From contig JACQQV010000046.1 in assembly GCA_016206785.1 (NCBI GenBank), positions 19,512-83,511 on the forward strand: a DNA stretch of 64,000 nt, read 5' to 3'. The stretch is from Candidatus Omnitrophota bacterium (GTDB taxonomy: Bacteria > Omnitrophota > Gorgyraeia > JACQQV01). The notes under the pieces are model-generated. The model did not search any database, was not told the DNA's origin, and saw nothing but the letters and a program-made list of their open reading frames with translations. Below, piece by piece: positions 1 through 64,000 of the stretch; position 1 is the first letter of the stretch, and every line of letters starts with the position of its first letter. Both the position numbers and the translations under genes were made by a program.

Positions 1-932
1 TGAATTTCTCCCCGAGAAAGGGCGGGTTTGAGAATGTTCGAGGCATCGATCGCCCCTTCTGCCCCTCCTGCGCCGACGAGGGTATGCAGCTCATCAATAA
101 AAATAATGACATTCTCGGACCGTTTGATCTCATCCATGACGGCCTTAATCCGCTCTTCAAACTGGCCACGGTATTTTGTCCCCGCCACCATGAGGGCAAG
201 GTCGAGTGTCACCACCCGTTTGTCACGAAGCACTTCGGGGATATCTCCGGCAACGATCATTTGAGCGAGCCCTTCTACAATCGCCGTTTTCCCCACCCCC
301 GCCTCGCCGAGGAGAACAGGATTATTCTTTGTCCGGCGGGCGAGAATCTGGATGACCCGTTCAATTTCATTTTTTCGACCGATCACCGGATCAAGTTTAT
401 TTTCCCGTGAGAGCGCCGTAAGATCCCGCCCAAAGGCATCCAAAGCGGGCGTCTTGGTCTTGTAGGAAGTGGTTGGGGTGCCGGGAGAAGGGGCACCAGA
501 ACCGAGAAGGGCCATCACTTCACTCCGCACCTTGGCAAGGTCCAGGCCCAAATTGAGAAGGACCTGAGAAGCGACCCCTTCCCCTTCCCGAATGAGACCG
601 AGAAGAAGATGTTCCGTACCGATATAGTTATGCCCGAGAGAACGCGCTTCATCCATGGCGAGTTCAATCACCTTCTTCGCCTTGGGAGTGAAGGGAATAT
701 CGCCGGAAACGATGGTGCTCGGTCCGGTCTGCACCAATTTTTCCACTTCTAAGCGGATGTTGTCAGAACTTAAGCCGAGGTTCCGCAGCACCGCCGCCGC
801 GACACCCTCCCCCTCTCGGACGAGGCCTAACAAGATATGCTCTGTCCCGATATAATCATGGTTGAACCGTTTCGCCTCTTCTTTGGCGAGGATGATTACT
901 TTTCGTGCCCTTTCGGTGAATCGATTAAACAT
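1..932 (-). CDS. clpC: ATP-dependent Clp ATPase ClpC, N-terminal part (gene runs off window start)
   Basis: Hand translation of the minus strand from the ATG at 932 gives [37 protein letters not shown]..., a duplicated Clp_N repeat, then the Walker [16 protein letters not shown] of AAA+ module 1. A GGAGGG RBS lies 6 nt upstream. The plus-strand track ORFs 28..264 and 84..410 are shadow ORFs. Confidence 0.85.
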
Positions 933-940
933 GTCCACCC

Positions 941-1090
941 TCCATAAAATTCCAAATCCCAAATGACAAATGTCAAAGCACAAAATCCAAAATAAATCCA
1001 AAGTCCAAATCACAAAACCTTGTTTGGGTTTTTGTCATTTGAATTTTGAGTTTATTTTGACATTTGGATTTTGTCATTTGTCATTGCTTT
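941..1090. repeat. Family A imperfect palindromic intergenic element (copy 1), built of TGACAAA/TGTCAAA heptads and CCAAAAT units
   Basis: Left arm AATGACAAATGTCAAAGCACAAAATCCAAAATAAA and right arm TTTATTTTGACATTTGGATTTTGTCATTTGTCATT are near reverse complements. The same element recurs at 2685..2760 and 5565..5702. Confidence 0.6.
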
Positions 1091-2133
1091 GATAGCTTAC
1101 CCCGAATAATCGTCGCCCGCTTCAAATCCCGCTGGGAAGCCGAGAGGGTCTTTCCCTCTAGCTTCTGGAGGTGGGCGGGCTGCGTCACAATGAACAGTTC
1201 ATTCAGTAGTTCACGGTTTAAGTCCTTGATGAGGCCCATATCCACACCGAGTCTCACCATCGAGATCAAATCAATGGTCTCATTGCTGGTAATGATATGA
1301 GCATTCTTGAGTGTCCCATAGGCGCGGAAAATACGGTCCTGGAGTTCTGCCTTTTCTTGCGTCATCAATGTCTTACGGGCACCCTGTTCATACTCAATGA
1401 CCTGACGGATGATCCGCTCAATGTTGTCGATGATCTCGATCTCGGTATGACCCAGCGTCACCTGATTGGAGATCTGGAAGAGGTTTCCACTCGCCTGAGT
1501 GCCTTCGCCATAAAATCCCCTTGCCGTGAGGTGAAGCTTCGTGATCATTTGAATGACCTTGTTGATTTGCTTCGTCATCACCAGCGCCGGCAGATGCAAC
1601 ATGACAGAGGCGCGCAGCCCTGTCCCCGTATTCGTCGGACAACAGGTGAGGTATCCCCAGTTCGTGGAGAAGGCGTAGGTCAGATGTTCGCTGAGGCTGT
1701 CATCAATGGTATCAGCCACCCGCCAGACTTCCATGAGATCGAATCCTGATTGAAGGACTTGAATCCTTAAATGGTCCTCCTCATTGACCATGATGCTAAT
1801 CATCTCATTGGGCGTCATGCACACCGCCTTGTGGTCAACATTCACGGCATGTTCTCGACTGATGAGATGGCGCTCGATGAGAAACTGCTTATCGGTCGAG
1901 GTAAGATCACCAAGTTTCAAAAAGAGGGCCCCTTTGAGATAAGGAGAAGTGAGAAAGGTCTTCTTCACCTTTTCCAACACCTCTTCCTCCTGTTTTTTAT
2001 CCGCCCAGTGAGAAAAGGGATAATGGTCAAGATTTCGCGCCAAGCGGATGCGGCTTGAGAGAACAATTTCAGACTGGGGTCCTGTCCCCTTCAACCATTC
2101 ACTCGGTTGTTCAAGAAGGTCGTCGATCTTCAT
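1081..2133 (-). CDS. mcsB: protein-arginine kinase McsB (ATP:guanido phosphotransferase)
   Basis: 350-aa ORF with the guanido-kinase active-site motif CPTNTGTGLRASV. It overlaps the upstream mcsA by 4 bp. Its stop TGA is the first triplet of the family A repeat. Confidence 0.85.
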   Translation of the reverse strand: MKIDDLLEQPSEWLKGTGPQSEIVLSSRIRLARNLDHYPFSHWADKKQEEEVLEKVKKTFLTSPYLKGALFLKLGDLTSTDKQFLIERHLISREHAVNVDHKAVCMTPNEMISIMVNEEDHLRIQVLQSGFDLMEVWRVADTIDDSLSEHLTYAFSTNWGYLTCCPTNTGTGLRASVMLHLPALVMTKQINKVIQMITKLHLTARGFYGEGTQASGNLFQISNQVTLGHTEIEIIDNIERIIRQVIEYEQGARKTLMTQEKAELQDRIFRAYGTLKNAHIITSNETIDLISMVRLGVDMGLIKDLNRELLNELFIVTQPAHLQKLEGKTLSASQRDLKRATIIRGKLSKQ

Positions 2134-2654
2134 GCCTGTTTTCCCGATTTCTTCTCAAGTTCATGAATCTTGTCCCGAAGTCTCGCCGCTTCTTCAAAGG
2201 CCTCTTCCTGAACCGCAATTTTTAATTCTTCTCGGAGTTCCTGAAGTTCGCTTTTTGGTTTCTCCTTCGGCGGCGCCGAAGGAGTCTGCACCGGCATCTT
2301 CTTGGGGGACTTCCCGACATGCTGTCCGGAACCCTGAATCCGCTTCAGGAGTCCCGTCAGACTCTTCCGGAAAGCCTGGTAACACTCGCTGCAGCCAAGT
2401 CGGCCGATCCGCTTGAAATCATCATAGGTCAGTCCGCAATTTAAGCAGGCGATCTTGGTATCCGCTTCCTGCCCAAGCTGCGACCCGAGATCGGCAAGGC
2501 CCGCCAAAAGGTCGGAGAGTCCAAAATGTTGCTCCATCGAGGCCGATTTCTTCCGGGCGCACTCTTCGCAGAGATGGAGCTCCGTCATTTCCTCGTCGAT
2601 AATTTCCGTTAGATGCACCGTCGCCTGATTGGTCTTACAGACATCGCAAACCAT
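2130..2654 (-). CDS. mcsA: protein-arginine kinase activator McsA
   Basis: 174 aa with paired Cys-X2-Cys zinc-finger motifs (CDVCK..CEEC and CLNCG..CSEC). The C-terminus carries a UVR-type motif ELREELKIAVQEEAFEEAARLRDKIHELE. It lies immediately upstream of mcsB. Confidence 0.75.
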   Translation of the reverse strand: MVCDVCKTNQATVHLTEIIDEEMTELHLCEECARKKSASMEQHFGLSDLLAGLADLGSQLGQEADTKIACLNCGLTYDDFKRIGRLGCSECYQAFRKSLTGLLKRIQGSGQHVGKSPKKMPVQTPSAPPKEKPKSELQELREELKIAVQEEAFEEAARLRDKIHELEKKSGKQA

Positions 2655-2684
2655 GTTAAACTCCGCTCATGAACATTCAGTTTA

Positions 2685-2760
2685 ATTCCAAATGACAAAG
2701 CACAAAATCCAAAATAAATTCAAATTTTCAAATAACAAAACGTTTTGTCATTTGTCATTT
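2685..2760. repeat. Family A palindromic element (copy 2, shorter)
   Basis: CCAAATGACAAAGCACAAAATCCAAAATAAATT ... GTTTTGTCATTTGTCATTT. It starts 5 nt after the ilvE stop and ends at the mcsA RBS. Confidence 0.6.
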
Positions 2761-2763
2761 TCT

Positions 2764-3654
2764 CTATAGACGGTACCGCACGCCGTCGGTCCGGGTCAGT
2801 TTATGAAATTCCCGCATGATGCGTAAGGTTAAAGGCCCTGGCTTCCCCTTGCCGATCATCCGTCCATCCACCTTCACCACCGGAATCACTTCAGCAGCCG
2901 TTCCGGTCAGAAACGATTCCTCCGCATTAAACACATTGTGGCGCGTTATCACCTCTTCCCGAATGGGAATTTTCTCCCGTCGGGCGATGGCGATGACCGC
3001 CATTCGGGTGATCCCCCTAAGAGCTCCCACATAGGTGGGGGGGGTGAGAAGTTCACCCCCTTTTGCAATAAAAATATTGTCGCCCGTGCATTCCGCCACA
3101 TATCCCGCATGGTTGAGCATGATCGCTTCTTCCTTCCCGGCATTCACCGCCTCGATTTTTGCAAGGATATTGTTCAAATAGTTGAGCGACTTGATCTGAG
3201 GATCCACGGCAGCTGGGATATTTCGCTGGGTCGGCACGGTAATGATCTCGAGGCCTTCCCGATAAAGTTTCCTGGGGTAGAGAACGATCCGGTCGGTAAT
3301 GATAATGATTGTGGGGCGATCGCACTTCCTCGGGTCAAGTCCCAGATCCCCTTCGCCCCGTGTTGTCACGAGGCGAATATACGCATCCTTCAGGCGATTC
3401 GTCTTTAACGTAAGAACGATCGCCTCCGTGAGCTCCTCCCGCGAAAGGGGTATCTTGAGCATCAAGGTTTTGGCCGATTCAAAAAATCGATCAAGGTGCT
3501 CTTTCAGTTTAAAGACAAGGCCCTCGTAAGAACGGATCCCTTCAAAGACCCCGTCTCCATAGAGAAGTCCATGATCAAAGACAGAGACCTTCGCTTCGCT
3601 TTTATCCACCAGTTTTCCGTTGAGGTACACCTTCAGGCGATTGTTGTTCCTCAT
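2764..3654 (-). CDS. ilvE: branched-chain amino acid aminotransferase (class IV PLP fold)
   Basis: 296 aa. The N-terminus (FDHGLLYGDGVFEGIRSY...LKEHLDRFFESAK) aligns with E. coli IlvE (HALHYGTSVFEGIRCY...HREHMQRLHDSAK). Confidence 0.8.
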   Translation of the reverse strand: MRNNNRLKVYLNGKLVDKSEAKVSVFDHGLLYGDGVFEGIRSYEGLVFKLKEHLDRFFESAKTLMLKIPLSREELTEAIVLTLKTNRLKDAYIRLVTTRGEGDLGLDPRKCDRPTIIIITDRIVLYPRKLYREGLEIITVPTQRNIPAAVDPQIKSLNYLNNILAKIEAVNAGKEEAIMLNHAGYVAECTGDNIFIAKGGELLTPPTYVGALRGITRMAVIAIARREKIPIREEVITRHNVFNAEESFLTGTAAEVIPVVKVDGRMIGKGKPGPLTLRIMREFHKLTRTDGVRYRL

Positions 3655-4388
3655 TGCTTCTCCTCGAGACGCCCATCTTGAATGGCAAAGACCTTTGAAG
3701 CGATTTTCGCCACGCCCTCGGCGTGCGTCACAATCAAAAAAGTCGTTTTCAGCGTTTCATTCAGCATGACCATCAGACGAAGAATCCCTTCCCCCGTTTT
3801 TGAATCCAGATTCCCGGTCGGCTCGTCACACAAGACGATGTCCGGCCGGTTCATCAAAGCGCGCGCGATGGCCACCCTCTGCTGTTCCCCTCCTGAAAGT
3901 TCATTCGGATGATGATCTTCCCGATCCCCTAAATCCAACTCTTCCAGAAGCGCCGCAGCTTCTTTCTTCACGGAAGAAAAGGCATGCCTCCTCAAGATCA
4001 TCGCCGGAAGCACGACGTTCTCGAGGGCGGAGAGCTCGGGCAGGAGATGATAAAACTGGAACACAAAACCGAGTTTCTCGTTTCGTAAGTGTGCCCGTTT
4101 CTCTTCTGAAAGGGAATAGAAATCAACCCCTTCAAAGAGAACCGATCCTTCCGAAGGCCGCTGCAGTCCTCCCAATAGGTGTAAGAGGGTTGATTTTCCT
4201 GTGCCCGATCTTCCAACAATAGCAATGATTTTTCCGCGTGGCACCTTTAGATCGATGCCTCGGATGACTTGAATTTCCTCCGCAGGACCCTCAAAAGACT
4301 TATGAAGATCCCTTGCTTCAAGAATAACATCCACCGTTTCTCGCACGCTCGGCCGCTCAGGCAACGTTTCTAAGTAAGGTCTATTCAT
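3651..4388 (-). CDS. lolD: ABC transporter ATP-binding protein, LolD-like
   Basis: Walker A GRSGTGKST, ABC signature LSGGEQQRVAIARAL and Walker B IVLCDEPTGNLD. It is paired with an FtsX-family permease. Confidence 0.7.
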   Translation of the reverse strand: MNRPYLETLPERPSVRETVDVILEARDLHKSFEGPAEEIQVIRGIDLKVPRGKIIAIVGRSGTGKSTLLHLLGGLQRPSEGSVLFEGVDFYSLSEEKRAHLRNEKLGFVFQFYHLLPELSALENVVLPAMILRRHAFSSVKKEAAALLEELDLGDREDHHPNELSGGEQQRVAIARALMNRPDIVLCDEPTGNLDSKTGEGILRLMVMLNETLKTTFLIVTHAEGVAKIASKVFAIQDGRLEEKQ

Positions 4389-5562
4389 ACCGAAGGGCTT
4401 CCACCGGATCTAGCCGAGAAGCCTGCCATGCCGGATAAAGGGTGGCGAGCCAACTGATGAGGAGTGCCGCAAAGGCGATTAAAAAAGAGTCGCCCCATTG
4501 AATTTCCACAGGAAGTCTTTCAATGTAATAAATATCCTGCGGCAGACGGATAAATGGGTATCGCTTTAAGAAGGCGCAGAGTCCAAACCCTCCCGCAACA
4601 CCCCCCAGGATTCCCACAAGACCGATGAGGAGGCCCTGAATGGAAAAGATGAGGCGGATGGAACGACCGGTACTCCCGATCGACTTCAAGACCCCAATAT
4701 CCTTTGTCTTTTCCATCACCATCATGATGAGGGAACTTGCGATGTTAAAACAGGCCACGCAAACGATGAGGGAAAGGATGATGAACATCGCTGTTTTTTC
4801 AAGCGCCAACGCCCCGAATAGATTCCGATTAAGGTCAATCCAAGTCGTGACCCGATAACGAGGGCCTAAAAGCCGTTCCACCTTCTGCCGGACCTTTTCT
4901 ACTTGGTACATATCGACGACTCGTGCACCGACGCCACCCACCAAGCCCTCCATATGGAAAAGACGACGAGCGTCCCTCAAGGAAACAAAGGCCAAATTGA
5001 GATCGTAGTCGTACATACCGGAGCGGAAGATACCTCCGACACGGAACGTTTCTCCTTTTGTCTTAAAAGAGGAAACGACTCGAAGTTCATCCCCTATATC
5101 GACATTCAACGTGTTCGCAAGTTCCCTTCCCAAAAGAATCTCCTCTGGCCCAAGCGCCATCGAACCTTTTTCAAGGTAACTCTGAATGCGGGTCACCGAG
5201 CTCTCTCTCTTGGGATCGACACCGCGCAAAAGGACCCCGCGGACAGCATCCCCCTTGACCACCATCCCCTGCCCCTGAATATAGGGGGAACTTCCCGTGA
5301 CCTCCTCCACCGAGGCCAGATGCGCCACCACCTCTTCCGGAGAGGTCATCCCCTCAAACGCCTCGATATAGAGATGGGCATTCGTCCCTGCGATTTTTTC
5401 TTTGAGATCCGAGTCAAATCCGCTCATGACCGCAATGACCACGATAAGAGCCATCACCCCCACCGCCACCCCCGCCATCGAAAGAAGTGTTGTCAGAGAC
5501 ACGAAGAAACTCTTCCGTCGACCTAAGAGGTATCGTAGTCCGATAAAGCATTCGTAACGCAT
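4381..5562 (-). CDS. lolC: lipoprotein-releasing system permease LolC/E family (FtsX-like)
   Basis: About 395 aa with four predicted TM segments and a large periplasmic loop. It overlaps lolD by 8 bp. I moved the start to MRYECFIGLRYL (ATG at 5562), which aligns with the E. coli LolC N-terminus (ALFIGLRYM). The longer track ORF (to 5613) runs into the family A repeat. Confidence 0.7.
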   Translation of the reverse strand: MRYECFIGLRYLLGRRKSFFVSLTTLLSMAGVAVGVMALIVVIAVMSGFDSDLKEKIAGTNAHLYIEAFEGMTSPEEVVAHLASVEEVTGSSPYIQGQGMVVKGDAVRGVLLRGVDPKRESSVTRIQSYLEKGSMALGPEEILLGRELANTLNVDIGDELRVVSSFKTKGETFRVGGIFRSGMYDYDLNLAFVSLRDARRLFHMEGLVGGVGARVVDMYQVEKVRQKVERLLGPRYRVTTWIDLNRNLFGALALEKTAMFIILSLIVCVACFNIASSLIMMVMEKTKDIGVLKSIGSTGRSIRLIFSIQGLLIGLVGILGGVAGGFGLCAFLKRYPFIRLPQDIYYIERLPVEIQWGDSFLIAFAALLISWLATLYPAWQASRLDPVEALRYE

Positions 5563-5564
5563 AG

Positions 5565-5702
5565 GAAAATCCAAATACCAAATGTCAAAATTCAAAGCAC
5601 AAAATAAATTCAAAATTCAAATTCCAAAACGTCAACCCCGGTTTTGTCATTTGACATTTGTGCTTTGAATTTATTTTGAATTTTGTGCTTTGTCATTTGA
5701 CA
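5565..5702. repeat. Family A palindromic element (copy 3)
   Basis: In transcript orientation it begins TGTCAAATGACAAAGCACAAAATTC 1 nt after the lysS TAA stop. It ends GAATTTATTTTGTGCTTTGAATTTTGACATTTGG just before lolC. Confidence 0.6.
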
Positions 5703-7184
5703 TTACCGTTCTGGTTTTAACTGCGGGAAGAGAATCACTTCCCGAATCGAACTTTGATTGGTGAAGAGCATGGTGAGCCGGTCAATCCCCACACCTAAGC
5801 CCGCCGCAGGCGGCATCCCATATTCGAGAGCCCTTAAAAAATCCTCGTCGATTTTTGAAGCATCTGCCACGCCATCCTGTTGCGCCTCAAAACGTCTCTT
5901 TTGTTCAATGGGATCATTCAGTTCCGAATAGGCGTTTGCCACTTCCATCCCACCGATAAAAAGTTCGAAGCGTTCACAGAGGTTCGGATTCTCTTTTTTA
6001 TTCTTCGCCAAGGGACAGAGTTCCTTAAAATAATCGATCACAAAAAGGGGCTTTCCTTTGGAGCGAGGTTCAAGGAGCTCCTCAGTCAGTTTCACAATCT
6101 GAGACCGTGAGATCTTTCCCTGTACGTTCCGGCCGATTCCCTTCCCCTCCCCTTTCTTAAGCTTCGATGCCCAGACTTCCGTCGAATCGGTGGGGCCAAT
6201 ATCATACTTCTCCTTCAGAAGCGAAGCGAAAGAGACCCGATCCCAGGGAGGGGTAAGATCGACCGATAGGACCGACCCCTCCGTCGTCTGATACGCCAAG
6301 GTGGTCTTTCCGAGAATCTCCTTTGCAAGAAAAAGGAACATCTCTTCCAGAAACGCCATCATGTCCTCATAATTCCAATACGCCGCATACGCCTCGAGCA
6401 TCGTAAATTCAGGATTGTGCCGCGTGGAAATTCCCTCATTCCGGAAACTCTTGGCGATTTCATAGACCTTCTCAAATCCGCCGACGAGGAGTTTTTTGAG
6501 ATACAGTTCCGGTGCCAACCGTAGATAAAGATCCGCGTCGAGGGCGTTATGGTGTGTCTGAAAGGGTTCGCCCGCCGCCCCACCAGGGATTGGATGCAAC
6601 ATCGGTGTCTCTACCTCGAGAAATCCGCGCTGATCCAAAAAGGCCCTCATTTTTTGAATCAGTCGACTTCGTAGGATAAAAACGGCCCGCGCCTCTTCAT
6701 TCATCATGAGGTCGACGTAGCGCTGCCGGTAACGGATTTCTATGTCTTTAAGACCATGCCACTTTTCAGGAAGAGGTCTTAGATTCTTTGCAAGGAGTTC
6801 AAACCGTTCCAGCCGGAGAGTGATTTCCCCTGTTTTGGTTTTAAAGAGAGTCCCCTCCGCTCCCAAGACATCTCCGATGTCGATCTTCGTGAAAAATTCA
6901 AACGCCTCTTTTCCAACAACGTCCTCTTTCAAATAAAGTTGGAGTTTCCCTTCCTGATCGCGCAGGTCGCAGAAACTGGACTTCCCATGGGTGCGGATTG
7001 CCAAAAGCCGCCCCGCGACTTTGGCCCGTTTTCCTTCTTCAAACTGCGAAGTGATCTCCTTAAGAGACCCGCTCCGCTCAAAGCGCCCTCCGTAAGGATC
7101 GACCGGTTCATCATAGAGCCGGAGACCCCTGAAAGCGTCCAATTTTTTGAGCCGTTCCTTGAACAGTTCGTTTATCTCATCCAT
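5703..7184 (-). CDS. lysS: lysine--tRNA ligase (class II)
   Basis: 493 aa with an N-terminal OB-fold anticodon-binding region. Class II motifs are present (FRNEGISTRHNPEFTMLE; C-terminal GLGVGIDRLTMLFT). Confidence 0.9.
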   Translation of the reverse strand: MDEINELFKERLKKLDAFRGLRLYDEPVDPYGGRFERSGSLKEITSQFEEGKRAKVAGRLLAIRTHGKSSFCDLRDQEGKLQLYLKEDVVGKEAFEFFTKIDIGDVLGAEGTLFKTKTGEITLRLERFELLAKNLRPLPEKWHGLKDIEIRYRQRYVDLMMNEEARAVFILRSRLIQKMRAFLDQRGFLEVETPMLHPIPGGAAGEPFQTHHNALDADLYLRLAPELYLKKLLVGGFEKVYEIAKSFRNEGISTRHNPEFTMLEAYAAYWNYEDMMAFLEEMFLFLAKEILGKTTLAYQTTEGSVLSVDLTPPWDRVSFASLLKEKYDIGPTDSTEVWASKLKKGEGKGIGRNVQGKISRSQIVKLTEELLEPRSKGKPLFVIDYFKELCPLAKNKKENPNLCERFELFIGGMEVANAYSELNDPIEQKRRFEAQQDGVADASKIDEDFLRALEYGMPPAAGLGVGIDRLTMLFTNQSSIREVILFPQLKPER

Positions 7185-7238
7185 AAGACAGAGTTGGTCG
7201 TAAGATTATATCGCAAGGCAAGATGCGTGTCAACAGAA

Positions 7239-8729
7239 TTAGGAAGTCTGGATTCTGGTAGGTTTCCGCTTCTCTGGAAGAAGTCGCATCAAAAGGGCAA
7301 GACCAAGGCCCAAAACCGTGGCGATGGTGCAGAACCAGGCAAACAGGTCGCCGTGGCGGGAATAGAAGGTCTCCTTTTGGGAAAGAGGAACATCCCACGT
7401 TTGAGAGGCGGTGACAAAGAGGGTCTCCCCTCCTCTTTCCAGATGCCGTAGGATCTCTCCTGTCGGGCCGATCAGGGAGGTATAGCCGGTATTTGTGACG
7501 CGCAGAACAGTTCTTCGGTTTTCAATGGCGCGGAAACAGGAGGCTTGGGCATGCTGAAAAGGGGCTCCGCTTTTCCCGAACCAAGCATCATTCGTCACGT
7601 TGACGAGGAAGTCGGACTCCTTCGCAAGACGGCGCACAAGAGGAGGGAAAATATCCTCAAAACAGATGAGGGTTGAAAAAGTCCCTTTGGGATGGCGGAA
7701 AACCGTCTCCTCTTTCCCCGGATGGAAATCTCCGGTGACAATCCATTCGCGCAGTATCGGAAAGTTTTCCTCAAAAGGAATGAACTCTCCGAACGGCACA
7801 AGATGGAGTTTATCGTAACGCTGAAGGACTTCGCCTTTTCGAAGAAAAAGGGCGCTATTATAGGTCCGGCCCTTCTCAACCCATGGGGCCCCCACCAAAA
7901 GATAGGTCTCGGATTTTTGACTCAACGACAAAAGCCGCTCCCAGAGGTCCTTCTCATCGGGAAGAAAACCGGGGACCGCTGTCTCCGGCCAGAAGATCAC
8001 ATCGGGATGATTGAGCGCCACCCACTCTGTCAGCCGTTCATACTTTTTCATGACAAGATCCTGAACAGAACGGTCCCACTTAAGATCTTGAGGGATGTTC
8101 CCCTGAATCACGGAGGCGCGGAGTGTCGAAGGAGACACGGAAGAAGTGATCTGTTTTCTCCCATAAAAAAAGGAGCCGGAGAAAAGGAGGAGAAAAAGGA
8201 CGATTGAAAAGAAAATGTCTTTTCTCCTTTTCCTCCCTTCCCTCAAAAGCTCATAAAGACAGCCATTCGCAAGCATGACCAGAAACGAGACACCATAGGC
8301 GCCGGTAAGATCTGCCACCTGGATGAGGGGAAGCATGCGCCACTGGGAATAGCCGAGGAGGCCCCATCCGAACCCTGTAAAAAGAGTGCTCCTTAAAAAT
8401 TCAAGAAAGACCCAGAGGGGAGGGATCCAAAGGATCGAATGCCGCCTCAGAAACTTCGTGCCGAGTCCAAAGAGGGCAAAGTAGAGTGAGCAATAAAGGA
8501 CCAGAACGATCGCACCCGCCCATGTGACACGGCCGACCCAATAAAGAAGGCCAAAGAAAAAAGTGAATCCTGTAACGGCTGAAAGCCAAAAGGTCTCTAG
8601 GACGCTCTTGCTTTCGGTGGCAAAGAAAAAAGGGACGAAGGCAAACCACGCGAGGAATTCAAGATCGATCTTCGGGAAAGAAATGCTCAGGAGAATGGCT
8701 GAGAAAATAGAAAGGGCGGCCGCCTTCAA
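7239..8729 (-). CDS. lnt: apolipoprotein N-acyltransferase
   Basis: 496 aa with an N-terminal multi-TM region and a C-terminal CN-hydrolase domain (FWPETA..., LICFEDIFP). The start is TTG at 8729, immediately after the secA TAA stop (TAATTG). Confidence 0.8.
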   Translation of the reverse strand: MKAAALSIFSAILLSISFPKIDLEFLAWFAFVPFFFATESKSVLETFWLSAVTGFTFFFGLLYWVGRVTWAGAIVLVLYCSLYFALFGLGTKFLRRHSILWIPPLWVFLEFLRSTLFTGFGWGLLGYSQWRMLPLIQVADLTGAYGVSFLVMLANGCLYELLREGRKRRKDIFFSIVLFLLLFSGSFFYGRKQITSSVSPSTLRASVIQGNIPQDLKWDRSVQDLVMKKYERLTEWVALNHPDVIFWPETAVPGFLPDEKDLWERLLSLSQKSETYLLVGAPWVEKGRTYNSALFLRKGEVLQRYDKLHLVPFGEFIPFEENFPILREWIVTGDFHPGKEETVFRHPKGTFSTLICFEDIFPPLVRRLAKESDFLVNVTNDAWFGKSGAPFQHAQASCFRAIENRRTVLRVTNTGYTSLIGPTGEILRHLERGGETLFVTASQTWDVPLSQKETFYSRHGDLFAWFCTIATVLGLGLALLMRLLPEKRKPTRIQTS

Positions 8730-11552
8730 TTAGGCACCATGACACTTTTTATATTTTTTACCACTTCCGCAGGGACAAGGATCGTTCCTCCCCACCTTGG
8801 GTCCCTCTCGGTGGTAAGGCTCTAGACTTTCGGGAGTCGCTGCTCGGGCAGAGGCAAAAGGATCCGAAAGTGGCGGCGGAGTTCCCTCCCCTTTCGCAGA
8901 GATCCCCTCGAATCGTGTCGCCTCCGCATGAATGAACTCCTGGGGAACGGTCTCAAAGACGCTTAATACTTTCTCGAGACCGACCGCCCTGAACTTCAAG
9001 ATGTACTCGAGGGCATCTTCTTTGATCCGCCGGATCATCCCATGAAACATTTCGTAGGCTTCATGCTGATACTCCACAAGAGGATCCTGTTGACCATAAG
9101 CCCGCAGCCCAATTCCTTCCCTGAGACCATCCATCTGATAGAGATGGTCTTTCCATTTGGAATCGACCACTTGAAGAAGGATCATCCGCTCATGAGGGCG
9201 CATGAGTTCTTCTCCCAATTCTTTTTCCTTTGTCTCGTAAGCCAGTTTAAACTGCTCTAAAATTTTCTGTTTCGCCTCTCCTCGCTCTTTCTCCTCCAAT
9301 GCCTTTGAAAAAAGGCCGAGCCCCCATTTGGTACGGGCCCATTCCGCGAGTCCCTCGAGATCCCACTCTTCCGGCCGCTGCGCCTCGTTTAGGAAAATGT
9401 CCACCTGTTCCTCGATCACTTCCTCCGCCATTTCGAAGAGGTGAACTTTCAGCGTTTCTCCTTCAATAATCGCCCGTCGCTCTTCATAAATCACCTCCCG
9501 CTGCCGATTCATGACATTGTCAAATGAAAGAAGTTGCTTACGAATCTCGAAATGGTGGCCCTCTACCCGTTTCTGCGCAATCTCGATCGATTTGGAAACC
9601 ATCGCATGTTCAATGGGAGTATTCTCTTCCCATTTGAAGAAATCCATAAACTTTGCGATCCGGTCCGAGGCGAAGATCCGCATGAGGTCATCTTCCAGAG
9701 AAAGATAGAATCGTGAGGAACCGGGATCCCCCTGGCGACCTGAACGGCCTCGAAGTTGGTTGTCGATCCGGCGCGCTTCGTGACGCTCCGTTCCTAAAAT
9801 ATGAAGCCCTCCAAGGCCAACGACCTCCCGATGTTCTATCTCCACCTCACCCTTCTTCTGGATAAGGAGGGAAGACTTCCCCTCTTCACTTAATTTTTCC
9901 TCCTCTTTTTCCCGCTGTTGAATGAGATCCCGAGTCAGAAACTGAGCATTTCCACCGAGGAGAATATCTGTTCCCCGACCGGCCATGTTGGTCGCGATGG
10001 TGACCGCATGCTTCCGACCCGCTTGGGCCACAATCCGGGCTTCCATCTCGTGATACTTTGCATTTAAGACCTGATGGGGAATTCCCCTTTTCTTGAGAAG
10101 ATCGCTTAAGACCTCCGATTTATCAATCGAAATGGTTCCCACAAGAACAGGTCGCCCTTTTTTGTAAAGATCGATGATCTCCTCGATCACCGCGCGGAAT
10201 TTTTCTTTTTCTGTCTTGTAAATAACATCGGGGTGATTGGTCCGGATGAGCGAACGGTTCGGCGGGATGACCACGACATCGAGTTTGTAAATATGTTCGA
10301 ATTCAACGGCCTCGGTGGCGGCCGTCCCGGTCATGCCGGCAAGTTTTTCGTACATCCTGAAATAATTTTGGAAGGTGACCGTCGCGAGGGTCTGGTTTTC
10401 TCGTTCGATCTTTACCCCTTCTTTCGCTTCAATCGCTTGATGAAGTCCGTCTGACCACCGCCGTCCCGGCATGAGTCTGCCGGTAAACTCATCCACAATC
10501 AGGACCTCATTGTCCTTGACAACGTAATCCACGTCCCGTTTAAAGAGGGTGTGTGCCCGAAGGGCCTGATTCACATGGTGGACGAGGTCGATATGGGCAT
10601 CCTCATACAGGTTCTCTACCCCCAGAAGTCCTTCAATCTTGTGTACCCCTTCTTCCGTGAGATGCGACGTTTCATGTTCTTCATCGACCTGATACTCCGT
10701 CCCCTTATGGAGTGACGGGATGAGCCGGTCGATCTTGTAATATTTCTCCGTAGATTCCTCTGCCGGCCCTGAAATGATAAGAGGCGTTCTCGCCTCATCG
10801 ATGAGGATAGAATCGACTTCATCGACAATCGCATAATGCAAAATACGCTGGACCCTTTCCGATTTGTCATGGACCATGTTGTCCCTTAAATAATCAAATC
10901 CAAACTCGTTGTTGGTCCCATACGTCACATCACACCCATAGGAGGTCTGCCGCTCTTGGGACGACATGTCATGTTGAATCACCCCGACGGTGAGTCCCAA
11001 AAATTCATAGATCGGGCCCATCCATTCCCTATCTCGCCGTGCCAAGTAATCGTTGACCGTAATCACATGGACCCCTTTTCCCAAAAGGGCGTTCAGATAC
11101 ACCGGAAGTGTCGCTACAAGTGTCTTCCCTTCTCCCGTCGCCATCTCGGCGATCTTTCCTTGATGAAGCACGATCCCCCCGATGAGCTGGACATCAAAGT
11201 GACGCATCTGAATCGTCCGCTTCCCCGCCTCCCGGACTACCGCAAAAGCCTCGGGAAGGATCTCCTCAAAGATTTCGTTCCTCTTCCTTTTAATTTTCTG
11301 CTTGATCCTCACCCTTTCCTCCGGGGAACTGCTTAAGACAAACGCCCCGTTGAGCTCGTCGATGTCCGGTGCGATATCCTTCTCTTTCTGCTGCAGGATC
11401 GTTTTAAACATTTCTGTCTTAACGCGCAACTCGGTATCGGAAAGAGAAGCGACCTCTTTTTCAAGGGCGTTGATTCTTTGAATGATGGGAGCGACTCTTC
11501 TCAGTTCCCGCTCGTTCTGCGTTCCAATAAACTTTAGTAACTGGTTAAGCAA
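8730..11552 (-). CDS. secA: preprotein translocase ATPase SecA
   Basis: 940 aa. The N-terminus [19 protein letters not shown] aligns with E. coli [20 protein letters not shown]. A DEAD-like motor is present. The C-terminal zinc-binding tail is [14 protein letters not shown]. The start is TTG preceded by GAGGA. Confidence 0.95.
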
Positions 11553-11635
11553 GTTGTCCTCAGCTGCGTATCTCGTGAAGCGTATCTCGTATTTCGCTTC
11601 ACGAACGACGCTTCACGCTTCACGTCCTTTGCGTT
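11553..11635 (-). promoter_or_regulatory. secA 5' leader / M48 3' region. It carries three direct GTGAAGCG repeats and one inverted copy, able to form alternative hairpins.
   Basis: Minus-strand RNA: GUGAAGCGUGAAGCGUCGUUCGUGAAGCGAAAUACGAGAUACGCUUCACGAGAUACGCAGCUGAGGACAACUUG. Confidence 0.4.
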
Positions 11636-12412
11636 TCACTCGAGATTCCCTTCCTCTCGGTTGATGTAGTCTTCAAACCGCATCTTCCCCTCGATCTCCT
11701 CGTGGACGACCCGAACACGGTCTGACACAAACGGATGGGTCCTTAAGTAAGTTCCCGGGGCGAGTTTATCCCGATGGATCTCTTTAAGTTTCTTAAGAAA
11801 ACGGGACATGCCATACGGATCGTAACCGGCGCGCCGCATCGTCTTGACCGCCAAACGGTCCGCCTGCAGTTCATCCCCTCGTGAATAGGCGAGGAAAATC
11901 TGCGTGAAGGCGATTTGGGCCCCCCGGATCGCCTGACGGTTTGTTCCTGTTCCCACGGCGAGCGCCTGGAGAAGGCCATATCCCATGGAAGCCTGAAGCC
12001 GTTTCATCGCATGGCGTGCCGCAATGTGACCGATTTCATGAGCGAGTACACCCGCCAACTCATCGTCGCTTTTGATCTTCTCAAGAAGACCCCGATTCAC
12101 GTAGACGTAGCCGCCGGGAAGAGAGATGGCATTCACCTCTTTAAGATCGAGGACTTTGAAATAATAGAGGAGTTCTTTACGGTCGCCGTGCGCGGCCAAT
12201 TTCTGTCCGATGGTGTTGACACGGTCTTGAGCGGTTTGATCCTCCAGCACTTTGAGGCGCTTCTCCAGTTGCCTCGAAATCTTTCGACCCATTTCCACCT
12301 CTTTGTCGGTCGAGTAAAGGACCCACTCTTCACGTTGGGTGGCGAGATTATAGTAAGAAGTGCTACACCCGGCCTGAAGCAAAAGGGCAACACACACAAC
12401 AAAAATGATCAC
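11636..12412 (-). CDS. M48-family zinc metalloprotease lipoprotein (BepA/YcaL-like)
   Basis: 258 aa. A lipobox LLQAGCS and the HEXXH motif LAHEIGHIAARH are present. Confidence 0.8.
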   Translation of the reverse strand: MIIFVVCVALLLQAGCSTSYYNLATQREEWVLYSTDKEVEMGRKISRQLEKRLKVLEDQTAQDRVNTIGQKLAAHGDRKELLYYFKVLDLKEVNAISLPGGYVYVNRGLLEKIKSDDELAGVLAHEIGHIAARHAMKRLQASMGYGLLQALAVGTGTNRQAIRGAQIAFTQIFLAYSRGDELQADRLAVKTMRRAGYDPYGMSRFLKKLKEIHRDKLAPGTYLRTHPFVSDRVRVVHEEIEGKMRFEDYINREEGNLE

Positions 12413-12484
12413 GGTGCTTCTTCCGAAGGGATGACGGGCCTTGGTTCATACTCTTTGAGGAAGGCGCCACAACCGCTGAGAATG

Positions 12485-12556
12485 AAGGACACAACAAGCA
12501 ACAAGTAACAAGCAACAAGATTGGCCTTTCGTCGCTTGTCTCTTGTCTCTTTCATA
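12485..12556. repeat. Family B imperfect palindromic element (copy 1): ACAAG(C)AACAAG repeats facing CTTGTCTCTTGTC
   Basis: GACACAACAAGCAACAAGTAACAAGCAACAAGATTGGCCTTTCGTCGCTTGTCTCTTGTCTC. Related copies lie at 27985..28052 and 55575..55680. Confidence 0.55.
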
Positions 12557-12559
12557 CTC

Positions 12560-13048
12560 TTAGTCCGTAATCAGGTTATAGGCCTCTCGGGCACATTCCA
12601 GAGGATCGGTCAGGATCTGCTCCCGGGTGAAGCGCAAGACATGGTAGCCATCCTCCTTGAGCGCCTTATCCTTCACTTCATCCATCATCTTCTCTTCGTC
12701 GCCCTTTTGAGAGGCGGGCGCATCATCGCACTCGATGACAATACGGACATCTTCTTTCTTGGTCTTGTAAATCACAAGGAAATCGACTTCAAACTCCCCG
12801 ATCTTCACGGCATGACCGATCGCGAGGCGGAGCATCACCTTCTCCACCACCTGGCCTTCTTTCGTCGTCTTGTAGATGAAATAGTCATTCATCAGGTCCC
12901 AGTAAAGGTGACAGAGCGCAATATACATGAATTGCTCCGTCGGATTCTGGATATCCCATTCATCCAAAAGGGCATATATTTTTGTTTCAAACGAGATCGC
13001 TTGACGTTTGCTGACCGCCTCCAAAAAGTATTTCACATTGGCAAGCAT
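12560..13048 (-). CDS. DUF559 / Vsr-like endonuclease-domain protein
   Basis: 162 aa. The C-terminal motifs VRIVIECDD and GYHVLRFTREQI are typical of the DUF559 (Mrr/Vsr-fold) family. Confidence 0.55.
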   Translation of the reverse strand: MLANVKYFLEAVSKRQAISFETKIYALLDEWDIQNPTEQFMYIALCHLYWDLMNDYFIYKTTKEGQVVEKVMLRLAIGHAVKIGEFEVDFLVIYKTKKEDVRIVIECDDAPASQKGDEEKMMDEVKDKALKEDGYHVLRFTREQILTDPLECAREAYNLITD

Positions 13049-13054
13049 CGTTTT

Positions 13055-13651
13055 CTATTCTTTCCTTTCTTCCCAGAGGCCCCTCTTCTCTTTTTGCGCC
13101 TTCAGGGCAAGGGTCTTAAACCGATCCGCATAGCGGACATTCGGCGGAACCAATAAGGGTCGCGCAAGACCTTTTTGAAGGAGAAGCGCATTTACGAAAA
13201 TCTCGTGGCTCTCCAGCATCACCTCTCCATCATAAGAAGCATTTCCGAGAAACGCGATCGGGACATACACATAGGCGAGGAGCCTCCCATAGGGATCCCG
13301 CCTCTCCCGGTCAAATTCAAGACGGACCTTCTTGCCTTCCACGAGGGCCTGATTTTCCTGAGTGGCTTCCGTCGCATACGGCTCAGGGTCATAGAACCAC
13401 GCCTCCCCCACGCGCTTACGCTCCTCTGGGGCATCGATACCAATGTAACGAACCTTCTCCCCATTTTCAAGTTCAATCGTATCCCCATCGACCACGTGGC
13501 GGACCCGAAAAGAATTCTTTTCCCCCAGAGGAATGGAGACTTTGACCCCCGCCCCCTCCCCTGTTCCATAATACAGTTTTCCACCCGCATGGCTTAGGGG
13601 CGTTGAAATAAGGAATAGGATAAGAAAGAGGGCGTCATAGTTTCCCTTCAT
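13055..13651 (-). CDS. secreted thermonuclease (staphylococcal-nuclease-like)
   Basis: The SNase motif VRHVVDGDTIELENGEKVRYIGIDAPE is present. The N-terminus MKGNYDALFLILFLISTPLSHA is a signal peptide. The start was trimmed from the longer track ORF. Confidence 0.75.
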   Translation of the reverse strand: MKGNYDALFLILFLISTPLSHAGGKLYYGTGEGAGVKVSIPLGEKNSFRVRHVVDGDTIELENGEKVRYIGIDAPEERKRVGEAWFYDPEPYATEATQENQALVEGKKVRLEFDRERRDPYGRLLAYVYVPIAFLGNASYDGEVMLESHEIFVNALLLQKGLARPLLVPPNVRYADRFKTLALKAQKEKRGLWEERKE

Positions 13652-14758
13652 GAACGTTTCTCCGACCGAGCCTGCCATTCGAGAAATGCCTGGAGAAAAA
13701 GATCGATGTTTCCGTCCATGACGGAGGTTGCGTTGGAGGTTTCTGTTTCTGTCCGATGATCCTTGACCAAAGAATAGGGATGGAAAACGTAGGAGCGGAT
13801 CTGGCTTCCCCAGGCGATCTCCCGTTTTTCCCCGTAGGCTTTCTGCAGTGCCTCCTGCCTCTCCCGTTGACCGCGTTCGTAGAGGCGTGCCCGGAGCACC
13901 TTCATCGCTGTCACCTTGTTCTTATGTTGAGACCGTTCATTCTGACATTGCACGACGACCCCTGTAGGAAGGTGGGTCATCCGGACGGCGGAATCGGTCA
14001 CATTCACATGCTGACCTCCTTTGCCACTGGAGCGGTAGGTATCAATCCGGAGGTCTGATTCTTTAATATCGATCTGGATATCATCTGAAACTTGCGGAAT
14101 GACATCTACGGAAGCGAAGGAGGTGTGACGACGTTTGTTGGCATCAAAAGGAGAAATACGGACAAGGCGGTGGACTCCCACTTCCGCCTTTAAAAAGCCA
14201 TAGGAAAATTCGCCCTTGATAAGAATCGTAACGTTTTTAAGACCCGCTTCTTCGCCAGGGAGAAAATCGAGCGTCTCGACCTTATACCTCTTCCCTTCCG
14301 CCCACCGTTCGTACATCCTGAGAAGCATTGCTGTCCAATCGCACGATTCAGTCCCACCCGCACCCGCATTGATGCTCAAGATGGCGTCTCGGAAATCGTC
14401 CTTTCCTCCAAGAAGTCTTCTTGTCTCGAGGACGCGAATTCTCTCTTCAAGAAGTTGCAACTCTTTTTCACATTCTTGAAGATCTGAAACATTTTCCTCA
14501 CTGGCCACCGCCAAAAGGTCGCGAAGGTCCTTCGCCCCCTTCTGGCATTCCAGCCACGGTTCGATCCCCCCTTTCAGTTTCTTGAGTGCCTGGATGGTTT
14601 CGTTGGCTTTCTTGGCGTCGTTCCAGAAAAGGGAACTTGCCATGTCCGTCTCAAGAGAAGCGATTTTCTTTAGGGCCGTCTCGACGTCAAAGATACCCTC
14701 GCACTTTCTCAAGGGTTTCTGTGAGGACTGCGAGTCTCGCCTTGATATCCACAAGCAT
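13648..14758 (-). CDS. prfB: peptide chain release factor 2, with +1 programmed frameshift (segments 14758..14690 and 14688..13648)
   Basis: Frame 0 from the ATG at 14758 reads MLVDIKARLAVLTETLEKVRGYL and hits an in-frame TGA. The site CGAGGGTATCTTTGAC closely matches the E. coli RF2 shift site AGGGGGTATCTTTGAC. The +1 frame continues DVETALKK...SPFDANKRRHTSF...GGQHVN. Confidence 0.9.
14686..14692 (-). other. RF2 +1 frameshift site CTT TGA C with an upstream SD-like GAGGG
   Basis: Read directly from the minus strand; see the prfB entry. Confidence 0.85.
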
Positions 14759-14811
14759 CTGTTTAACCTCTTTTAAACATTTCTATTCTACTTCAGACGC
14801 CCCCTCCAGGC

Positions 14812-14850
14812 AAATAAAAAGACCTTCTCAGGGAGAGAAGGTCTTTTTAT
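14812..14850 (-). terminator. rho-independent terminator, bidirectional in form
   Basis: AAGACCTTCTC-aggga-GAGAAGGTCTT with an A-run upstream and TTTTTAT downstream. It lies after the small repeat-protein gene and before the prfB promoter region. Confidence 0.7.
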
Positions 14851-14862
14851 TGAAAAGGAAAA

Positions 14863-15264
14863 TTACTTAACGTTTTGTGCTGAGGAGGCGGTTTGGAAAG
14901 GAGAACTGTCCGTATGTCTACGGCGAGGAGCGTTGAACCATGTCTTTTCCCAAGCCACACACCGTTTCTTGAAATTGGCCTGTCTTGAGGCGGTGGTAGA
15001 GGTATCCGTATGTCTACGGCGAGGAGCGTTTAACCAGGTATCTTCCCACCTCGAGGTCCGTTCTTGGAATTCGGCCTGCCTTTGTGCGGTCGTGGAACTA
15101 TCCGTGTGTCTGCGGTGAGGAGGATTGAGCCATGTCTTTTCCCACCTCAAGGCCCGTTGTCTACGAGACGACGACTTCTCCTCTGCCTGCGCCAGATTCA
15201 GAGAACCGATCACCACTTCCAAAAGAAGTACGATGCAGAGCGTTTTAAAAAGTCCCTTTTTCAT
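14863..15264 (-). CDS. small secreted protein with three tandem ~35-aa repeats (W-E-x-T-W-x-N-x-P-x-R-R-H-T-D)
   Basis: The signal peptide is MKKGLFKTLCIVLLLEVVIGSLNLAQA. An AAGGAGGG RBS, its own TGGTATAAT promoter (15294..15302) and its own terminator are present. Three ~105-bp tandem DNA repeats span 14905..15210. Confidence 0.6.
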   Translation of the reverse strand: MKKGLFKTLCIVLLLEVVIGSLNLAQAEEKSSSRRQRALRWEKTWLNPPHRRHTDSSTTAQRQAEFQERTSRWEDTWLNAPRRRHTDTSTTASRQANFKKRCVAWEKTWFNAPRRRHTDSSPFQTASSAQNVK

Positions 15265-15312
15265 CTTGCCCTCCTTCTAAGTCGAATTTGAAAGATTATA
15301 CCATAAAAAGAG

Positions 15313-16308
15313 TTAAAAGTAAAGTCGCTTATAAGAGCGCTCCTCCCAAAAACGTTTTTGGGTCTCGGAGAATGAATCACTTTCCAGATCCACCCCTCCC
15401 AAATCGCACAAGAGGCATTTAACCGACCCGCCCCCTTTACTGGAAAATTCCGACACATCCACGACTACAGGCTTCACCCCTTTGGATGCAATGCGCTGTA
15501 GCAGGCCTTTAGAAACAGCTGCAGGTAAGAAAAAATAAGGAGTTGCCTTAAGGAGGACCTGAAAACCGTTTGCGGCAAACGATCGTGCATCCTCTTCTCC
15601 AAGGGGAATGAGCCGATTTTTAAAAAGGGCGAGGAGTTCTTTTTGAGAAGAACGCTCAAGGGCTGGAAGATAGGCCAAAAGGTGCTCTTTCTGAGGACCC
15701 AACGGAGAAAGGGCCGTATCCCCATGATAAAACGCTTCGTCCACGAGTGCGAGAGACAAAATAGAGTGATTTTCCACAATCCTCTTCAAGAACTCAAGAT
15801 TCCGGACATCGCTTCGAAATCCATAAAGACGCCTGTAGGGAGGAAACCCAAACCGCGGGACAAACCGTTGTTTCACAATTTTGCCGGATGTGAAAAGAAA
15901 CGCAGAAGATGTCTCGATAAAGTCGGCCTCTCCTTCAAAAGGAAAAGGAATTTCTCCGATTCTAAAACCGAGTCGGCTCAAGAACGCTTCGTAGAGAGGC
16001 CGCTCCCCTTTTCTTCCAGGGGTGAGGTTACTTAAGTAAAAGCGCCCCCTGAGCCCTGTGTTTTTCGGATAAAGAAATCCGGCATTTGCGGGAAAAACAG
16101 AACCGGGGTTTTCTATGGAAGGAGGAAGGACAACGACGTGGACGCCGAGATCGGTCAAGGTCTTCGCAAAGGTGTGCCACTGTTCTTTGGCCCTCTTCAG
16201 ATCGACCTTTTTGCGAAGGCCCCAGATATTCCGTGTGTGGGGATTGCTTCCCGAACGGATATGAAAATGTTCAGGATCCCCCATGAGAACGGCAGGCACA
16301 AGGGCCAT
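15313..16308 (-). CDS. amidinotransferase-superfamily protein, AstB-like (candidate N-succinylarginine dihydrolase, short form)
   Basis: The C-terminal motif VDVSEFSSKGGGSVKCLLCDL matches the AstB active-site region [23 protein letters not shown]. It sits next to astD and astA. At 331 aa it is shorter than E. coli AstB (447 aa). Confidence 0.5.
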   Translation of the reverse strand: MALVPAVLMGDPEHFHIRSGSNPHTRNIWGLRKKVDLKRAKEQWHTFAKTLTDLGVHVVVLPPSIENPGSVFPANAGFLYPKNTGLRGRFYLSNLTPGRKGERPLYEAFLSRLGFRIGEIPFPFEGEADFIETSSAFLFTSGKIVKQRFVPRFGFPPYRRLYGFRSDVRNLEFLKRIVENHSILSLALVDEAFYHGDTALSPLGPQKEHLLAYLPALERSSQKELLALFKNRLIPLGEEDARSFAANGFQVLLKATPYFFLPAAVSKGLLQRIASKGVKPVVVDVSEFSSKGGGSVKCLLCDLGGVDLESDSFSETQKRFWEERSYKRLYF

Positions 16309-16332
16309 CCCCCCTCCTCTTTCAAAGCCAAA

Positions 16333-16393
16333 GCGGGACTAAGTCCCAATGACGGTTAGACCTATCCCCGATGAAGGCGGGACTTAGTCCCTC
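16333..16393. repeat. Family C element (copy 1): two GCGGGACT(A/T)AGTCCC 13-15-mer palindromes 31 nt apart
   Basis: GCGGGACTAAGTCCC at 16333..16347 and GCGGGACTTAGTCCC at 16377..16391. The astD stop TAA is the TTA inside the second palindrome. Confidence 0.6.
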
Positions 16394-17853
16394 CTCCCGA
16401 ACGGTTTTTCAAGGACAGCGACAGGATAGGTACAGAGATGCGGCACAAAGGCACCGACCGGGTGATGGTTGCCGCTCCGTTTCACCCCCCCGAAAGGAAG
16501 ACGGGCGCTACTATAGATCGTCGCCTGATTCCAATTGAGAAGACCGACCTCCAACTCACGGAAGATCTTTTCGTATTCTTCTTTCCTCTTCGAGAAGAAA
16601 CTGGCGATAAGACCGTAGCGGGAGGCGTTGTGGATGCGAACCGCCTCCTCCAAAGCATCCACAATGTAGATCGCCACATTCGGTCCGAAAATCTCTTCCT
16701 CTGTATAGGGACCTCGAGGGGTCTCTCCTTTCTTCACCTCCCTTAAACAGACAGAAGGTTGAACATAATAGCCTCGTCTCTCTTTCTCAAGAGGGATTCC
16801 CTTTTGAAGTACCTCGAAATTTTCCTTGGGGGCCAAGGCGGTGTGATAGAGGTACTTCTCAACCGCATCTTGACTGACTAAAGGACCCATGAAATTCTTC
16901 TCATCGAGTCCGTATCCGACCGTGACACTCTTTGCCTTATCCATAAAAGACTTAAGAAACGGCTTTGCGATTTTCTTTTCAAGAATGATCCGGCTTGTGG
17001 CATTGCACCGCTGCCCTGAAATCGAAAAGGAACCGAGCAAACAGTTCTCGACGGCGTTTTGAAGGCCGGCATGCCGTGAAACGATCGCCGCATTCTTCCC
17101 CCCCATCTCCAAGGCTACAAGTTTATCCACCTGATGCACTGTCTCTTCCCGAATCTTCTGTCCGGTGGCATAGGAACCGGTAAAAATAATGCCATGAATT
17201 TTCTCGTGGGCTACAACGGTCTTCCCGACACGCCCATCCCCCTGAACTAGATTAAAGATTCCTCTCGGGAGGCCAGTCTCATGCCACAACTCGGCAAGCA
17301 ACTGTCCCACAAAAGGAGTGAATTCCGACGGTTTAAAGATAACGCTGTTTCCCAAAAGGATGGCGGGGAGGATTTGACTATTCGGAATATGTCCCGGGAA
17401 ATTGAAAGGACCAATAATCGCTAAGATCCCTCTCGGTTTGTATCGTAAAACGCCTCTGACTCCTCTTTTGAGGGGATACGATTTTCCTTCGGAAAGACGT
17501 CCTGCTTCTTTACTCGCTAAAGGAACCCGTTCGATCATCCGATCGACTTCCTGCAACGCATCCCGTATCGGCTTCCCCATTTCACGGGTGATGAGTTGCG
17601 CCAGTTCTTCGCGCCGCCGCCTCAAGGCTTTGTGAAATTGGAGAATGGCTCTCCGACGAACCGTAAACGGTTTTTCTCTCCAGACCGAAAACCCTGCTTG
17701 GGCCGCCGCGACCGCTCGCTCTACCTCCTCCTCTGAAAACGCAAATGTCCCGACCGGATGGTCCAGGTCTCCAGGGTCCTCACTGAGAAGCGTCTGGACA
17801 TTTCCTTGCGGCTTTTGAAAATGACCCCCAATATAATTTCCTTTAAAAATCAT
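16384..17853 (-). CDS. astD: succinylglutamate-semialdehyde dehydrogenase (AstD-type aldehyde dehydrogenase)
   Basis: GPFNFPGHIPNSQILPAILLGNSVIFKPSEFTP closely matches E. coli AstD [33 protein letters not shown]. The C-terminus PFGGVKRSGNHHP matches PFGGIGASGNHRP. Confidence 0.8.
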   Translation of the reverse strand: MIFKGNYIGGHFQKPQGNVQTLLSEDPGDLDHPVGTFAFSEEEVERAVAAAQAGFSVWREKPFTVRRRAILQFHKALRRRREELAQLITREMGKPIRDALQEVDRMIERVPLASKEAGRLSEGKSYPLKRGVRGVLRYKPRGILAIIGPFNFPGHIPNSQILPAILLGNSVIFKPSEFTPFVGQLLAELWHETGLPRGIFNLVQGDGRVGKTVVAHEKIHGIIFTGSYATGQKIREETVHQVDKLVALEMGGKNAAIVSRHAGLQNAVENCLLGSFSISGQRCNATSRIILEKKIAKPFLKSFMDKAKSVTVGYGLDEKNFMGPLVSQDAVEKYLYHTALAPKENFEVLQKGIPLEKERRGYYVQPSVCLREVKKGETPRGPYTEEEIFGPNVAIYIVDALEEAVRIHNASRYGLIASFFSKRKEEYEKIFRELEVGLLNWNQATIYSSARLPFGGVKRSGNHHPVGAFVPHLCTYPVAVLEKPFGRRD

Positions 17854-17865
17854 CTTTTCCTCTCC

Positions 17866-18771
17866 TTACTCAAATGGGACCGCAATGATTTTTCTTCCCT
17901 CTTTCATTTTTAAAAAATCTTGAGCGACATAGGCCATTACTTTTCCTCTTCGGGGGACCTTCCCCTTTTGAAACCTAAATTTTTTTGCTTTTCGGATTAC
18001 AGAGATTTTCTTCCGTTCCACTTCGTAATAGGGACCTCCATCAAAAGGCTCTATCCTTCCATTGGGATGGAAACCGATTGCTTGAAGCATCCGACAGGCG
18101 GGAATAGCTTCTTTCCCCACTTTTCCAAGAAGCGCACGCACCTTTTTCGGGAAATGGGAAAGATAGACTTTACCTTTTGGAAAAAGATCGAAAATAAATT
18201 TCTTCGTGTAGACGCTCAACCGATCTCCCTCGCGGTAGGAAAGCCCTGTGAAGCGCCTCCCGAAGGCATCCCAAAAAAGACTTCCCTTCCTTTTCTGAAG
18301 AGGCGGGAGAAACTCTGCAAGGACTTGGCGTTCAAATCGTTCAGGATGAAGCGCCATATAAAGGAAGCGGGCCCAGGAAAGTTGCTTCCCGAATTTCTCC
18401 TTTCTTCGCCGATAGGCCTTCTTGAGCACAAGGCCCCCGATTTCAGTAGGACCCTGTTTCGTCGCACCGAATTTGAGATACCCCCCTTTTCGATCCCTCC
18501 CCTTTTCCAAATAGATATGCGGTGAAGAAGGGGTCCCTTGTCTTGCGATAATTAAAGAGGAGCCGAAAATCTTCTTCGAAATTTCTTCTTCGATCACGAA
18601 AAGGTATTTTGCTTTTGTTCTGGGAAGTTTTCCCTGAAAGGAGAGAACGGATGTCCGGATCAGGTTCCGGATGACCTTCGGGTCATCCGGCAGGTTGTAG
18701 GAATCAAGTTCCTTGGCCAATGAAAGAACAGCGGGAAAATCTTTTTTTTCAACGCTCCTTAGAAAAACCAT
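17866..18771 (-). CDS. astA: arginine N-succinyltransferase
   Basis: The N-terminus [21 protein letters not shown] resembles E. coli AstA [34 protein letters not shown] matches PKSEQGYVFVLED, and [10 protein letters not shown] matches FDGGPTLECD. Confidence 0.75.
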   Translation of the reverse strand: [301 protein letters not shown]

Positions 18772-20157
18772 TTAATCCTTCAGACAATAGGTCTCAATCA
18801 ACGCCCTGTAAAAATACGTTGCTTTCTCAAGTTGCTTCAACTCATTATACTCATTGGGCGAGTGGATGTTTCCTGCCGATTTGCCTGCCCCAAAAACAAG
18901 TGCAGGAATTCCCTTCTCCCAAAGATATCCCGCCTCCGTACAAGAAGGCTTCTTCGTCAGACGAAAAGGAATTCCTGCCTTGCGGCTTGCTGAGCGGCCC
19001 AAGCGGATAATGGGGCTTCCGGGGGAAACGGAAAGGCTCGGCCCATCCCGTTCGATCCGAAAACTCCCGCGGAGCCGATAGTGGCGAAGGACCTCTTTCG
19101 TTTTTTTCTTGAAGAAGGCAAGGATTTCCTGATTTTTATCTCTGGCATGCACGCGGAAATCGACGAGCACCTTAAGGAACCGACCCTCGACCCTGATCAC
19201 CCCGACATTCGATGTCATCGGCCTCTGCCATCTTCGAATCCCCCGATCAACAGTAGAAAAAAGTTCCCAGAGCGCCTTCCAGGGAACGGTGTGGGAGATG
19301 GGGTATCTGTTGGCAATCTTCTCAATGTGGAGGTGAGGAGGGGAGGGAATTTTTTGGGAAGAGGCCGCAAAAAGCGCCATGGCTTCGGCAGGAACCTGAT
19401 TGGGTGAAGTTCCACCCTCGATAAAAAGAAGGACCGGGTCAGGATCTTGAAGTGAAAGTCTCTTTAAGAAATCAAAACAAAGGCGGATGGCATTCCGTCC
19501 TTTTTCAGGAGTGCTGGAGTGGGTAGATTTCCCGACCGCCTTCATCCTATAAATTTTCTGGGACGGCGAAAGACGTGAAAAAGATCTCATCGGAATGGAA
19601 ATTTCAAGAACAACGTATCCTCGATGTTCATGAACCCATTTGAGTTCGGAGGGTTCACCCACAAAGGCGATGCCTCTTAGTCCCTTCATCCGTTTACAGA
19701 AAACCCTTACGCCTAAAAGTCCCCTCTCCTCTCCAAACGTTCCCACAATGATGAGAGGTCTTTTGAAAGAGGAGGTAGGCATGTCCGCTGAGGCAAAAAT
19801 TTTTGAAAGGATATCGAGTTTGGTATCCGCGCTTCCGAGGCCGTAGATCTTGTTTCTCTCACCCACAGGATTCCATGGATTTCCTTTTGTCTTAGTCCAG
19901 AGTGGATGGGGTCCGGGCGGAACCGTGTCGAGATGAGTCATCAGAATGAGGGGACGTTTCCCTTTTCCTTTCGCACCGATCACATTATAAAAAGGAATTT
20001 TCCCTATCTTTTGACTCTGGTAACGGACACGAAACCCTCCTTTTTTCAAAAGAGTCCCCACATGATGGGCGATCGCGCGGTTCGATGCTGTCGTAACCGA
20101 CCGAAGCCGAATCAGTTTCTTCGCCTCTTTTAAAAGTTTCTTCCGGTTTATATTCAT
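18772..20157 (-). CDS. M20-family metallopeptidase/deacylase (ArgE/DapE-like)
   Basis: 461 aa. The M20 motifs HLDTVP and GLGSADTK are present. It abuts astA. Confidence 0.65.
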   Translation of the reverse strand: MNINRKKLLKEAKKLIRLRSVTTASNRAIAHHVGTLLKKGGFRVRYQSQKIGKIPFYNVIGAKGKGKRPLILMTHLDTVPPGPHPLWTKTKGNPWNPVGERNKIYGLGSADTKLDILSKIFASADMPTSSFKRPLIIVGTFGEERGLLGVRVFCKRMKGLRGIAFVGEPSELKWVHEHRGYVVLEISIPMRSFSRLSPSQKIYRMKAVGKSTHSSTPEKGRNAIRLCFDFLKRLSLQDPDPVLLFIEGGTSPNQVPAEAMALFAASSQKIPSPPHLHIEKIANRYPISHTVPWKALWELFSTVDRGIRRWQRPMTSNVGVIRVEGRFLKVLVDFRVHARDKNQEILAFFKKKTKEVLRHYRLRGSFRIERDGPSLSVSPGSPIIRLGRSASRKAGIPFRLTKKPSCTEAGYLWEKGIPALVFGAGKSAGNIHSPNEYNELKQLEKATYFYRALIETYCLKD

Positions 20158-21557
20158 CTCCCTTGGAGCGTTTCTTCAATCCTTTCTGCCAATTTTTCAG
20201 TGATGCCCCGAACCTCCATTAATTTTTGCCGGGAGGTTTTTTTCAGTTCCTCAAGACTCTTAAAATGACAGAGAAGTTCCTGTCTTTTTCGGGGACCGAG
20301 GCCTGGGATCTCTGTTAAGATGGATTCTTCCTGCGATCTTTCGCGCAAGAGGTGGTGATACCCGATCGCAAAGCGATGGGCTTCATCGCGAATTCTTTGA
20401 ATGAGATGAAGGGCCTTGGAGGTTTTCGGAAGAATGATCGGATCAGATCGGCCCATCTGATAGATCCATTCATGACGTTTCGCGATGCCGACCATGGCAA
20501 GTTTCCCAAGACCCAGCTCCCGCAATACGCCGGAGGCTGCGCTCAAATGACCGCGACCGCCATCAATCAGAAGGAGGTCGGGTGCCTCGAGATGCTCCCT
20601 TTTCACGCGGCGATACCGACGCCGAACGACCTCCCGCATCATCTGGTAATCATCGATCCCTCTCACCTCTTTGATCCGGAAGCGCCGATACCCGTCTTTG
20701 TAAGGAATACCATCTACAAAAGAGACCATGGAGCCGCAAGCGGAGGTTCCAAAAATATTCGAAATGTCAAACGCTTCGATGCGATGGGGGATCGCCTCCA
20801 AACGAAGTACTTCTCTTAACTCCGAAAGTTGCTCCAGCCACCCTGACCGCTGATCCCGCGAGGCCACGCCACTTAAGGCCTCGATCTCATCCCGCACCTT
20901 GGCCGCCTCTTCAAAACGTTTCTCGTGGGAGAACTCCTGCATTTTTTGTGAAAGAGAGCGCAAAAGTTCCTGGCGCTTCCCTTCCAGAAAAAGTTTTGCC
21001 TCCTCCACAATATTCCCATACGCCACGCGATCAATGTACCCCACGCAAGGGGCAAGACATTGACCGATGTAGTAATCAAGGCAGGGTTTCTTCGGAAACT
21101 TCCGGCAGTTTCTGAGCGGGAAATTCCTCCGCATCGACGCAAGGGCTGAGCGGAGAAGTTTCGCATCGGTATATGGACCAAAGTAGAGGGAACCATCCTC
21201 GGCCTTGCGGCGCGTAATAAAGATGCGCGGAAATTCCTCATGAGTGAGTTTCACCCAAGGATAGGTCTTGTCATCTCGGAGGGCCACATTGTATTTCGGC
21301 CTGTGGGTCTTGATGAGGCTCGCTTCATAAAAGAGCGCTTCCGCTTCCGACCGGGTGACAAGGGTGTCCACCTCCCTGACCTGTTCCAGAAGAAGGGCGA
21401 TCTTCGACGGGTGGGATCGGGAAACTTGAAAATAGGAAAGCACCCGCTTTCTGAGCGAGGCGGCCTTGCCTACGTAGAGGATCTCACCCCCTTTCCCCTT
21501 CATCAGATACACACCGGGCGCCTCGGGAAAAGATTTTACCTTCTCTTGAAGATCCAT
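20154..21557 (-). CDS. uvrC: excinuclease ABC subunit C
   Basis: A GIY-YIG N-terminus (GVYLMKGKGGEILYVGKAASLRKRVLSYF) and a C-terminal HhH are present. I trimmed the start to MDLQEKVKSF (ATG at 21557), which aligns with E. coli UvrC. The longer track ORF overlaps murJ. Confidence 0.9.
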   Translation of the reverse strand: MDLQEKVKSFPEAPGVYLMKGKGGEILYVGKAASLRKRVLSYFQVSRSHPSKIALLLEQVREVDTLVTRSEAEALFYEASLIKTHRPKYNVALRDDKTYPWVKLTHEEFPRIFITRRKAEDGSLYFGPYTDAKLLRSALASMRRNFPLRNCRKFPKKPCLDYYIGQCLAPCVGYIDRVAYGNIVEEAKLFLEGKRQELLRSLSQKMQEFSHEKRFEEAAKVRDEIEALSGVASRDQRSGWLEQLSELREVLRLEAIPHRIEAFDISNIFGTSACGSMVSFVDGIPYKDGYRRFRIKEVRGIDDYQMMREVVRRRYRRVKREHLEAPDLLLIDGGRGHLSAASGVLRELGLGKLAMVGIAKRHEWIYQMGRSDPIILPKTSKALHLIQRIRDEAHRFAIGYHHLLRERSQEESILTEIPGLGPRKRQELLCHFKSLEELKKTSRQKLMEVRGITEKLAERIEETLQGR

Positions 21558-23125
21558 CGCGTCAACCGATCCGCTTCTTCCACCTTGAGTACAAGGGAGA
21601 AGACAAAATAAGAAATAACGCCGACCCCTATGACCAGCACAAAAGGGATGACCCGGAGACGACTTTCTCCCCCTGACATAAAATGAATGGAAAGGAAAAG
21701 GGAGAACGTCATGAGAAGACTGGCGCCACAAAATTTGCAAAAGGCCCAAAACAAGGTGCGACCGCCGAAGGAACCGATCCTTTTTTTCAAAAGAACGTAA
21801 AGAATTAGAAAATGGAGTGTCGAAGAGAGGGCTGTGGCCAAGGCAAGCCCCCCTATTTTCATCGGAAACATCAGAATGGCATTCAGTACAGCGTTTGCGA
21901 TCAGGGAAACGACGGCCGCTTTGACGGGAGTTTGTGTATCTTGAAGCGAGTAAAACGCGGAAGAGAGGATTTTGGATCCTGAAAAGGCCAGAAGTCCCAT
22001 CACATAAAAGGAAAGGGCTTGTGTGGTGATGTCTGTGGAATAAGTATCGAATTGTCCTCGCTCAAAAAGAATCTGAACGATCGGTCGCACCAATACGAGA
22101 ATTCCGACGACCGAAGGGACCATCACAAAGAAGGCTGACCTTAAGGAAAAAAGAAGGGTCTTCCGGAATTCCTCAAGACCTTGGTCATGGGCTTGGGTCG
22201 AAAGGGTAGGAAGTGCGGCGGTCGCCAAAGAAACACCGAAGAGGGCAAAAGGAAGCTGCACGATCCGATTGGAGTAATAGAGTGCGGCCACCCCTCCTTC
22301 CCCCACAATGTGACTTAAGGAAGCAAAAACCCGGTCGATGACGACGCTCAGCTGATAGACGGCAGAGCCGAGGATCCGGGGAATAAGAAGGCGGCCGGTC
22401 TGTCTGACGCCCGGATGCTGAAATGAGAGTTGAGGACGATAAACGAATCCCTTCTCGCGCAGGATCGGCCACTGAACAAAACATTGCACCGCCCCACCCA
22501 CCAGGACGCCGATCGCAAGACCGAGAACAGGGGGATGGGTATAAGGAACCAAGAAAAAGAAAGAGGCGATCATTCCAATATTTAAGAGGGTGGGCCCGAA
22601 GGCGGGCATAAAAAAATGCTGCAGGGTGTTTAAGACCCCCATGGCGTAAGCGCTTAATCCGACAAGGAAAATGAACGGGAAGAGAACACGCGTCAAAAAG
22701 ACGGTGAGTTCAAACTGTTCAGGATTCCTCAGGAAACCAGGTGCCACCAATGAGACGATCGCTGGAGCAAGAATGACCCCTAAGACACTCATCGTTCCGA
22801 TGATCAAGATGGAGGTATTCAAAAGATAGAGGGAAAGTTTCATAAACTCTTCCTTCCCCTTCCGCAAATAGGAGGCGAGGATCGGAATGACCGCTGCACT
22901 CATCGCCCCCTCAGCCACGAGGTCGCGCAAGAGGTTGGGAATGAGAAAAGCGACCACAAAGGCCTGGGCGGCGATGCCGGTACCGAAGAATCGGGCGATG
23001 AGGACATCCCGCACAAATCCTAAGATGCGGCTTAAGGAGGTGGCGAAGCCCATGACGACGGCGGAACGTGCAAGGTGGTGGCGTGGTGAGGAAGTTGTCT
23101 TACTCATTTCAAAAGTCCTTGACAT
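21536..23125 (-). CDS. murJ: lipid II flippase MurJ
   Basis: 529 aa with about 14 TM segments. The N-terminus LARSAVVMGFATSLSRILGFVRDVLIARFFG is typical of MurJ/MviN. Confidence 0.85.
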   Translation of the reverse strand: MSRTFEMSKTTSSPRHHLARSAVVMGFATSLSRILGFVRDVLIARFFGTGIAAQAFVVAFLIPNLLRDLVAEGAMSAAVIPILASYLRKGKEEFMKLSLYLLNTSILIIGTMSVLGVILAPAIVSLVAPGFLRNPEQFELTVFLTRVLFPFIFLVGLSAYAMGVLNTLQHFFMPAFGPTLLNIGMIASFFFLVPYTHPPVLGLAIGVLVGGAVQCFVQWPILREKGFVYRPQLSFQHPGVRQTGRLLIPRILGSAVYQLSVVIDRVFASLSHIVGEGGVAALYYSNRIVQLPFALFGVSLATAALPTLSTQAHDQGLEEFRKTLLFSLRSAFFVMVPSVVGILVLVRPIVQILFERGQFDTYSTDITTQALSFYVMGLLAFSGSKILSSAFYSLQDTQTPVKAAVVSLIANAVLNAILMFPMKIGGLALATALSSTLHFLILYVLLKKRIGSFGGRTLFWAFCKFCGASLLMTFSLFLSIHFMSGGESRLRVIPFVLVIGVGVISYFVFSLVLKVEEADRLTRWIFKRR

Positions 23126-23174
23126 CTGTGGGGGGATATGTTACTCTTTCGCACAGCACAAAAGGAGTGTTCTC

Positions 23175-23447
23175 ATGCCGATCAAAAAGGCGGCACTTAA
23201 AAGCATGCGAAGCGACCGAGGGCGAGAAGCCCGGAATAGTTCTGTTTTGAATGAACTGAAGACCCTTTCAAAAAAGATGGAGAGTCTCATTTCGGCCAAA
23301 GAGAGGGAAAAGGCCAAAACGCTTCTTAAGGAAGTGATCGTGAAGCTGCACAAGGCTGTCGCCCATGGCATTATTCACAAGAACCGAGCTTCACGTAAAA
23401 TCGGACGCCTCTCGCGAAAACTTGCCAAGCTCTTAACGGCATAACTC
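23175..23447 (+). CDS. rpsT: 30S ribosomal protein S20
   Basis: MPIKKAALKSMRSDRGREARN...HGIIHKNRASRKIGRLSRKLAKL resembles E. coli bS20 ([24 protein letters not shown]). An AAAGGAG RBS is present, with a candidate TTGACA-N17-TACTCT promoter at 23118..23146. Confidence 0.85.
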
Positions 23448-24395
23448 AAGCACCAGTCGTTCTGCCTCCCCCCTCCCCTCACGAGCCCCCGTCTTCACAT
23501 GACGATCTACCGTAAGCAACCGCCTCAGTCCCTTTTCAAGTTCTGAATGTTCGAATCGTGAAAGAGAGGCGAAGAAATCCTCCCGAAGTTCCCACCGAAT
23601 CCTTAACGTTCTCCCCACCTCATCGGGGGAGATCCCTTCTCCCAAGAGCTCCTTTGCCCTTACCATCCGCCGAAGGTACCATCCCACCGTGCCGAGAATC
23701 TCCTGAAGATTTTCCCTTTCTTGGAGGAGACGTGAAAAAATCGTGAGCGCCTTGAGGGGTTCCCGAGAAGCGATGGAGCGGGCCAATTCAAAACTGGTAT
23801 GGGTGAGCGAAACTCCCAATAAGGCCTCGACCGACTGTTCCTCAATGGAGGAGTTCTCCCCAAGATATGTACTTACTGTTTCAAGGGCTTTATCGAGTCG
23901 TGAAAGATTTTCCCCCACTTTTTCAAGAAGGAGTTCCCTTGCAGCAAGCGAAATCCTCTTACCATAGAAGGTGGCCCTTCGGTCAACCCATGCGGAGACC
24001 TCCGATTCCTTCAATTCTCTAAAGGTGGAAACCTTGGCAAGAAAAGCGACCTTTTCGAGAAAATGACCACGAAGATCCATTTCCTTCGTCTCCAAAAGAC
24101 AGGTTGTTTCTTTGGGAAGGTGGGTTACGATTTCAAGAAGGCGTGCCTGAAAAGGTAGGGGGGTCTTGTCGATATCCTTGATGCAAACAAACCGTCCGTG
24201 AGATTCGAAGGGAACCGTCACGAGGTCTGAAAGGACCCTTTCAGGAGAAAACTCTTTGGACCTCCCCTCGAAGGTGTCGCACGCCATGGAAGAGGGACCT
24301 TCCGGGAAAAGGCGCTTACGAAGCTTTTGCAGCGCTTCGTTCTTTTCCCATTCGTTCGTTCCTGCGAAGAGGTAAAGGTTTTCTACTCGGGCCAT
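23433..24395 (-). CDS. holA: DNA polymerase III delta subunit
   Basis: About 320 aa. The start was trimmed to MARVENLYLFAGTNEWEKN. It is adjacent to lptE, the lptE-holA arrangement also found in E. coli. Confidence 0.65.
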   Translation of the reverse strand: MARVENLYLFAGTNEWEKNEALQKLRKRLFPEGPSSMACDTFEGRSKEFSPERVLSDLVTVPFESHGRFVCIKDIDKTPLPFQARLLEIVTHLPKETTCLLETKEMDLRGHFLEKVAFLAKVSTFRELKESEVSAWVDRRATFYGKRISLAARELLLEKVGENLSRLDKALETVSTYLGENSSIEEQSVEALLGVSLTHTSFELARSIASREPLKALTIFSRLLQERENLQEILGTVGWYLRRMVRAKELLGEGISPDEVGRTLRIRWELREDFFASLSRFEHSELEKGLRRLLTVDRHVKTGAREGRGEAERLVLELCR

Positions 24396-24883
24396 TCTTC
24401 GACCGTACGGTCCACAATCCGTCGGGCCAACCGAGAGATCGCCTCCTGTCGCGCTTTCTCCTCGCTTTTTGCAAGAGGTCCTGAGACAAAAAAACTGGTA
24501 TCTCCGACGAAGTTCTTCTCTTCCCAGAGGACCGTCTGGGTGCGGGTGTCCCACAGGGAAAGTGCGACCGCTAAAACCAGGCGATACTCCTCGATCTCCT
24601 CCGTACTGGTATACCGGAGTGGTTCCCGCACAAATTTCGTGAGTCTCCCTCGCAAAACGGCATCAGCCTCTTTTTCGCCGGTGACCCGGAGGGATCCATC
24701 AAAAAGAAAACGGGAGAGGATGCCATTGGTGAGATCGATCTCAAGACCTGGTTCATAGGTCTCATTCTTGAAGGTCTCCACGTGGATCGTCTCAAGGCCA
24801 TGGGGAGGCGTTGTCTTCAAGGTATAGCCGCATCCTGACCCTGCGGCAAGAAGGATGAAAAGGATAACAAGGACTTTCTTCAC
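24383..24883 (-). CDS. lptE: LptE-like LPS-assembly lipoprotein
   Basis: 166 aa with the lipobox LLAAGSGC. Size and position (upstream of holA, downstream of leuS) are as for E. coli lptE. Confidence 0.5.
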   Translation of the reverse strand: MKKVLVILFILLAAGSGCGYTLKTTPPHGLETIHVETFKNETYEPGLEIDLTNGILSRFLFDGSLRVTGEKEADAVLRGRLTKFVREPLRYTSTEEIEEYRLVLAVALSLWDTRTQTVLWEEKNFVGDTSFFVSGPLAKSEEKARQEAISRLARRIVDRTVEEWPE

Positions 24884-25848
24884 TTCTTTTTTTCTTCTTT
24901 CTCAAGGACCGTCAACTTTTCAAGCGCAAGGCGCGCCCAAGATGTTTCCGCATAGCGCTCAATGACTTCGTTGTAATAGGTCTTTGCAGCCGCAAAGGAC
25001 TTTTGTTTCGCGTAGAATTCCGCGATTTCAAATGACTTCTCCGCCTTCCGGCCCTGCAGTTCTTGAATCGCCTCTTTCGATTCCTGAACGAGTTCGCTTT
25101 CAGGATGCTCTTCAATAAACAGCGAAAACTCGGAGATCGCCTGATCCGTCGCCTGCTCGTCGTAGCTCGCCCCCCGGGACATCTTAAAGGAGACCAGGGC
25201 GATCTGATATTTGGCATCACTCACCAATTGACTCTTCGGATAATCTTCCATCAGCTTCTCAAAGGCCTCGCGCGCCTCGCGATACTCCCCCCTCTTCTTG
25301 TGACACTCTCCGATCTTATATTGGGAGAGATCGGCATAAGGACCGTAAGGGGCATTTTCAACAACCCGTTTGAAGATGTCGATCGCTATGCCGTAGGAAG
25401 GGAGAAGTTCTAACCCTACTCCTGGCACCCTCCGTTTTTTCCCGCTATAGAAAAGATTGGCGATATGGTACTCCCGTTCGATGATTTCCTGAATTCTGCC
25501 GCTGTTAGGATATTTCCCGATGACCCCTTCATAGGCCTTAAAAGCGTTTTCATAATTTTCGAGGGCTTCATGGCAGAGGCCGATGGTGTAAAGCGCCTCC
25601 GCCGCCTCGGCACTTTTCGGGAAGCGGTTCATCAGATTCTTCATCTCTTGAAGGGCGCGGGGATACTCTTTGGCTTCGTAGAACGAGAGGGCCCACTGGA
25701 ACTGATCCTTCGGCACCGGTTTGGACATCTTTCTGGGACTCGTAAACTTGGAGGTCTTGGGGGACCAGAGCCAGAACCCGAAGGCTGTTCCTTGAATAAG
25801 GAAGAGAAGGAGGGTGATCGTCATCAGAGAGGTACGCCAATCACGCAT
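24880..25848 (-). CDS. TPR-repeat envelope protein (BamD/YbgF-like)
   Basis: 322 aa with an N-terminal hydrophobic segment, then repeated 34-aa TPR-like units (ALYTIGLCHEALENYENAFKAYEGVIGKYPNS...). Confidence 0.5.
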   Translation of the reverse strand: MRDWRTSLMTITLLLFLIQGTAFGFWLWSPKTSKFTSPRKMSKPVPKDQFQWALSFYEAKEYPRALQEMKNLMNRFPKSAEAAEALYTIGLCHEALENYENAFKAYEGVIGKYPNSGRIQEIIEREYHIANLFYSGKKRRVPGVGLELLPSYGIAIDIFKRVVENAPYGPYADLSQYKIGECHKKRGEYREAREAFEKLMEDYPKSQLVSDAKYQIALVSFKMSRGASYDEQATDQAISEFSLFIEEHPESELVQESKEAIQELQGRKAEKSFEIAEFYAKQKSFAAAKTYYNEVIERYAETSWARLALEKLTVLEKEEKKK

Positions 25849-25994
25849 GAGGTTTATTATGGCATACCCTTTGACGGGTTGTCAATCCATCGACGGGCTC
25901 AGGATTGACCCTGAGTGAAATCGAAGGATCAACGAAGGGGAGGTCTCCCCCTCTAAGGCATAAAAGACAAGAGGAGGGACGGCGCTCTTATGCC

Positions 25995-26429
25995 CTAAAG
26001 GGAGACCGTGTAAGGAAGGTCCCGGTAGACATCCTGCTTCGTAGCCGAAGGTCTCTCGGAGGGTGCAATATTCTGTTCCACAAAATGAGAGATCCGCTTC
26101 CGGTTGGGGGCAGAGATGTCCATAAACTGGATCCCCACATCGTGCTGATAACTGTAAGGAAGTTTCTGAATCCAGACCACTTTTCCGACCGCCGTGAGCC
26201 CCTCACTCGCTGGACCCAAAAAGAACTCGATCTTCAGTTTTGAGTTCACTGGCAGAAACTCCCGTGAGACCAGTCGCACACCACCGCCCCCAAGATCTTT
26301 GGTCAAAGAATCTTGAAACCGGCTTTCCTCCCCTCCGAAACGGACCGGGACATGCAGATTTAACCGTGGAAACTCACGCCTTCCCAGCACAAACGCTTTC
26401 TTTTCCATTCTTTCTATTCTGTTCTCCAT
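25995..26429 (-). CDS. PilZ-domain c-di-GMP binding protein
   Basis: The PilZ motifs RxxxR (RREFPR) and DxSxxG (DLGGGGVRL) are present. Confidence 0.65.
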   Translation of the reverse strand: MENRIERMEKKAFVLGRREFPRLNLHVPVRFGGEESRFQDSLTKDLGGGGVRLVSREFLPVNSKLKIEFFLGPASEGLTAVGKVVWIQKLPYSYQHDVGIQFMDISAPNRKRISHFVEQNIAPSERPSATKQDVYRDLPYTVSL

Positions 26430-26492
26430 AGATGTATCCTTTTAAAATTAAATAAGTTAAGTTTACTTCGTTAATACTTTAAAAAACTACGG

Positions 26493-26534
26493 GGAAACAA
26501 AAAACCCTATTCTTCCCATCGAAAGAATAGGGTT
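26493..26534 (-). terminator. rho-independent terminator downstream of comEC
   Basis: Minus strand: AACCCTATTCTT-tcgatggg-AAGAATAGGGTT followed by TTTTTTGTTT. Confidence 0.7.
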
Positions 26535-26733
26535 CTTCGGGTGTGCCAAACCCGATCAAGAAATGGCCATTTATTAACTTTTCAAGGTAGCCCTTTTAGG
26601 GGCCTTGAGACCCCATCCTTTCGAATGGGGTTCTAGCTGTTACAAAGTATACCACAAATGTGACAAATGTCAAGAGCTATTTAAAAATTATTAACATCTG
26701 TAAAGTTAGATTGGTCTCATAGGCAGTTTTATT

Positions 26734-29124
26734 TTACCTCTTTCCCCTCCAGGTGTCCATCTGGATTCTCCTTCCCTCTGAGATCATACGGATCGCGCCG
26801 GAGTGGAGGGTTTGGTAGGTTGGAATTTTGAAATCATCAAGGAGAGAAATAATTTTAGGTGAAGGAAGGTTGTAAGTTTCTCTTTCTCCAACGCTGATCA
26901 CGGCCGCATCCGGTGAGACTGCCTTCAAAAATGAGACCGCCTCTTTGCCCAAGTCTCCTCCATGATGCGGCATCTTCAAGATATCTGCATCAAGATTCTG
27001 TTTGGAATCTTCCAGACTCCTGATCGCATCTTCTTGGATGTCGGCTGTGAAAAGAAATACATTTTCTCCATGCGTCAGTCTGAGAACCACACCGTTATTA
27101 TTCTCTTCCTTCTTGATGCCACTTAAAAAGGGATGCGGCGGATGAAGCACTTCGAGGTGAACGTCTGGGAACCCAGTGATTTTCTGACCTCGTTGAAGAA
27201 GAATGGGTTTAAGGCCAAGTGTTTCAATGGTTCGCTGATACCTTCGGTAAGCAACATTTTCCTTGGGAAATCCACTTTCAAAGACATAGGTCGGGTGGAA
27301 AGTTTCGAGTATCGTCGGAATCCCCCCAACATGATCTTGGTCCGCATGAGTCACGAGAACTGCGTCGAGTCGATGAATCCCTTTTTTGCGAAGAAAAGGG
27401 GTAATGATTTTCCGACCGGCGTCAAACTCGTCTCTCCGGTCTCCCCCATCCATCAAAAGGTTTCCCCTCCCAGGAAACTGGAGAAAGATCGCATCCCCGT
27501 GACCCACGTTCAGAAAAGTAACCTCCAATTTCGGAGTCTTGAAAAGCGTCGACCAGACCCAGAAGTTACAAAGCGCAAGACCCAAGACGACCGCTTTCCA
27601 CCTGAATCGTTCCAATGGCTTCAAAAGGAAAACGCCGAGGATCGCATAATAAAGAAAAAGAAATGCGCCGGGAATTGAGGTGTGAAATGATCCGAAAGGA
27701 ATCTTATCAAAAATTTTTGTACCGTGGATGAGAAGCGAGATAAAGAAATTTTCAAGTGTGAGAAGCCATTCCGATAGGACCGGAACGAACTGGCCCAGGA
27801 GGAGCCATAAGATGCCAACGCCCACAATTGGAAAAAGAAGGGGGATCACGAAAAGGTTTGCAATCCAACTCACAGGGCTCACCACATAAAAATGGTACGC
27901 GACGACCGGCCAGATCCCGATCCAGACCCCGACGGAAATCAGAAACAGATTAAACGCGTAGCCCGCAACGCCCTTTATCTTAGCGACAAGCAACAAGCGA
28001 CAAGTGGCAAGTGACATCCGTGCACTTTGTTGCCTGTTGCTTGTTGCTTTCAGAGAAATGCGCTTACAGAGTTCACTGCTAAGAAACAGGAAAAAGACCG
28101 ACAGAAACGAAAGCTGAAATCCTACTTCAAAAAGGGAAAAGGGATTCCACAGAAGAAGGGCGAGATAGGCAAAAGAGAGGGTATTTAAAAGTGAAACTTC
28201 CCTTCCCAAAAGAGATCCCAGAAGGTAAAGAGCGATCATGACGGTTGCCCGCACAACCGGCGGAGAGCCGCCCACAAAGGCGGAAAACCCGACGAGAAAG
28301 AGAAGCGTTAGAAGAAATGAGAGCTCTTGGCGCATCCAGCACCACTTCAAGAGAAAGTAAAGGAGCGCGGCAAGAACCCCCACATGGAGACCGCTTATCG
28401 AAAGAAGATGAACAGTTCCTGTCCGTGTAAAGAGATCCCAAAGATCTCCCTCCAAACGCGTCCGGTCTCCCACCACCATGGCGCCGAAAAGAGAGGCCTC
28501 TTTTGGGGGGAGAAATTCATAAATCTGCCGCAATGCTTTTTGTCTAAAGGAAATGAAACCCCTCGCGAGAAAAGAAACATGATTTTTGCCGAGCGGCAGA
28601 AGTCCATGATGCGACCTTACCTTTAGGATTCCGTCGATCCCCCGACCGTTCAAATAAGAGGCAAGATCAAATTCGCCCGGATTTCCTGGACTCCGGAGTT
28701 TCTTAAGATCCCCTTCAAGCATCACCTCCTCTCCATAAGAAGGAAGGGAATGGCTTGAGACGAAAAGCCGAAGTCTTCCTGAAACCGGCTCCCACCTCTT
28801 TCCCCTTTTTAAGGCGAGACAGCGAAGGGTTTCATCTTTGTCAATCATTCCTATGATGCGGTGTGTTCCCTGTTCTCCCGGAATAAAATGGGAAATATTC
28901 AAGGGGCTTTCAAAGAAAGCAAGTTCCCACCGGAGCATACCGAGAGAAAGAAGAACAAGACTTAAGAGCGGCGTCGAGGCCCTGGACTGGCGCAGGCAAA
29001 AACCGAGGAGACAAAAGAGTAACGCAAAAAGGAAGATCACCCAGAAGGGAAAGTGAAAATACGAGGAGAGGAGGAGGCCCAGTGTAAAAAAAAGAGCGGC
29101 TAAAAGGAGGGAGGATTCATTCAA
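26734..29124 (-). CDS. comEC: DNA internalisation competence protein ComEC/Rec2
   Basis: 796 aa. A polytopic membrane N-terminal region, a competence domain and a C-terminal metallo-beta-lactamase motif VLVTHADQDHVGGIP are present. Confidence 0.85.
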   Translation of the reverse strand: MNESSLLLAALFFTLGLLLSSYFHFPFWVIFLFALLFCLLGFCLRQSRASTPLLSLVLLSLGMLRWELAFFESPLNISHFIPGEQGTHRIIGMIDKDETLRCLALKRGKRWEPVSGRLRLFVSSHSLPSYGEEVMLEGDLKKLRSPGNPGEFDLASYLNGRGIDGILKVRSHHGLLPLGKNHVSFLARGFISFRQKALRQIYEFLPPKEASLFGAMVVGDRTRLEGDLWDLFTRTGTVHLLSISGLHVGVLAALLYFLLKWCWMRQELSFLLTLLFLVGFSAFVGGSPPVVRATVMIALYLLGSLLGREVSLLNTLSFAYLALLLWNPFSLFEVGFQLSFLSVFFLFLSSELCKRISLKATSNRQQSARMSLATCRLLLVAKIKGVAGYAFNLFLISVGVWIGIWPVVAYHFYVVSPVSWIANLFVIPLLFPIVGVGILWLLLGQFVPVLSEWLLTLENFFISLLIHGTKIFDKIPFGSFHTSIPGAFLFLYYAILGVFLLKPLERFRWKAVVLGLALCNFWVWSTLFKTPKLEVTFLNVGHGDAIFLQFPGRGNLLMDGGDRRDEFDAGRKIITPFLRKKGIHRLDAVLVTHADQDHVGGIPTILETFHPTYVFESGFPKENVAYRRYQRTIETLGLKPILLQRGQKITGFPDVHLEVLHPPHPFLSGIKKEENNNGVVLRLTHGENVFLFTADIQEDAIRSLEDSKQNLDADILKMPHHGGDLGKEAVSFLKAVSPDAAVISVGERETYNLPSPKIISLLDDFKIPTYQTLHSGAIRMISEGRRIQMDTWRGKR
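27985..28052. repeat. Family B palindromic element (copy 2), read through in frame inside comEC
   Basis: AGCGACAAGCAACAAGCGACAAGTGGCAAGTGACATCCGTGCACTTTGTTGCCTGTTGCTTGTTGC. It encodes ...LKATSNRQQSARMSLATCRLLLVAK... of ComEC. Confidence 0.5.
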
Positions 29125-29473
29125 GAATGAGAAGGTCCTTCAGTTCCTCATAGGTTTTGGCTCCTATCCCTTTCACTTTCAGAATGTCTTCTTTCTTTCT
29201 GAATCCGTTTGCTTCTCTGTAATCGACAATCCGTCTTGCAAGTTGAGGACCAATGCGAGGAAGCCGAGCAAAATCCTCTTCCCTTCCCTCACTTAAAGAA
29301 ACCTGCTTTGCGATTTCAAAATCTTTCTCAACCTTTTCGACCGCTTCCAAGGAAGGAGTGACCTGAAGAGAAAGTGGTGCATTTTTCTTGGTGTAGGAAA
29401 AGCCGAATCCTAACAGAAGTGCACTACTTAAAACAAGGAGGGCGATCTTTTCGGAAGAGGGTGGAGAAGCCAT
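29117..29473 (-). CDS. comEA: competence protein ComEA (helix-hairpin-helix DNA-binding)
   Basis: A signal/anchor N-terminus and a C-terminal HhH (ILKVKGIGAKTYEELKDLL) are present. Confidence 0.75.
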   Translation of the reverse strand: MASPPSSEKIALLVLSSALLLGFGFSYTKKNAPLSLQVTPSLEAVEKVEKDFEIAKQVSLSEGREEDFARLPRIGPQLARRIVDYREANGFRKKEDILKVKGIGAKTYEELKDLLILE

Positions 29474-29480
29474 CTGGATC

Positions 29481-31976
29481 CTAAGTCACGACGAGATTGA
29501 CTAACTTTTTCGGGACAATCACCCACTGTTTGACCGTTTTCCCGTCAAGCCATTTTCTGATCGATTCATCGTTAAGAATTTTTTCCTTGAGGAGCTCATC
29601 GGAAAGATCGACAGCGACATTCAGTTTCGAACGGACCTTCCCGTTCACCTGAATGACAATGGTCACTTCCTCCACCGCAATCGCGTTGGGATCATAGGAA
29701 GGCCAAGAAGCGCGAAAGACGCTTCCCTTCCGCCCGAGGGAAGACCAGATCTCTTCAGCCAGATGAGGGATGAAAGGGGCAAGGAGAAGGACAAGGAGCT
29801 CAAAGGCTTCACGAAGGAGGACCCGTTCGTTCTCTTGGAGAGTTTTTTCTTCTTCACCCAAATACCGATAGATTTCATTCACGAGTTCCATCATGGAGGC
29901 GATCGCCGTGTTGAAGCGGAAAGAGCCCTCCATGTCTTCTGTCACCTTTTTAAGGGTGAGGTGAAGTTTTCTCCGAAGAGAGACCCCTTCTTCATTCAAA
30001 CCCGAAACGGCCGAGGAGACCGGAACTAAGGCTCCGCGCTTTGAAAGAAGCTGTGAAAGGCGCCAGACTCGATTCAGGAATCGAAAGGCGCCTTCGACAC
30101 CCCGATCGCTCCATTCGGCGTCCTTCTCGGGAGGACCGATAAAGAGGGTGTAGAGCCGAACGGTATCTGCACCAAAGCGCTCGATGAGTTCATCGGGGCT
30201 CACGACATTTCCCTTTGACTTCGACATCTTAAATCCGTCTTTGATGATCATCCCCTGAGTAAAGAGCCGTTCAAAGGGTTCATCGAAACCGACATATCCC
30301 AAGTCATGAAGGACCTTCACGATAAAGCGGGAGTAAAGAAGGTGAAGAATTGCATGTTCTACGCCTCCGATATATTGATCGACGGGAAGCCAACGATTGA
30401 CGAGCGCCGTGTCAAAGGGTCGCTCGGCATTCTGCGGAGAAAGGTAGCGGAGAAAGTACCAACTGGAGTCGACAAAGGTATCCATCGTATCAAATTCACG
30501 TTTCCCCTCCCCTTTGCATTTGGGGCAACGGGTTTTGACGAATTCGGGAGCGTCCTTTAAAGGAGATTCGCCGGTCGGTCTGAAACGAACATTTTCCGGT
30601 AGGAGAACTGGGAGATCCTTCTCAGGAACCGGAACAATCCCGCAGGCATTACAGTAGAGGATCGGAATGGGGGCCCCCCAATAGCGCTGCCGTGAAATAA
30701 GCCAGTCCCGGAGCCGATAGGCAGAGGTGCGTCGGCCCATCCCTTTTTTCTCCATGAAATGGGCGATCTTCTCCATCGCCTCCCGGTTTCCGAGGCCGTT
30801 GAAAAGTTCAGAATGGACCATGATCCCTTCCTCTATATAGGCTTCTTTCATGGTGAGCGGGTTGAGCGGGTTTTCCGGTTGGTCGATGACCACTTCGATG
30901 GGAAGACCGTACTTCTTGGCAAATTCAAAATCCCTTTGGTCATGGGCGGGAACCGCCATGACCGCCCCTGTTCCATATTCAAGAAGAACATAATTTGCAA
31001 CCCAGAGCGGAATTTTTCTGCCATTTACAGGATTCACGACATGCCAGCCGGTAAAAACCCCCTCCTTCTTGACTTCAAGGGCAGAGCGTTCTTCCTGGGG
31101 TTGCCGCAAGATCCGTTCCACAAACTGTTGAATCTCACCTTTATTTTTGGAATCACGAATCAGTTCTTGAAGGCGGGGATGCTCAGGGGCAAGCACCATA
31201 TAGGTTGCTCCGTAGATCGTGTCCACGCGTGTTGTAAAGCAGGTCAGCGGCTCTCCTTCGCCGTCTACCGGGAAATGGATTGCAACTCCCTCGTTCTTCC
31301 CGATCCAATTTCGTTGCATCACGCGAACCCTCTCGGGCCAATGGGTGAGTTGAGCGATATCCTTGAGGAGCCGTTCTGCATAATCGGTGATTTTGAAGAA
31401 CCATTGTTCAAGAAATTTTTGAATGACCGGTGTTTCGCACCGCTCACAGGCCCCGTTTACAACCTGTTCATTCGCAAGGACGGTCTGACAGGAGGAGCAC
31501 CAGTTGACGGCCGCCCGTTTTTTGTAGGCGAGACTTTTTTCATAGAGTTTCAAGAAAATCCACTGGCTCCACTTGTAATAATCGGGAAAGCAGGCGGTCA
31601 CTTCCCTCCGCCAGTCGTAACAGACCCCCCATTGCCGGAGCTGCCGCTTCATGGTCGCTATGTTGTTTAAGGTCGAGATCTTCGGATGGAGCCCTCCTTT
31701 GATCGCAGCGTTTTCTGCCGGAAGACCAAAGGCATCCCATCCTATCGGGGCCAGGACGTTAAAGCCGCGCATCAGTTTGTAGCGAGCAACGACGTCTCCA
31801 ATGATGTAGTTCCGACCATGTCCCACATGGAGGGTAGCAGAGGGATAGGGGAACATGACAAGGCAGTAATATTTCGTTTTATCCGTCCGGGAGGTATCGA
31901 CCTCAAAAAGTCTCTCTTTTTCCCAGAAAGATTGCCATTTCGGTTCGATCGTCCTAAAAGGATAGATTTCTTCCAT
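29481..31976 (-). CDS. leuS: leucine--tRNA ligase
   Basis: The HIGH motif (PYPSATLHVGHGRNY) and the KMSKS motif (KMSKSKGN) are present. The start is set at MEEIYPFRTIEPKWQSFW, matching E. coli MQEQYRPEEIESKVQLHW. The longer track ORF would overlap tRNA-Ala. Confidence 0.95.
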   Translation of the reverse strand: MEEIYPFRTIEPKWQSFWEKERLFEVDTSRTDKTKYYCLVMFPYPSATLHVGHGRNYIIGDVVARYKLMRGFNVLAPIGWDAFGLPAENAAIKGGLHPKISTLNNIATMKRQLRQWGVCYDWRREVTACFPDYYKWSQWIFLKLYEKSLAYKKRAAVNWCSSCQTVLANEQVVNGACERCETPVIQKFLEQWFFKITDYAERLLKDIAQLTHWPERVRVMQRNWIGKNEGVAIHFPVDGEGEPLTCFTTRVDTIYGATYMVLAPEHPRLQELIRDSKNKGEIQQFVERILRQPQEERSALEVKKEGVFTGWHVVNPVNGRKIPLWVANYVLLEYGTGAVMAVPAHDQRDFEFAKKYGLPIEVVIDQPENPLNPLTMKEAYIEEGIMVHSELFNGLGNREAMEKIAHFMEKKGMGRRTSAYRLRDWLISRQRYWGAPIPILYCNACGIVPVPEKDLPVLLPENVRFRPTGESPLKDAPEFVKTRCPKCKGEGKREFDTMDTFVDSSWYFLRYLSPQNAERPFDTALVNRWLPVDQYIGGVEHAILHLLYSRFIVKVLHDLGYVGFDEPFERLFTQGMIIKDGFKMSKSKGNVVSPDELIERFGADTVRLYTLFIGPPEKDAEWSDRGVEGAFRFLNRVWRLSQLLSKRGALVPVSSAVSGLNEEGVSLRRKLHLTLKKVTEDMEGSFRFNTAIASMMELVNEIYRYLGEEEKTLQENERVLLREAFELLVLLLAPFIPHLAEEIWSSLGRKGSVFRASWPSYDPNAIAVEEVTIVIQVNGKVRSKLNVAVDLSDELLKEKILNDESIRKWLDGKTVKQWVIVPKKLVNLVVT

Positions 31977-32017
31977 AGTTGTAAATGACGTCATCTTTTC
32001 GTATAATCGGACACCAT

Positions 32018-32091
32018 GGGGCTGTGGTGAAGCGGGATCACACGACAATGGCATTGTCGGGTCACGGGTTCGATTCCCGTCAGCTCCACCA
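32018..32091 (+). tRNA. tRNA-Ala (anticodon GGC)
   Basis: Hand-folded cloverleaf. The acceptor GGGGCTG/CAGCTCC carries the G3:U70 alanine identity pair. The anticodon stem is CGACA/TGTCG with loop ATGGCAT. The T-loop is TTCGATT and CCA is encoded. Confidence 0.85.
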
Positions 32092-32156
32092 TCCTAATAC
32101 TTTACTCATCATAACGGAAGAGAGTGCTAAAAGTCAATTTGGAGGTGAAAAGAAAA

Positions 32157-32176
32157 GGAGCCGATTAATCGGCTCC
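32157..32176. terminator. bidirectional rho-independent terminator hairpin GGAGCCGA-ttaa-TCGGCTCC, flanked by A- and T-runs
   Basis: It is followed by TTTTCTTT on the plus strand and by TTTTCTTTT on the minus strand. Confidence 0.7.
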
Positions 32177-32306
32177 TTTTCTTTAGAATACACTCGAAAA
32201 ACCGCTATCTTCTTTTTCTTTTCTTGGCGGCTTTTTTCTTTCTCTTTTTCGCCAAAGGTATCAGACCCCCTTCCTTAAGCGAACTTTTTACCAATCCATT
32301 GACACT

Positions 32307-32335
32307 ATATTACACGAAAAATCCCATTTTGTCAA
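32307..32335 (-). promoter_or_regulatory. near-consensus sigma70 promoter on the minus strand (TTGACA-N17-TAATAT)
   Basis: Reverse complement: TTGACAaaatgggatttttcgtgTAATAT. It drives a ~150-nt transcript ending at the 32157..32176 terminator. Confidence 0.55.
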
Positions 32336-32353
32336 GGGTCGTTGTGGAGTATC

Positions 32354-32362
32354 TGGTATAAT
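32354..32362 (+). promoter_or_regulatory. extended -10 promoter element TGGTATAAT upstream of tRNA-Leu
   Basis: A perfect TATAAT with an upstream TG. There is no clear -35. It lies 150 nt upstream of tRNA-Leu. Confidence 0.4.
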
Positions 32363-32515
32363 ATAAGGAAGGGGGACGACCGCAATTTGCTGAATCTCCC
32401 TTAAAGACAAATTGCGCCATTAAGGGGGAAACGCTGTTTCCCCCTTATGGGGAGCGAAGGCCGAGCAGCGACATTACGGATTGTCTCTATTTGGTCGCGC
32501 GGAGGCCGAAGCGAC

Positions 32516-32602
32516 GCCGAAGTGGCGGAATGGGTATACGCGCCGGTCTCAAAAACCGGTGGGGGCAACCCTGTGAGAGTTCGACCCTCTCCTTCGGCAC
32601 CA
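32516..32602 (+). tRNA. tRNA-Leu (anticodon CAA), type II with long variable arm
   Basis: The acceptor is GCCGAAG/CTTCGGC. The anticodon stem is CCGGT/ACCGG with loop CTCAAAA. A 15-nt variable arm, T-arm GAGAG-TTCGACC-CTCTC and an encoded CCA are present. Confidence 0.85.
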
Positions 32603-32627
32603 CTTTAGTGTACGGTTTACGGGTAGT

Positions 32628-35600
32628 TTAGACAGAATTGAGGTAGGTTTCGTACGCTTTGCGGTACTCCGAACCAATGGGGATGGGTGCAGCCTGAATC
32701 ATATTTCCTTCCATTTTTAGAAATTGAGCCAGTTCCCCCAAATTCCCGCGTGCCTGCCAAGTGTGCTGAACCACAGAGACTTCTGCCGCAACATTCACAA
32801 GAAAAGAGGCAAGATTTAAGGCGTTAGGAGTTGCCGAATCGGATGACCAATTAAAAGAAGGATCAAAAACGACCATTCTGACCTTCGACTGAATTTTCGG
32901 CTTTGCGCCCGGCGTTTTAGATTCCACAAGAGCCAGTCCCGTTTGCATTCGAGGATTCGGCATTGATACAACACCGGAACCTTTCCATAGATTTATATTG
33001 TCACGGGAGGCAATAACCACGACATCCGGACTTTCAAGCAAAGGAAAATCAATATTTTGATCTGCAAATTTTTCCCAAAGTAAATCTTCTAATGTCTTGG
33101 CATAATATCTCGACCGAATGGCGCTGCCATACCACATGCTTGCCTCTTCCTTCATCTCGACGAGAATTTGCTCTCGTGTTTTTCCATATGCGCGGAGGCG
33201 GTATTCAAGGTTTTCAGGTGAAATTCGCAAAAATTCTGCAATCTCCTCGTCGGTCCCTTTTATTCTCAGTTTTTCAAACAGCATACCTTGAGTGACAATG
33301 ACGCTGAATTGCTCGGGGCGCAGAGCGTGTTTCGCCAAATAAGCGTCAATTTCTCCGGAAGTCACCGAGGAATCGTCGATAATCAGGGTATTCTTAAAAA
33401 GACTCTTTCGATTGTCTCGAGGATTTCCGGTAGCGTCCGCCAGATGGTCTAAGGCAAGAGAAAAACTCTCCCCCAGATCTTCCCTTAATAAAGATGAATG
33501 GTAGAGGTGAAATTTGGGTTTGGCATTTCTTTTGAGCTCTTCGCTCGGCGTGCGATCCGCATATTTTCCTTGTGCCATGAGCCACTCTGGATCTCGAGCC
33601 ACATACCGCTCGGCACCGTCCCGAACCGCAATCGTCTCCGGCTGATGGACGATGAGGACTCGGTTGTCGTTCCATTCTCGATGGCTCTTTACTTCGGCCT
33701 CCTTCGACAATTGGTCGTTTCGGCGGTTGAGAATCGCGTTTGCCGGTTCACCGCGCCCCGCCCATCCGGCAATGTTCTCGGCAAGCCACTGCCGTTTCCC
33801 TTTCAGGTCGTACGCGACACCATCATCTCCAAGAAGGACCGTACTTTGATCTCCCAAAGGAAGCTCTCCTTCCAGAAACCATGCCTCCTCCCGTAAATAG
33901 GGTCTCATCCGCCGATCCCCATAGGAATTGGTAAATCTCCAGTAAGGACCGACCCTCGCTGCCCGCCCGAAGTCCTGACTCCCTTCATGGTAAACCGCTC
34001 CCTTTGCAAGGGCAATGTTTCTTCCCTCTTCATCCAAAGCCGGGTTCTGTTCGGGAGTGGTGAGTCGAATTTCTCCCTGATCCGCAATCATGAGCCACGC
34101 ATCCCCTCTTCCGAATCCGGAGACCCTTCGTTCATCCCCTACCTTCCGGATAAAGGCAACGGCGACGAGTGCGCCCGAATCCATCTTTTCGACAAGAGCG
34201 AGAAGGGCGCGGTCTGTTGTCTCATAAACGTCGCGGAAGTTTTCTCCCTTTTCACGAAGGGCATTTTCAAAAATGGAAGGGAGTTTCCGCTTGATCAGGT
34301 GCGCCGCCTCTTCGTCATAATGCCCATCGATCACAGCGATCAAATCTCCCTCAATGTTTCCTACCCTCACCGGATGAACAAGGGTGCGGCTCTCTTGGCC
34401 TTCCCGTCCCGTGCCGATATCGGCCACATAACTGACTTTTCCGCCCGAGACGGCCTCTTTCTCCCCCGCTTCGTACTCCACATTCCAGCTGTACCGACCG
34501 TCCTTAAAGAGCCAGAAACCGTTCACAAACTTGTGGTTTTCCATCCGCCACCGGCCGTCGAGATTATCCTCAAAAATATCGATTCCCCGTTTCAGTTGTT
34601 CTTCCGAATGGAACGGGTATCCCAAAACAGGGTGGTGGGTCTGTCCCGCCCGGACCATCGTCAGTTCTTCGTGTACCTGCTCGAGCGCTTCTTGAATTTT
34701 GGCCTCCATCAAAAGATCCACATCCAAAGGGTTTTTCGTTGCACTCTTGGTTTTACTGAGAATGTGCCGCAGCACCAGATCGGGCCGGAGGAGAACCCCT
34801 CCGATGATATCGTTTTGAGGACCGGGTCCGAGTTTTTGGGTGAAGTGAATCAGATGCTCCCCTGCTTTGACCCGCTGTGCCACGATACTTCCAAAGCCGA
34901 GGTACGTTTCTTCCCCATCTTCCACTTCAAAAATGGTGTTCGTTCCGACAAAGGTCGTCTCGAGAATAATTCTCCCGGAGGAATCCGGTCGGTCCGGCAC
35001 CACCGTGGAGCCGCCCCCCCAGTTGGGGGCATTCGCCACCTCTATGGTTTTTCCTTTCGCCCTGAACGTGATCGGCCGTGCGACGACATTCAAAGCCCTT
35101 CCGGCAAGATGGTGGTTTGTGTAAAGTCCCGAGACGAAAACGTTCACATGGAGGGAACCGATGCCCCGATTAACCCCCGGCGTCGAGTCGTCGAAATGGC
35201 TCGAAAGGACCGTCGCATAGGGCTCGAGCAGATGGTATTTTCCGATATTGCTGAGTTTCGCCAGAAAGAGACTCCCCTCTGTTTCGTCTCCGATAAAAGT
35301 ATTTTGAACGCGGCCCATGCTCAAGCGAACCCCATTTCCGATGTCTGAGATGTTTCCCTCCGTTGAATCGATGAACATCCGGACAAGACGTGCTCTTCTT
35401 CCGATTCTCGCGTATTGAATGCCGGATCCCCAAACGAAAGTCTCTTCACCAACGGTGGTATCGATCAGATGGGAACCGAAAATTTTCGCTCCCTTCCGGA
35501 TAACCGTCTTCCCTTCCAAAATCACGCCCGGGCCGATAACGGCCCCTTCCTCAATTTCAACCTGATTGCCGATGACGGCGGTCGGGTCAATATCGGCAAT

Positions 35601-38600
35601 GGCACCGAATTTCTCCAGAGGATTGACCGTTTCTTCGCCCCCCCTCGGCTCAAATGCTTCCGGAAGATGCTCTGCCGTCAGAATCGGTTCATAGTCGGAC
35701 ACCCGGTCGCGGGGGATCTTCGGGTCGTTTTCAGGAAGTTCTTTGAAAAGGGTCTGGCGGTAATCCGTTTCGGAAACGCCCTCTAAGGCGGTCCTCTTTA
35801 AATCGAGCGCTTCATGGGTCCATAGGCCATTCTCAAATTTCCAGCGGGGGTCTTTCTCTCCATTCCGATATCGCCACGCACCGCTATCGATATGGAGCCG
35901 GTATGCGTCCCGCCATTTTTCAAGAAGGGCGATCCGTTCGTGGTCCTGGTCATCCCTGAATTTTGCCTTCTCCTCTGCAAGCTCCGCTTCCACCAACGCC
36001 TTCCCGGTCTCAAGCATCTCCACCGGAAAATCATCACCCGTTGACTTTTTCTCGTCGGGCAGGGCATCCACCATCTCCTGCATCAGGGTAAAGATTGTAT
36101 CGGGACTGTAGATAAAAAGGAAAGGAACAGAAACCGCTTTCCGGCTCAAACCGAACTTTGCCGCACCCGGAAGTGCCATTCCCCAATCATCCCACGCCGG
36201 TTTCCCCCGAACAGGAGAACCGATCAGGGAGAAGGGCGTCGCATGCGTGAGATTCCGGTTTGCCATGAGCGTCAGGGGATCGGCAGAAGGTTGTCCTCCC
36301 CCAAGGGCGATCCACCGTAAAAACGGACTCAGGGTGGAGAGAGGGTCTACTATAAGATAGCCGTGGGCACTCGATTCTGAGCCGTCGATTCCTCTGATCC
36401 GGACCGGCGGAAAAAGCGCCTTCGGGTCCCGTGGAACAATCCGAATCATCTCCTCTTCCTTAAATTCTTCATAAAGACCGTGCGTGTGCGCTTTAAGCGG
36501 ATTCAGGGTGCCGAGGTAACTTGAATCGACTACGTTCCGTCCCATATGGGAGATCGCGGGGAGAGAAAAACTCTTTTCGACTTTAAGTTTCCGTGTATCT
36601 GGATCAAACCGGAGAGAGACGATTTCATTCGTATGGAGCGCCGAATCAATAAAAGCCTGCTTGTCCGCGTAGAACTTGTAACCGAGCCACGCCTCGCTCA
36701 CTTCAAGCGGAAGCTCGGGCGTCCCTTTCAGGGTTATTTCATGCTCCGTATGCACCAGCGTCATTTTGATATGCCGCAGCCGGTTGTTCCGTCCGATGTC
36801 GCTGTTTTGATAGACGCCGCTTTCGATTTCCGTTCCCCGGCCGACAGTCGTGTTGACCACTCTTGCGCCACTGATCCGGGCTTCCGGCCCGACCCGGGTC
36901 TGGTTCCCGGAAACCGTATAGACCCTTTTTCCGGAAAGATCTTTCCGGTCGAAGGACCAGTCGTCAAAGTTACCGGTTGTCTCCAAAACAGTATCGGATA
37001 AGACGGCGTTGTCCCCAACCAATGCTCCTGAAACAAAACTTGATTCAACAGTTGCCTGAACACCGATCTCCACGGCGTGGTCCTTTGTCGCTTGGATGTA
37101 ACTTCTTCCGATAATCCGGGCGCCCGGAAGAATTGCGACAAACCCTTCCCTCACATCGAAGACCACTTGATCGCCGACGATAGCGGCCCGTTCCAGACCG
37201 ATGATATTCCGCGGATCCCCGAGAATCTTATACCCTCCATCCCGGGCGGTGGCAAATTTTTGGTCTTCGGTCTTTGGTCTTTGGTCTATCTTTTCTCCCC
37301 CATCCCGGGCGGTTGTGGGGCCCGAGGAGCCGCGACGCCTACGAAGTGCGAGTTCATTCTTAAGAGTTTCTATTTCTCTCTCCAACAAAAATTTTGAAGA
37401 GGGTGAGGCGGTTTCGATCTGTGAAGTTAACTGGGCAATTTTGTCTTGCAGTTCCTGGGCTGTTTCTTTCCCTCTTCCTCCATCCTTGGCATGGGTTCTT
37501 TCAGTATCGTCCTCGGCGGCGCCAAAGGGTTCGATGCGAATCCCTTCAACGGACCAATCCTCACCAAATCGCGGCTTGGACCCTTTCCCTTCGACGGTCA
37601 CAACTTCCCTTGCGATGGTTGCAAGTGCCTTTGAACGCAAGCGGGCCGCTTTGACTCTCGCCTTCAGTTCTTCTGTAGGACCGGTGATCTCTGTCGCCGT
37701 TTTAAAAGGGAAGAAACCATTGAAATTTTCGCCTTCAGGAAACGTGAGATAAACGAGTTGCAACTCTATCCCCTTCTCCTCTTTTGAGAAATCTTTCAAT
37801 ATCTTCATCGATTCCTCATAAACCGCCCTATGACGCGGATGGGGATCATTGGGATCGTTTAACAAAATGATGATTTTGCCGCCCCGGCGGTACATCCCCA
37901 AAAAAGTTTTGAGGTTGCTTCTCAGTTGCGTCGCAGCCTGCCGGACGATTTCCTCATCAGGCATTTCCGGGTTTTGGCGAAGGATATCCGTGCCGATAAG
38001 GTTTGGGGGATCGGTTCCCAACCATCGTGCTGCATTTTTTTCTTCTTTTTCTCTTATTTCAGCCTTCCTCAACCGCTTTGTGGACAAGGGGATCGTTTCA
38101 TCCTCGTCTATCTCTGGCATATAAGCCCCGGATCCTGTCGATAGAATCCAGCTCTGAACATCCATTCCATATTTCTTAGACAGATACACCAGGGCTCCTC
38201 CCATGATCGCAATATCATCCGGATGCGCCGCAATCACGAGGAGGGGAACCTTTCCTCTGGAAAAGGTCTTGAACGACTCACGCCCCCACACCATTTCTCT
38301 GGATGAAAAAAGAGGCTTACCCCCTTTGAGAGTCACGGTGACATAGATTTCAGCATGAGGATGCTTTAACCCAAACTCCAGGGCATGCGCTGTGTCCGCA
38401 TTTCTCGCCATCAAATGATAGGGGAGGCGGCTATGCTGGCTGAGGTGCGCCTTGATCGCTTTCTCTTTGATCGCCGCGACCTCGTTGGTGAAAGGAACGA
38501 CCAGATTAAACCGACCTTGAACCTCAAGAGATTTGTAAAAAATGAAAATGGCCGACCGCCCCTGCGACCCCAGGACTTGTTCAACGTTGTCCCGTAGGAT

Positions 38601-40673
38601 CAGGTCATGCAAAGGTAAAAATACAAAATCGGGACGAAACTTGCGCAGATTTTTCCGAAGGGCCTTGAGGGCCTCCTCGTTCCTGTCCACAGTCATCCGG
38701 ATGATGGTGTTTCCTCTCTGTTCAAAAGCACCGATAAGGTTTCCTGCATAGAAATCAGGATCCCATGCTTTCAACTGGACAACAGCCACTTTTTTATCTT
38801 GAGGAATCGAGAATTGATGAACCCCTTCCACCTCCCGATCACCCAGAAGCACCTTCAGGTTTTCTTCCAACATCCTTCTCACACGACTTACGGTTAATTC
38901 CTTCTCCCCTCCCTCTTTGGCATACTTCTGTCCCAGCTGTCTCCCCTGCCCATCCTGGGCTGCTCCTCTTTCTAAATCACCCTTCAAGAAGCGCGGGACA
39001 CCCCGTTCGAGGGCGGGGAGCTGGCGAAGGTTTTCATCGGCAGGCGTGGCAGGCTTTGCCTTTTCTTTCAGGATCTCGTGATAAAGTTCAAGGTTTGAAG
39101 GCTGCGTAATTTTAGGAGCGATGACCATGTAGGAATAGTTCTGCTCCCTTAGAAGTCTCGTGATCTGAGCCGTATGAAAACCTCCTGCAATAAGGACCAC
39201 CACATCGACATGTTCCCCATTCATCTTTGAGATGGCATTTTCCACGAGGGCATTATCCCGCTTCATCCCGGTTTCATAAAAAGACTCCAGAAGGGCGAGA
39301 TGATTGTCAATGGGAGAGGTGTCTTCCGGGAAAGAAAGGGTGAGTTTATACTGCTGCATTTTCCCGACGAGAAATTTCTTCCACCCCTTAATGGGGAAGC
39401 CTTGACGATCTTGCTGATACGCATGAAGGTCTTCGGGAGAGAGATTTAATTCCAGAAAATTGAGGAGGATGTCCAGTCTATCGGAGATTTCAGAAAGGGT
39501 TCGTTCGTCATTCGATGTATACAAACGCCCCTTGATCTCTTTTTCAAGGATCTTTCCCTCTCGAAAAAGTTCTACATGGTCGCGGTCTGCATACAGAAGG
39601 ATATAGTCGATATAGAGGTCAAGATCCTGATGGCTTCCTTTGGCCGGGTCTTTCTGCTTCAGGATCTCTTTTAAGAAACCGTAATACTCTTTGGGCCCCG
39701 CTTCATTGAGTTTGTATTTGAGCCCCTTCTCTGCCAAGGAGGTGAGTTCTCCTTTTGAAAGGACCTGCGTCAGTTTTCCAATCAAGGCCTGATGCTGGCC
39801 GTCTACCTTCTGGAAGTCGATTTTCTTCTCTAAGACCGAGGCCTCGAGGAAATTCTTGAAGTTGGGATAGCGGGAAAGATCGACCTTTTCGCTAAGGGCC
39901 ACTCCTCCTAAATACTGGTAGTACTCAACCGCCTGCCCCTTCCCTTCCTCATACGCATATTTCTCACGCTCAAGTTCCTTGAGCCTCGGAGAAAAGAGGT
40001 TCACTTTGAGTGTCTCGACGATCGCCTTGACCGACCGTGCCACCTTAAGGGCTTTTTCTTTAAAGGCATCCACCTTAAAGAAAATATCGAGATTTTTGTC
40101 ATAGAGCTCTTCATCTTCAATCCCCCAGAGGGTGATCGGGTTATCCGATGTGATATCGAGATACTCCTCCCCTGAGATCTTTCCCGCCTTGAGGTATTTC
40201 TCAGCCACTTCAAGGCGCTTTTCTTTACTCGCTTCGGACCTTAGGAACGAAAGACTGGTATCTCCGCTTCCTCCTTCCACCAAGATGAGGCGGAGTCCGT
40301 TTTGTTTGATCAGTTTGTCGAGGATGTTGGCGAGGTTCTTTTGGGCTTCGTAATGAACATGGACATCTTGGATATGGATGACAAGGGGTTTTGGATTTCC
40401 CTGGTAGGTTTCGGAGATGCGGCCATATTCAGGGGGGACCTGAACCGCCTGGACCAGTGTTTTGGGGCGATCCCCCAGAAGACTTAAAGGATCGAGGGCG
40501 GGCTTGGGTGAACCTCTGTTTTCTTCCGGCTTAAATTCTAAATCTTGGGTCTCTCGTTCTTGCTCTTTCTTTTCTTCAACGGACCGGAAGATGCTCCGCT
40601 GGGCGTGGGAGGAAGGAACGATTGAAAAAAGAAAGCATGCCCCTAAGAAAAGGAGGAGGAGTTTCCGTGCCAT
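32628..40673 (-). CDS. giant (2681 aa) secreted multi-domain protein. Domains in order: N-terminal domain paralogous to the 41741..43327 product, a PIG-L/LmbE-like deacetylase, a coiled-coil linker, two left-handed beta-helix (hexapeptide) regions, a PP2C-like phosphatase and an unassigned C-terminal region.
   Basis: This is an uninterrupted 8-kb ORF. The signal peptide is MARKLLLLFLGACFLFSIVPSSHAQ. The PIG-L motifs are VIAAHPDD...NDPHPRH (about 37830..38260). The hexapeptide runs are IGNQVEIEEGAVIGPGVILEGKTVIRKGAKIF and IVGDQVVFDVREGFVAILPGARIIG. The PP2C-like motifs are IDGHYDEEAAHL, FGRGDAWLMIAD and LLGDDGVAYDL (about 33790..34560). The N-terminal 570 aa matches the paralogue (IHIQDVHVHYEAQKNLANIL against IHIQDAHVHYEAQKNLASIL). 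Confidence 0.8.
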   Translation of the reverse strand: MARKLLLLFLGACFLFSIVPSSHAQRSIFRSVEEKKEQERETQDLEFKPEENRGSPKPALDPLSLLGDRPKTLVQAVQVPPEYGRISETYQGNPKPLVIHIQDVHVHYEAQKNLANILDKLIKQNGLRLILVEGGSGDTSLSFLRSEASKEKRLEVAEKYLKAGKISGEEYLDITSDNPITLWGIEDEELYDKNLDIFFKVDAFKEKALKVARSVKAIVETLKVNLFSPRLKELEREKYAYEEGKGQAVEYYQYLGGVALSEKVDLSRYPNFKNFLEASVLEKKIDFQKVDGQHQALIGKLTQVLSKGELTSLAEKGLKYKLNEAGPKEYYGFLKEILKQKDPAKGSHQDLDLYIDYILLYADRDHVELFREGKILEKEIKGRLYTSNDERTLSEISDRLDILLNFLELNLSPEDLHAYQQDRQGFPIKGWKKFLVGKMQQYKLTLSFPEDTSPIDNHLALLESFYETGMKRDNALVENAISKMNGEHVDVVVLIAGGFHTAQITRLLREQNYSYMVIAPKITQPSNLELYHEILKEKAKPATPADENLRQLPALERGVPRFLKGDLERGAAQDGQGRQLGQKYAKEGGEKELTVSRVRRMLEENLKVLLGDREVEGVHQFSIPQDKKVAVVQLKAWDPDFYAGNLIGAFEQRGNTIIRMTVDRNEEALKALRKNLRKFRPDFVFLPLHDLILRDNVEQVLGSQGRSAIFIFYKSLEVQGRFNLVVPFTNEVAAIKEKAIKAHLSQHSRLPYHLMARNADTAHALEFGLKHPHAEIYVTVTLKGGKPLFSSREMVWGRESFKTFSRGKVPLLVIAAHPDDIAIMGGALVYLSKKYGMDVQSWILSTGSGAYMPEIDEDETIPLSTKRLRKAEIREKEEKNAARWLGTDPPNLIGTDILRQNPEMPDEEIVRQAATQLRSNLKTFLGMYRRGGKIIILLNDPNDPHPRHRAVYEESMKILKDFSKEEKGIELQLVYLTFPEGENFNGFFPFKTATEITGPTEELKARVKAARLRSKALATIAREVVTVEGKGSKPRFGEDWSVEGIRIEPFGAAEDDTERTHAKDGGRGKETAQELQDKIAQLTSQIETASPSSKFLLEREIETLKNELALRRRRGSSGPTTARDGGEKIDQRPKTEDQKFATARDGGYKILGDPRNIIGLERAAIVGDQVVFDVREGFVAILPGARIIGRSYIQATKDHAVEIGVQATVESSFVSGALVGDNAVLSDTVLETTGNFDDWSFDRKDLSGKRVYTVSGNQTRVGPEARISGARVVNTTVGRGTEIESGVYQNSDIGRNNRLRHIKMTLVHTEHEITLKGTPELPLEVSEAWLGYKFYADKQAFIDSALHTNEIVSLRFDPDTRKLKVEKSFSLPAISHMGRNVVDSSYLGTLNPLKAHTHGLYEEFKEEEMIRIVPRDPKALFPPVRIRGIDGSESSAHGYLIVDPLSTLSPFLRWIALGGGQPSADPLTLMANRNLTHATPFSLIGSPVRGKPAWDDWGMALPGAAKFGLSRKAVSVPFLFIYSPDTIFTLMQEMVDALPDEKKSTGDDFPVEMLETGKALVEAELAEEKAKFRDDQDHERIALLEKWRDAYRLHIDSGAWRYRNGEKDPRWKFENGLWTHEALDLKRTALEGVSETDYRQTLFKELPENDPKIPRDRVSDYEPILTAEHLPEAFEPRGGEETVNPLEKFGAIADIDPTAVIGNQVEIEEGAVIGPGVILEGKTVIRKGAKIFGSHLIDTTVGEETFVWGSGIQYARIGRRARLVRMFIDSTEGNISDIGNGVRLSMGRVQNTFIGDETEGSLFLAKLSNIGKYHLLEPYATVLSSHFDDSTPGVNRGIGSLHVNVFVSGLYTNHHLAGRALNVVARPITFRAKGKTIEVANAPNWGGGSTVVPDRPDSSGRIILETTFVGTNTIFEVEDGEETYLGFGSIVAQRVKAGEHLIHFTQKLGPGPQNDIIGGVLLRPDLVLRHILSKTKSATKNPLDVDLLMEAKIQEALEQVHEELTMVRAGQTHHPVLGYPFHSEEQLKRGIDIFEDNLDGRWRMENHKFVNGFWLFKDGRYSWNVEYEAGEKEAVSGGKVSYVADIGTGREGQESRTLVHPVRVGNIEGDLIAVIDGHYDEEAAHLIKRKLPSIFENALREKGENFRDVYETTDRALLALVEKMDSGALVAVAFIRKVGDERRVSGFGRGDAWLMIADQGEIRLTTPEQNPALDEEGRNIALAKGAVYHEGSQDFGRAARVGPYWRFTNSYGDRRMRPYLREEAWFLEGELPLGDQSTVLLGDDGVAYDLKGKRQWLAENIAGWAGRGEPANAILNRRNDQLSKEAEVKSHREWNDNRVLIVHQPETIAVRDGAERYVARDPEWLMAQGKYADRTPSEELKRNAKPKFHLYHSSLLREDLGESFSLALDHLADATGNPRDNRKSLFKNTLIIDDSSVTSGEIDAYLAKHALRPEQFSVIVTQGMLFEKLRIKGTDEEIAEFLRISPENLEYRLRAYGKTREQILVEMKEEASMWYGSAIRSRYYAKTLEDLLWEKFADQNIDFPLLESPDVVVIASRDNINLWKGSGVVSMPNPRMQTGLALVESKTPGAKPKIQSKVRMVVFDPSFNWSSDSATPNALNLASFLVNVAAEVSVVQHTWQARGNLGELAQFLKMEGNMIQAAPIPIGSEYRKAYETYLNSV

Positions 40674-40704
40674 GTTTTCTCACCACCCATCCTTCTGGAG
40701 AACC

Positions 40705-41718
40705 TTACAAGCCAGCCAAGGTGTTCCGGAGTTCGAGAAGCGTGTTCCTCGCTTGTTCAGAGACATTGATCGAAGGATTGACAAAGTCAGGACCCTCTTC
40801 AAGTTTGGCTAACAGCGCTTTCTCCAGGGCATCGACACCGGCTAGCTCTTCTTTAAAAGGAAGATCGAAGACAAACGCGACCAGCGATGTTATCGTTTTA
40901 AATGCTTCAGCCACCTCTTTCCTCGCAAAAATCTTTGTCAGTGGATGACCACCCGTGCGTTCTTTGACATAGTCATGGGTGCCGCCGGCATAACTCAAAA
41001 GTTCCGGAGGAACGACGATTCCAAAGTCATCCGGGTTCAGATCTACTTCTTCCCCCGTGTGGCGACTGGCGAAGACGTTAAGCGCCTGAATCGCATCGTC
41101 AATATTCTGGGAATCGATCCCAGCGAGGAGTGGAGTTTCTTCCCTCATCGCGTAAGGAAGGAGAACGGATACGAGACCACTTCCCACCTTTCCAAAGGTA
41201 GGATTCCGCCGAATATGCCGCCAATAGTTGACATAGGCATCCGGATTATAGGCAAAATAGGCGAGGTCAAATCCAACGACCTCTGGGGCCTCCTGGGCTT
41301 GCACCTGATTCAGAATAATCCTTGAAAGGGGGCCTTTGAAGGTAGGAAAAATCTCCTGACCAACGGAAAGCCTCTCGATTTCTGTATCAATGGCAGCCAC
41401 TGCTCCTTCAAGATGCGTTGCGAGTCCCACATTTCCTGCTTCTCTGCGAATTGGGAGCTCCTCTGCCAGCTTTCTCTTCTCCCTTTCAAGTAAAGCGATC
41501 TTGACTGCAAGATTCACTCCTCTTTCTCCACCATCTGTGGAGGTGAGGTCATCCTTCAATCCCTTCATCATGCCGGGGTTCTCTTCTGCCATCGAGGGAC
41601 GAAACGTCTCCTGCGTGAGGGCATACCCCCAGGCGGGGAGAATCGCCGTCAGCGTAAAGCATACGCCGATAAAAAATGACGCTCTTCTTTGAATTCCTTT
41701 CTGTGCGTTCTCTTTCAT
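40705..41718 (-). CDS. secreted protein of unknown function (337 aa), middle gene of the giant-protein operon
   Basis: The N-terminal signal/anchor is RRASFFIGVCFTLTAILPAWGYA. It lies 22 nt after the upstream gene and 31 nt before the giant gene. No motif was recognised. Confidence 0.5.
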   Translation of the reverse strand: MKENAQKGIQRRASFFIGVCFTLTAILPAWGYALTQETFRPSMAEENPGMMKGLKDDLTSTDGGERGVNLAVKIALLEREKRKLAEELPIRREAGNVGLATHLEGAVAAIDTEIERLSVGQEIFPTFKGPLSRIILNQVQAQEAPEVVGFDLAYFAYNPDAYVNYWRHIRRNPTFGKVGSGLVSVLLPYAMREETPLLAGIDSQNIDDAIQALNVFASRHTGEEVDLNPDDFGIVVPPELLSYAGGTHDYVKERTGGHPLTKIFARKEVAEAFKTITSLVAFVFDLPFKEELAGVDALEKALLAKLEEGPDFVNPSINVSEQARNTLLELRNTLAGL

Positions 41719-41740
41719 CTAAAACCCTCCTTTAAGGTTT

Positions 41741-43327
41741 TTATTCAACCAATCCTTCCGATCTTTGTCTGACCACAGAGTAGTAAAGTTCCGGATTCCC
41801 GGCTTCCGTAATCCTCGGGGAGATCACGATGTAAGAAGTCTTTTTATCCTTGAGAATCTGGGTAAGCCCCGGCGTATGAAATCCACCCGTGATGAGTACG
41901 GCAAACCGGACATGCTCCTTGTCCATCTGTTTGAGAGAATTCTCGACAAAGGCGATATCACGCTCCTGTGCGACGTCGTAAAAATGATCCAATGCCTTCA
42001 TATGGCTGTCGATCTCCGCGGAGCCTTCCGGAAGGGATACGGCGAGACGGTGTTCAACGCTTTTTATCTCAAGGAAAGGTAGAAAGGTTTTTACGGAAAA
42101 GCGAAGGCGGTTCTCGTGATACGTGGTATAGTCATCCGGTGAGATTTTTAGCTGAAGAAGATTGGATAAGAGTTTCAGGTGTTTTGCGATAGAGACCAGT
42201 TGCCGTTCATCCTCGGAGCGGACAAGTGTCTCACGAATCGCCTCTTCCAAGCGGTCCCCCTCTTTGAAAAGTTCCGAGTGATGAATGTCGCTATAGAGGG
42301 AAAGATAAGTGACGTACTTTTCAAGATTCTGCGCCTCTTTGAGGGATACCTCCTTTTGAGTCGCCAAGGTCTTGAGCGCTTCATAATACTCTTTCTGAGA
42401 AAGGGTTCCTTCTTTAAAGGCGAGACTTTGATCGACAAAGGATTCCATCTCGAGGTCACTGAGCTTTTCCGTCAAGGTCTTCATGATCGCGTCCCGCTCA
42501 TCATCCACCTTCTCAAAATCGATCTCTTTCTCGATAGCGGAAGCCTTGAGGAGCCGCTCGACATTCGGAGTCCCTTCCGGCGATTTAAGGGAAGCGAGAT
42601 ATTGGTAATACTCCACCAGTTCCATCTGTTCGGCATCATACGCCTCGCGCTTCCTTTCCAGCTCCCGGAGTGAAGGGTTGTAGATATTCTGTTTTAAGGT
42701 CTCAACGACCCGACGGATCCCCTCGACATTCTCGAGGGCGTTCTTCTTAAACTTCTCCACTTCCATAAAGGTGCGGAAATTCTCTTTGTAAAGTTCGGGG
42801 TCTTCGATCCCCTGCCGGATCATCGGATAATCGCTCACCAGTTCCAGATATTCGTCTCCAGACAAGAGTCCTTTCTTAAGATACCGTTCCGCCACCTCCT
42901 CGCGCGCCTTTTTCGAAGCGAGTTTTCGAAAAGAGGAGAGTTCTCCCCGGCGCTTTCCCCCTTCGACGAGAACCAGTTTCAATTGATTATTTCGGATGAG
43001 AGACTCCAGAATTGAGGCGAGATTTTTCTGCGCTTCATAGTGAACATGGGCATCCTGAATATGGATGATCGTTTTGTCCGAGTTTCCCTCATAGGCATCG
43101 ATGATTCTTCCATGCTGTTCGGGAATCTGGAGGGCGTTAAAAAGGACGGGTCTTGGGAGATGAAGCGCCGAAGGAGGAGCTTCAACCTTTGCAACCTCTT
43201 CAGTCTTCTTGACCTGTTGAAAAATGCTTCGTGAAGGTGGCTCCGCCCATACGGTCGATACAATCCCTAACAAGACGATAAGTAATTTTTGAATCACATG
43301 GCGGGTCCTGTCTCGGCGCTTTCCCAT
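41741..43327 (-). CDS. secreted protein (~530 aa) paralogous to the N-terminal domain of the giant protein; function unknown
   Basis: The start was trimmed to MGKRRDRTRHVIQKLLIVLLGIVSTVWA (signal peptide). It is collinear with giant-protein residues ~60-570. Shared blocks are IHIQDAHVHYEAQKNLASIL, LVLVEGG and VLITGGFHTPGLTQIL (against VVLIAGGFHTAQITRLL). Confidence 0.6.
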   Translation of the reverse strand: MGKRRDRTRHVIQKLLIVLLGIVSTVWAEPPSRSIFQQVKKTEEVAKVEAPPSALHLPRPVLFNALQIPEQHGRIIDAYEGNSDKTIIHIQDAHVHYEAQKNLASILESLIRNNQLKLVLVEGGKRRGELSSFRKLASKKAREEVAERYLKKGLLSGDEYLELVSDYPMIRQGIEDPELYKENFRTFMEVEKFKKNALENVEGIRRVVETLKQNIYNPSLRELERKREAYDAEQMELVEYYQYLASLKSPEGTPNVERLLKASAIEKEIDFEKVDDERDAIMKTLTEKLSDLEMESFVDQSLAFKEGTLSQKEYYEALKTLATQKEVSLKEAQNLEKYVTYLSLYSDIHHSELFKEGDRLEEAIRETLVRSEDERQLVSIAKHLKLLSNLLQLKISPDDYTTYHENRLRFSVKTFLPFLEIKSVEHRLAVSLPEGSAEIDSHMKALDHFYDVAQERDIAFVENSLKQMDKEHVRFAVLITGGFHTPGLTQILKDKKTSYIVISPRITEAGNPELYYSVVRQRSEGLVE

Positions 43328-43732
43328 TCCTTCTCGCTCCACCACTCCCCCAGTGGGGCGGACGGAAAGTGCTGTGGCCCCTTCCGCTCGTCGGAATGGG
43401 AGCCCTTGCGCCTCGCCACCCGCCATCAGCATCCTATTTTCTCTTTCCTCTATTCTATAGTTCTCTCTCATTTTTTTCACGAAGAGGGTCGCGAGGTGGG
43501 TTTAGGTTGGGAAGGATGGGGGTCCAGGCCCAAACCCTATCCCACCTGCGCGTCCCAAGTGTTTATAAAAGTTCTAAAGAAAGTGGGTAAAAAAATAACC
43601 CCCGATCCTGTGACAAGTATATCATTAGGAAGAGGGATTGTCAAGGGTTATAGGAGCTATCTAAATTTTATGTAACTATAATGTTTACAATATATTAGTT
43701 TAAACTAAAATCAACATTTTGCTTCGACTAAC

Positions 43733-44704
43733 TCACTCCCCTCCTTTTTTTTGTTCTATTTCAAAGATTCCCATCTTTCGGAACTTTTCATACCGCTCTT
43801 GAAGAAGTTTCTCTTTTGAAAGTTTTTGAAGGGGAGTCAAATGTTTGAGGAGGACCTCTTTGAGGGTGGCCGCTGTCTTTTCTGCACCCCGATGGGCCCC
43901 ACCCAAAGGTTCCGGAACAACTTCATCGATGATCCCTAATTCCAAAAGATCTTTTGCCGTGAGTCTCAATGTGCTCGCCGCTTCCGGGGCACGAGAGCGG
44001 TCTTTCCAGAGAATCGCCGCGCATCCTTCAGGAGAGATCACTGAATAATAGGCATTCTCCAGGACAAAAACTTTGTCTCCAACACCAATTCCAAGAGCTC
44101 CTCCACTTCCCCCCTCTCCAATCACTGCGATAAGGATCGGGACCGGAAGATCGATCATTTCCCGTAAATTGTATGCGATCGCATGGGCCTGTCCCCTTTC
44201 TTCCGCACCGACGCCGGGATAGGCACCGGGTGTGTCTACAAAACAAAGGATGGGGCGGTTGAACTTGGCCGCAAGTTCCATGATGCGCATCGCTTTCCGG
44301 TATCCTTCGGGATGGGCGCTCCCGAAATTCCGCATGAGATTTTCCTTGGTATCGCGGCCTTTCTGATGCCCAATCACCCCTACCACTTTTCCGTCCAATT
44401 TGGCAAATCCGGTGATGATCGCCTTGTCATCTGCAAAAAGGCGGTCTCCATGAAGTTCCGTAAAGTCGGTCATCATGAGGGTGATATAGTCAAGCGTGTA
44501 AGGGCGCTTCGGATGCCTTGCCAACTGCACCCGTTGCCAAGGCGTGAGGGTTCCGTAGACCGTCAGACGGAGCTCTTCCAGTTTCTTCTCGAGGGATTTG
44601 ATCTCTCCGTCGAGACCGATCCTCCCCTTGGCGGAAAAATCCTTGAGTTCCAAGATCTGTTTCTCAAGGTCCAAAATCGGTTTTTCAAAATTAAGATCCG
44701 CCAT
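43733..44704 (-). CDS. accA: acetyl-CoA carboxylase carboxyltransferase alpha subunit
   Basis: The start is [22 protein letters not shown], typical of AccA. The CT-alpha motifs [13 protein letters not shown] are present. The longer track ORF was trimmed. Confidence 0.9.
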
Positions 44705-44712
44705 CTGTTTTC

Positions 44713-45624
44713 CTAGTCGATAATAGTGACTTCGGTACCGATCGGGACGATCGCATAAAGTTCCTCCACATCTTGATTGAACATCCGAACGCATCCTTTC
44801 GTGCCTTGCTTACCGATGGATTCCGGTTCCCGCGTCCCGTGGATCCCGTAGCCTGGCTCGTTTATTCCCAACCAGCGGGTCCCGAGAACATTCTCCGGAC
44901 TGTCCGAAGGGACCACCGCCCCAAGCGTATACCAAACAGGATTGACCAGTTTATTGACGATCTTAAATGTCCCGACCGGCGTGGAATTGTTCTCTCCCGT
45001 GGCTACGGGATAGACTTTGAAGATCTCCTCCCCCGCCTTGAGGGCCAAAGTGTTTTGGGATTTATCCACCACAACGCTAAAACGTGTGGCGGGCACTTTC
45101 AGTTTCATGCCTGGGCGAATCAGGTCGCTCTTGAGTTGATTCGCCCTTACGAGGAGTTCAACCGTCGTCCCGTGTGACTTTGCAATTTTCGCGAGGGAAT
45201 CCCCCGACTGGACCTGAACCGTTTTATCCATAGGAGTGACCGCGGGAGAAAAAAGGATCGCCATGTTCACTTTTCCAAGTTCCTCCTGGACGAGAGGGGC
45301 CATATTGGAATTTGGGAATTCATGAATGATTTTTTCGTAGGAGCGCTTGGCCTCAAGGAAATTCTTCTTTTCAGACTGCACCGCCCCTATGCCAAAATAT
45401 CCTTCATCCTTAAGATCGGGAGGTGCGTCCTCCGCCGTCATCTGTGTATAAACCTGAAGGGCCTCATCCAATTTCCCTTTGGAAAAAGCCTCTTTTGCTT
45501 GTCTCTGAAGCCCTCCGAGGAAAAGACCCCGACCGGGCCCTCTTTTTCCCAAGACAAAGTTCAGTCCGAGTCCGCCCGCAAGAAACAGAACAACCATCGC
45601 CACGACCTGCCATCGTCTCGTCAT
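44713..45624 (-). CDS. L,D-transpeptidase (YkuD) with LysM domain
   Basis: The LysM segment is [27 protein letters not shown]. The YkuD catalytic region is [24 protein letters not shown]. Confidence 0.8.
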
Positions 45625-45635
45625 GTAATCCCTCG

Positions 45636-46112
45636 CTATGATAAGTTAAAAAATAAAAGCGATAGAAAAATCCCCAAAAACGCGCCCATGATGACCTCTA
45701 CCGGCGTATGTCCCCAGAGTTCCTTCAAGCGATCTTCTCGAATCCCCTTCTTAAAATAGATGTCATCGATCATCTTGTTTAACAGTTCCGCCTGCTTCCC
45801 GCTGGCCCGTCGCACTCCCTGCGCATCAAACATGATGATAATGGCCACGACGGCTGTCACTGCAAAAATAGGAGAATCAAACCCAGAAACACAACCCACC
45901 GATGTGGCAAGACTCGTCACCCCCGCCGCATGGCTTGAGGGCATGCCACCCGTTTCGACGAACCAGTTGAAGTTAAACCGTTTCTCCCGAAGCACCCCCA
46001 GGACCACCTTCAGCATCTGCGCGGTGAACCAGGTCAGGAGTGTCACGCCGACGATGCGGTTTGCGCCGATCTCCCTTAAGAAATCGTGCATTTCTTGGGA
46101 AGGAACCGTCAT
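45636..46112 (-). CDS. divergent PAP2-family membrane protein (DUF212-like)
   Basis: 158 aa with the motif GGMPSSHAAGVTSLA and about four TM segments. Confidence 0.65.
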   Translation of the reverse strand: MTVPSQEMHDFLREIGANRIVGVTLLTWFTAQMLKVVLGVLREKRFNFNWFVETGGMPSSHAAGVTSLATSVGCVSGFDSPIFAVTAVVAIIIMFDAQGVRRASGKQAELLNKMIDDIYFKKGIREDRLKELWGHTPVEVIMGAFLGIFLSLLFFNLS

Positions 46113-46113
46113 C

Positions 46114-47208
46114 TTAACGTCCTGTAAAACCTTTTGCCCCGCTGTGGAAGCCCTTCAAAGCGAGATCCAGCTCATCCCGGTTGTCGGCATTCATCCGCGC
46201 ATCCTCCAGCGTGATCTTCCCGGTTTGATAGAGGGAGATGAGCGCCTGCTGAAAAGTCTGCATGCCGAAAATCGCGCCATCCTGGATGAAGGATGGAATC
46301 TGAATCGTTAACCCATCGTGGATGAGTCCTCGGATCGTGGGGGTGAGAAGCATCACTTCGCAGGCAGGGATCCTTCCCTTCCCGTCCTTCCGGGGAATGA
46401 GACGCAGGGAGAGTACCCCTTTGAGAAGAAGGGAAAGTTGTAATCGCACTTCGTGATGCTGGTAGGGGGGAAAGAAATTAATGATGCGCTCTACCGTTTG
46501 GGTCGTGTTGATGGTGTGCAAGGTGCTTATCACGAGCTGCCCTGTCTCGGCCGCTTGGATAGCGCTTGTCATCGTTTCCACGTCGCGGATGTCTCCGATA
46601 TAAATCACATCCGGGGTCTGCCGCATGATGTGGCGCAGGGCATAGTAGTAGGAACGGGTGTCTCCACCTATTTCCCGTTGACTGATAATCGATTTTTTGT
46701 CGCGATGGACGAACTCAATCGGGTCCTCGATCGTGAGAATGTGCTTTTCCATATTGGTGTTGATATAGTCAACGATACTGGCCAGGGTGGTTGATTTCCC
46801 ACATCCTGTTGAGCCTGTCACCAGGACAAGCCCTCGACTCTCCTGACAAAGACTCTCCAACACCTTGGTAGGGAGACCGAGCTCTTCAAAATTGGGAACG
46901 CTACTTTTAATGGAACGGAAGACCATGCCCATGGTTCCCCTCTGGTAGTAGACATTGGCGCGGAAACGTCCTACGCCCCCCACACTCATCGAGGTATCCA
47001 ATTCAAGGTTATCTTGAAATTGTCTCTCCTGTTCCTCTGTGAGGATCTCTTTGACAAAACCGGTCATATCCGTAGGGGTAAGGTTCTGGTCGCCCTCCGG
47101 AAAAAGTTTCCCATAAACACGAAAGCAGGGAGGGCAGCCGACCTTTAAATACAGGTCTGACGCCTCCTTAAGGAGCATCATCTTGAGGAGATCTTCTACT
47201 TTTCCCAT
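46114..47208 (-). CDS. pilT: type IV pilus retraction ATPase PilT
   Basis: Walker A GSTGCGKSTT, the Asp box and the His box of PilT/PilU-family secretion ATPases are present. Confidence 0.85.
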   Translation of the reverse strand: MGKVEDLLKMMLLKEASDLYLKVGCPPCFRVYGKLFPEGDQNLTPTDMTGFVKEILTEEQERQFQDNLELDTSMSVGGVGRFRANVYYQRGTMGMVFRSIKSSVPNFEELGLPTKVLESLCQESRGLVLVTGSTGCGKSTTLASIVDYINTNMEKHILTIEDPIEFVHRDKKSIISQREIGGDTRSYYYALRHIMRQTPDVIYIGDIRDVETMTSAIQAAETGQLVISTLHTINTTQTVERIINFFPPYQHHEVRLQLSLLLKGVLSLRLIPRKDGKGRIPACEVMLLTPTIRGLIHDGLTIQIPSFIQDGAIFGMQTFQQALISLYQTGKITLEDARMNADNRDELDLALKGFHSGAKGFTGR

Positions 47209-47226
47209 ACGTAAGCTCCTATTATA

Positions 47227-48627
47227 TCACTTCCCAATGCAGAATTGGGAGAAGATTTTGTCGAGGAGGTCTTCTGTGAAAACTTCCCCCACAATCTCCC
47301 CCACGTTCTCCAAGGCTTCTCGAAGATCCACCGCCACAATTTCCGGGGGGGCCGGATGACAAAGGTGCTCCATCGCTGAGTGTAACGCCTCCACGGCACG
47401 CGTGAGCGCCTCCTGATGGCGGACATTCGTCACGAGCGACCCTTCCGAAGAAAAGGTCTTCCCCTGCCACACCATTTGAGAAATCGCTTCTTCCAGATGA
47501 GCGATCCCCTCACCAGTAATGGCTGAAACGTTCACGACTCTCTTTCCGTTCTTTACGTCAAAGAGCCTTTTCAAATTGAGTTGCTGCGGAAGATCTTTCT
47601 TATTGACCACGCAGAGGCTCGGCCGGCCTTCGATCTGATGAAGCAGTGTTTCATCTTCATGGGTCTCCGGCTCACTCCCATCCAGAACAAGAAGGATAAG
47701 GTCCGCCCGTTCGAGGTAAGAGCGGCTACGGCGGATCCCTTCGACCTCAATCTGGGAATCGGTTTCTTGAATCCCCGCCGTGTCCACAAGACGAATAGGA
47801 ATACCACGGATATTCGCTGTTTCCTCTATGGCATCGCGGGTGGTGCCTGCAATCGGAGTGACAATCGCCCGGTTCTGGTGAAGCAAGGCGTTTAAGAGAC
47901 TCGACTTTCCCACATTCGGTCGGCCGGTGATCACGGTCGTGAGCCCTTCCCGAAAAACGATACCGGTCGAGGCGCTCTCTAGGAGATCTTTCATCTCTTG
48001 ATAAAGACGGGACAGTCGTCCAAGAAGTTCACGCTCACTTAAAATTTCAATATCCTCATCCGGGAAATCGATCGCCCCCTCGAGGTGGGCAAGAGACTCC
48101 AGGAGTTCAGCCTGAAACGTTTTTACCCTCTTTGAAAGAGCCCCTCCTAGCTGCTCGACAGCACAGCGAAGACTCGCATCGGTCTTCGCGTGAATGAGGT
48201 CCAACACCGCCTCCGCCTGTGAAAGATCGATCCGCCCATTTAAAAAAGCACGCTCGGTAAATTCGCCGGGCCGAGCGAGTCTCGCGCCCTCACGTATTAA
48301 AAGTTCTAAAATTTCCCGCAATGACACGGATCCTCCATGGCCATAGATCTCAATCATATCCTCGCAGGTATAGGTGCGGGGAGACTTCAGCACCAACACA
48401 AGCACTTCATCCAACAGGCGATCCTTCTCAGGGTCCGCGATATGCCCATAGAGCGCTCGGAAAGATTCGACTTGGGAAGGGAGAATCCCTGTTTTTGAAC
48501 GGAAGACCCGATCGGCGATTTCAAAACTCCTTTTCCCACTGACACGGATGACCCCGATGGCCGCTTCTCCAATCGGCGTTGAAATCGCTGCGATGGTATC
48601 TGCGGTTTCGTCTCTGACTTTTCTCAT
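47227..48627 (-). CDS. mnmE: tRNA modification GTPase MnmE
   Basis: The G-domain motifs GRPNVGKSSLLN and DTAG are present. The C-terminal CIGK (C-x-G-K) tail is present. Its start ATG overlaps the folC stop (ATGA). Confidence 0.9.
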   Translation of the reverse strand: MRKVRDETADTIAAISTPIGEAAIGVIRVSGKRSFEIADRVFRSKTGILPSQVESFRALYGHIADPEKDRLLDEVLVLVLKSPRTYTCEDMIEIYGHGGSVSLREILELLIREGARLARPGEFTERAFLNGRIDLSQAEAVLDLIHAKTDASLRCAVEQLGGALSKRVKTFQAELLESLAHLEGAIDFPDEDIEILSERELLGRLSRLYQEMKDLLESASTGIVFREGLTTVITGRPNVGKSSLLNALLHQNRAIVTPIAGTTRDAIEETANIRGIPIRLVDTAGIQETDSQIEVEGIRRSRSYLERADLILLVLDGSEPETHEDETLLHQIEGRPSLCVVNKKDLPQQLNLKRLFDVKNGKRVVNVSAITGEGIAHLEEAISQMVWQGKTFSSEGSLVTNVRHQEALTRAVEALHSAMEHLCHPAPPEIVAVDLREALENVGEIVGEVFTEDLLDKIFSQFCIGK

Positions 48628-50036
48628 AGGAATTTCAATTTCGGGACTAAGTCCCTTTTCGCCTTAGAAGCACCTCCAGGGAACAAGTCTAACCGTGAGA
48701 GGGACTTAGTCCCGCTCTTCCTCTGTGTCAATTCTAAAACCTCTCCAACCAGATACAACGATCCTGTGACCAGTATGACTCCGTGAGAGCCGAGTCGAGC
48801 CCGTGCCAAGGTAAGCGCCTCCTTAAGGGAAGGAGTGATTTGAAGGTCTCTGGAATAAGGAGAAGCATGTTCCTTCAATATCTCACCATCGAGTGCGCGA
48901 GCCGTTTGCGCCTGGGTCACGATCACCGTCTCTGCAAGGGGACAAAGTGTTTTACAGACTGCGGCGATCTCTTTATCGGCAGAGATCCCCAGGATAAGGA
49001 CGAGGGGTCGATCCTTAAAAAAATCTAAGAAAGTGTTTTTGAGAACCGAAGCGGAGGCGCCGTTCTGCGCCCCATCGACGATCAGGGTCGGGTTTCTCTT
49101 CAGAATCTGAAACCGTCCGGGCCAATCAACCTGTGAAAGCCCTTTCCGAATCGCCTGTTGAGACACCTCTACTCCTTTTTTGGAAAGGGCTGTACAGATT
49201 GCGATCGCCACAAGGGCATTGCGTATTTGATGTTCCCCTAAAAGGGGAAGAAAAAGGTCGGAAAGTTCCCCTGCCGGTCCTCGAACATGGAAACGGGTCC
49301 CCGCTTCACTCTTTTCGATGATCCGATAGGAATAAAGAGAAGGAACTTCGAGAACTTCGACAGGAACCTCTTTGGCTACCCTTCGGATTTCCAGGAGGGC
49401 CTCCGGTTCCTGGTGAGAAATGACCGCAAAGGCCCCCCTTTTCAAAATCTGTGCCTTCTCACAGGCGATGGCGGTCAAGGTTGTGCCAAGTTTATCCATA
49501 TGGTCAAAACTAATCGGTGTCACGGCCGCCGCCAGGGGATGGATGAGGTTCGTCGCGTCGAGACGCCCTCCCATTCCAACCTCTACCACCGCGACCTCGA
49601 CGCCTTGTTCCTTAAAGAAAAGAAAACTGAGCGCTGTGAACAGTTCGAAAAAAGTGAAGGAACCTGCCGGTGAAAGACGTTCAAGGACCGGTTTTATCTT
49701 CATGACAAGGGAAGCCAATTCCTCATCCAGAATCATCCGGTCTCCCATGCCCTTCTTTGAAATCCGAATCCTTTCCCGTCGGGTGACGAGGTGGGGAGAG
49801 GTATAGAGTCCGACGGAAAGGCCCGTCTCGCGAAGGATATGATAGACCATGGCACAGGTCGATCCTTTCCCACGACTCCCTGCCACATGAATGCTTTGAA
49901 ACGAGCCCTGCGGATTGCCGAGTGCTGAAAGGAGAAGACGCATCCTCCCCAATTTCATCACATCATAGGAATAGGTGGTGATCTTTTCGTAGTCGATGAG
50001 GGAATCTAAAAACTGCAGCGCTTCTGTTTCAGTCAT
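48624..50036 (-). CDS. folC: folylpolyglutamate synthase/dihydrofolate synthase, with ~30-aa C-terminal extension encoded by a family C repeat
   Basis: The Mur-ligase-type P-loop HVAGSRGKGST is present. The start was trimmed to MTETEALQF. The conserved end GSLYLVGEVLELTQRK is followed by SGTKSLSRLDLFPGGASKAKRDLVPKLKFL, encoded by 48642..48715. Confidence 0.8.
   Translation of the reverse strand: MTETEALQFLDSLIDYEKITTYSYDVMKLGRMRLLLSALGNPQGSFQSIHVAGSRGKGSTCAMVYHILRETGLSVGLYTSPHLVTRRERIRISKKGMGDRMILDEELASLVMKIKPVLERLSPAGSFTFFELFTALSFLFFKEQGVEVAVVEVGMGGRLDATNLIHPLAAAVTPISFDHMDKLGTTLTAIACEKAQILKRGAFAVISHQEPEALLEIRRVAKEVPVEVLEVPSLYSYRIIEKSEAGTRFHVRGPAGELSDLFLPLLGEHQIRNALVAIAICTALSKKGVEVSQQAIRKGLSQVDWPGRFQILKRNPTLIVDGAQNGASASVLKNTFLDFFKDRPLVLILGISADKEIAAVCKTLCPLAETVIVTQAQTARALDGEILKEHASPYSRDLQITPSLKEALTLARARLGSHGVILVTGSLYLVGEVLELTQRKSGTKSLSRLDLFPGGASKAKRDLVPKLKFL
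48642..48715. repeat. Family C element (copy 2): CGGGACTAAGTCCC ... GGGACTTAGTCCCGC terminal inverted repeats
   Basis: The 13-mer palindromes at 48643..48655 and 48701..48713 are separated by 45 nt containing ACGGTTAGAC. In copy 1 the same internal motif appears in the opposite orientation. Confidence 0.6.
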
Positions 50037-50037
50037 C

Positions 50038-51579
50038 TTAATGTTTAAAATGCCGGAGGTTCGTAACGACCATCGCGATCTCGGAGCAATCACAGGCCTC
50101 GATCACCTCACGGTCGCGGATCGATCCCCCCGGCTGAATGATGGCACGAATCCCGGCGCGTGCCGCCACTTCCACATTATCCGGAAAAGGGAAAAACCCG
50201 TCACTCGCCAAAACCGCCCCTTCACTCCTCGGTCCCGCCTTCTCAATTGCAAGTCTTACCGCGCCTACGCGAGAGGGTTGGCCTCCGCCGATTCCGACGG
50301 TCGCCTCCCCCTGGGCAACCACAATCGCATTGGAACGAACATGCTTCGCCACCTTAAAAGCGAAAAGGAGTGAACGGAGTTCTTGCGGGGTAGGTCTTCT
50401 TTTTGTCACCGTCTTAAGCTGCGACGCCCTTATTTCTCTTTCATCTTCCGTCTGGACAAGAAGGCCCCCTGAAACCTGCTTAAACGCCCTTTGAATCTTC
50501 CCTGCTCTTTTCAATGTGTCGAAGGGAACGAGTCTTAAATTCTTTTTGTTTTTTAGAACCCTGAGTGCGACCGGTCGGATAGCAGGGAAACCGATGACCT
50601 CCAAAAATCCACTTTCAACGATCTGTTTTGCCAAAGAAGGACCGAGCGTTCGATTCACTCCGATGACCCCGCCGAATGCCGATTCAGGATCAGACTCCCA
50701 TGCTTTTTGAAAAGCCTCCTCAAGCGTCTTTCCCGCACCGACGCCGCAAGGTCCTGCATGCTTTACAATCGCGACAGCCGGTTTCCGGAAATCGGTCACA
50801 AGCCGATAGGCGCTATCCAGATCCAAAAGATTATTAAAGGAAAGAGGCCTGCCCTGAAGCGAAAACTTTCCAGAGGAAAGGCCTTTCTCAACATCGTGGT
50901 AAAACGCTGCGGACTGGTGCGGATTCTCTCCGTATCGGAGCGTTTGAACTTTCCGAAAAGAGAGTTCAAGGACATCCGGAAACAGTTCCGCCCCATGCTC
51001 TCCGAAAAAGTCCCTGATGGCTCTGTCGTAGCGACAAGTCCTTCGGAAGGCCTGATAAGCGAGCTTCTTGTTTGCCGATTCCTGGATTCCAGAGTTCTTT
51101 TTCAGTTCACGAAGCACTTCCTCATAAAATTCGCAACCGGGGACGACGGTCACATGACGATAATTTTTCGCGGCGGCGCGAAGAAGGGCGACCCCGCCGA
51201 TATCGATGAGTTCAAGGGCCTTCGAAAGGTTCATCTTCCCTTTTCCGATTCCCTCTTCAAAAGGATAAAGATCGACGGCGACAAGGTCGATCGGTTCAAT
51301 CCCCTGTTGTCTGAGAGACCGGCGGTGCGACCGATTGGAACGGTCGGCTAAAATCCCTGCATGGATTTTGGGATGAAGGGTTTTGACTCTTCCGTCCAGA
51401 AGTTCCGGAAAACCGGTATAGTCGGAAACTTCGGTGACAGGAATCCGATTCGCCTTCAAAAGTTTAGCGGTCTTTCCGGTCGAAAGAATCTCGACGCCCA
51501 ACTGCACGAGGGTCTTGGCAAAGGGCACGATTCCCCTCTTGTCGTATACGCTTAAAAGGGCCCTGCGAATTTTAGGCAC
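50038..51579 (-). CDS. purH: bifunctional AICAR transformylase / IMP cyclohydrolase
   Basis: The N-terminal MGS-like domain (ALLSVYDKRGIVPFAKTLVQLGVEILSTGKT) and the AICARFT domain are present. Confidence 0.9.
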   Translation of the reverse strand: MPKIRRALLSVYDKRGIVPFAKTLVQLGVEILSTGKTAKLLKANRIPVTEVSDYTGFPELLDGRVKTLHPKIHAGILADRSNRSHRRSLRQQGIEPIDLVAVDLYPFEEGIGKGKMNLSKALELIDIGGVALLRAAAKNYRHVTVVPGCEFYEEVLRELKKNSGIQESANKKLAYQAFRRTCRYDRAIRDFFGEHGAELFPDVLELSFRKVQTLRYGENPHQSAAFYHDVEKGLSSGKFSLQGRPLSFNNLLDLDSAYRLVTDFRKPAVAIVKHAGPCGVGAGKTLEEAFQKAWESDPESAFGGVIGVNRTLGPSLAKQIVESGFLEVIGFPAIRPVALRVLKNKKNLRLVPFDTLKRAGKIQRAFKQVSGGLLVQTEDEREIRASQLKTVTKRRPTPQELRSLLFAFKVAKHVRSNAIVVAQGEATVGIGGGQPSRVGAVRLAIEKAGPRSEGAVLASDGFFPFPDNVEVAARAGIRAIIQPGGSIRDREVIEACDCSEIAMVVTNLRHFKH

Positions 51580-52360
51580 CTTCTCTTCCTTTCTCCGCCT
51601 TCAAGGTCTGAATCATCTTGCGTGTGAACTCTCCTACTTTTCCCCTCCCCACCATTCTTCCATCTATAGAGACGACCGGCATGACCCCCATCGAGGTATT
51701 GGTCAAAAAAATCTCATCTGCCCCATAAAGATTAAATCGGGTAAAAGGTTCTTCTTGAACGGCGATCCGCCGCTCATGCGCTTTTTCAATCACCTGACCG
51801 CGAGTAATTCCTCTTAACACGCCCAGAAAAGGTGGAGGGGTAAAAAGGGAGCCTCCTTTCACAAAAAAAATGTTTGAGATTTTTCCTTCTGTCACATACC
51901 CTTCTGAATCGAGATAGATTTCTTCAAAAGGACCCTCTAAAAATAGACCGTCCAGGGTCGAGAGAATTCCATTCATAAATTCTTTCACTTTCATCTGACC
52001 GTCGAGGGCAAGGAGGGCATTTCGTCGCGTCGGAGCGGTCCTGACAGAAACCCCTCTTTCATAAAAAGAAGAGGGGTGCCGCTTCGCCTCCTTCACAATG
52101 AGAAAGAACCGCGAGCCCTTTCCTTCCCGTAAAAACGCCATTCTCACATAGGCATCCGGATAAGGCTTCGAAGCGAGTTCCCGACGGAGACGAAGTCGAA
52201 TCTCCTCTCTGGAAAGGCCAAGGGAAAGTTGGAGAGAGCGGCTTGATTCAAACAGGCGGTCGAGATGTTCGTCCATCGCAACCAATTGTCGCCGATGAGA
52301 CCGTAGCGTTTCAAAAACCCCATCCTCCCAGAGAAGGATTGCAGGAAGATCAAACAGCAT
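51572..52360 (-). CDS. pabC: class IV aminotransferase-fold protein, aminodeoxychorismate lyase-like
   Basis: 262 aa with the class IV PLP fold. It overlaps pabB by 11 bp. The assignment rests mainly on adjacency. Confidence 0.6.
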   Translation of the reverse strand: MLFDLPAILLWEDGVFETLRSHRRQLVAMDEHLDRLFESSRSLQLSLGLSREEIRLRLRRELASKPYPDAYVRMAFLREGKGSRFFLIVKEAKRHPSSFYERGVSVRTAPTRRNALLALDGQMKVKEFMNGILSTLDGLFLEGPFEEIYLDSEGYVTEGKISNIFFVKGGSLFTPPPFLGVLRGITRGQVIEKAHERRIAVQEEPFTRFNLYGADEIFLTNTSMGVMPVVSIDGRMVGRGKVGEFTRKMIQTLKAEKGREGA

Positions 52361-53876
52361 GAAGTGGACTCCTCTCTCCTCTCATCGCCTCGACGAGCGC
52401 CTGTGCCTTGTGAAGACTCTCTTCGTATTCTCTCAGGGGATCCGAATCCGCAACGATACCGGAACCGACCTGAATGTAGGCATCGTCTCCTTTCAGGATA
52501 AAGGTGCGGATCACGATATTAAGATCCATTTCTCCGTTAAATCCTAAGTAACCGATTGAGCCGGTATAAATTCCCCGCGCCACCGGTTCCAGTTCATCGA
52601 TAATCTCCATACACCGGACCTTGGGAACGCCTGTGACCGTCCCCCCGGGGAAAAGGGCGCGGAGGATCCCAAAAAGATCATTTTCCTTTTTCAATTTTCC
52701 GACGATATTGGAAACGATGTGGATCACGTGGGAATATTCCTCGAGAGTCATCATCTCGTTCACATGAACCGTTCCATAGTCACAGATCCTTCCAAGGTCA
52801 TTCCGTTCAAGATCGATGAGCATCAGATGCTCCGCCCTCTCCTTGTCACTGAGGAGGAGTTCAATGCTTTTCTCCAGAGTCTCAAAGGAATCTTTTCCTC
52901 GAGGACGGGTCCCGGCAATGGGGCGGGTCTGAAGCCACTCCCCTTCCTTCTTTAAGAGCCTCTCCGGTGAGGAACTGACAATGGAAAAATCGCCAAAGTC
53001 AAAAAAGGAGGCGAAAGGAGAAGGGTTCACTTGCCGAAGAGCCTCATAGAGCAAATACGGATGCCCGACAAAGGAGCTGTGAAGGCGCTGGGAAAGATTC
53101 GCCTGAAAGATATCTCCTGAACGGATATACGCCTTCGCCCGTTCCACCATCCATTTGAATTCGGTCTCCGACATATTGGAAGAAATGGGAGAGCAGGTGA
53201 GAATTCCGAAAGAAGGAGGGAAAGTCTTGCGGAGTGCACCTTCCATCTCCTCCATCGCTTCCAGGGCTTTGGGGTACCCCCTCTCCCCTTCTTCCGTCGG
53301 GACATTCACAAGGAGATACGTCTTATTTTCAAGATGATCGAAGGCGATCAGGCGGTCGAAGAAAAGAAAAAAGGCATCCGGAAGGAGAAGATCGTCTTTT
53401 GCAAAATTCGGGAGCTTCTCAAAAAAGTGGCGGATTTCGTAACTCAAATAGCCGACCGCCCCCCCAGCGAAAGGAGGAAGTCCCCGAAGCCTCGGCGATC
53501 GATGCTGCGACAAAAGCCTCCGAAGAATCCTGAGGGGTTCTCCGCGCATCGATTCCGTCTCATCCCTTTTTTCCAGCCAGACCCAATCCCCTTTACTTTT
53601 AAAGACAAGGTACGGATCCCATCCTAAAAAGGAATAGCGGCCGGTTAAAGGGTGGCAACGGGCACTTTCAAGAAGAAAAGGATAGCGATGCGTGAGGACC
53701 TTCGAGAGAAGTTCACTTGGTGAACCTAAATTTGTAACTTCTTTTACAATAGGTACTAAGGAGAATTCTTTGGACAGCTCTAAAAATTGGGTGAGGGAAG
53801 GTGTCGCCATGGCAGGATGATTGTAGCACAGGGAGTGATGAGAGACAAGTGGGCTCTTCGTCGATTTAGACGCCAA
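52350..53876 (-). CDS. pabB: aminodeoxychorismate synthase component I (chorismate-binding enzyme family)
   Basis: The chorismate-binding C-terminal motifs (RGIYTGSIGYLGFNGEMDLNIVIRT and GSGIVADSDP) are present. It is paired with the pabC-like gene. The true start may be the internal M (MATPSLTQFLEL). Confidence 0.65.
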   Translation of the reverse strand: MASKSTKSPLVSHHSLCYNHPAMATPSLTQFLELSKEFSLVPIVKEVTNLGSPSELLSKVLTHRYPFLLESARCHPLTGRYSFLGWDPYLVFKSKGDWVWLEKRDETESMRGEPLRILRRLLSQHRSPRLRGLPPFAGGAVGYLSYEIRHFFEKLPNFAKDDLLLPDAFFLFFDRLIAFDHLENKTYLLVNVPTEEGERGYPKALEAMEEMEGALRKTFPPSFGILTCSPISSNMSETEFKWMVERAKAYIRSGDIFQANLSQRLHSSFVGHPYLLYEALRQVNPSPFASFFDFGDFSIVSSSPERLLKKEGEWLQTRPIAGTRPRGKDSFETLEKSIELLLSDKERAEHLMLIDLERNDLGRICDYGTVHVNEMMTLEEYSHVIHIVSNIVGKLKKENDLFGILRALFPGGTVTGVPKVRCMEIIDELEPVARGIYTGSIGYLGFNGEMDLNIVIRTFILKGDDAYIQVGSGIVADSDPLREYEESLHKAQALVEAMRGERSPLHAV

Positions 53877-54891
53877 ATTTAATGTTTAAAACATCTCCCT
53901 CCTGAACGATATACTCCTTCCCTTCCAGACGGAGACGCCCCTTTTCGCGCAGGGTGTGGAGGGAGCCATGGGTGAAAAGTTCTTCACAGGAAAAGACCTC
54001 GGCCTTGATGAATCCCCTTGCCATATCGGTGTGGATTTTCCCTGCAGCATCCAGAACATTTTTCCCTTTTTGAAGGGACCAGGCTCTCGCCTCCTCCCCA
54101 ACCACCGTGAAAAAGGAAATGACATGAAAGGCCTGAAAGGCGGCGCGGAGAAAACTTTCCCTGGCGAGCTGTTCAATTCCGAGGTCTGTTATAAAACTTT
54201 TCCGCTCCGATTCCTCGAGTTCAAGGAGTTCTTTCTCAGTCTTTGCGCAAAACGCAATCCAAGGAAACCCAACTTTTGCAATGTCATCAAGGACAACACC
54301 TTTTTTTCCAATATCCCTTTCTGCAATGTTCACGATCAGTGAAAGAGGTTTTTTGGATAAAAATTCATAGGGCTTAAGCCATTTTTCTTCCTCCGGCGTA
54401 AAGGAAATTTTCCTGAGCGGTGTTTGTTTCTGAAGGGCGTCTTGACACTTCACAAGAACCGGATGTTCTTTTTCCCTTTCTTTCCTTCCCTTTTTCAAAT
54501 CTAATTCCAATTTCTGAAGAGTCGGTTCCAACACTTCTACATCTTTGAGTAGAAGTTCAGAGGAAATCGTTTGAAAATTCAGAATGGGTTTTGCGTCGGG
54601 GCTGTATGCGTTGAGGACAAGGGTAAATCCATCCGCTTCCCGTACCTGCGCAAAATTGAGTCCTTTATCAGGGGTGGCACAAAGCTGCGGGGAATCGAGG
54701 AGCTCTAGGTGGAGATACGTCTTCTTTCTGGAGTGAACGATATCCGCAAGGCGATCAAGCCGCTCGTCGAAAAAGGAAAGGGTTGCAATGGAACTTTTTT
54801 GATGGTCCGAAGGATGGGATTGAGGGCCAACGATGGCAAAAAAAGTGGTTGTCTTTCCGGATTGTGGAGGCCCGATGAGTGCGATTTTCAT
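53866..54891 (-). CDS. Obg/YchF-like GTP-binding protein with C-terminal TGS-like domain
   Basis: The P-loop is MKIALIGPPQSGKTT. The C-terminal end is VQEGDVLNIKFGV (YchF ends IVQDGDVMHFRFNV). Confidence 0.55.
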   Translation of the reverse strand: MKIALIGPPQSGKTTTFFAIVGPQSHPSDHQKSSIATLSFFDERLDRLADIVHSRKKTYLHLELLDSPQLCATPDKGLNFAQVREADGFTLVLNAYSPDAKPILNFQTISSELLLKDVEVLEPTLQKLELDLKKGRKEREKEHPVLVKCQDALQKQTPLRKISFTPEEEKWLKPYEFLSKKPLSLIVNIAERDIGKKGVVLDDIAKVGFPWIAFCAKTEKELLELEESERKSFITDLGIEQLARESFLRAAFQAFHVISFFTVVGEEARAWSLQKGKNVLDAAGKIHTDMARGFIKAEVFSCEELFTHGSLHTLREKGRLRLEGKEYIVQEGDVLNIKFGV

Positions 54892-54949
54892 AAAGATATC
54901 TTAACACAAAGGAATTTTTTTGCTATGATGAATTGCCTATGGAGGAAAA

Positions 54950-55564
54950 ATGGCACTTTTGGTTTTAATCCGCCACGGACAATCCCAGTGGAATCTTGAA
55001 AACCGTTTCACCGGGTGGATCGATATTCCTCTCACCGACATAGGACGTGAGGAGGCCCGCAAGGGTGCTGAGAAAATCAAGGGGACGCGGTTTGCGAAAG
55101 CCTTCACGTCTGCCCTCATCCGCGCCCATCAAACGCTTGATATTGTCTTGGAGGTCATCGGACAAAAAAATATCCCGGTTGAAAAAGATCAGGCCCTCAA
55201 CGAACGGCATTACGGCGCACTTCAGGGTTTGAACAAAGACGAGATGAAGAAGAAATTCGGTGAGGAACAGGTGAAACTTTGGCGGCGGAGTTACGATGTC
55301 GCCCCACCGAACGGGGAAAGTTTAAAAGACACGGCGGCACGGACGCTTCCCTACTTTAAGGAAAAGATCCTGCCGGAAGTCAAGGCAGGCAAAAATATCC
55401 TCGTTTCAGCGCACGGAAACAGTCTCCGCTCCATTGTAATGGACCTCGATAAACTTACTGAAGAAGAGGTCGTGAATCTCGAAATTGCGACCGGCGCCCC
55501 CATCGTCTACGAAATCGATCCCTCCGGAAAAATTCTTAAGAAAACCGTTCACGCCCTTTCCTAA
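54950..55564 (+). CDS. gpmA: 2,3-bisphosphoglycerate-dependent phosphoglycerate mutase
   Basis: The histidine-phosphatase motif LIRHGQSQWN and the second catalytic His in SAHGNSLR are present. An extended -10 promoter TGCTATGAT lies upstream. Confidence 0.85.
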   Translation: MALLVLIRHGQSQWNLENRFTGWIDIPLTDIGREEARKGAEKIKGTRFAKAFTSALIRAHQTLDIVLEVIGQKNIPVEKDQALNERHYGALQGLNKDEMKKKFGEEQVKLWRRSYDVAPPNGESLKDTAARTLPYFKEKILPEVKAGKNILVSAHGNSLRSIVMDLDKLTEEEVVNLEIATGAPIVYEIDPSGKILKKTVHALS

Positions 55565-55574
55565 CAATCAATTG

Positions 55575-55680
55575 GTTTACTGTTTACGGTTTACAGTGTA
55601 CGGATCACAAGAGACAAGCGACAAGAGACATGTTGCCTGTTGCCCGTTGCTTGTGACACTGTATACCGTTCACCGTACAC
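55575..55680. repeat. Family B palindromic element (copy 3), intergenic between gpmA and ogg
   Basis: ACAGTGTACGGATCACAAGAGACAAGCGACAAGAGACATGTTGCCTGTTGCCCGTTGCTTGTGACACTGTATACCGTTCACCGTACAC. It shares the core GACAT-TTGCCTGTTGC with the comEC copy. Confidence 0.6.
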
Positions 55681-55682
55681 CT

Positions 55683-56519
55683 CTATGTTTCCAAGTGTTT
55701 TCTCACATACGCGTACAGGTACTCCTGCGCGTAACCCGCAGCGCCTCTAAACTTCTTTCTCGCGAAGTGCTGCATTTTTCGAAACGTCCTGCGACGGCCA
55801 TGAAAATAGAGTTTCCTGAGGGCACGCTCGACCCAGACATCGATCGGGAACGCATCCATCCTTCCATAGGCAAAGAGAAGGACGCAGTCCGCCACCTTCT
55901 CTCCGACGCCGGGAAGGGTGAGCAAGGTTTTCTTCGCTTCCTCTGCCTTTATCCGATGGAGTTTCTCCAAGTCAAATTTTCCCTCTGCCACTTCCCTTGC
56001 CGTTTCCAAAAGATACCGGTCTCGGAATCCGGGCCGGATCGGACGAAGGTCTTTGGGTGTAAGGGATGCAAGTCGCTCCGCCGTCGGAAAGGTGTATTGG
56101 CCCAAGCCATTTACCCCGACCGGTGTCCCGAAACAGCCCGACAAGTTCTCTACAAGGGTGCTGATTCTTGAAACATTATTAAAGGAAGAGAAGATATAGG
56201 AGGCAAGGCATTCCCACGGGTCTTGACGAAGGATCCGAAGGCCCCAGAATTCCTTGATGGCAGGAGCAAGAACCGAATCGCCTTGAAGCGGTGTAAGGAT
56301 TTTTCGAAGATCCGAAGATAGGGAAAAATAATGAATCACTTCCTCTTCGGAGGCAGGTGGGTCACTTTCAACAGTGAGGGTGCTATCTTTCTGAGAGACT
56401 TTCCAAACCGAGTCCCCGACGACACCCACATATCCTTTCTCTTCCCGTCTCCAGCGGAACGCCTGGCCGCATTCAAGGGTATGTTGCAAGTTAAAATCGG
56501 TAACGTGGAGTCTTAACAT
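55683..56519 (-). CDS. ogg: 8-oxoguanine DNA glycosylase / AP lyase (Ogg, HhH-GPD)
   Basis: The N-terminus FNLQHTLECGQAFRWRRE is present. The HhH-GPD segment is LPGVGEKVADCVLLFAYGRMDAFPIDVWV. Confidence 0.75.
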   Translation of the reverse strand: MLRLHVTDFNLQHTLECGQAFRWRREEKGYVGVVGDSVWKVSQKDSTLTVESDPPASEEEVIHYFSLSSDLRKILTPLQGDSVLAPAIKEFWGLRILRQDPWECLASYIFSSFNNVSRISTLVENLSGCFGTPVGVNGLGQYTFPTAERLASLTPKDLRPIRPGFRDRYLLETAREVAEGKFDLEKLHRIKAEEAKKTLLTLPGVGEKVADCVLLFAYGRMDAFPIDVWVERALRKLYFHGRRRTFRKMQHFARKKFRGAAGYAQEYLYAYVRKHLET

Positions 56520-56679
56520 ATTTTAACTGTGCCCACTCGTGGCCGAGGGGTGGCTCGGCGGAAGGGCTCCCATTCGGACGAGCGGAAGGGGAACCTCAGT
56601 TGCAGTCAGCCCCCACGGGGGGATGGGTGGAGCGAGGACGAATGGGAAGGAGCCGAGACAGGACCCCGAGGCCAAGCGT

Positions 56680-57246
56680 TTAACCTTCAATTTTGGGAAG
56701 AGTAATCTCCTTCTGCGCCTGGTATCTTCCCTTTTTATCCTTGTAGGAAACTTCGCAGACTTCGTCCGCTTCGAAAAAAATCACCTGCCCGATGCCTTCA
56801 AAGGCATACACTTTTGCCGGAAGGGGGGTCGTGTTAAAGATCTGGAGTGTGGCATATCCTTCCCACTCCGGCTCAAAAGGGGTCACATTGATGAGGATCC
56901 CGCATCGGGCATAGCTCGATTTTCCGACGCAGAGGGTGAGAATATTTCTTGGAATCCGGAAATACTCAGCCGTCCTCCCAAGGACAAAAGAGTGTGGGGC
57001 GATCGTGCAGATCTCCCCTTTAAAATCGACGAAACAGGCCTGATCCAAATGCTTCGGGTCAACAAAGGTCGCCCGTGTCGGGTCAAACACTTTGAATTCA
57101 TCGGAGAGGGTGATGTCATAGCCATACGAAGAGAGGCCTGAAGAGATGACCCCTTGGGTGATCCGACGCTCCCCGAAAGGAGTGATCATCTGTTGCGTCT
57201 TGCACATCTTACGAATCCAGGCATCCGATTTAATGGACACGGTCAC
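56680..57246 (-). CDS. dcd: dCTP deaminase
   Basis: 188 aa. [24 protein letters not shown] and ...[16 protein letters not shown] are typical of Dcd. Confidence 0.85.
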
Positions 57247-58865
57247 TCCTCAAGGATCAGTCTCCTTAAAAAAGGAAAAGGAAGGGATCCTTCTTTTAAA
57301 AGTCTTGTGTGAAACTCTCCGAGACGGAAATGCCGCCTGCGTCGGTATTCCTCCCGCAGTTTCAAAATCTCCTGCTTCCCGATCATGTAACTGGAAGGTT
57401 GCGTCGGCTCCAGGAGATACCGACGGATCTCTCGGACGGCAGAATCATGTGCCATCGAAACCTCCCGCTTCAGAAACGCCACCCCCTCCGCCGACGTCAT
57501 TCGTCCTGTATGCAGTTGTGAATCGAGGATCACACGGGAGGCCCGCCAGAGGTGGTTTTTCATGAGGAGAAGATACGTTTTGGAATCAGGGTCAAACCCC
57601 TCCTCCAGCATCATCTCTTCACAATAGAAGGCCCACCCCTCCGCCAATACATCATCCTGAAGAAATTTCCGAATGGGAGAAGGATGGGCATTTTGCCACA
57701 CAAACTGTAGATGATGTCCCGGATAGGCTTCGTGAATGACGGTAAGACGCACTTCCTGAACGGAATGTTCCCGCAAAAGGGCCTGAATCTTACGGGTACT
57801 GCCGAAAGGAGGGGTCACATAGAAGATTCCGCGGGGGTCTTTTTCCAATGGGGCCGGTGGAAGATACGCCGCATAAGGAATAATCGGCCGCTCGTAAATC
57901 GGGGTCTCTGTCAAAAGGAGTTTATCTTTTGCAGGAATCTGGGCGATCCCCTTTTCTTCGATGAAACGCTTCACCTTTCCTAAAACTTTCTGATATTCCT
58001 GGACAAGTTTTTTGGGATGCGGGAGATCAAGGTGGCTCTTGTAAAGGATGGCACGCCAGTCCTGCCTCGGATCGATCAGCCGAGCAACCATTCGGATCTT
58101 TTTCTTCGCCTTCTCCAGTTCCTCCTGGCCCATTTCCAAAAGGGTCTTTGCATTATAAGGAAGGAGATGAACTTCTCTCAGCATAAAATCGAAAAGCTCG
58201 CGACCGACGGCGCTGGACCCTTTTGCCTTTGGCAAAAGGGTCCGTTTCAAAAACTCGCCATATGCCTGAAGGGCCTTGAGGGTCTCTTTTTGACTTTCGG
58301 AAAGATCTTTTCGCAGCGAGGCGGGTAGTGCACTTTGATGAAGCGCAAGATCCTTAAAAAAAGTAATGGAACTTTCGGTAATTTCGTAGGCCGTCAAAAT
58401 AGAATCTCTCGGGCAGACCTTAAGGTTCCTTTGGGCCTGCTTCAAATAATGGGGGATTTTTCTCATCCGGAGCGCAAGATTTCTCAAACGCTCCTCCCGA
58501 GGAGCAAAGACGCCGATGGAAAGGAGGTAACAGGCATCTGTACAGCGGCTGACATAGGAGGCGGGATCGGTTTCCCAGTCTCTTTCCCGCTTCTCCAGTT
58601 CTAGACCTGCCCAGAGATCCTGACAGAGCGCCTGGTAGTCGATCCGGTCAATGGGCTTAAGTCTCGATGGACCGATCTCCTTTCTGAAGGCGGATAAGAA
58701 TTTTGTCTCTCCTTCCAGATACTCCTCAATCCCCTCTTTCGAGAAATCGCCCAAGAGGTCATCGTAAAGATGAAAGCCGTAGTGGGTCGCCTGCATCGGA
58801 CGGGCCCTGAAAAAGAATCGCTTGTATTCCCAGAAGAGTTTATAAAGTTTTTCTTTCTCGGTCAT
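57243..58865 (-). CDS. DUF885-family putative metallopeptidase
   Basis: 540 aa with the motif [13 protein letters not shown] (HExxxGH). It overlaps dcd by 4 bp. Confidence 0.6.
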
Positions 58866-58968
58866 CGCTCCTCCATCATACTACAAAGTTGCATTTTGAT
58901 GCAATCCCCTTTCTCTTTTTGGGTTCCGAAAAAATGGTGGACAGGAGGAGAGGAACTGGTTAAAATAA

Positions 58969-60369
58969 TTGACCATGGAGAAAATCCAAAAAGCAAACTG
59001 GCTCCACGAACTCCTTCTTACACTTCCTGCAGCGAGACAGCGAGAGCTCCTCCGTTCTGTCCGGAAGATTAGTCATAAGGAAAGAATCCTCTACGAAAAA
59101 CATCGCGGGGGCCATAAAGTCATTCCCCTTTTTGTTCGGCCACGCCTCCTTAAGCCTTTTCAGCTCCGGTACTGTCGAGGCATCATCCTAGAACTCCAAA
59201 AGGCGATCCAAATCATTTACAACCACTATTTCGAAGAGCCCCTTTTTCAAGAAATCCTCCCGTTTCCTGAAATTGAAAAAGAGCATTTCATCCGATTCTA
59301 CCAAGCCCAGGGCCGGGCGCAGACCGTCATGAGCCGTTGGGACGCCGTCTCCGATTATAGCGGAGCGAACTGGAAAAAGTATCTCCGTTTTGTGGAATGG
59401 AACGGGGTCGGGATCGGTGGCCTTTATTATGCCATTGCCGCACAGACCATCATGCAGAAAGCGCTCTTTCCTCTCCTTAAAGAACTGAAACCGAATTTTA
59501 GACTCGTTAAAATGGTAGATTCCCGAGAGCTTCTTTATCGACAGATCCTCCGTCACGCCAAAAAGGTAGGGATCCGTTTAAAACGGGTGGGCCTGGTGGA
59601 GGAGCTCCGCGAACTTGGAGGGCCGCTTGAATTCGAGGAGTTCCGGGATTATTTCAAGAAAAGGGGCCTGGATGCAGTTCTCTCAGACCCTCGCGATCTT
59701 TCCTTAAATAAAGGTAAGATCCTTGCCCGCGGAAAAGTCGTTGAGATGATCTACCGGGACTCTGAACTTGAAGAGATACTCGATATGGAGAAACATGGAG
59801 ACGACATGCGCGCCTTCAAGGAGGCCTTCCGGCGGAACGCCGTGCTTTCTTCTTTAATGGGAGAGTTCGATCATAAAAGTGCTTTGGAGGTTCTCACCCG
59901 CCCTGATCTTGCGCGATATTTTACGCCTCGGCAACGGAATATCTTCCGCTTTCATGCGGTCTGGACAAGACTTCTCCGTCCCATCTTTACGACTGGTCCT
60001 GATGGAAAAAGAATCGACCTCTACGCCTATGCCAGGCGTAAAAGAGAAACGTCGGTCATTAAACCAAACAGGGAATTTGGCGGTAAGGGCGTCACCTTCG
60101 GAAAGAATCTCTCACAGCGCGAATGGGAGCGATCTCTTGAAAAGGCGTTCCGTCATCCAAGTGGGTGGGTGATTCAGGAACAGGCTGAAAACCGGCAGAA
60201 AAAATTTATCACTTCAAGGAGGAGAAAACTTCAGGAAGAATCTTTGAACGTTGTGGATGGACACATTGTGACCCCTGACGGAATTTCCATTATCGGCCGG
60301 GGTTCCCGCCTCGAAGTTGTGAATGTCGCCCGCCAAGGGGGACTTGTTGCTACATTGGTGTATCGGTAG
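58969..60369 (+). CDS. ATP-grasp family ligase (glutathionylspermidine-synthase-like / circularly permuted ATP-grasp)
   Basis: 466 aa. The C-terminal half VIKPNREFGGKGVTFGKNLSQREW...GWVIQEQAE resembles E. coli YgiC [24 protein letters not shown]...GMIVQQFHP. Confidence 0.45.
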   Translation: MTMEKIQKANWLHELLLTLPAARQRELLRSVRKISHKERILYEKHRGGHKVIPLFVRPRLLKPFQLRYCRGIILELQKAIQIIYNHYFEEPLFQEILPFPEIEKEHFIRFYQAQGRAQTVMSRWDAVSDYSGANWKKYLRFVEWNGVGIGGLYYAIAAQTIMQKALFPLLKELKPNFRLVKMVDSRELLYRQILRHAKKVGIRLKRVGLVEELRELGGPLEFEEFRDYFKKRGLDAVLSDPRDLSLNKGKILARGKVVEMIYRDSELEEILDMEKHGDDMRAFKEAFRRNAVLSSLMGEFDHKSALEVLTRPDLARYFTPRQRNIFRFHAVWTRLLRPIFTTGPDGKRIDLYAYARRKRETSVIKPNREFGGKGVTFGKNLSQREWERSLEKAFRHPSGWVIQEQAENRQKKFITSRRRKLQEESLNVVDGHIVTPDGISIIGRGSRLEVVNVARQGGLVATLVYR

Positions 60370-60371
60370 GA

Positions 60372-61505
60372 TCAGTCTTCTGGATACTCGGGGTACTCAA
60401 AGATCTCCCCTTTGTAATTCCGGAGGATGACTTTGCCGTCCCCCATACTGACCACGTAATTGGGACTGATGGGGATCTTCCCTCCCCCGCCCGGTCCATC
60501 AATCACGTAGGTCGGCACGGCATAGCCGGTTGTGTGTCCTCGAAGCCCCTCGATGATCTCGATCCCCTTCTGCACAGAGGTCCGCATGTGGGTCGTCCCT
60601 TTGACAAGATCGCACTGGTAGATGTAGTAAGGACGAACGCGAGCCATGAGGAGTTTGTGCATTAGTTCCTTCATGATAGGCAAGGAATCGTTGATGCCTC
60701 GCAGAAGTACCGTCTGGCTCCCCAATGGAATCCCTGCATCGACGAGCCGCTCGCAGGCGGCCTTCGATTCAGCGGTCACCTCTTTGGGATGGTTCACATG
60801 CACACTCATCCAGACAGGGTGGTATCTCCGGACCATCTCGCAGAACTCCGGTGTGATCCGCTGCGGCAGTGCAAACGGAAGCCGCGATCCAATTCGCAAA
60901 AACTCGATATGTTTAATCGAGCGGAGCCTCTTCAGCATGTATTCGATTTTAGCATCACTCAAGAGAAGAGGATCTCCGCCCGAAATCAGCACATCCCGCA
61001 CCACAGGCGTCTTTTCAAGATACTCACACGCACGATCAAAATCTTCCTGAATAAACAGATACTGTTTTTCCTCGCCGACCAAGCGGCTTCGGGTGCAATA
61101 GCGACAATAGACCGCACAGCGGTTTGTCACAATCATGAGCACCCGGTCAGGATAACGGTGGACAAGACCCGGCACCGGGGTATGGCTATCCTCTCCGCAA
61201 GGATCGGTCATCTCCAGAGGAGAGACGATTGACTCCCTGACGTTCGGGACAAACTGCTTCCGGATCGGACAGTTTGGATCCTGAGGGTCGATGAGTGTCG
61301 CGACATAAGGAGTAATCGCCATGGAGAGCTTATGCTTTGGAAGTTTCATCCCCTCTTCCTCATCGGGCGTCAGTTCAATCACTCTCGCTAACGCCTCTTT
61401 GGTTTTGAGGCTGTTCCGAAGTTGCCATTTCCAGTCGTTCCACTCCGCATCCGACACGTCTTTCCAAAGCGCGCGTGTGGTAGTACTACATGCCGCAATG
61501 GACAT
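60372..61505 (-). CDS. kamA: lysine 2,3-aminomutase (radical SAM, KamA family)
   Basis: The radical-SAM cluster motif CAVYCRYCTRS (CxxxCxxC) is present. A KamA-type N-terminus (WKDVSDAEWNDWKWQLRN) is present. Confidence 0.85.
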   Translation of the reverse strand: MSIAACSTTTRALWKDVSDAEWNDWKWQLRNSLKTKEALARVIELTPDEEEGMKLPKHKLSMAITPYVATLIDPQDPNCPIRKQFVPNVRESIVSPLEMTDPCGEDSHTPVPGLVHRYPDRVLMIVTNRCAVYCRYCTRSRLVGEEKQYLFIQEDFDRACEYLEKTPVVRDVLISGGDPLLLSDAKIEYMLKRLRSIKHIEFLRIGSRLPFALPQRITPEFCEMVRRYHPVWMSVHVNHPKEVTAESKAACERLVDAGIPLGSQTVLLRGINDSLPIMKELMHKLLMARVRPYYIYQCDLVKGTTHMRTSVQKGIEIIEGLRGHTTGYAVPTYVIDGPGGGGKIPISPNYVVSMGDGKVILRNYKGEIFEYPEYPED

Positions 61506-62544
61506 TCTCCCCCCTCCTTTTTGGGTTGCCTAATCTCGCCTCTTTGCGAGCAATTGCACATTCCAGAATCTTCCCAATGACTTCTGGGTATGATAAGCCG
61601 GCAGCGTCTGCCGAGCGGATGAACCCCGCATCCGATGAAATACAGGGATTCGGGTTCACCTCGATAATATAAGGGGTTCTTCCTTTAAGCCGAATGTCGA
61701 CCCGGGCATAGTCACGACAACCGAGAATCGTGCAAGCGGAGAGCGCCAACGAACGGAGCGTTTTTTCAAGAGAAACCGTCAGAAGGGCGGGACAGATCGG
61801 CGGCGTTTTGCGGTACTCCTCAGAAGATTCATCCCACTTGGAGGCGTAGGTGAGAATCTTGGGCTCCCCCTTCTTTGCGGCAGAGTGATCGATCTCCGAG
61901 ACAGGTAGAATCTGAGTCTCTTCACCGTTTCCGAGAAGGGAGATGTTGAATTCCCGGCCGTCGAGATACTCTTCCGCAATCACCGGTTGGCGGTATTCTT
62001 TGACGATCTTCTTGACTCTCCGATGAAGGGCTACTTCATCATGAACGACCGATCCCCTATCCAGCCCCAAGCTTCCATCTTCATGGAGAAGTTTGACGAT
62101 GAGAGGAAAATGGAGTCTTTTCGGCCTCCCGTTCGCCTCTTCCAACACGGCATGGGCCGGCGTGGGGAGGCCGTGGGCCGAGAGAAGTTCCTGCGCCTTC
62201 GCCTTGTCCAGACAGAGCCCAAGGGTCAGAGGATCTGATCCGGTATAGTCGATCCCTAAAAGTTCCAGAAAGGAAGCGACATACCCTTCATAGATCCCTT
62301 CTCCTTTAATATCTTCACAAAGATTGAAAATCACCTCTTCCCGGTGGCGGAGGAGGTCTTCGATAAATGCATCAAGCCGTTTATAGTTCATTTCGAGGCG
62401 ACGGGTCTTATACCCTTGCTCCAAGAGTGCCTTCTCTACCGCCTTCACCTCTACGACGATATCTTCCTGAGAAGGAAGGTACCTCCCCTTCTCAAAGGCG
62501 CTATTATCGTAAAGAATAGTGACGCGTTCTTGATACCTCATCAC
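61486..62544 (-). CDS. D-alanine--D-alanine ligase family ATP-grasp protein (1 of 2)
   Basis: 352 aa with the Ddl-like fold. Representative segments are PLIVKLLHEDGSLGL and YIIEVNPNPCISSDAGF. It overlaps kamA by 20 bp. Confidence 0.7.
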   Translation of the reverse strand: MMRYQERVTILYDNSAFEKGRYLPSQEDIVVEVKAVEKALLEQGYKTRRLEMNYKRLDAFIEDLLRHREEVIFNLCEDIKGEGIYEGYVASFLELLGIDYTGSDPLTLGLCLDKAKAQELLSAHGLPTPAHAVLEEANGRPKRLHFPLIVKLLHEDGSLGLDRGSVVHDEVALHRRVKKIVKEYRQPVIAEEYLDGREFNISLLGNGEETQILPVSEIDHSAAKKGEPKILTYASKWDESSEEYRKTPPICPALLTVSLEKTLRSLALSACTILGCRDYARVDIRLKGRTPYIIEVNPNPCISSDAGFIRSADAAGLSYPEVIGKILECAIARKEARLGNPKRRGENVHCGM

Positions 62545-63565
62545 TCAAACCCACCCGTTTACAGGCGATCGAAAGAACCTCCAGAATCAGTTCTTCATAC
62601 TTCATTCCTTGAGCCCGTGCCGCCTTTGGAAAACAGGAATTCTGCTCCGGATTCGGCAGAATCCCGGGAAGCGGATTCACTTCCAATACGTGCGGCTCCC
62701 CTTTTTCATCCAGTCGCATGTCGATGCGGCACCAATCCCTGCACTTCAAGACCTGAAAGGTCCTTTTGGCAAGATGAGACAGTTTTCGTTCAAGGGTATA
62801 AGGAATCTTTGCGGGACACTCAAAGATACGGAGAGGGGACTTCGGGGTATCCCACACCCACTTCGCTTCATAAGAATAGATCGGATGGGCTCCTCTTGGG
62901 AGTGTGTTCAAATTGATTTCGACAACCGGAAGGACTTCAAGAGAAGAGTCGTTCCCCAAGAGGGCGAGGGTAAATTCCCTGCCGGGAAGGAATTTTTCAA
63001 TAAGAGCGGGCTCTTGGTATCGTTCAAGGACAAACTTGACCTGCTTCCGGAGCTCCTGCGGCGTTTCTACAACCGCCTTGTCCAGAATCCCTTTGCTGGA
63101 ACCTTCCCAGAGCGGTTTGACAATAAGAGGAAAGGTGAGGCCGTTTAAATAGTAGTCGGTCTCTTCGCAGACCAGAAAATCGGGGGTTGCAATTCCGAAT
63201 TGGCGCAAGACCCGCTTGGTCCAAGCCTTGTCTAAGGCGACCGAGAGGGTTTCTGGACCGGAACCGGTATAAGGAATGCCGAGGGAGTCTAAGAGGGCTG
63301 GGATTTCTGCTTCGCGGAGAGGGCCAAAGCGTCCTTCCGCAATATTGAAGACGATGTCGGGTTCTTCCCTCCTGAACGCCTGAACCGACCGTTCATCCGC
63401 TTCGATCAGGACAACGTCATGGCGCTTCCGAAGGGCCGCGGCAATCGCTGTGATCGTCTCGGCGTCATCCCACTCTAAGTAGGTGTCTTCCGGAAGAGAA
63501 ACTCCCCTCCCGTTTCTGCCGCCCAGAAGGGGCCTTTTTTCGTTAAACGTTAACCCAACCTTCAT
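62504..63565 (-). CDS. D-alanine--D-alanine ligase family ATP-grasp protein (2 of 2)
   Basis: 353 aa, paralogous to the previous gene (PLIVKPLWEGSSKGI; HVLEVNPLPGILPNPEQ). Confidence 0.7.
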   Translation of the reverse strand: MKVGLTFNEKRPLLGGRNGRGVSLPEDTYLEWDDAETITAIAAALRKRHDVVLIEADERSVQAFRREEPDIVFNIAEGRFGPLREAEIPALLDSLGIPYTGSGPETLSVALDKAWTKRVLRQFGIATPDFLVCEETDYYLNGLTFPLIVKPLWEGSSKGILDKAVVETPQELRKQVKFVLERYQEPALIEKFLPGREFTLALLGNDSSLEVLPVVEINLNTLPRGAHPIYSYEAKWVWDTPKSPLRIFECPAKIPYTLERKLSHLAKRTFQVLKCRDWCRIDMRLDEKGEPHVLEVNPLPGILPNPEQNSCFPKAARAQGMKYEELILEVLSIACKRVGLSDEVSRTRHYSLR

Positions 63566-63585
63566 CGTCGCGTCACAGCTACTCT

Positions 63586-63915
63586 TTAGAGACTTTCTCC
63601 AAAAAGCGAAGCCTTTTCTTTCATGGTGCTCTTTAAGATCGCATTCACCAGCCTAAGCACCCGAAAGACCCGATCGTCCGCCACCGAATAATAGACGTTG
63701 GCTCCCTCCTGTCGAGAAACGAGGATGTTGGCCTGCTTGAGAGCCGCGAGGTGACGCGACACGTTGGATTGTCCGATTCCAATCGTGGAGACGATGTCTC
63801 CGACAATTTTTTCTCCGTCTTTGAGGTATTCGATGATTTCAAGCCGTACCGGATGCGACAGCGCCTTCAAGAAATTGGATTTGAAACTCTGCCGGGCGAC
63901 TTGAGCGTTCACCAT
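63586..63915 (-). CDS. ArsR/SmtB-family transcriptional regulator
   Basis: 109 aa. LKALSHPVRLEIIEYL, then the HTH IVSTIGIGQSNVSRHLAALKQANIL. Confidence 0.8.
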   Translation of the reverse strand: MVNAQVARQSFKSNFLKALSHPVRLEIIEYLKDGEKIVGDIVSTIGIGQSNVSRHLAALKQANILVSRQEGANVYYSVADDRVFRVLRLVNAILKSTMKEKASLFGESL

Positions 63916-64000
63916 CCCAAAACTCCTATATCTACATATCCCTCTTTCAACCTATAGAGATATTAGCATATGGCTATTTGCTTGTCAAGTCCTTTTTGCA

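Follow-up and report, generated by a model that had tools for sequence, protein, structure and literature searches.

Two Ddl-fold ATP-grasp ligases encoded with a lysine 2,3-aminomutase in an Omnitrophota bacterium point to an amide-forming beta-lysine pathway

Results

Organization of the operon

The stretch of DNA analyzed, hereafter the window, comprises 64,000 nucleotides of a contig from a Candidatus Omnitrophota bacterium (GenBank assembly GCA_016206785.1, contig JACQQV010000046.1, positions 19,512 to 83,511). The ORF coordinates place four minus-strand genes, in the order arsR, AG1, AG2 and kamA, in one operon (Table 1), and the families of their products were confirmed by Pfam and NCBIfam. 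The gap between arsR and AG1 is 20 bp. AG1 and AG2 overlap by 41 bp (38 bp with the AG2 start of the public gene call, an ATG one codon further on), and AG2 and kamA overlap by 20 bp. The kamA gene and ORF466 lie tail to tail with 2 nt between their stop codons. The five ORFs, both overlaps and the CAVYCRYC motif of KamA reported in the initial annotation were all confirmed. The same annotation had ArsR closing the operon; since arsR precedes the other three genes on their strand, it is in fact the first gene.

Table 1. Genes and regulatory features of the locus (positions in the window).
Feature	Position	Strand	Description
ORF466	58969-60369	+	466 aa; predicted circularly permuted ATP-grasp amidoligase; system membership uncertain
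KamA	60372-61505	-	377 aa; lysine 2,3-aminomutase (radical SAM, PLP), short form
AG2	61486-62544	-	352 aa; Ddl-fold ATP-grasp ligase, AG1 paralogue; module fused to GNAT elsewhere
AG1	62504-63565	-	353 aa; Ddl-fold ATP-grasp ligase, distinct highly conserved subfamily; module fused to KamA elsewhere
ArsR	63586-63915	-	109 aa; ArsR/SmtB-family winged-helix regulator, first gene of the operon
DUF885 protein	57243..58865	-	HEAYPGHH motif; possible accessory hydrolase; membership uncertain
Sigma-70-like promoter upstream of arsR	63960..63988	-	TTGACA-17 nt-TAATAT, extended TG
Candidate operator	63928..63963	-	Imperfect inverted repeat ATATCTCTATA / TATGTAGATAT, arms 14 nt apart

KamA is a short-form lysine 2,3-aminomutase

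The window KamA scored 497.7 bits against the lysine 2,3-aminomutase of C. subterminale (PDB 2A5H). In the alignment to 2A5H, C125, C129 and C132 of the CAVYCRYC motif and the PLP-binding K337 were conserved. The lysine-specific substrate residues R134, D293 and D330 were kept without exception, both in the window KamA and across the 53 KamAs of the comparison; glutamate 2,3-aminomutases carry other residues at 293 and 330. This residue pattern suggests that KamA would convert L-lysine to (3S)-beta-lysine. The protein passed the KamA-family model TIGR00238 (362 against a cut-off of 199.2) and scored 514.6, just under the cut-off of 525.4, for the AblA equivalog TIGR03820, ending at position 360 of the 417 in that model. 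The inter-subunit zinc site of the Clostridium enzyme consists of C268 together with C375, C377 and C380. The window KamA has Ser at position 268 and stops at about 371 (Clostridium numbering). As judged from its sequence, KamA is a short form that lacks the C-terminal zinc-site region.

An EpmB-like KamA with EpmA and EF-P partners had been named as a reading that would overturn a dedicated beta-lysine pathway. KamA is not EpmB-like, with 238.5 bits from the EpmB model against a cut-off of 369.3, and no partners were found. An EF-P query had no match in the window or the related loci examined. The only EpmA-like ORF was a full-length LysS (602 bits, cut-off 468).

AG1 and AG2 have a Ddl fold with altered D-Ala pockets

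AG1 and AG2 are paralogues with 34% identity. Both matched Dala_Dala_lig_C (E = 5e-37 for AG1 and 8e-25 for AG2), their top matches in every library were Ddl or Van ligases, and the structure model of AG1 superimposed on DdlB with TM scores of 0.74/0.82. We compared both families with a DdlB reference sequence whose residue numbering was verified. DdlB residues K97, K144, E180, K215, R255, D257, E270 and N272 were invariant in both AG1 and AG2 families. In both, H63 was replaced by E and Y216 by W, and L282 was replaced by C in AG1 and by G in AG2. In AG2, S150 and S281 were replaced by A or G, and G276 was replaced by D in most members and by C in the window protein. The D-Ala pocket of DdlB, taken as the E15/S150/Y216 triad with H63, S281 and L282, was not reproduced in AG1 or AG2. 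In addition, the AG ligases share an insertion in their N-terminal part that carries an invariant EWD motif.

Ddl models gave only 147-198 bits against cut-offs of 243 or more; the best of them, NF002378, scored 197.8 for AG1 and 146.9 for AG2 (cut-off 243). Both proteins fell below every Ddl, VanA, VanB or VanG cut-off. No mur or dcw genes adjoined the ligase genes in the window or in the 80 related loci described below. On these sequence features, AG1 and AG2 are Ddl-fold enzymes other than cell-wall Ddl, which answers the concern that they might be ordinary cell-wall ligases. The literature that we searched contained no account of this ligase pair. In one related Omnitrophota locus (L097), a LysM-amidase gene adjoins an AG-like gene.

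The ligase pair recurs with KamA in many phyla

A neighborhood survey of kamA and Ddl-like pairs, as the initial annotation had suggested, was made on 80 species-level loci. The AG1-AG2 pair adjoined KamA in 60 of them, spread over many phyla, and the order AG1-AG2-GNAT-KamA was found in 57; these frequencies are biased because the loci are the best-scoring relatives of the window AG1. The hosts included Desulfuromonadales, Kryptonia, Bacteroidota, Ignavibacteriota, Chlorobiaceae, Acidobacteriota, Planctomycetota, Fibrobacteres and others, as well as a Chlamydiota MAG, and many of them are groundwater or freshwater MAGs. Since the same gene order recurs in other phyla, chance is most unlikely to account for the arrangement. 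The conserved surroundings of the cassette included no transporter, carrier protein or precursor peptide. In Desulfuromonadales, the loci have an extra upstream gene for a 587-aa histone-deacetylase-domain protein, whose N-terminus in one case (L070) also gave weak GNAT matches.

The GNAT of the cassette is RimI-like and about 160 aa long. The GNATs of the related loci gave no match to the AblB model and matched only RimI-like or generic models, below cut-off. No homologue of this GNAT was detected in the window by tblastn (E <= 1e-3). The usual cassette, however, includes this small GNAT, and its KamA-GNAT part is already annotated as ablA/ablB in Pelobacter carbinolicus (PMC3543383), so that N-acetylation does have a place in the system. 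The window operon is an Omnitrophota variant of the AG1-AG2-GNAT-KamA cassette, with an ArsR regulator and without the cassette GNAT.

Natural fusions join the same components. KamA and AG1 were fused in three independent clusters and in both orientations (KamA+AG1 in P0301 and P0434, AG1+KamA in P0381), AG2-like+GNAT fusions were found five times, AG1+AG2 fusions occur, and two or more AG modules share one polypeptide in about 45 of the top 150 representatives; the fusion proteins were called from metagenomes and fall in small clusters (1-4 members). The window KamA lies outside the clade of the main cassette KamAs, so that the AG1-AG2 pair is joined to KamA lineages of two clades. The closest relatives of the window KamA, in Verrucomicrobiota, have no ligase genes nearby. 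Given both observations, the KamA-ligase link has arisen or been renewed more than once.

Some ligase pairs adjoin polyamine genes

In 11 of the 80 loci, genes for arginine decarboxylase, SpeY or agmatinase lie beside the ligase genes, and one of these (L041) has arginine decarboxylase and KamA genes together. Between KamA-linked and polyamine-linked ligases, only one conserved position differs in AG1 and two in AG2. Some loci of the polyamine type additionally encode N-methyltransferases of a type used for betaines. The window itself contains no polyamine biosynthesis gene. SpeY, SpeB and ADC together make homospermidine, and the product of bacterial SpeY homologues is free homospermidine (PMC13625781).

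The regulator and its upstream region

The first gene of the operon encodes an ArsR-family protein (NF033788, 84.1 bits against a cut-off of 55; HTH_5, E = 5e-13). ArsR/SmtB metalloregulators bind metals or metalloids through an alpha-3 CxC site or an alpha-5 Asp/His site. The window ArsR has neither set of ligands: it contains no cysteine, and its only two histidines are not in the alpha-5 arrangement. The position of the ArsR gene at the front is conserved in a second species of Omnitrophota (L010). The 110-nt region upstream of arsR is 85% identical between the two species, and their proteins are about 70% identical. An operator search upstream of arsR, also suggested initially, yielded a candidate inverted repeat, which was found at L001 1713-1748 and then mapped onto the window. 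It runs from the -10 hexamer, with a 4-nt overlap, to the ribosome-binding region of arsR, and the ends of its arms are conserved in L010.

ORF466 and the DUF885 gene

The single ORF466 sequence matched CP_ATPgrasp_2 below cut-off (E = 1e-3, 18.5 against 32), and its family profile matched 3n6x with E = 4.8e-17. The structure model (pLDDT 93.4) retrieved glutathione synthetases, Cp1B, 3n6x, YgiC and GspS in Foldseek with TM scores of 0.62-0.69 (0.67-0.69 for the glutathione synthetases). From this model and the family profile, ORF466 is predicted to be a circularly permuted ATP-grasp protein with a glutathione synthetase/GspS/Cp1B-like fold. The initial annotation had described it as a third ATP-grasp gene, GSP-synthetase-like or permuted, facing KamA; the permuted fold and convergent orientation held up, and the gene proved only loosely tied to the operon. 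Its family is small and mostly from Omnitrophota, and its relatives are primarily paired with an adjoining DUF885 or TldD/PmbA peptidase gene. In the window the DUF885 gene is divergent from ORF466, and the two are also paired in L010 and L093. In the Chlamydiota MAG (L099), the gene immediately preceding AG1-AG2-GNAT-KamA, in the same orientation, encodes a DUF885 protein. ORF466 and DUF885 are no more than possible members of the beta-lysine ligase system.

Discussion

Proposed pathway

On balance, and with moderate confidence, we favor a pathway in which two amide ligases act directly and in sequence on beta-lysine to make a conjugate, with AG1-AG2-GNAT-KamA as the usual cassette. That KamA feeds beta-lysine to the Ddl-type ligases had been proposed initially; the comparative evidence (60 of 80 loci, the two KamA clades and the natural fusions) upholds this idea, with ligases outside cell-wall synthesis and a pathway that does not match the AblB, EpmA or fermentation routes, and several details were wrong or incomplete. 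KamA would supply (3S)-beta-lysine from L-lysine. AG1, with ATP, would then form an acyl-phosphate and the first amide bond involving beta-lysine, as the KamA+AG1 fusions suggest, and AG2 would form the second. In most lineages, the small GNAT would acetylate a remaining free amine; since the window operon has no GNAT gene, its product should keep that amine. The product would be a small intracellular beta-lysine amide, probably polycationic. The most plausible candidates for the partner are polyamine-type amines (agmatine, putrescine, homospermidine), a second amino acid, or both, because elsewhere the ligase pair, its conserved residues almost unchanged, is part of homospermidine gene clusters. 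The cysteine-free ArsR-type repressor would control expression from the conserved promoter. ORF466 and DUF885 may add or remove a further residue, although their link is weak. Its recurrence across many phyla suggests that the cassette encodes a widespread, undescribed route for linking beta-lysine to a partner by amide bonds.

Alternative explanations

We think it unlikely, though less so than the other alternatives, that the cassette is an osmolyte pathway in which AG1 and AG2 are bystanders making an unrelated co-regulated solute, such as a dipeptide, or serving another stress role. The KamA-GNAT part of the Pelobacter carbinolicus cassette is already annotated as ablA/ablB for salt tolerance (PMC3543383), and green sulfur bacteria accumulate free N-epsilon-acetyl-beta-lysine according to the citation of Triado-Margarit 2011 in PMC12776343. 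Because Chlorobiaceae carry the cassette (L062 and L086), KamA and GNAT alone might explain the metabolite there, leaving the ligases over. The betaine-type N-methyltransferases of some polyamine-type loci would also fit. However, the window has no cassette GNAT and its kamA still overlaps the ligase genes, the small RimI-like GNAT does not match the AblB model, many hosts come from groundwater or freshwater, and the KamA+AG1 fusions argue for consecutive steps.

Two further alternatives appear improbable to about the same degree. The ligases could attach beta-lysine or a polyamine to a protein carboxylate in the manner of RimK/LysX, or act as an analogue of EF-P beta-lysylation or hypusination. 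Modification of EF-P/IF5A involves beta-lysine and deoxyhypusine-synthase homologues, the GNAT is RimI-like, weak RimK-domain matches occur, and TldD/PmbA peptidases stand beside ORF466 relatives. However, neither the window nor any related locus examined has a conserved efp, ribosomal-protein or small-ORF partner, the EpmA-like matches are full-length LysS only, and characterized Ddl-family enzymes are known to act on small molecules. The homospermidine made by bacterial SpeY homologues is likewise free (PMC13625781). The other alternative is a non-ribosomal beta-lysine polyamide, a cyanophycin-like or poly-beta-lysine reserve or polycation, with ORF466 as an extra ligase and DUF885 or TldD/PmbA as depolymerases. 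The AG+AG fusions are reminiscent of cyanophycin synthetase with its two-site architecture, nearby peptidase genes recur in the PVC group, and no exporter is conserved around the cassette. Nevertheless, the ORF466 and peptidase links are confined to Omnitrophota and Chlamydiota, and the GNAT cap and small cassette better fit a defined small molecule. Finally, it is very improbable that AG1 and AG2 are cell-wall enzymes, whether they form a different dipeptide terminus or add beta-lysine or a diamine to the precursors of peptidoglycan: despite their top matches to Ddl or Van ligases and the LysM-amidase gene in L097, both score under all Ddl cut-offs, their D-Ala pocket residues are changed, mur and dcw genes are not adjacent, and the fusion partners are KamA and GNAT rather than Mur ligases.

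Comparison with known systems

The Abl pathway resembles the cassette in having a KamA-type lysine 2,3-aminomutase as the committed step and, as in most related loci, a GNAT acetyltransferase gene beside it. It differs in that the cassette GNAT is not of the AblB type and is missing from the window, and in that the Abl pathway has no ATP-grasp ligases, whereas the cassette has two that are integral and sometimes fused to KamA or GNAT. AG1 and AG2 resemble Ddl and Van ligases in fold and in their ATP/Mg and catalytic residues, and they presumably also work through an acyl-phosphate. In contrast, the pocket equivalents of H63, Y216 and L282 are changed, in AG2 also those of S150, S281 and G276, and the genes found alongside are those for KamA, GNAT and polyamine synthesis instead of mur genes. 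In the EpmB/EpmA system, as in the pathway proposed here, beta-lysine from a KamA-family enzyme is joined to an amine by an ATP-dependent amide bond. The ligases here are ATP-grasp enzymes and not aminoacyl-tRNA-synthetase paralogues, and no efp or epmA was found nearby in the window.

Glutathionylspermidine and trypanothione synthetases and eukaryotic glutathione synthetase share the circularly permuted ATP-grasp fold predicted for ORF466. Their reactions, acylation of an amine of a polyamine or extension of a small peptide, are of the kind proposed here; ORF466 is only 10-16% identical to them and has no amidase domain. The Ngg pathway makes the osmolyte NAGGN with a GNAT and an ATP-grasp enzyme, and carnosine synthase uses a beta-amino acid donor. 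In the fungal E-64 pathway, the ATP-grasp enzyme Cp1B works with an amide bond synthetase that adds agmatine (PMC12568646). The Ddl-type ligases of the cassette are not homologous to those of Ngg or carnosine synthase at the subfamily level, and none of the three pathways is known to contain a radical-SAM aminomutase. As proposed for the cassette, these pathways make small amides by ATP-grasp ligases without NRPS; in some, a substrate is a beta-amino acid or an amine of the polyamine type, and in some a GNAT supplies an acetyl cap.

Organization of the operon

The ORF listing of the window confirmed the gene set of the initial annotation. Four genes lie on the minus strand in the order ArsR-AG1-AG2-KamA, AG1 and AG2 being paralogous Ddl-fold ATP-grasp ligases and KamA a lysine 2,3-aminomutase. 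The permuted ATP-grasp gene ORF466 converges on KamA. A gap of 20 bp separates ArsR from AG1. The AG1-AG2 overlap measures 41 bp (38 bp if AG2 starts at the following ATG, the start used by the public gene call), and that of AG2 with KamA 20 bp. The ArsR gene had been thought to close the operon; these overlaps and the short gap indicate that it is instead the first gene of a translationally coupled unit. No enzymes other than the two ligases are co-transcribed with KamA.

Features of the window discussed in the text
Feature	Position	Strand	Remark
Promoter-like site	63988-63960		TTGACA-17-TAATAT
Four-gene operon	60372-63915	-	
ArsR-family regulator	63586-63915	-	109 aa
AG1	62504-63565	-	353 aa
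AG2	61486-62544	-	352 aa
KamA	60372-61505	-	377 aa
ORF466	58969-60369	+	stop 2 nt from KamA stop codon
DUF885 gene	57243-58865		divergent from ORF466
dCTP deaminase	56680-57246		two genes past KamA
Giant ORF	32628-40673	-	2681 aa
tRNA gene	32516-32599		close downstream of giant ORF
tRNA gene	32018-32088		close downstream of giant ORF
Arginine-catabolism-like run	15313-20157	-	next four genes
M20 peptidase	18772-20157	-	
AstA	17866-18771	-	arginine N-succinyltransferase
Aldehyde dehydrogenase	16384-17853	-	
Dimethylargininase or arginine-dihydrolase-like protein	15313-16308	-	
McsB-type protein arginine kinase	1081-2133	-	465 bits, cut-off 385

The region upstream of arsR shares 85% identity with its counterpart in a second species, though the proteins are only about 70% identical, and contains an imperfect inverted repeat. 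The regulator scored 84.1 bits against the ArsR/SmtB model (cut-off 55). It has no cysteine and lacks the alpha-5 ligand pattern, which, judged from its residues, makes metal or metalloid sensing unlikely.

Architectures of related loci

A pattern scan with one genome per species yielded 580 candidate loci. We assigned the architectures of the best 80, which were 51-59% identical to AG1, by tblastn. AG1-AG2-GNAT-KamA, in the same order and on the same strand, was found in 57 of the 80. In three, KamA was present but the order differed or no GNAT was detected; one of these (L041) also had the pyruvoyl arginine decarboxylase PvlArgDC. Ten loci lacked KamA and carried a pyruvoyl arginine decarboxylase upstream, with or without homologues of SpeY (deoxyhypusine synthase-like) and agmatinase. 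Contig ends cut seven loci, and three had other architectures. The cassette carries a GNAT ancestrally, a gene that the initial annotation did not see. The window holds a variant without one, and ArsR-AG1-AG2-KamA without a GNAT was also present in other Omnitrophota (L001 and L010). Throughout the window, we found no homologue of the cassette GNAT, SpeY, SpeB (agmatinase) or arginine decarboxylase (ADC).

The hosts included Desulfuromonadales, Syntrophaceae, Kryptonia, Acidobacteriota, Bacteroidota, Ignavibacteriota, Chlorobiaceae, Nitrospinae, Planctomycetota, Fibrobacteres, Myxococcota, Auribacterota and Wallbacteria. A Chlamydiota MAG had DUF885-AG1-AG2-GNAT-KamA on a single strand. The cassette GNAT (about 160 aa) matched only RimI-like and generic models, all under cut-off, and did not match the AblB model. 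Desulfuromonadales loci had an additional upstream protein of 587 aa with a histone-deacetylase domain, the N-terminus of which also weakly matched GNAT in L070. All-against-all clustering of the flanking ORFs of the fetched loci revealed no further neighbor with wide conservation; transporters, carrier proteins and small precursor ORFs in particular were lacking.

Adjacency to RecG and dCTP deaminase was rejected as an accessory function and attributed to lineage synteny. In the Kryptonia locus L043, a dCTP deaminase gene (7324-7860) lies directly upstream of AG1, and four other loci of this lineage have an unannotated ORF of about 179 aa at that position. The placement of this gene, which also occurs in the window, is probably coincidence or old synteny. 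In different lineages, toxin-antitoxin pairs (HEPN/nucleotidyltransferase or ParE/antitoxin) recurrently occupy sites immediately downstream from KamA or ORF466, as insertions (L004, 11698-12368; L010, 11372-12321; L093, 9437-9945).

Fusions of KamA and the ligases

We searched exhaustively with an AG1 profile and classified the domains of the best 150 cluster representatives. Three independent KamA/AG1 fusions were found in both orientations (P0301, 702 aa; P0434, 784 aa; P0381, 695 aa), with both domains at full length and short linkers. The lysine-binding residue D293 and D330 were kept in two of the three. The same 150 representatives included about 45 proteins with at least two AG modules, in both orders, five fusions of an AG2-like module to GNAT, and one L-amino-acid-ligase domain fused to an AG module. 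These fusion proteins were called on metagenomes and belong to small clusters (1-4 members); for several, simply reading through the genes in their usual order could not yield the domain order. The pattern of KamA-AG1, AG1-AG2 and AG2-GNAT fusions suggests that KamA would act first, followed by AG1 and then AG2, with the GNAT acting next to AG2. We know of no role for free beta-lysine itself.

In the KamA half of P0381 (AG1+KamA), Gln replaces Asp293. Judged from this substitution, that half may act on a different amino acid.

Specificity of AG1 and AG2

AG1 and AG2 are 34% identical and both match the Pfam family Dala_Dala_lig_C. They scored 197.8 and 146.9 bits, respectively, against a Ddl cut-off of 243, and fell under every NCBIfam Ddl/Van cut-off. 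The AG1 model (pLDDT 82.7) superposed on DdlB with TM-scores of 0.74/0.82 at about 30% identity. We aligned 67 AG1 and 61 AG2 sequences with E. coli DdlB, using what we take to be its sequence, with the numbering of landmark residues verified. The ATP/Mg and catalytic residues K97, K144, E180, K215, R255, D257, E270 and N272 were invariant in both families, and residues shaping the D-Ala sites of DdlB were altered. In AG1, there is also an N-terminal insertion, after which comes an E-W-D motif that is invariant.

Residues of AG1 and AG2 at positions of E. coli DdlB
DdlB	AG1	AG2
H63	E (invariant)	E (invariant)
Y216	W	W
L282	C	G
S150	S	A or G
S281	S	mostly A
G276	G	D (C in this window)

Given the invariant catalytic residues and the changed D-Ala sites, both proteins are predicted to be active ligases of non-Ddl specificity. 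That they are ordinary Ddl or cell-wall ligases, the possibility raised against the initial annotation, is contradicted by the curated cut-offs, the pocket residues and the genomic context. Work on pseudomurein ATP-grasp enzymes proved irrelevant to this pair.

Assignment and ancestry of KamA

Against the solved lysine 2,3-aminomutase of Clostridium subterminale, KamA scored 497.7 bits; it keeps R134, D293, D330, the PLP lysine K337 and all three cysteines of the cluster. It reached 514.6 bits on the AblA model, just under the cut-off of 525.4 because its C-terminus is missing. In Clostridium numbering, the sequence stops at about residue 371, and position 268 is occupied by Ser. Since the C-terminal region and position 268 are what we take to be the zinc site of the Clostridium enzyme, the window KamA would be without that site. 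A glutamate or arginine 2,3-aminomutase was rejected on account of the conserved D293 and D330 and the lower scores on those models (437 and 421 bits). A role in EF-P modification, with an EpmB-like KamA beside EpmA and EF-P, was the other possibility weighed against the initial annotation. It is ruled out by the 238.5 bits on the EpmB model (cut-off 369.3), the lack of efp in the window and the fetched loci, and the presence of LysS instead of EpmA.

In a neighbor-joining tree, the KamAs of the window and L010 fell into one group with L023, L041 and the Clostridium enzyme, apart from the main cassette KamA clade, whose members are 44-51% identical to the window and L010 proteins. These two lineages beside the ligases indicate that the ligase pair has been combined with KamA genes of different ancestry. 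The closest relatives of the window KamA outside Omnitrophota are full-length KamAs of Verrucomicrobiota and cyanobacteria; at the one verrucomicrobial locus examined, no ligases lay near the nearest relative.

A possible link to polyamines

Arginine-decarboxylase or homospermidine genes adjoin the ligase genes in 11 of the 80 loci, counting L041, in which KamA and an arginine decarboxylase gene occur together. The initial annotation did not include this link. SpeY, SpeB and ADC form an experimentally established agmatine route to homospermidine (PMC13625781). Comparing KamA-linked with homospermidine-linked ligases, we found only one conserved difference in AG1 and two in AG2, none at catalytic residues. 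With almost no differing positions, the same chemistry would be expected in both contexts, and the alignment argues against different substrates. These observations would be reconciled most simply if one pathway took in both beta-lysine and a polyamine-type amine, and lineages differed in which supply genes they cluster. The GspS-like fold of ORF466 would point in this direction too, as would the deacetylase-domain genes. Tentatively, AG1-AG2 (plus GNAT) might make a new class of bacterial polycations, in which beta-lysine is amide-linked to polyamine-type amines (agmatine, putrescine or homospermidine, for example) and the charge is tuned by acetylation and deacetylation. Under this proposal, which we hold to be possible but rather doubtful, the products would be polyamine surrogates or extensions in many anaerobic phyla, and KamA and SpeY/ADC would be alternative suppliers of the two inputs.

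Some polyamine-type loci carry N-methyltransferases. A conserved methyltransferase gene lies downstream of AG2 in all seven homospermidine-type loci L013, L017, L022, L047, L054, L058 and L073, with a second one in L013. Most of the seven also have an ORF of about 95 aa without a Pfam match and GT4 glycosyltransferase genes. These genes hint at possible methylation or glycosylation of the ligase product in this lineage.

In one deltaproteobacterial lineage, a third ATP-grasp-like gene (about 300 aa, weak ATPgrasp_ST match) lies directly upstream of AG1 (L015, 7084-7989; L026, 5173-6093; L052, 221-1141). An arginine decarboxylase gene precedes it in L015 and L026, and the L052 contig begins at it. 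After AG2 comes a GNAT gene, which in L026 forms a fusion with a methyltransferase and in L015 stands apart from the methyltransferase that follows. In L007-L009, the deoxyhypusine-synthase homologue was called as 155 aa (L007, about 6049-6516), roughly half of the 347-352 aa in other loci, and may be a split or decaying gene.

ORF466 and its peptidase partner

ORF466 as a single sequence gave only a weak Pfam match (18.5 bits, cut-off 32). The profile of its family, 49 members mainly from Omnitrophota, matched PDB 3n6x, a putative glutathionylspermidine synthase (E = 4.8e-17), and Cp1B (E = 4e-7). Its model (pLDDT 93.4) matched eukaryotic glutathione synthetases with TM-scores of 0.67-0.69, and also Cp1B, YgiC/YjfC, GspS and trypanothione synthetase. 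ORF466 is thus a circularly permuted ATP-grasp amidoligase, in agreement with the GSP-synthetase-like or permuted fold first proposed for it.

A divergent metallopeptidase-like gene constantly accompanies ORF466; in the window, L010 and L093 it is DUF885, and in L095 and L097 it is TldD/PmbA. Its adjacency to KamA is interrupted in L010 by toxin-antitoxin and AAA genes and absent in L093 and L095. In L097, a 37%-identical homologue faces the operon TldD-PmbA-GNAT-KamA-(AG1-like ligase). Given the constant peptidase pairing and the patchy KamA adjacency, we treated ORF466 and DUF885 as possible accessories of the pathway, not core parts. Of the three ligases originally grouped with KamA, AG1 and AG2 remain as the core, and ORF466 is only loosely tied to it.

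Genomic surroundings

The sequence stems from a Candidatus Omnitrophica MAG (P0001, a 100% match). The remaining window is chromosomal housekeeping (SecA, Lnt, LolCDE, LysS, PrfB, LeuS, MurJ, UvrC, ComEC, MnmE, FolC, PurH, PabBC, YchF, OGG and dCTP deaminase), with even G+C content throughout. These surroundings speak against a viral origin, as does a viral-contig scan with AG1 that gave no relative.

The arginine-catabolism-like run resembles an AST-type pathway, here in a genome of Omnitrophota. The only Pfam match of the giant ORF was a PIG-L de-N-acetylase domain (residues 812-957), with no annotation over its remaining length. McsB-type kinases, one of which is encoded in this Omnitrophota window, are mostly known from Firmicutes.

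Comparison with known systems

To our knowledge, the fates of beta-lysine are limited to osmolyte acetylation, EF-P attachment, fermentation and a few antibiotics. We rate the operon as a widespread pathway in which stand-alone ATP-grasp ligases would make a small amide. The fusions, the two KamA lineages and the operon content support the core of the initial annotation, a pathway for beta-lysine ligation distinct from both Ddl and EpmB. In many phyla, the cassette links the synthesis of beta-lysine with a dedicated pair of ATP-grasp ligases, a coupling without a described product. The fusions and the alternative homospermidine linkage provide a concrete and cheaply testable hypothesis, and culturable hosts exist (Pelobacter or Desulfuromonas, Stygiobacter electus and Chlorobiaceae). 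The outcome could be a new beta-amino-acid/polyamine metabolite family and a new specificity class in the Ddl fold.

We found no description of a KamA and Ddl-like ligase combination in the full-text literature, a coverage that leaves most subscription journals outside. The closest described pathway is AblA/AblB. The KamA-GNAT pair of Pelobacter carbinolicus was annotated as AblA/AblB, and the ligases were passed over without comment (PMC3543383). Clustering of ablA with ablB in Desulfuromonas and Syntrophus was pointed out in a survey of EF-P modification (PMC2821294), and a reference listed in PMC12776343 reports N-epsilon-acetyl-beta-lysine from green sulfur bacteria. Current annotation calls the ligases D-alanine-D-alanine ligase and names part of the cassette ablA/ablB; in hundreds of genomes, both names are probably incorrect or do not tell the whole story.
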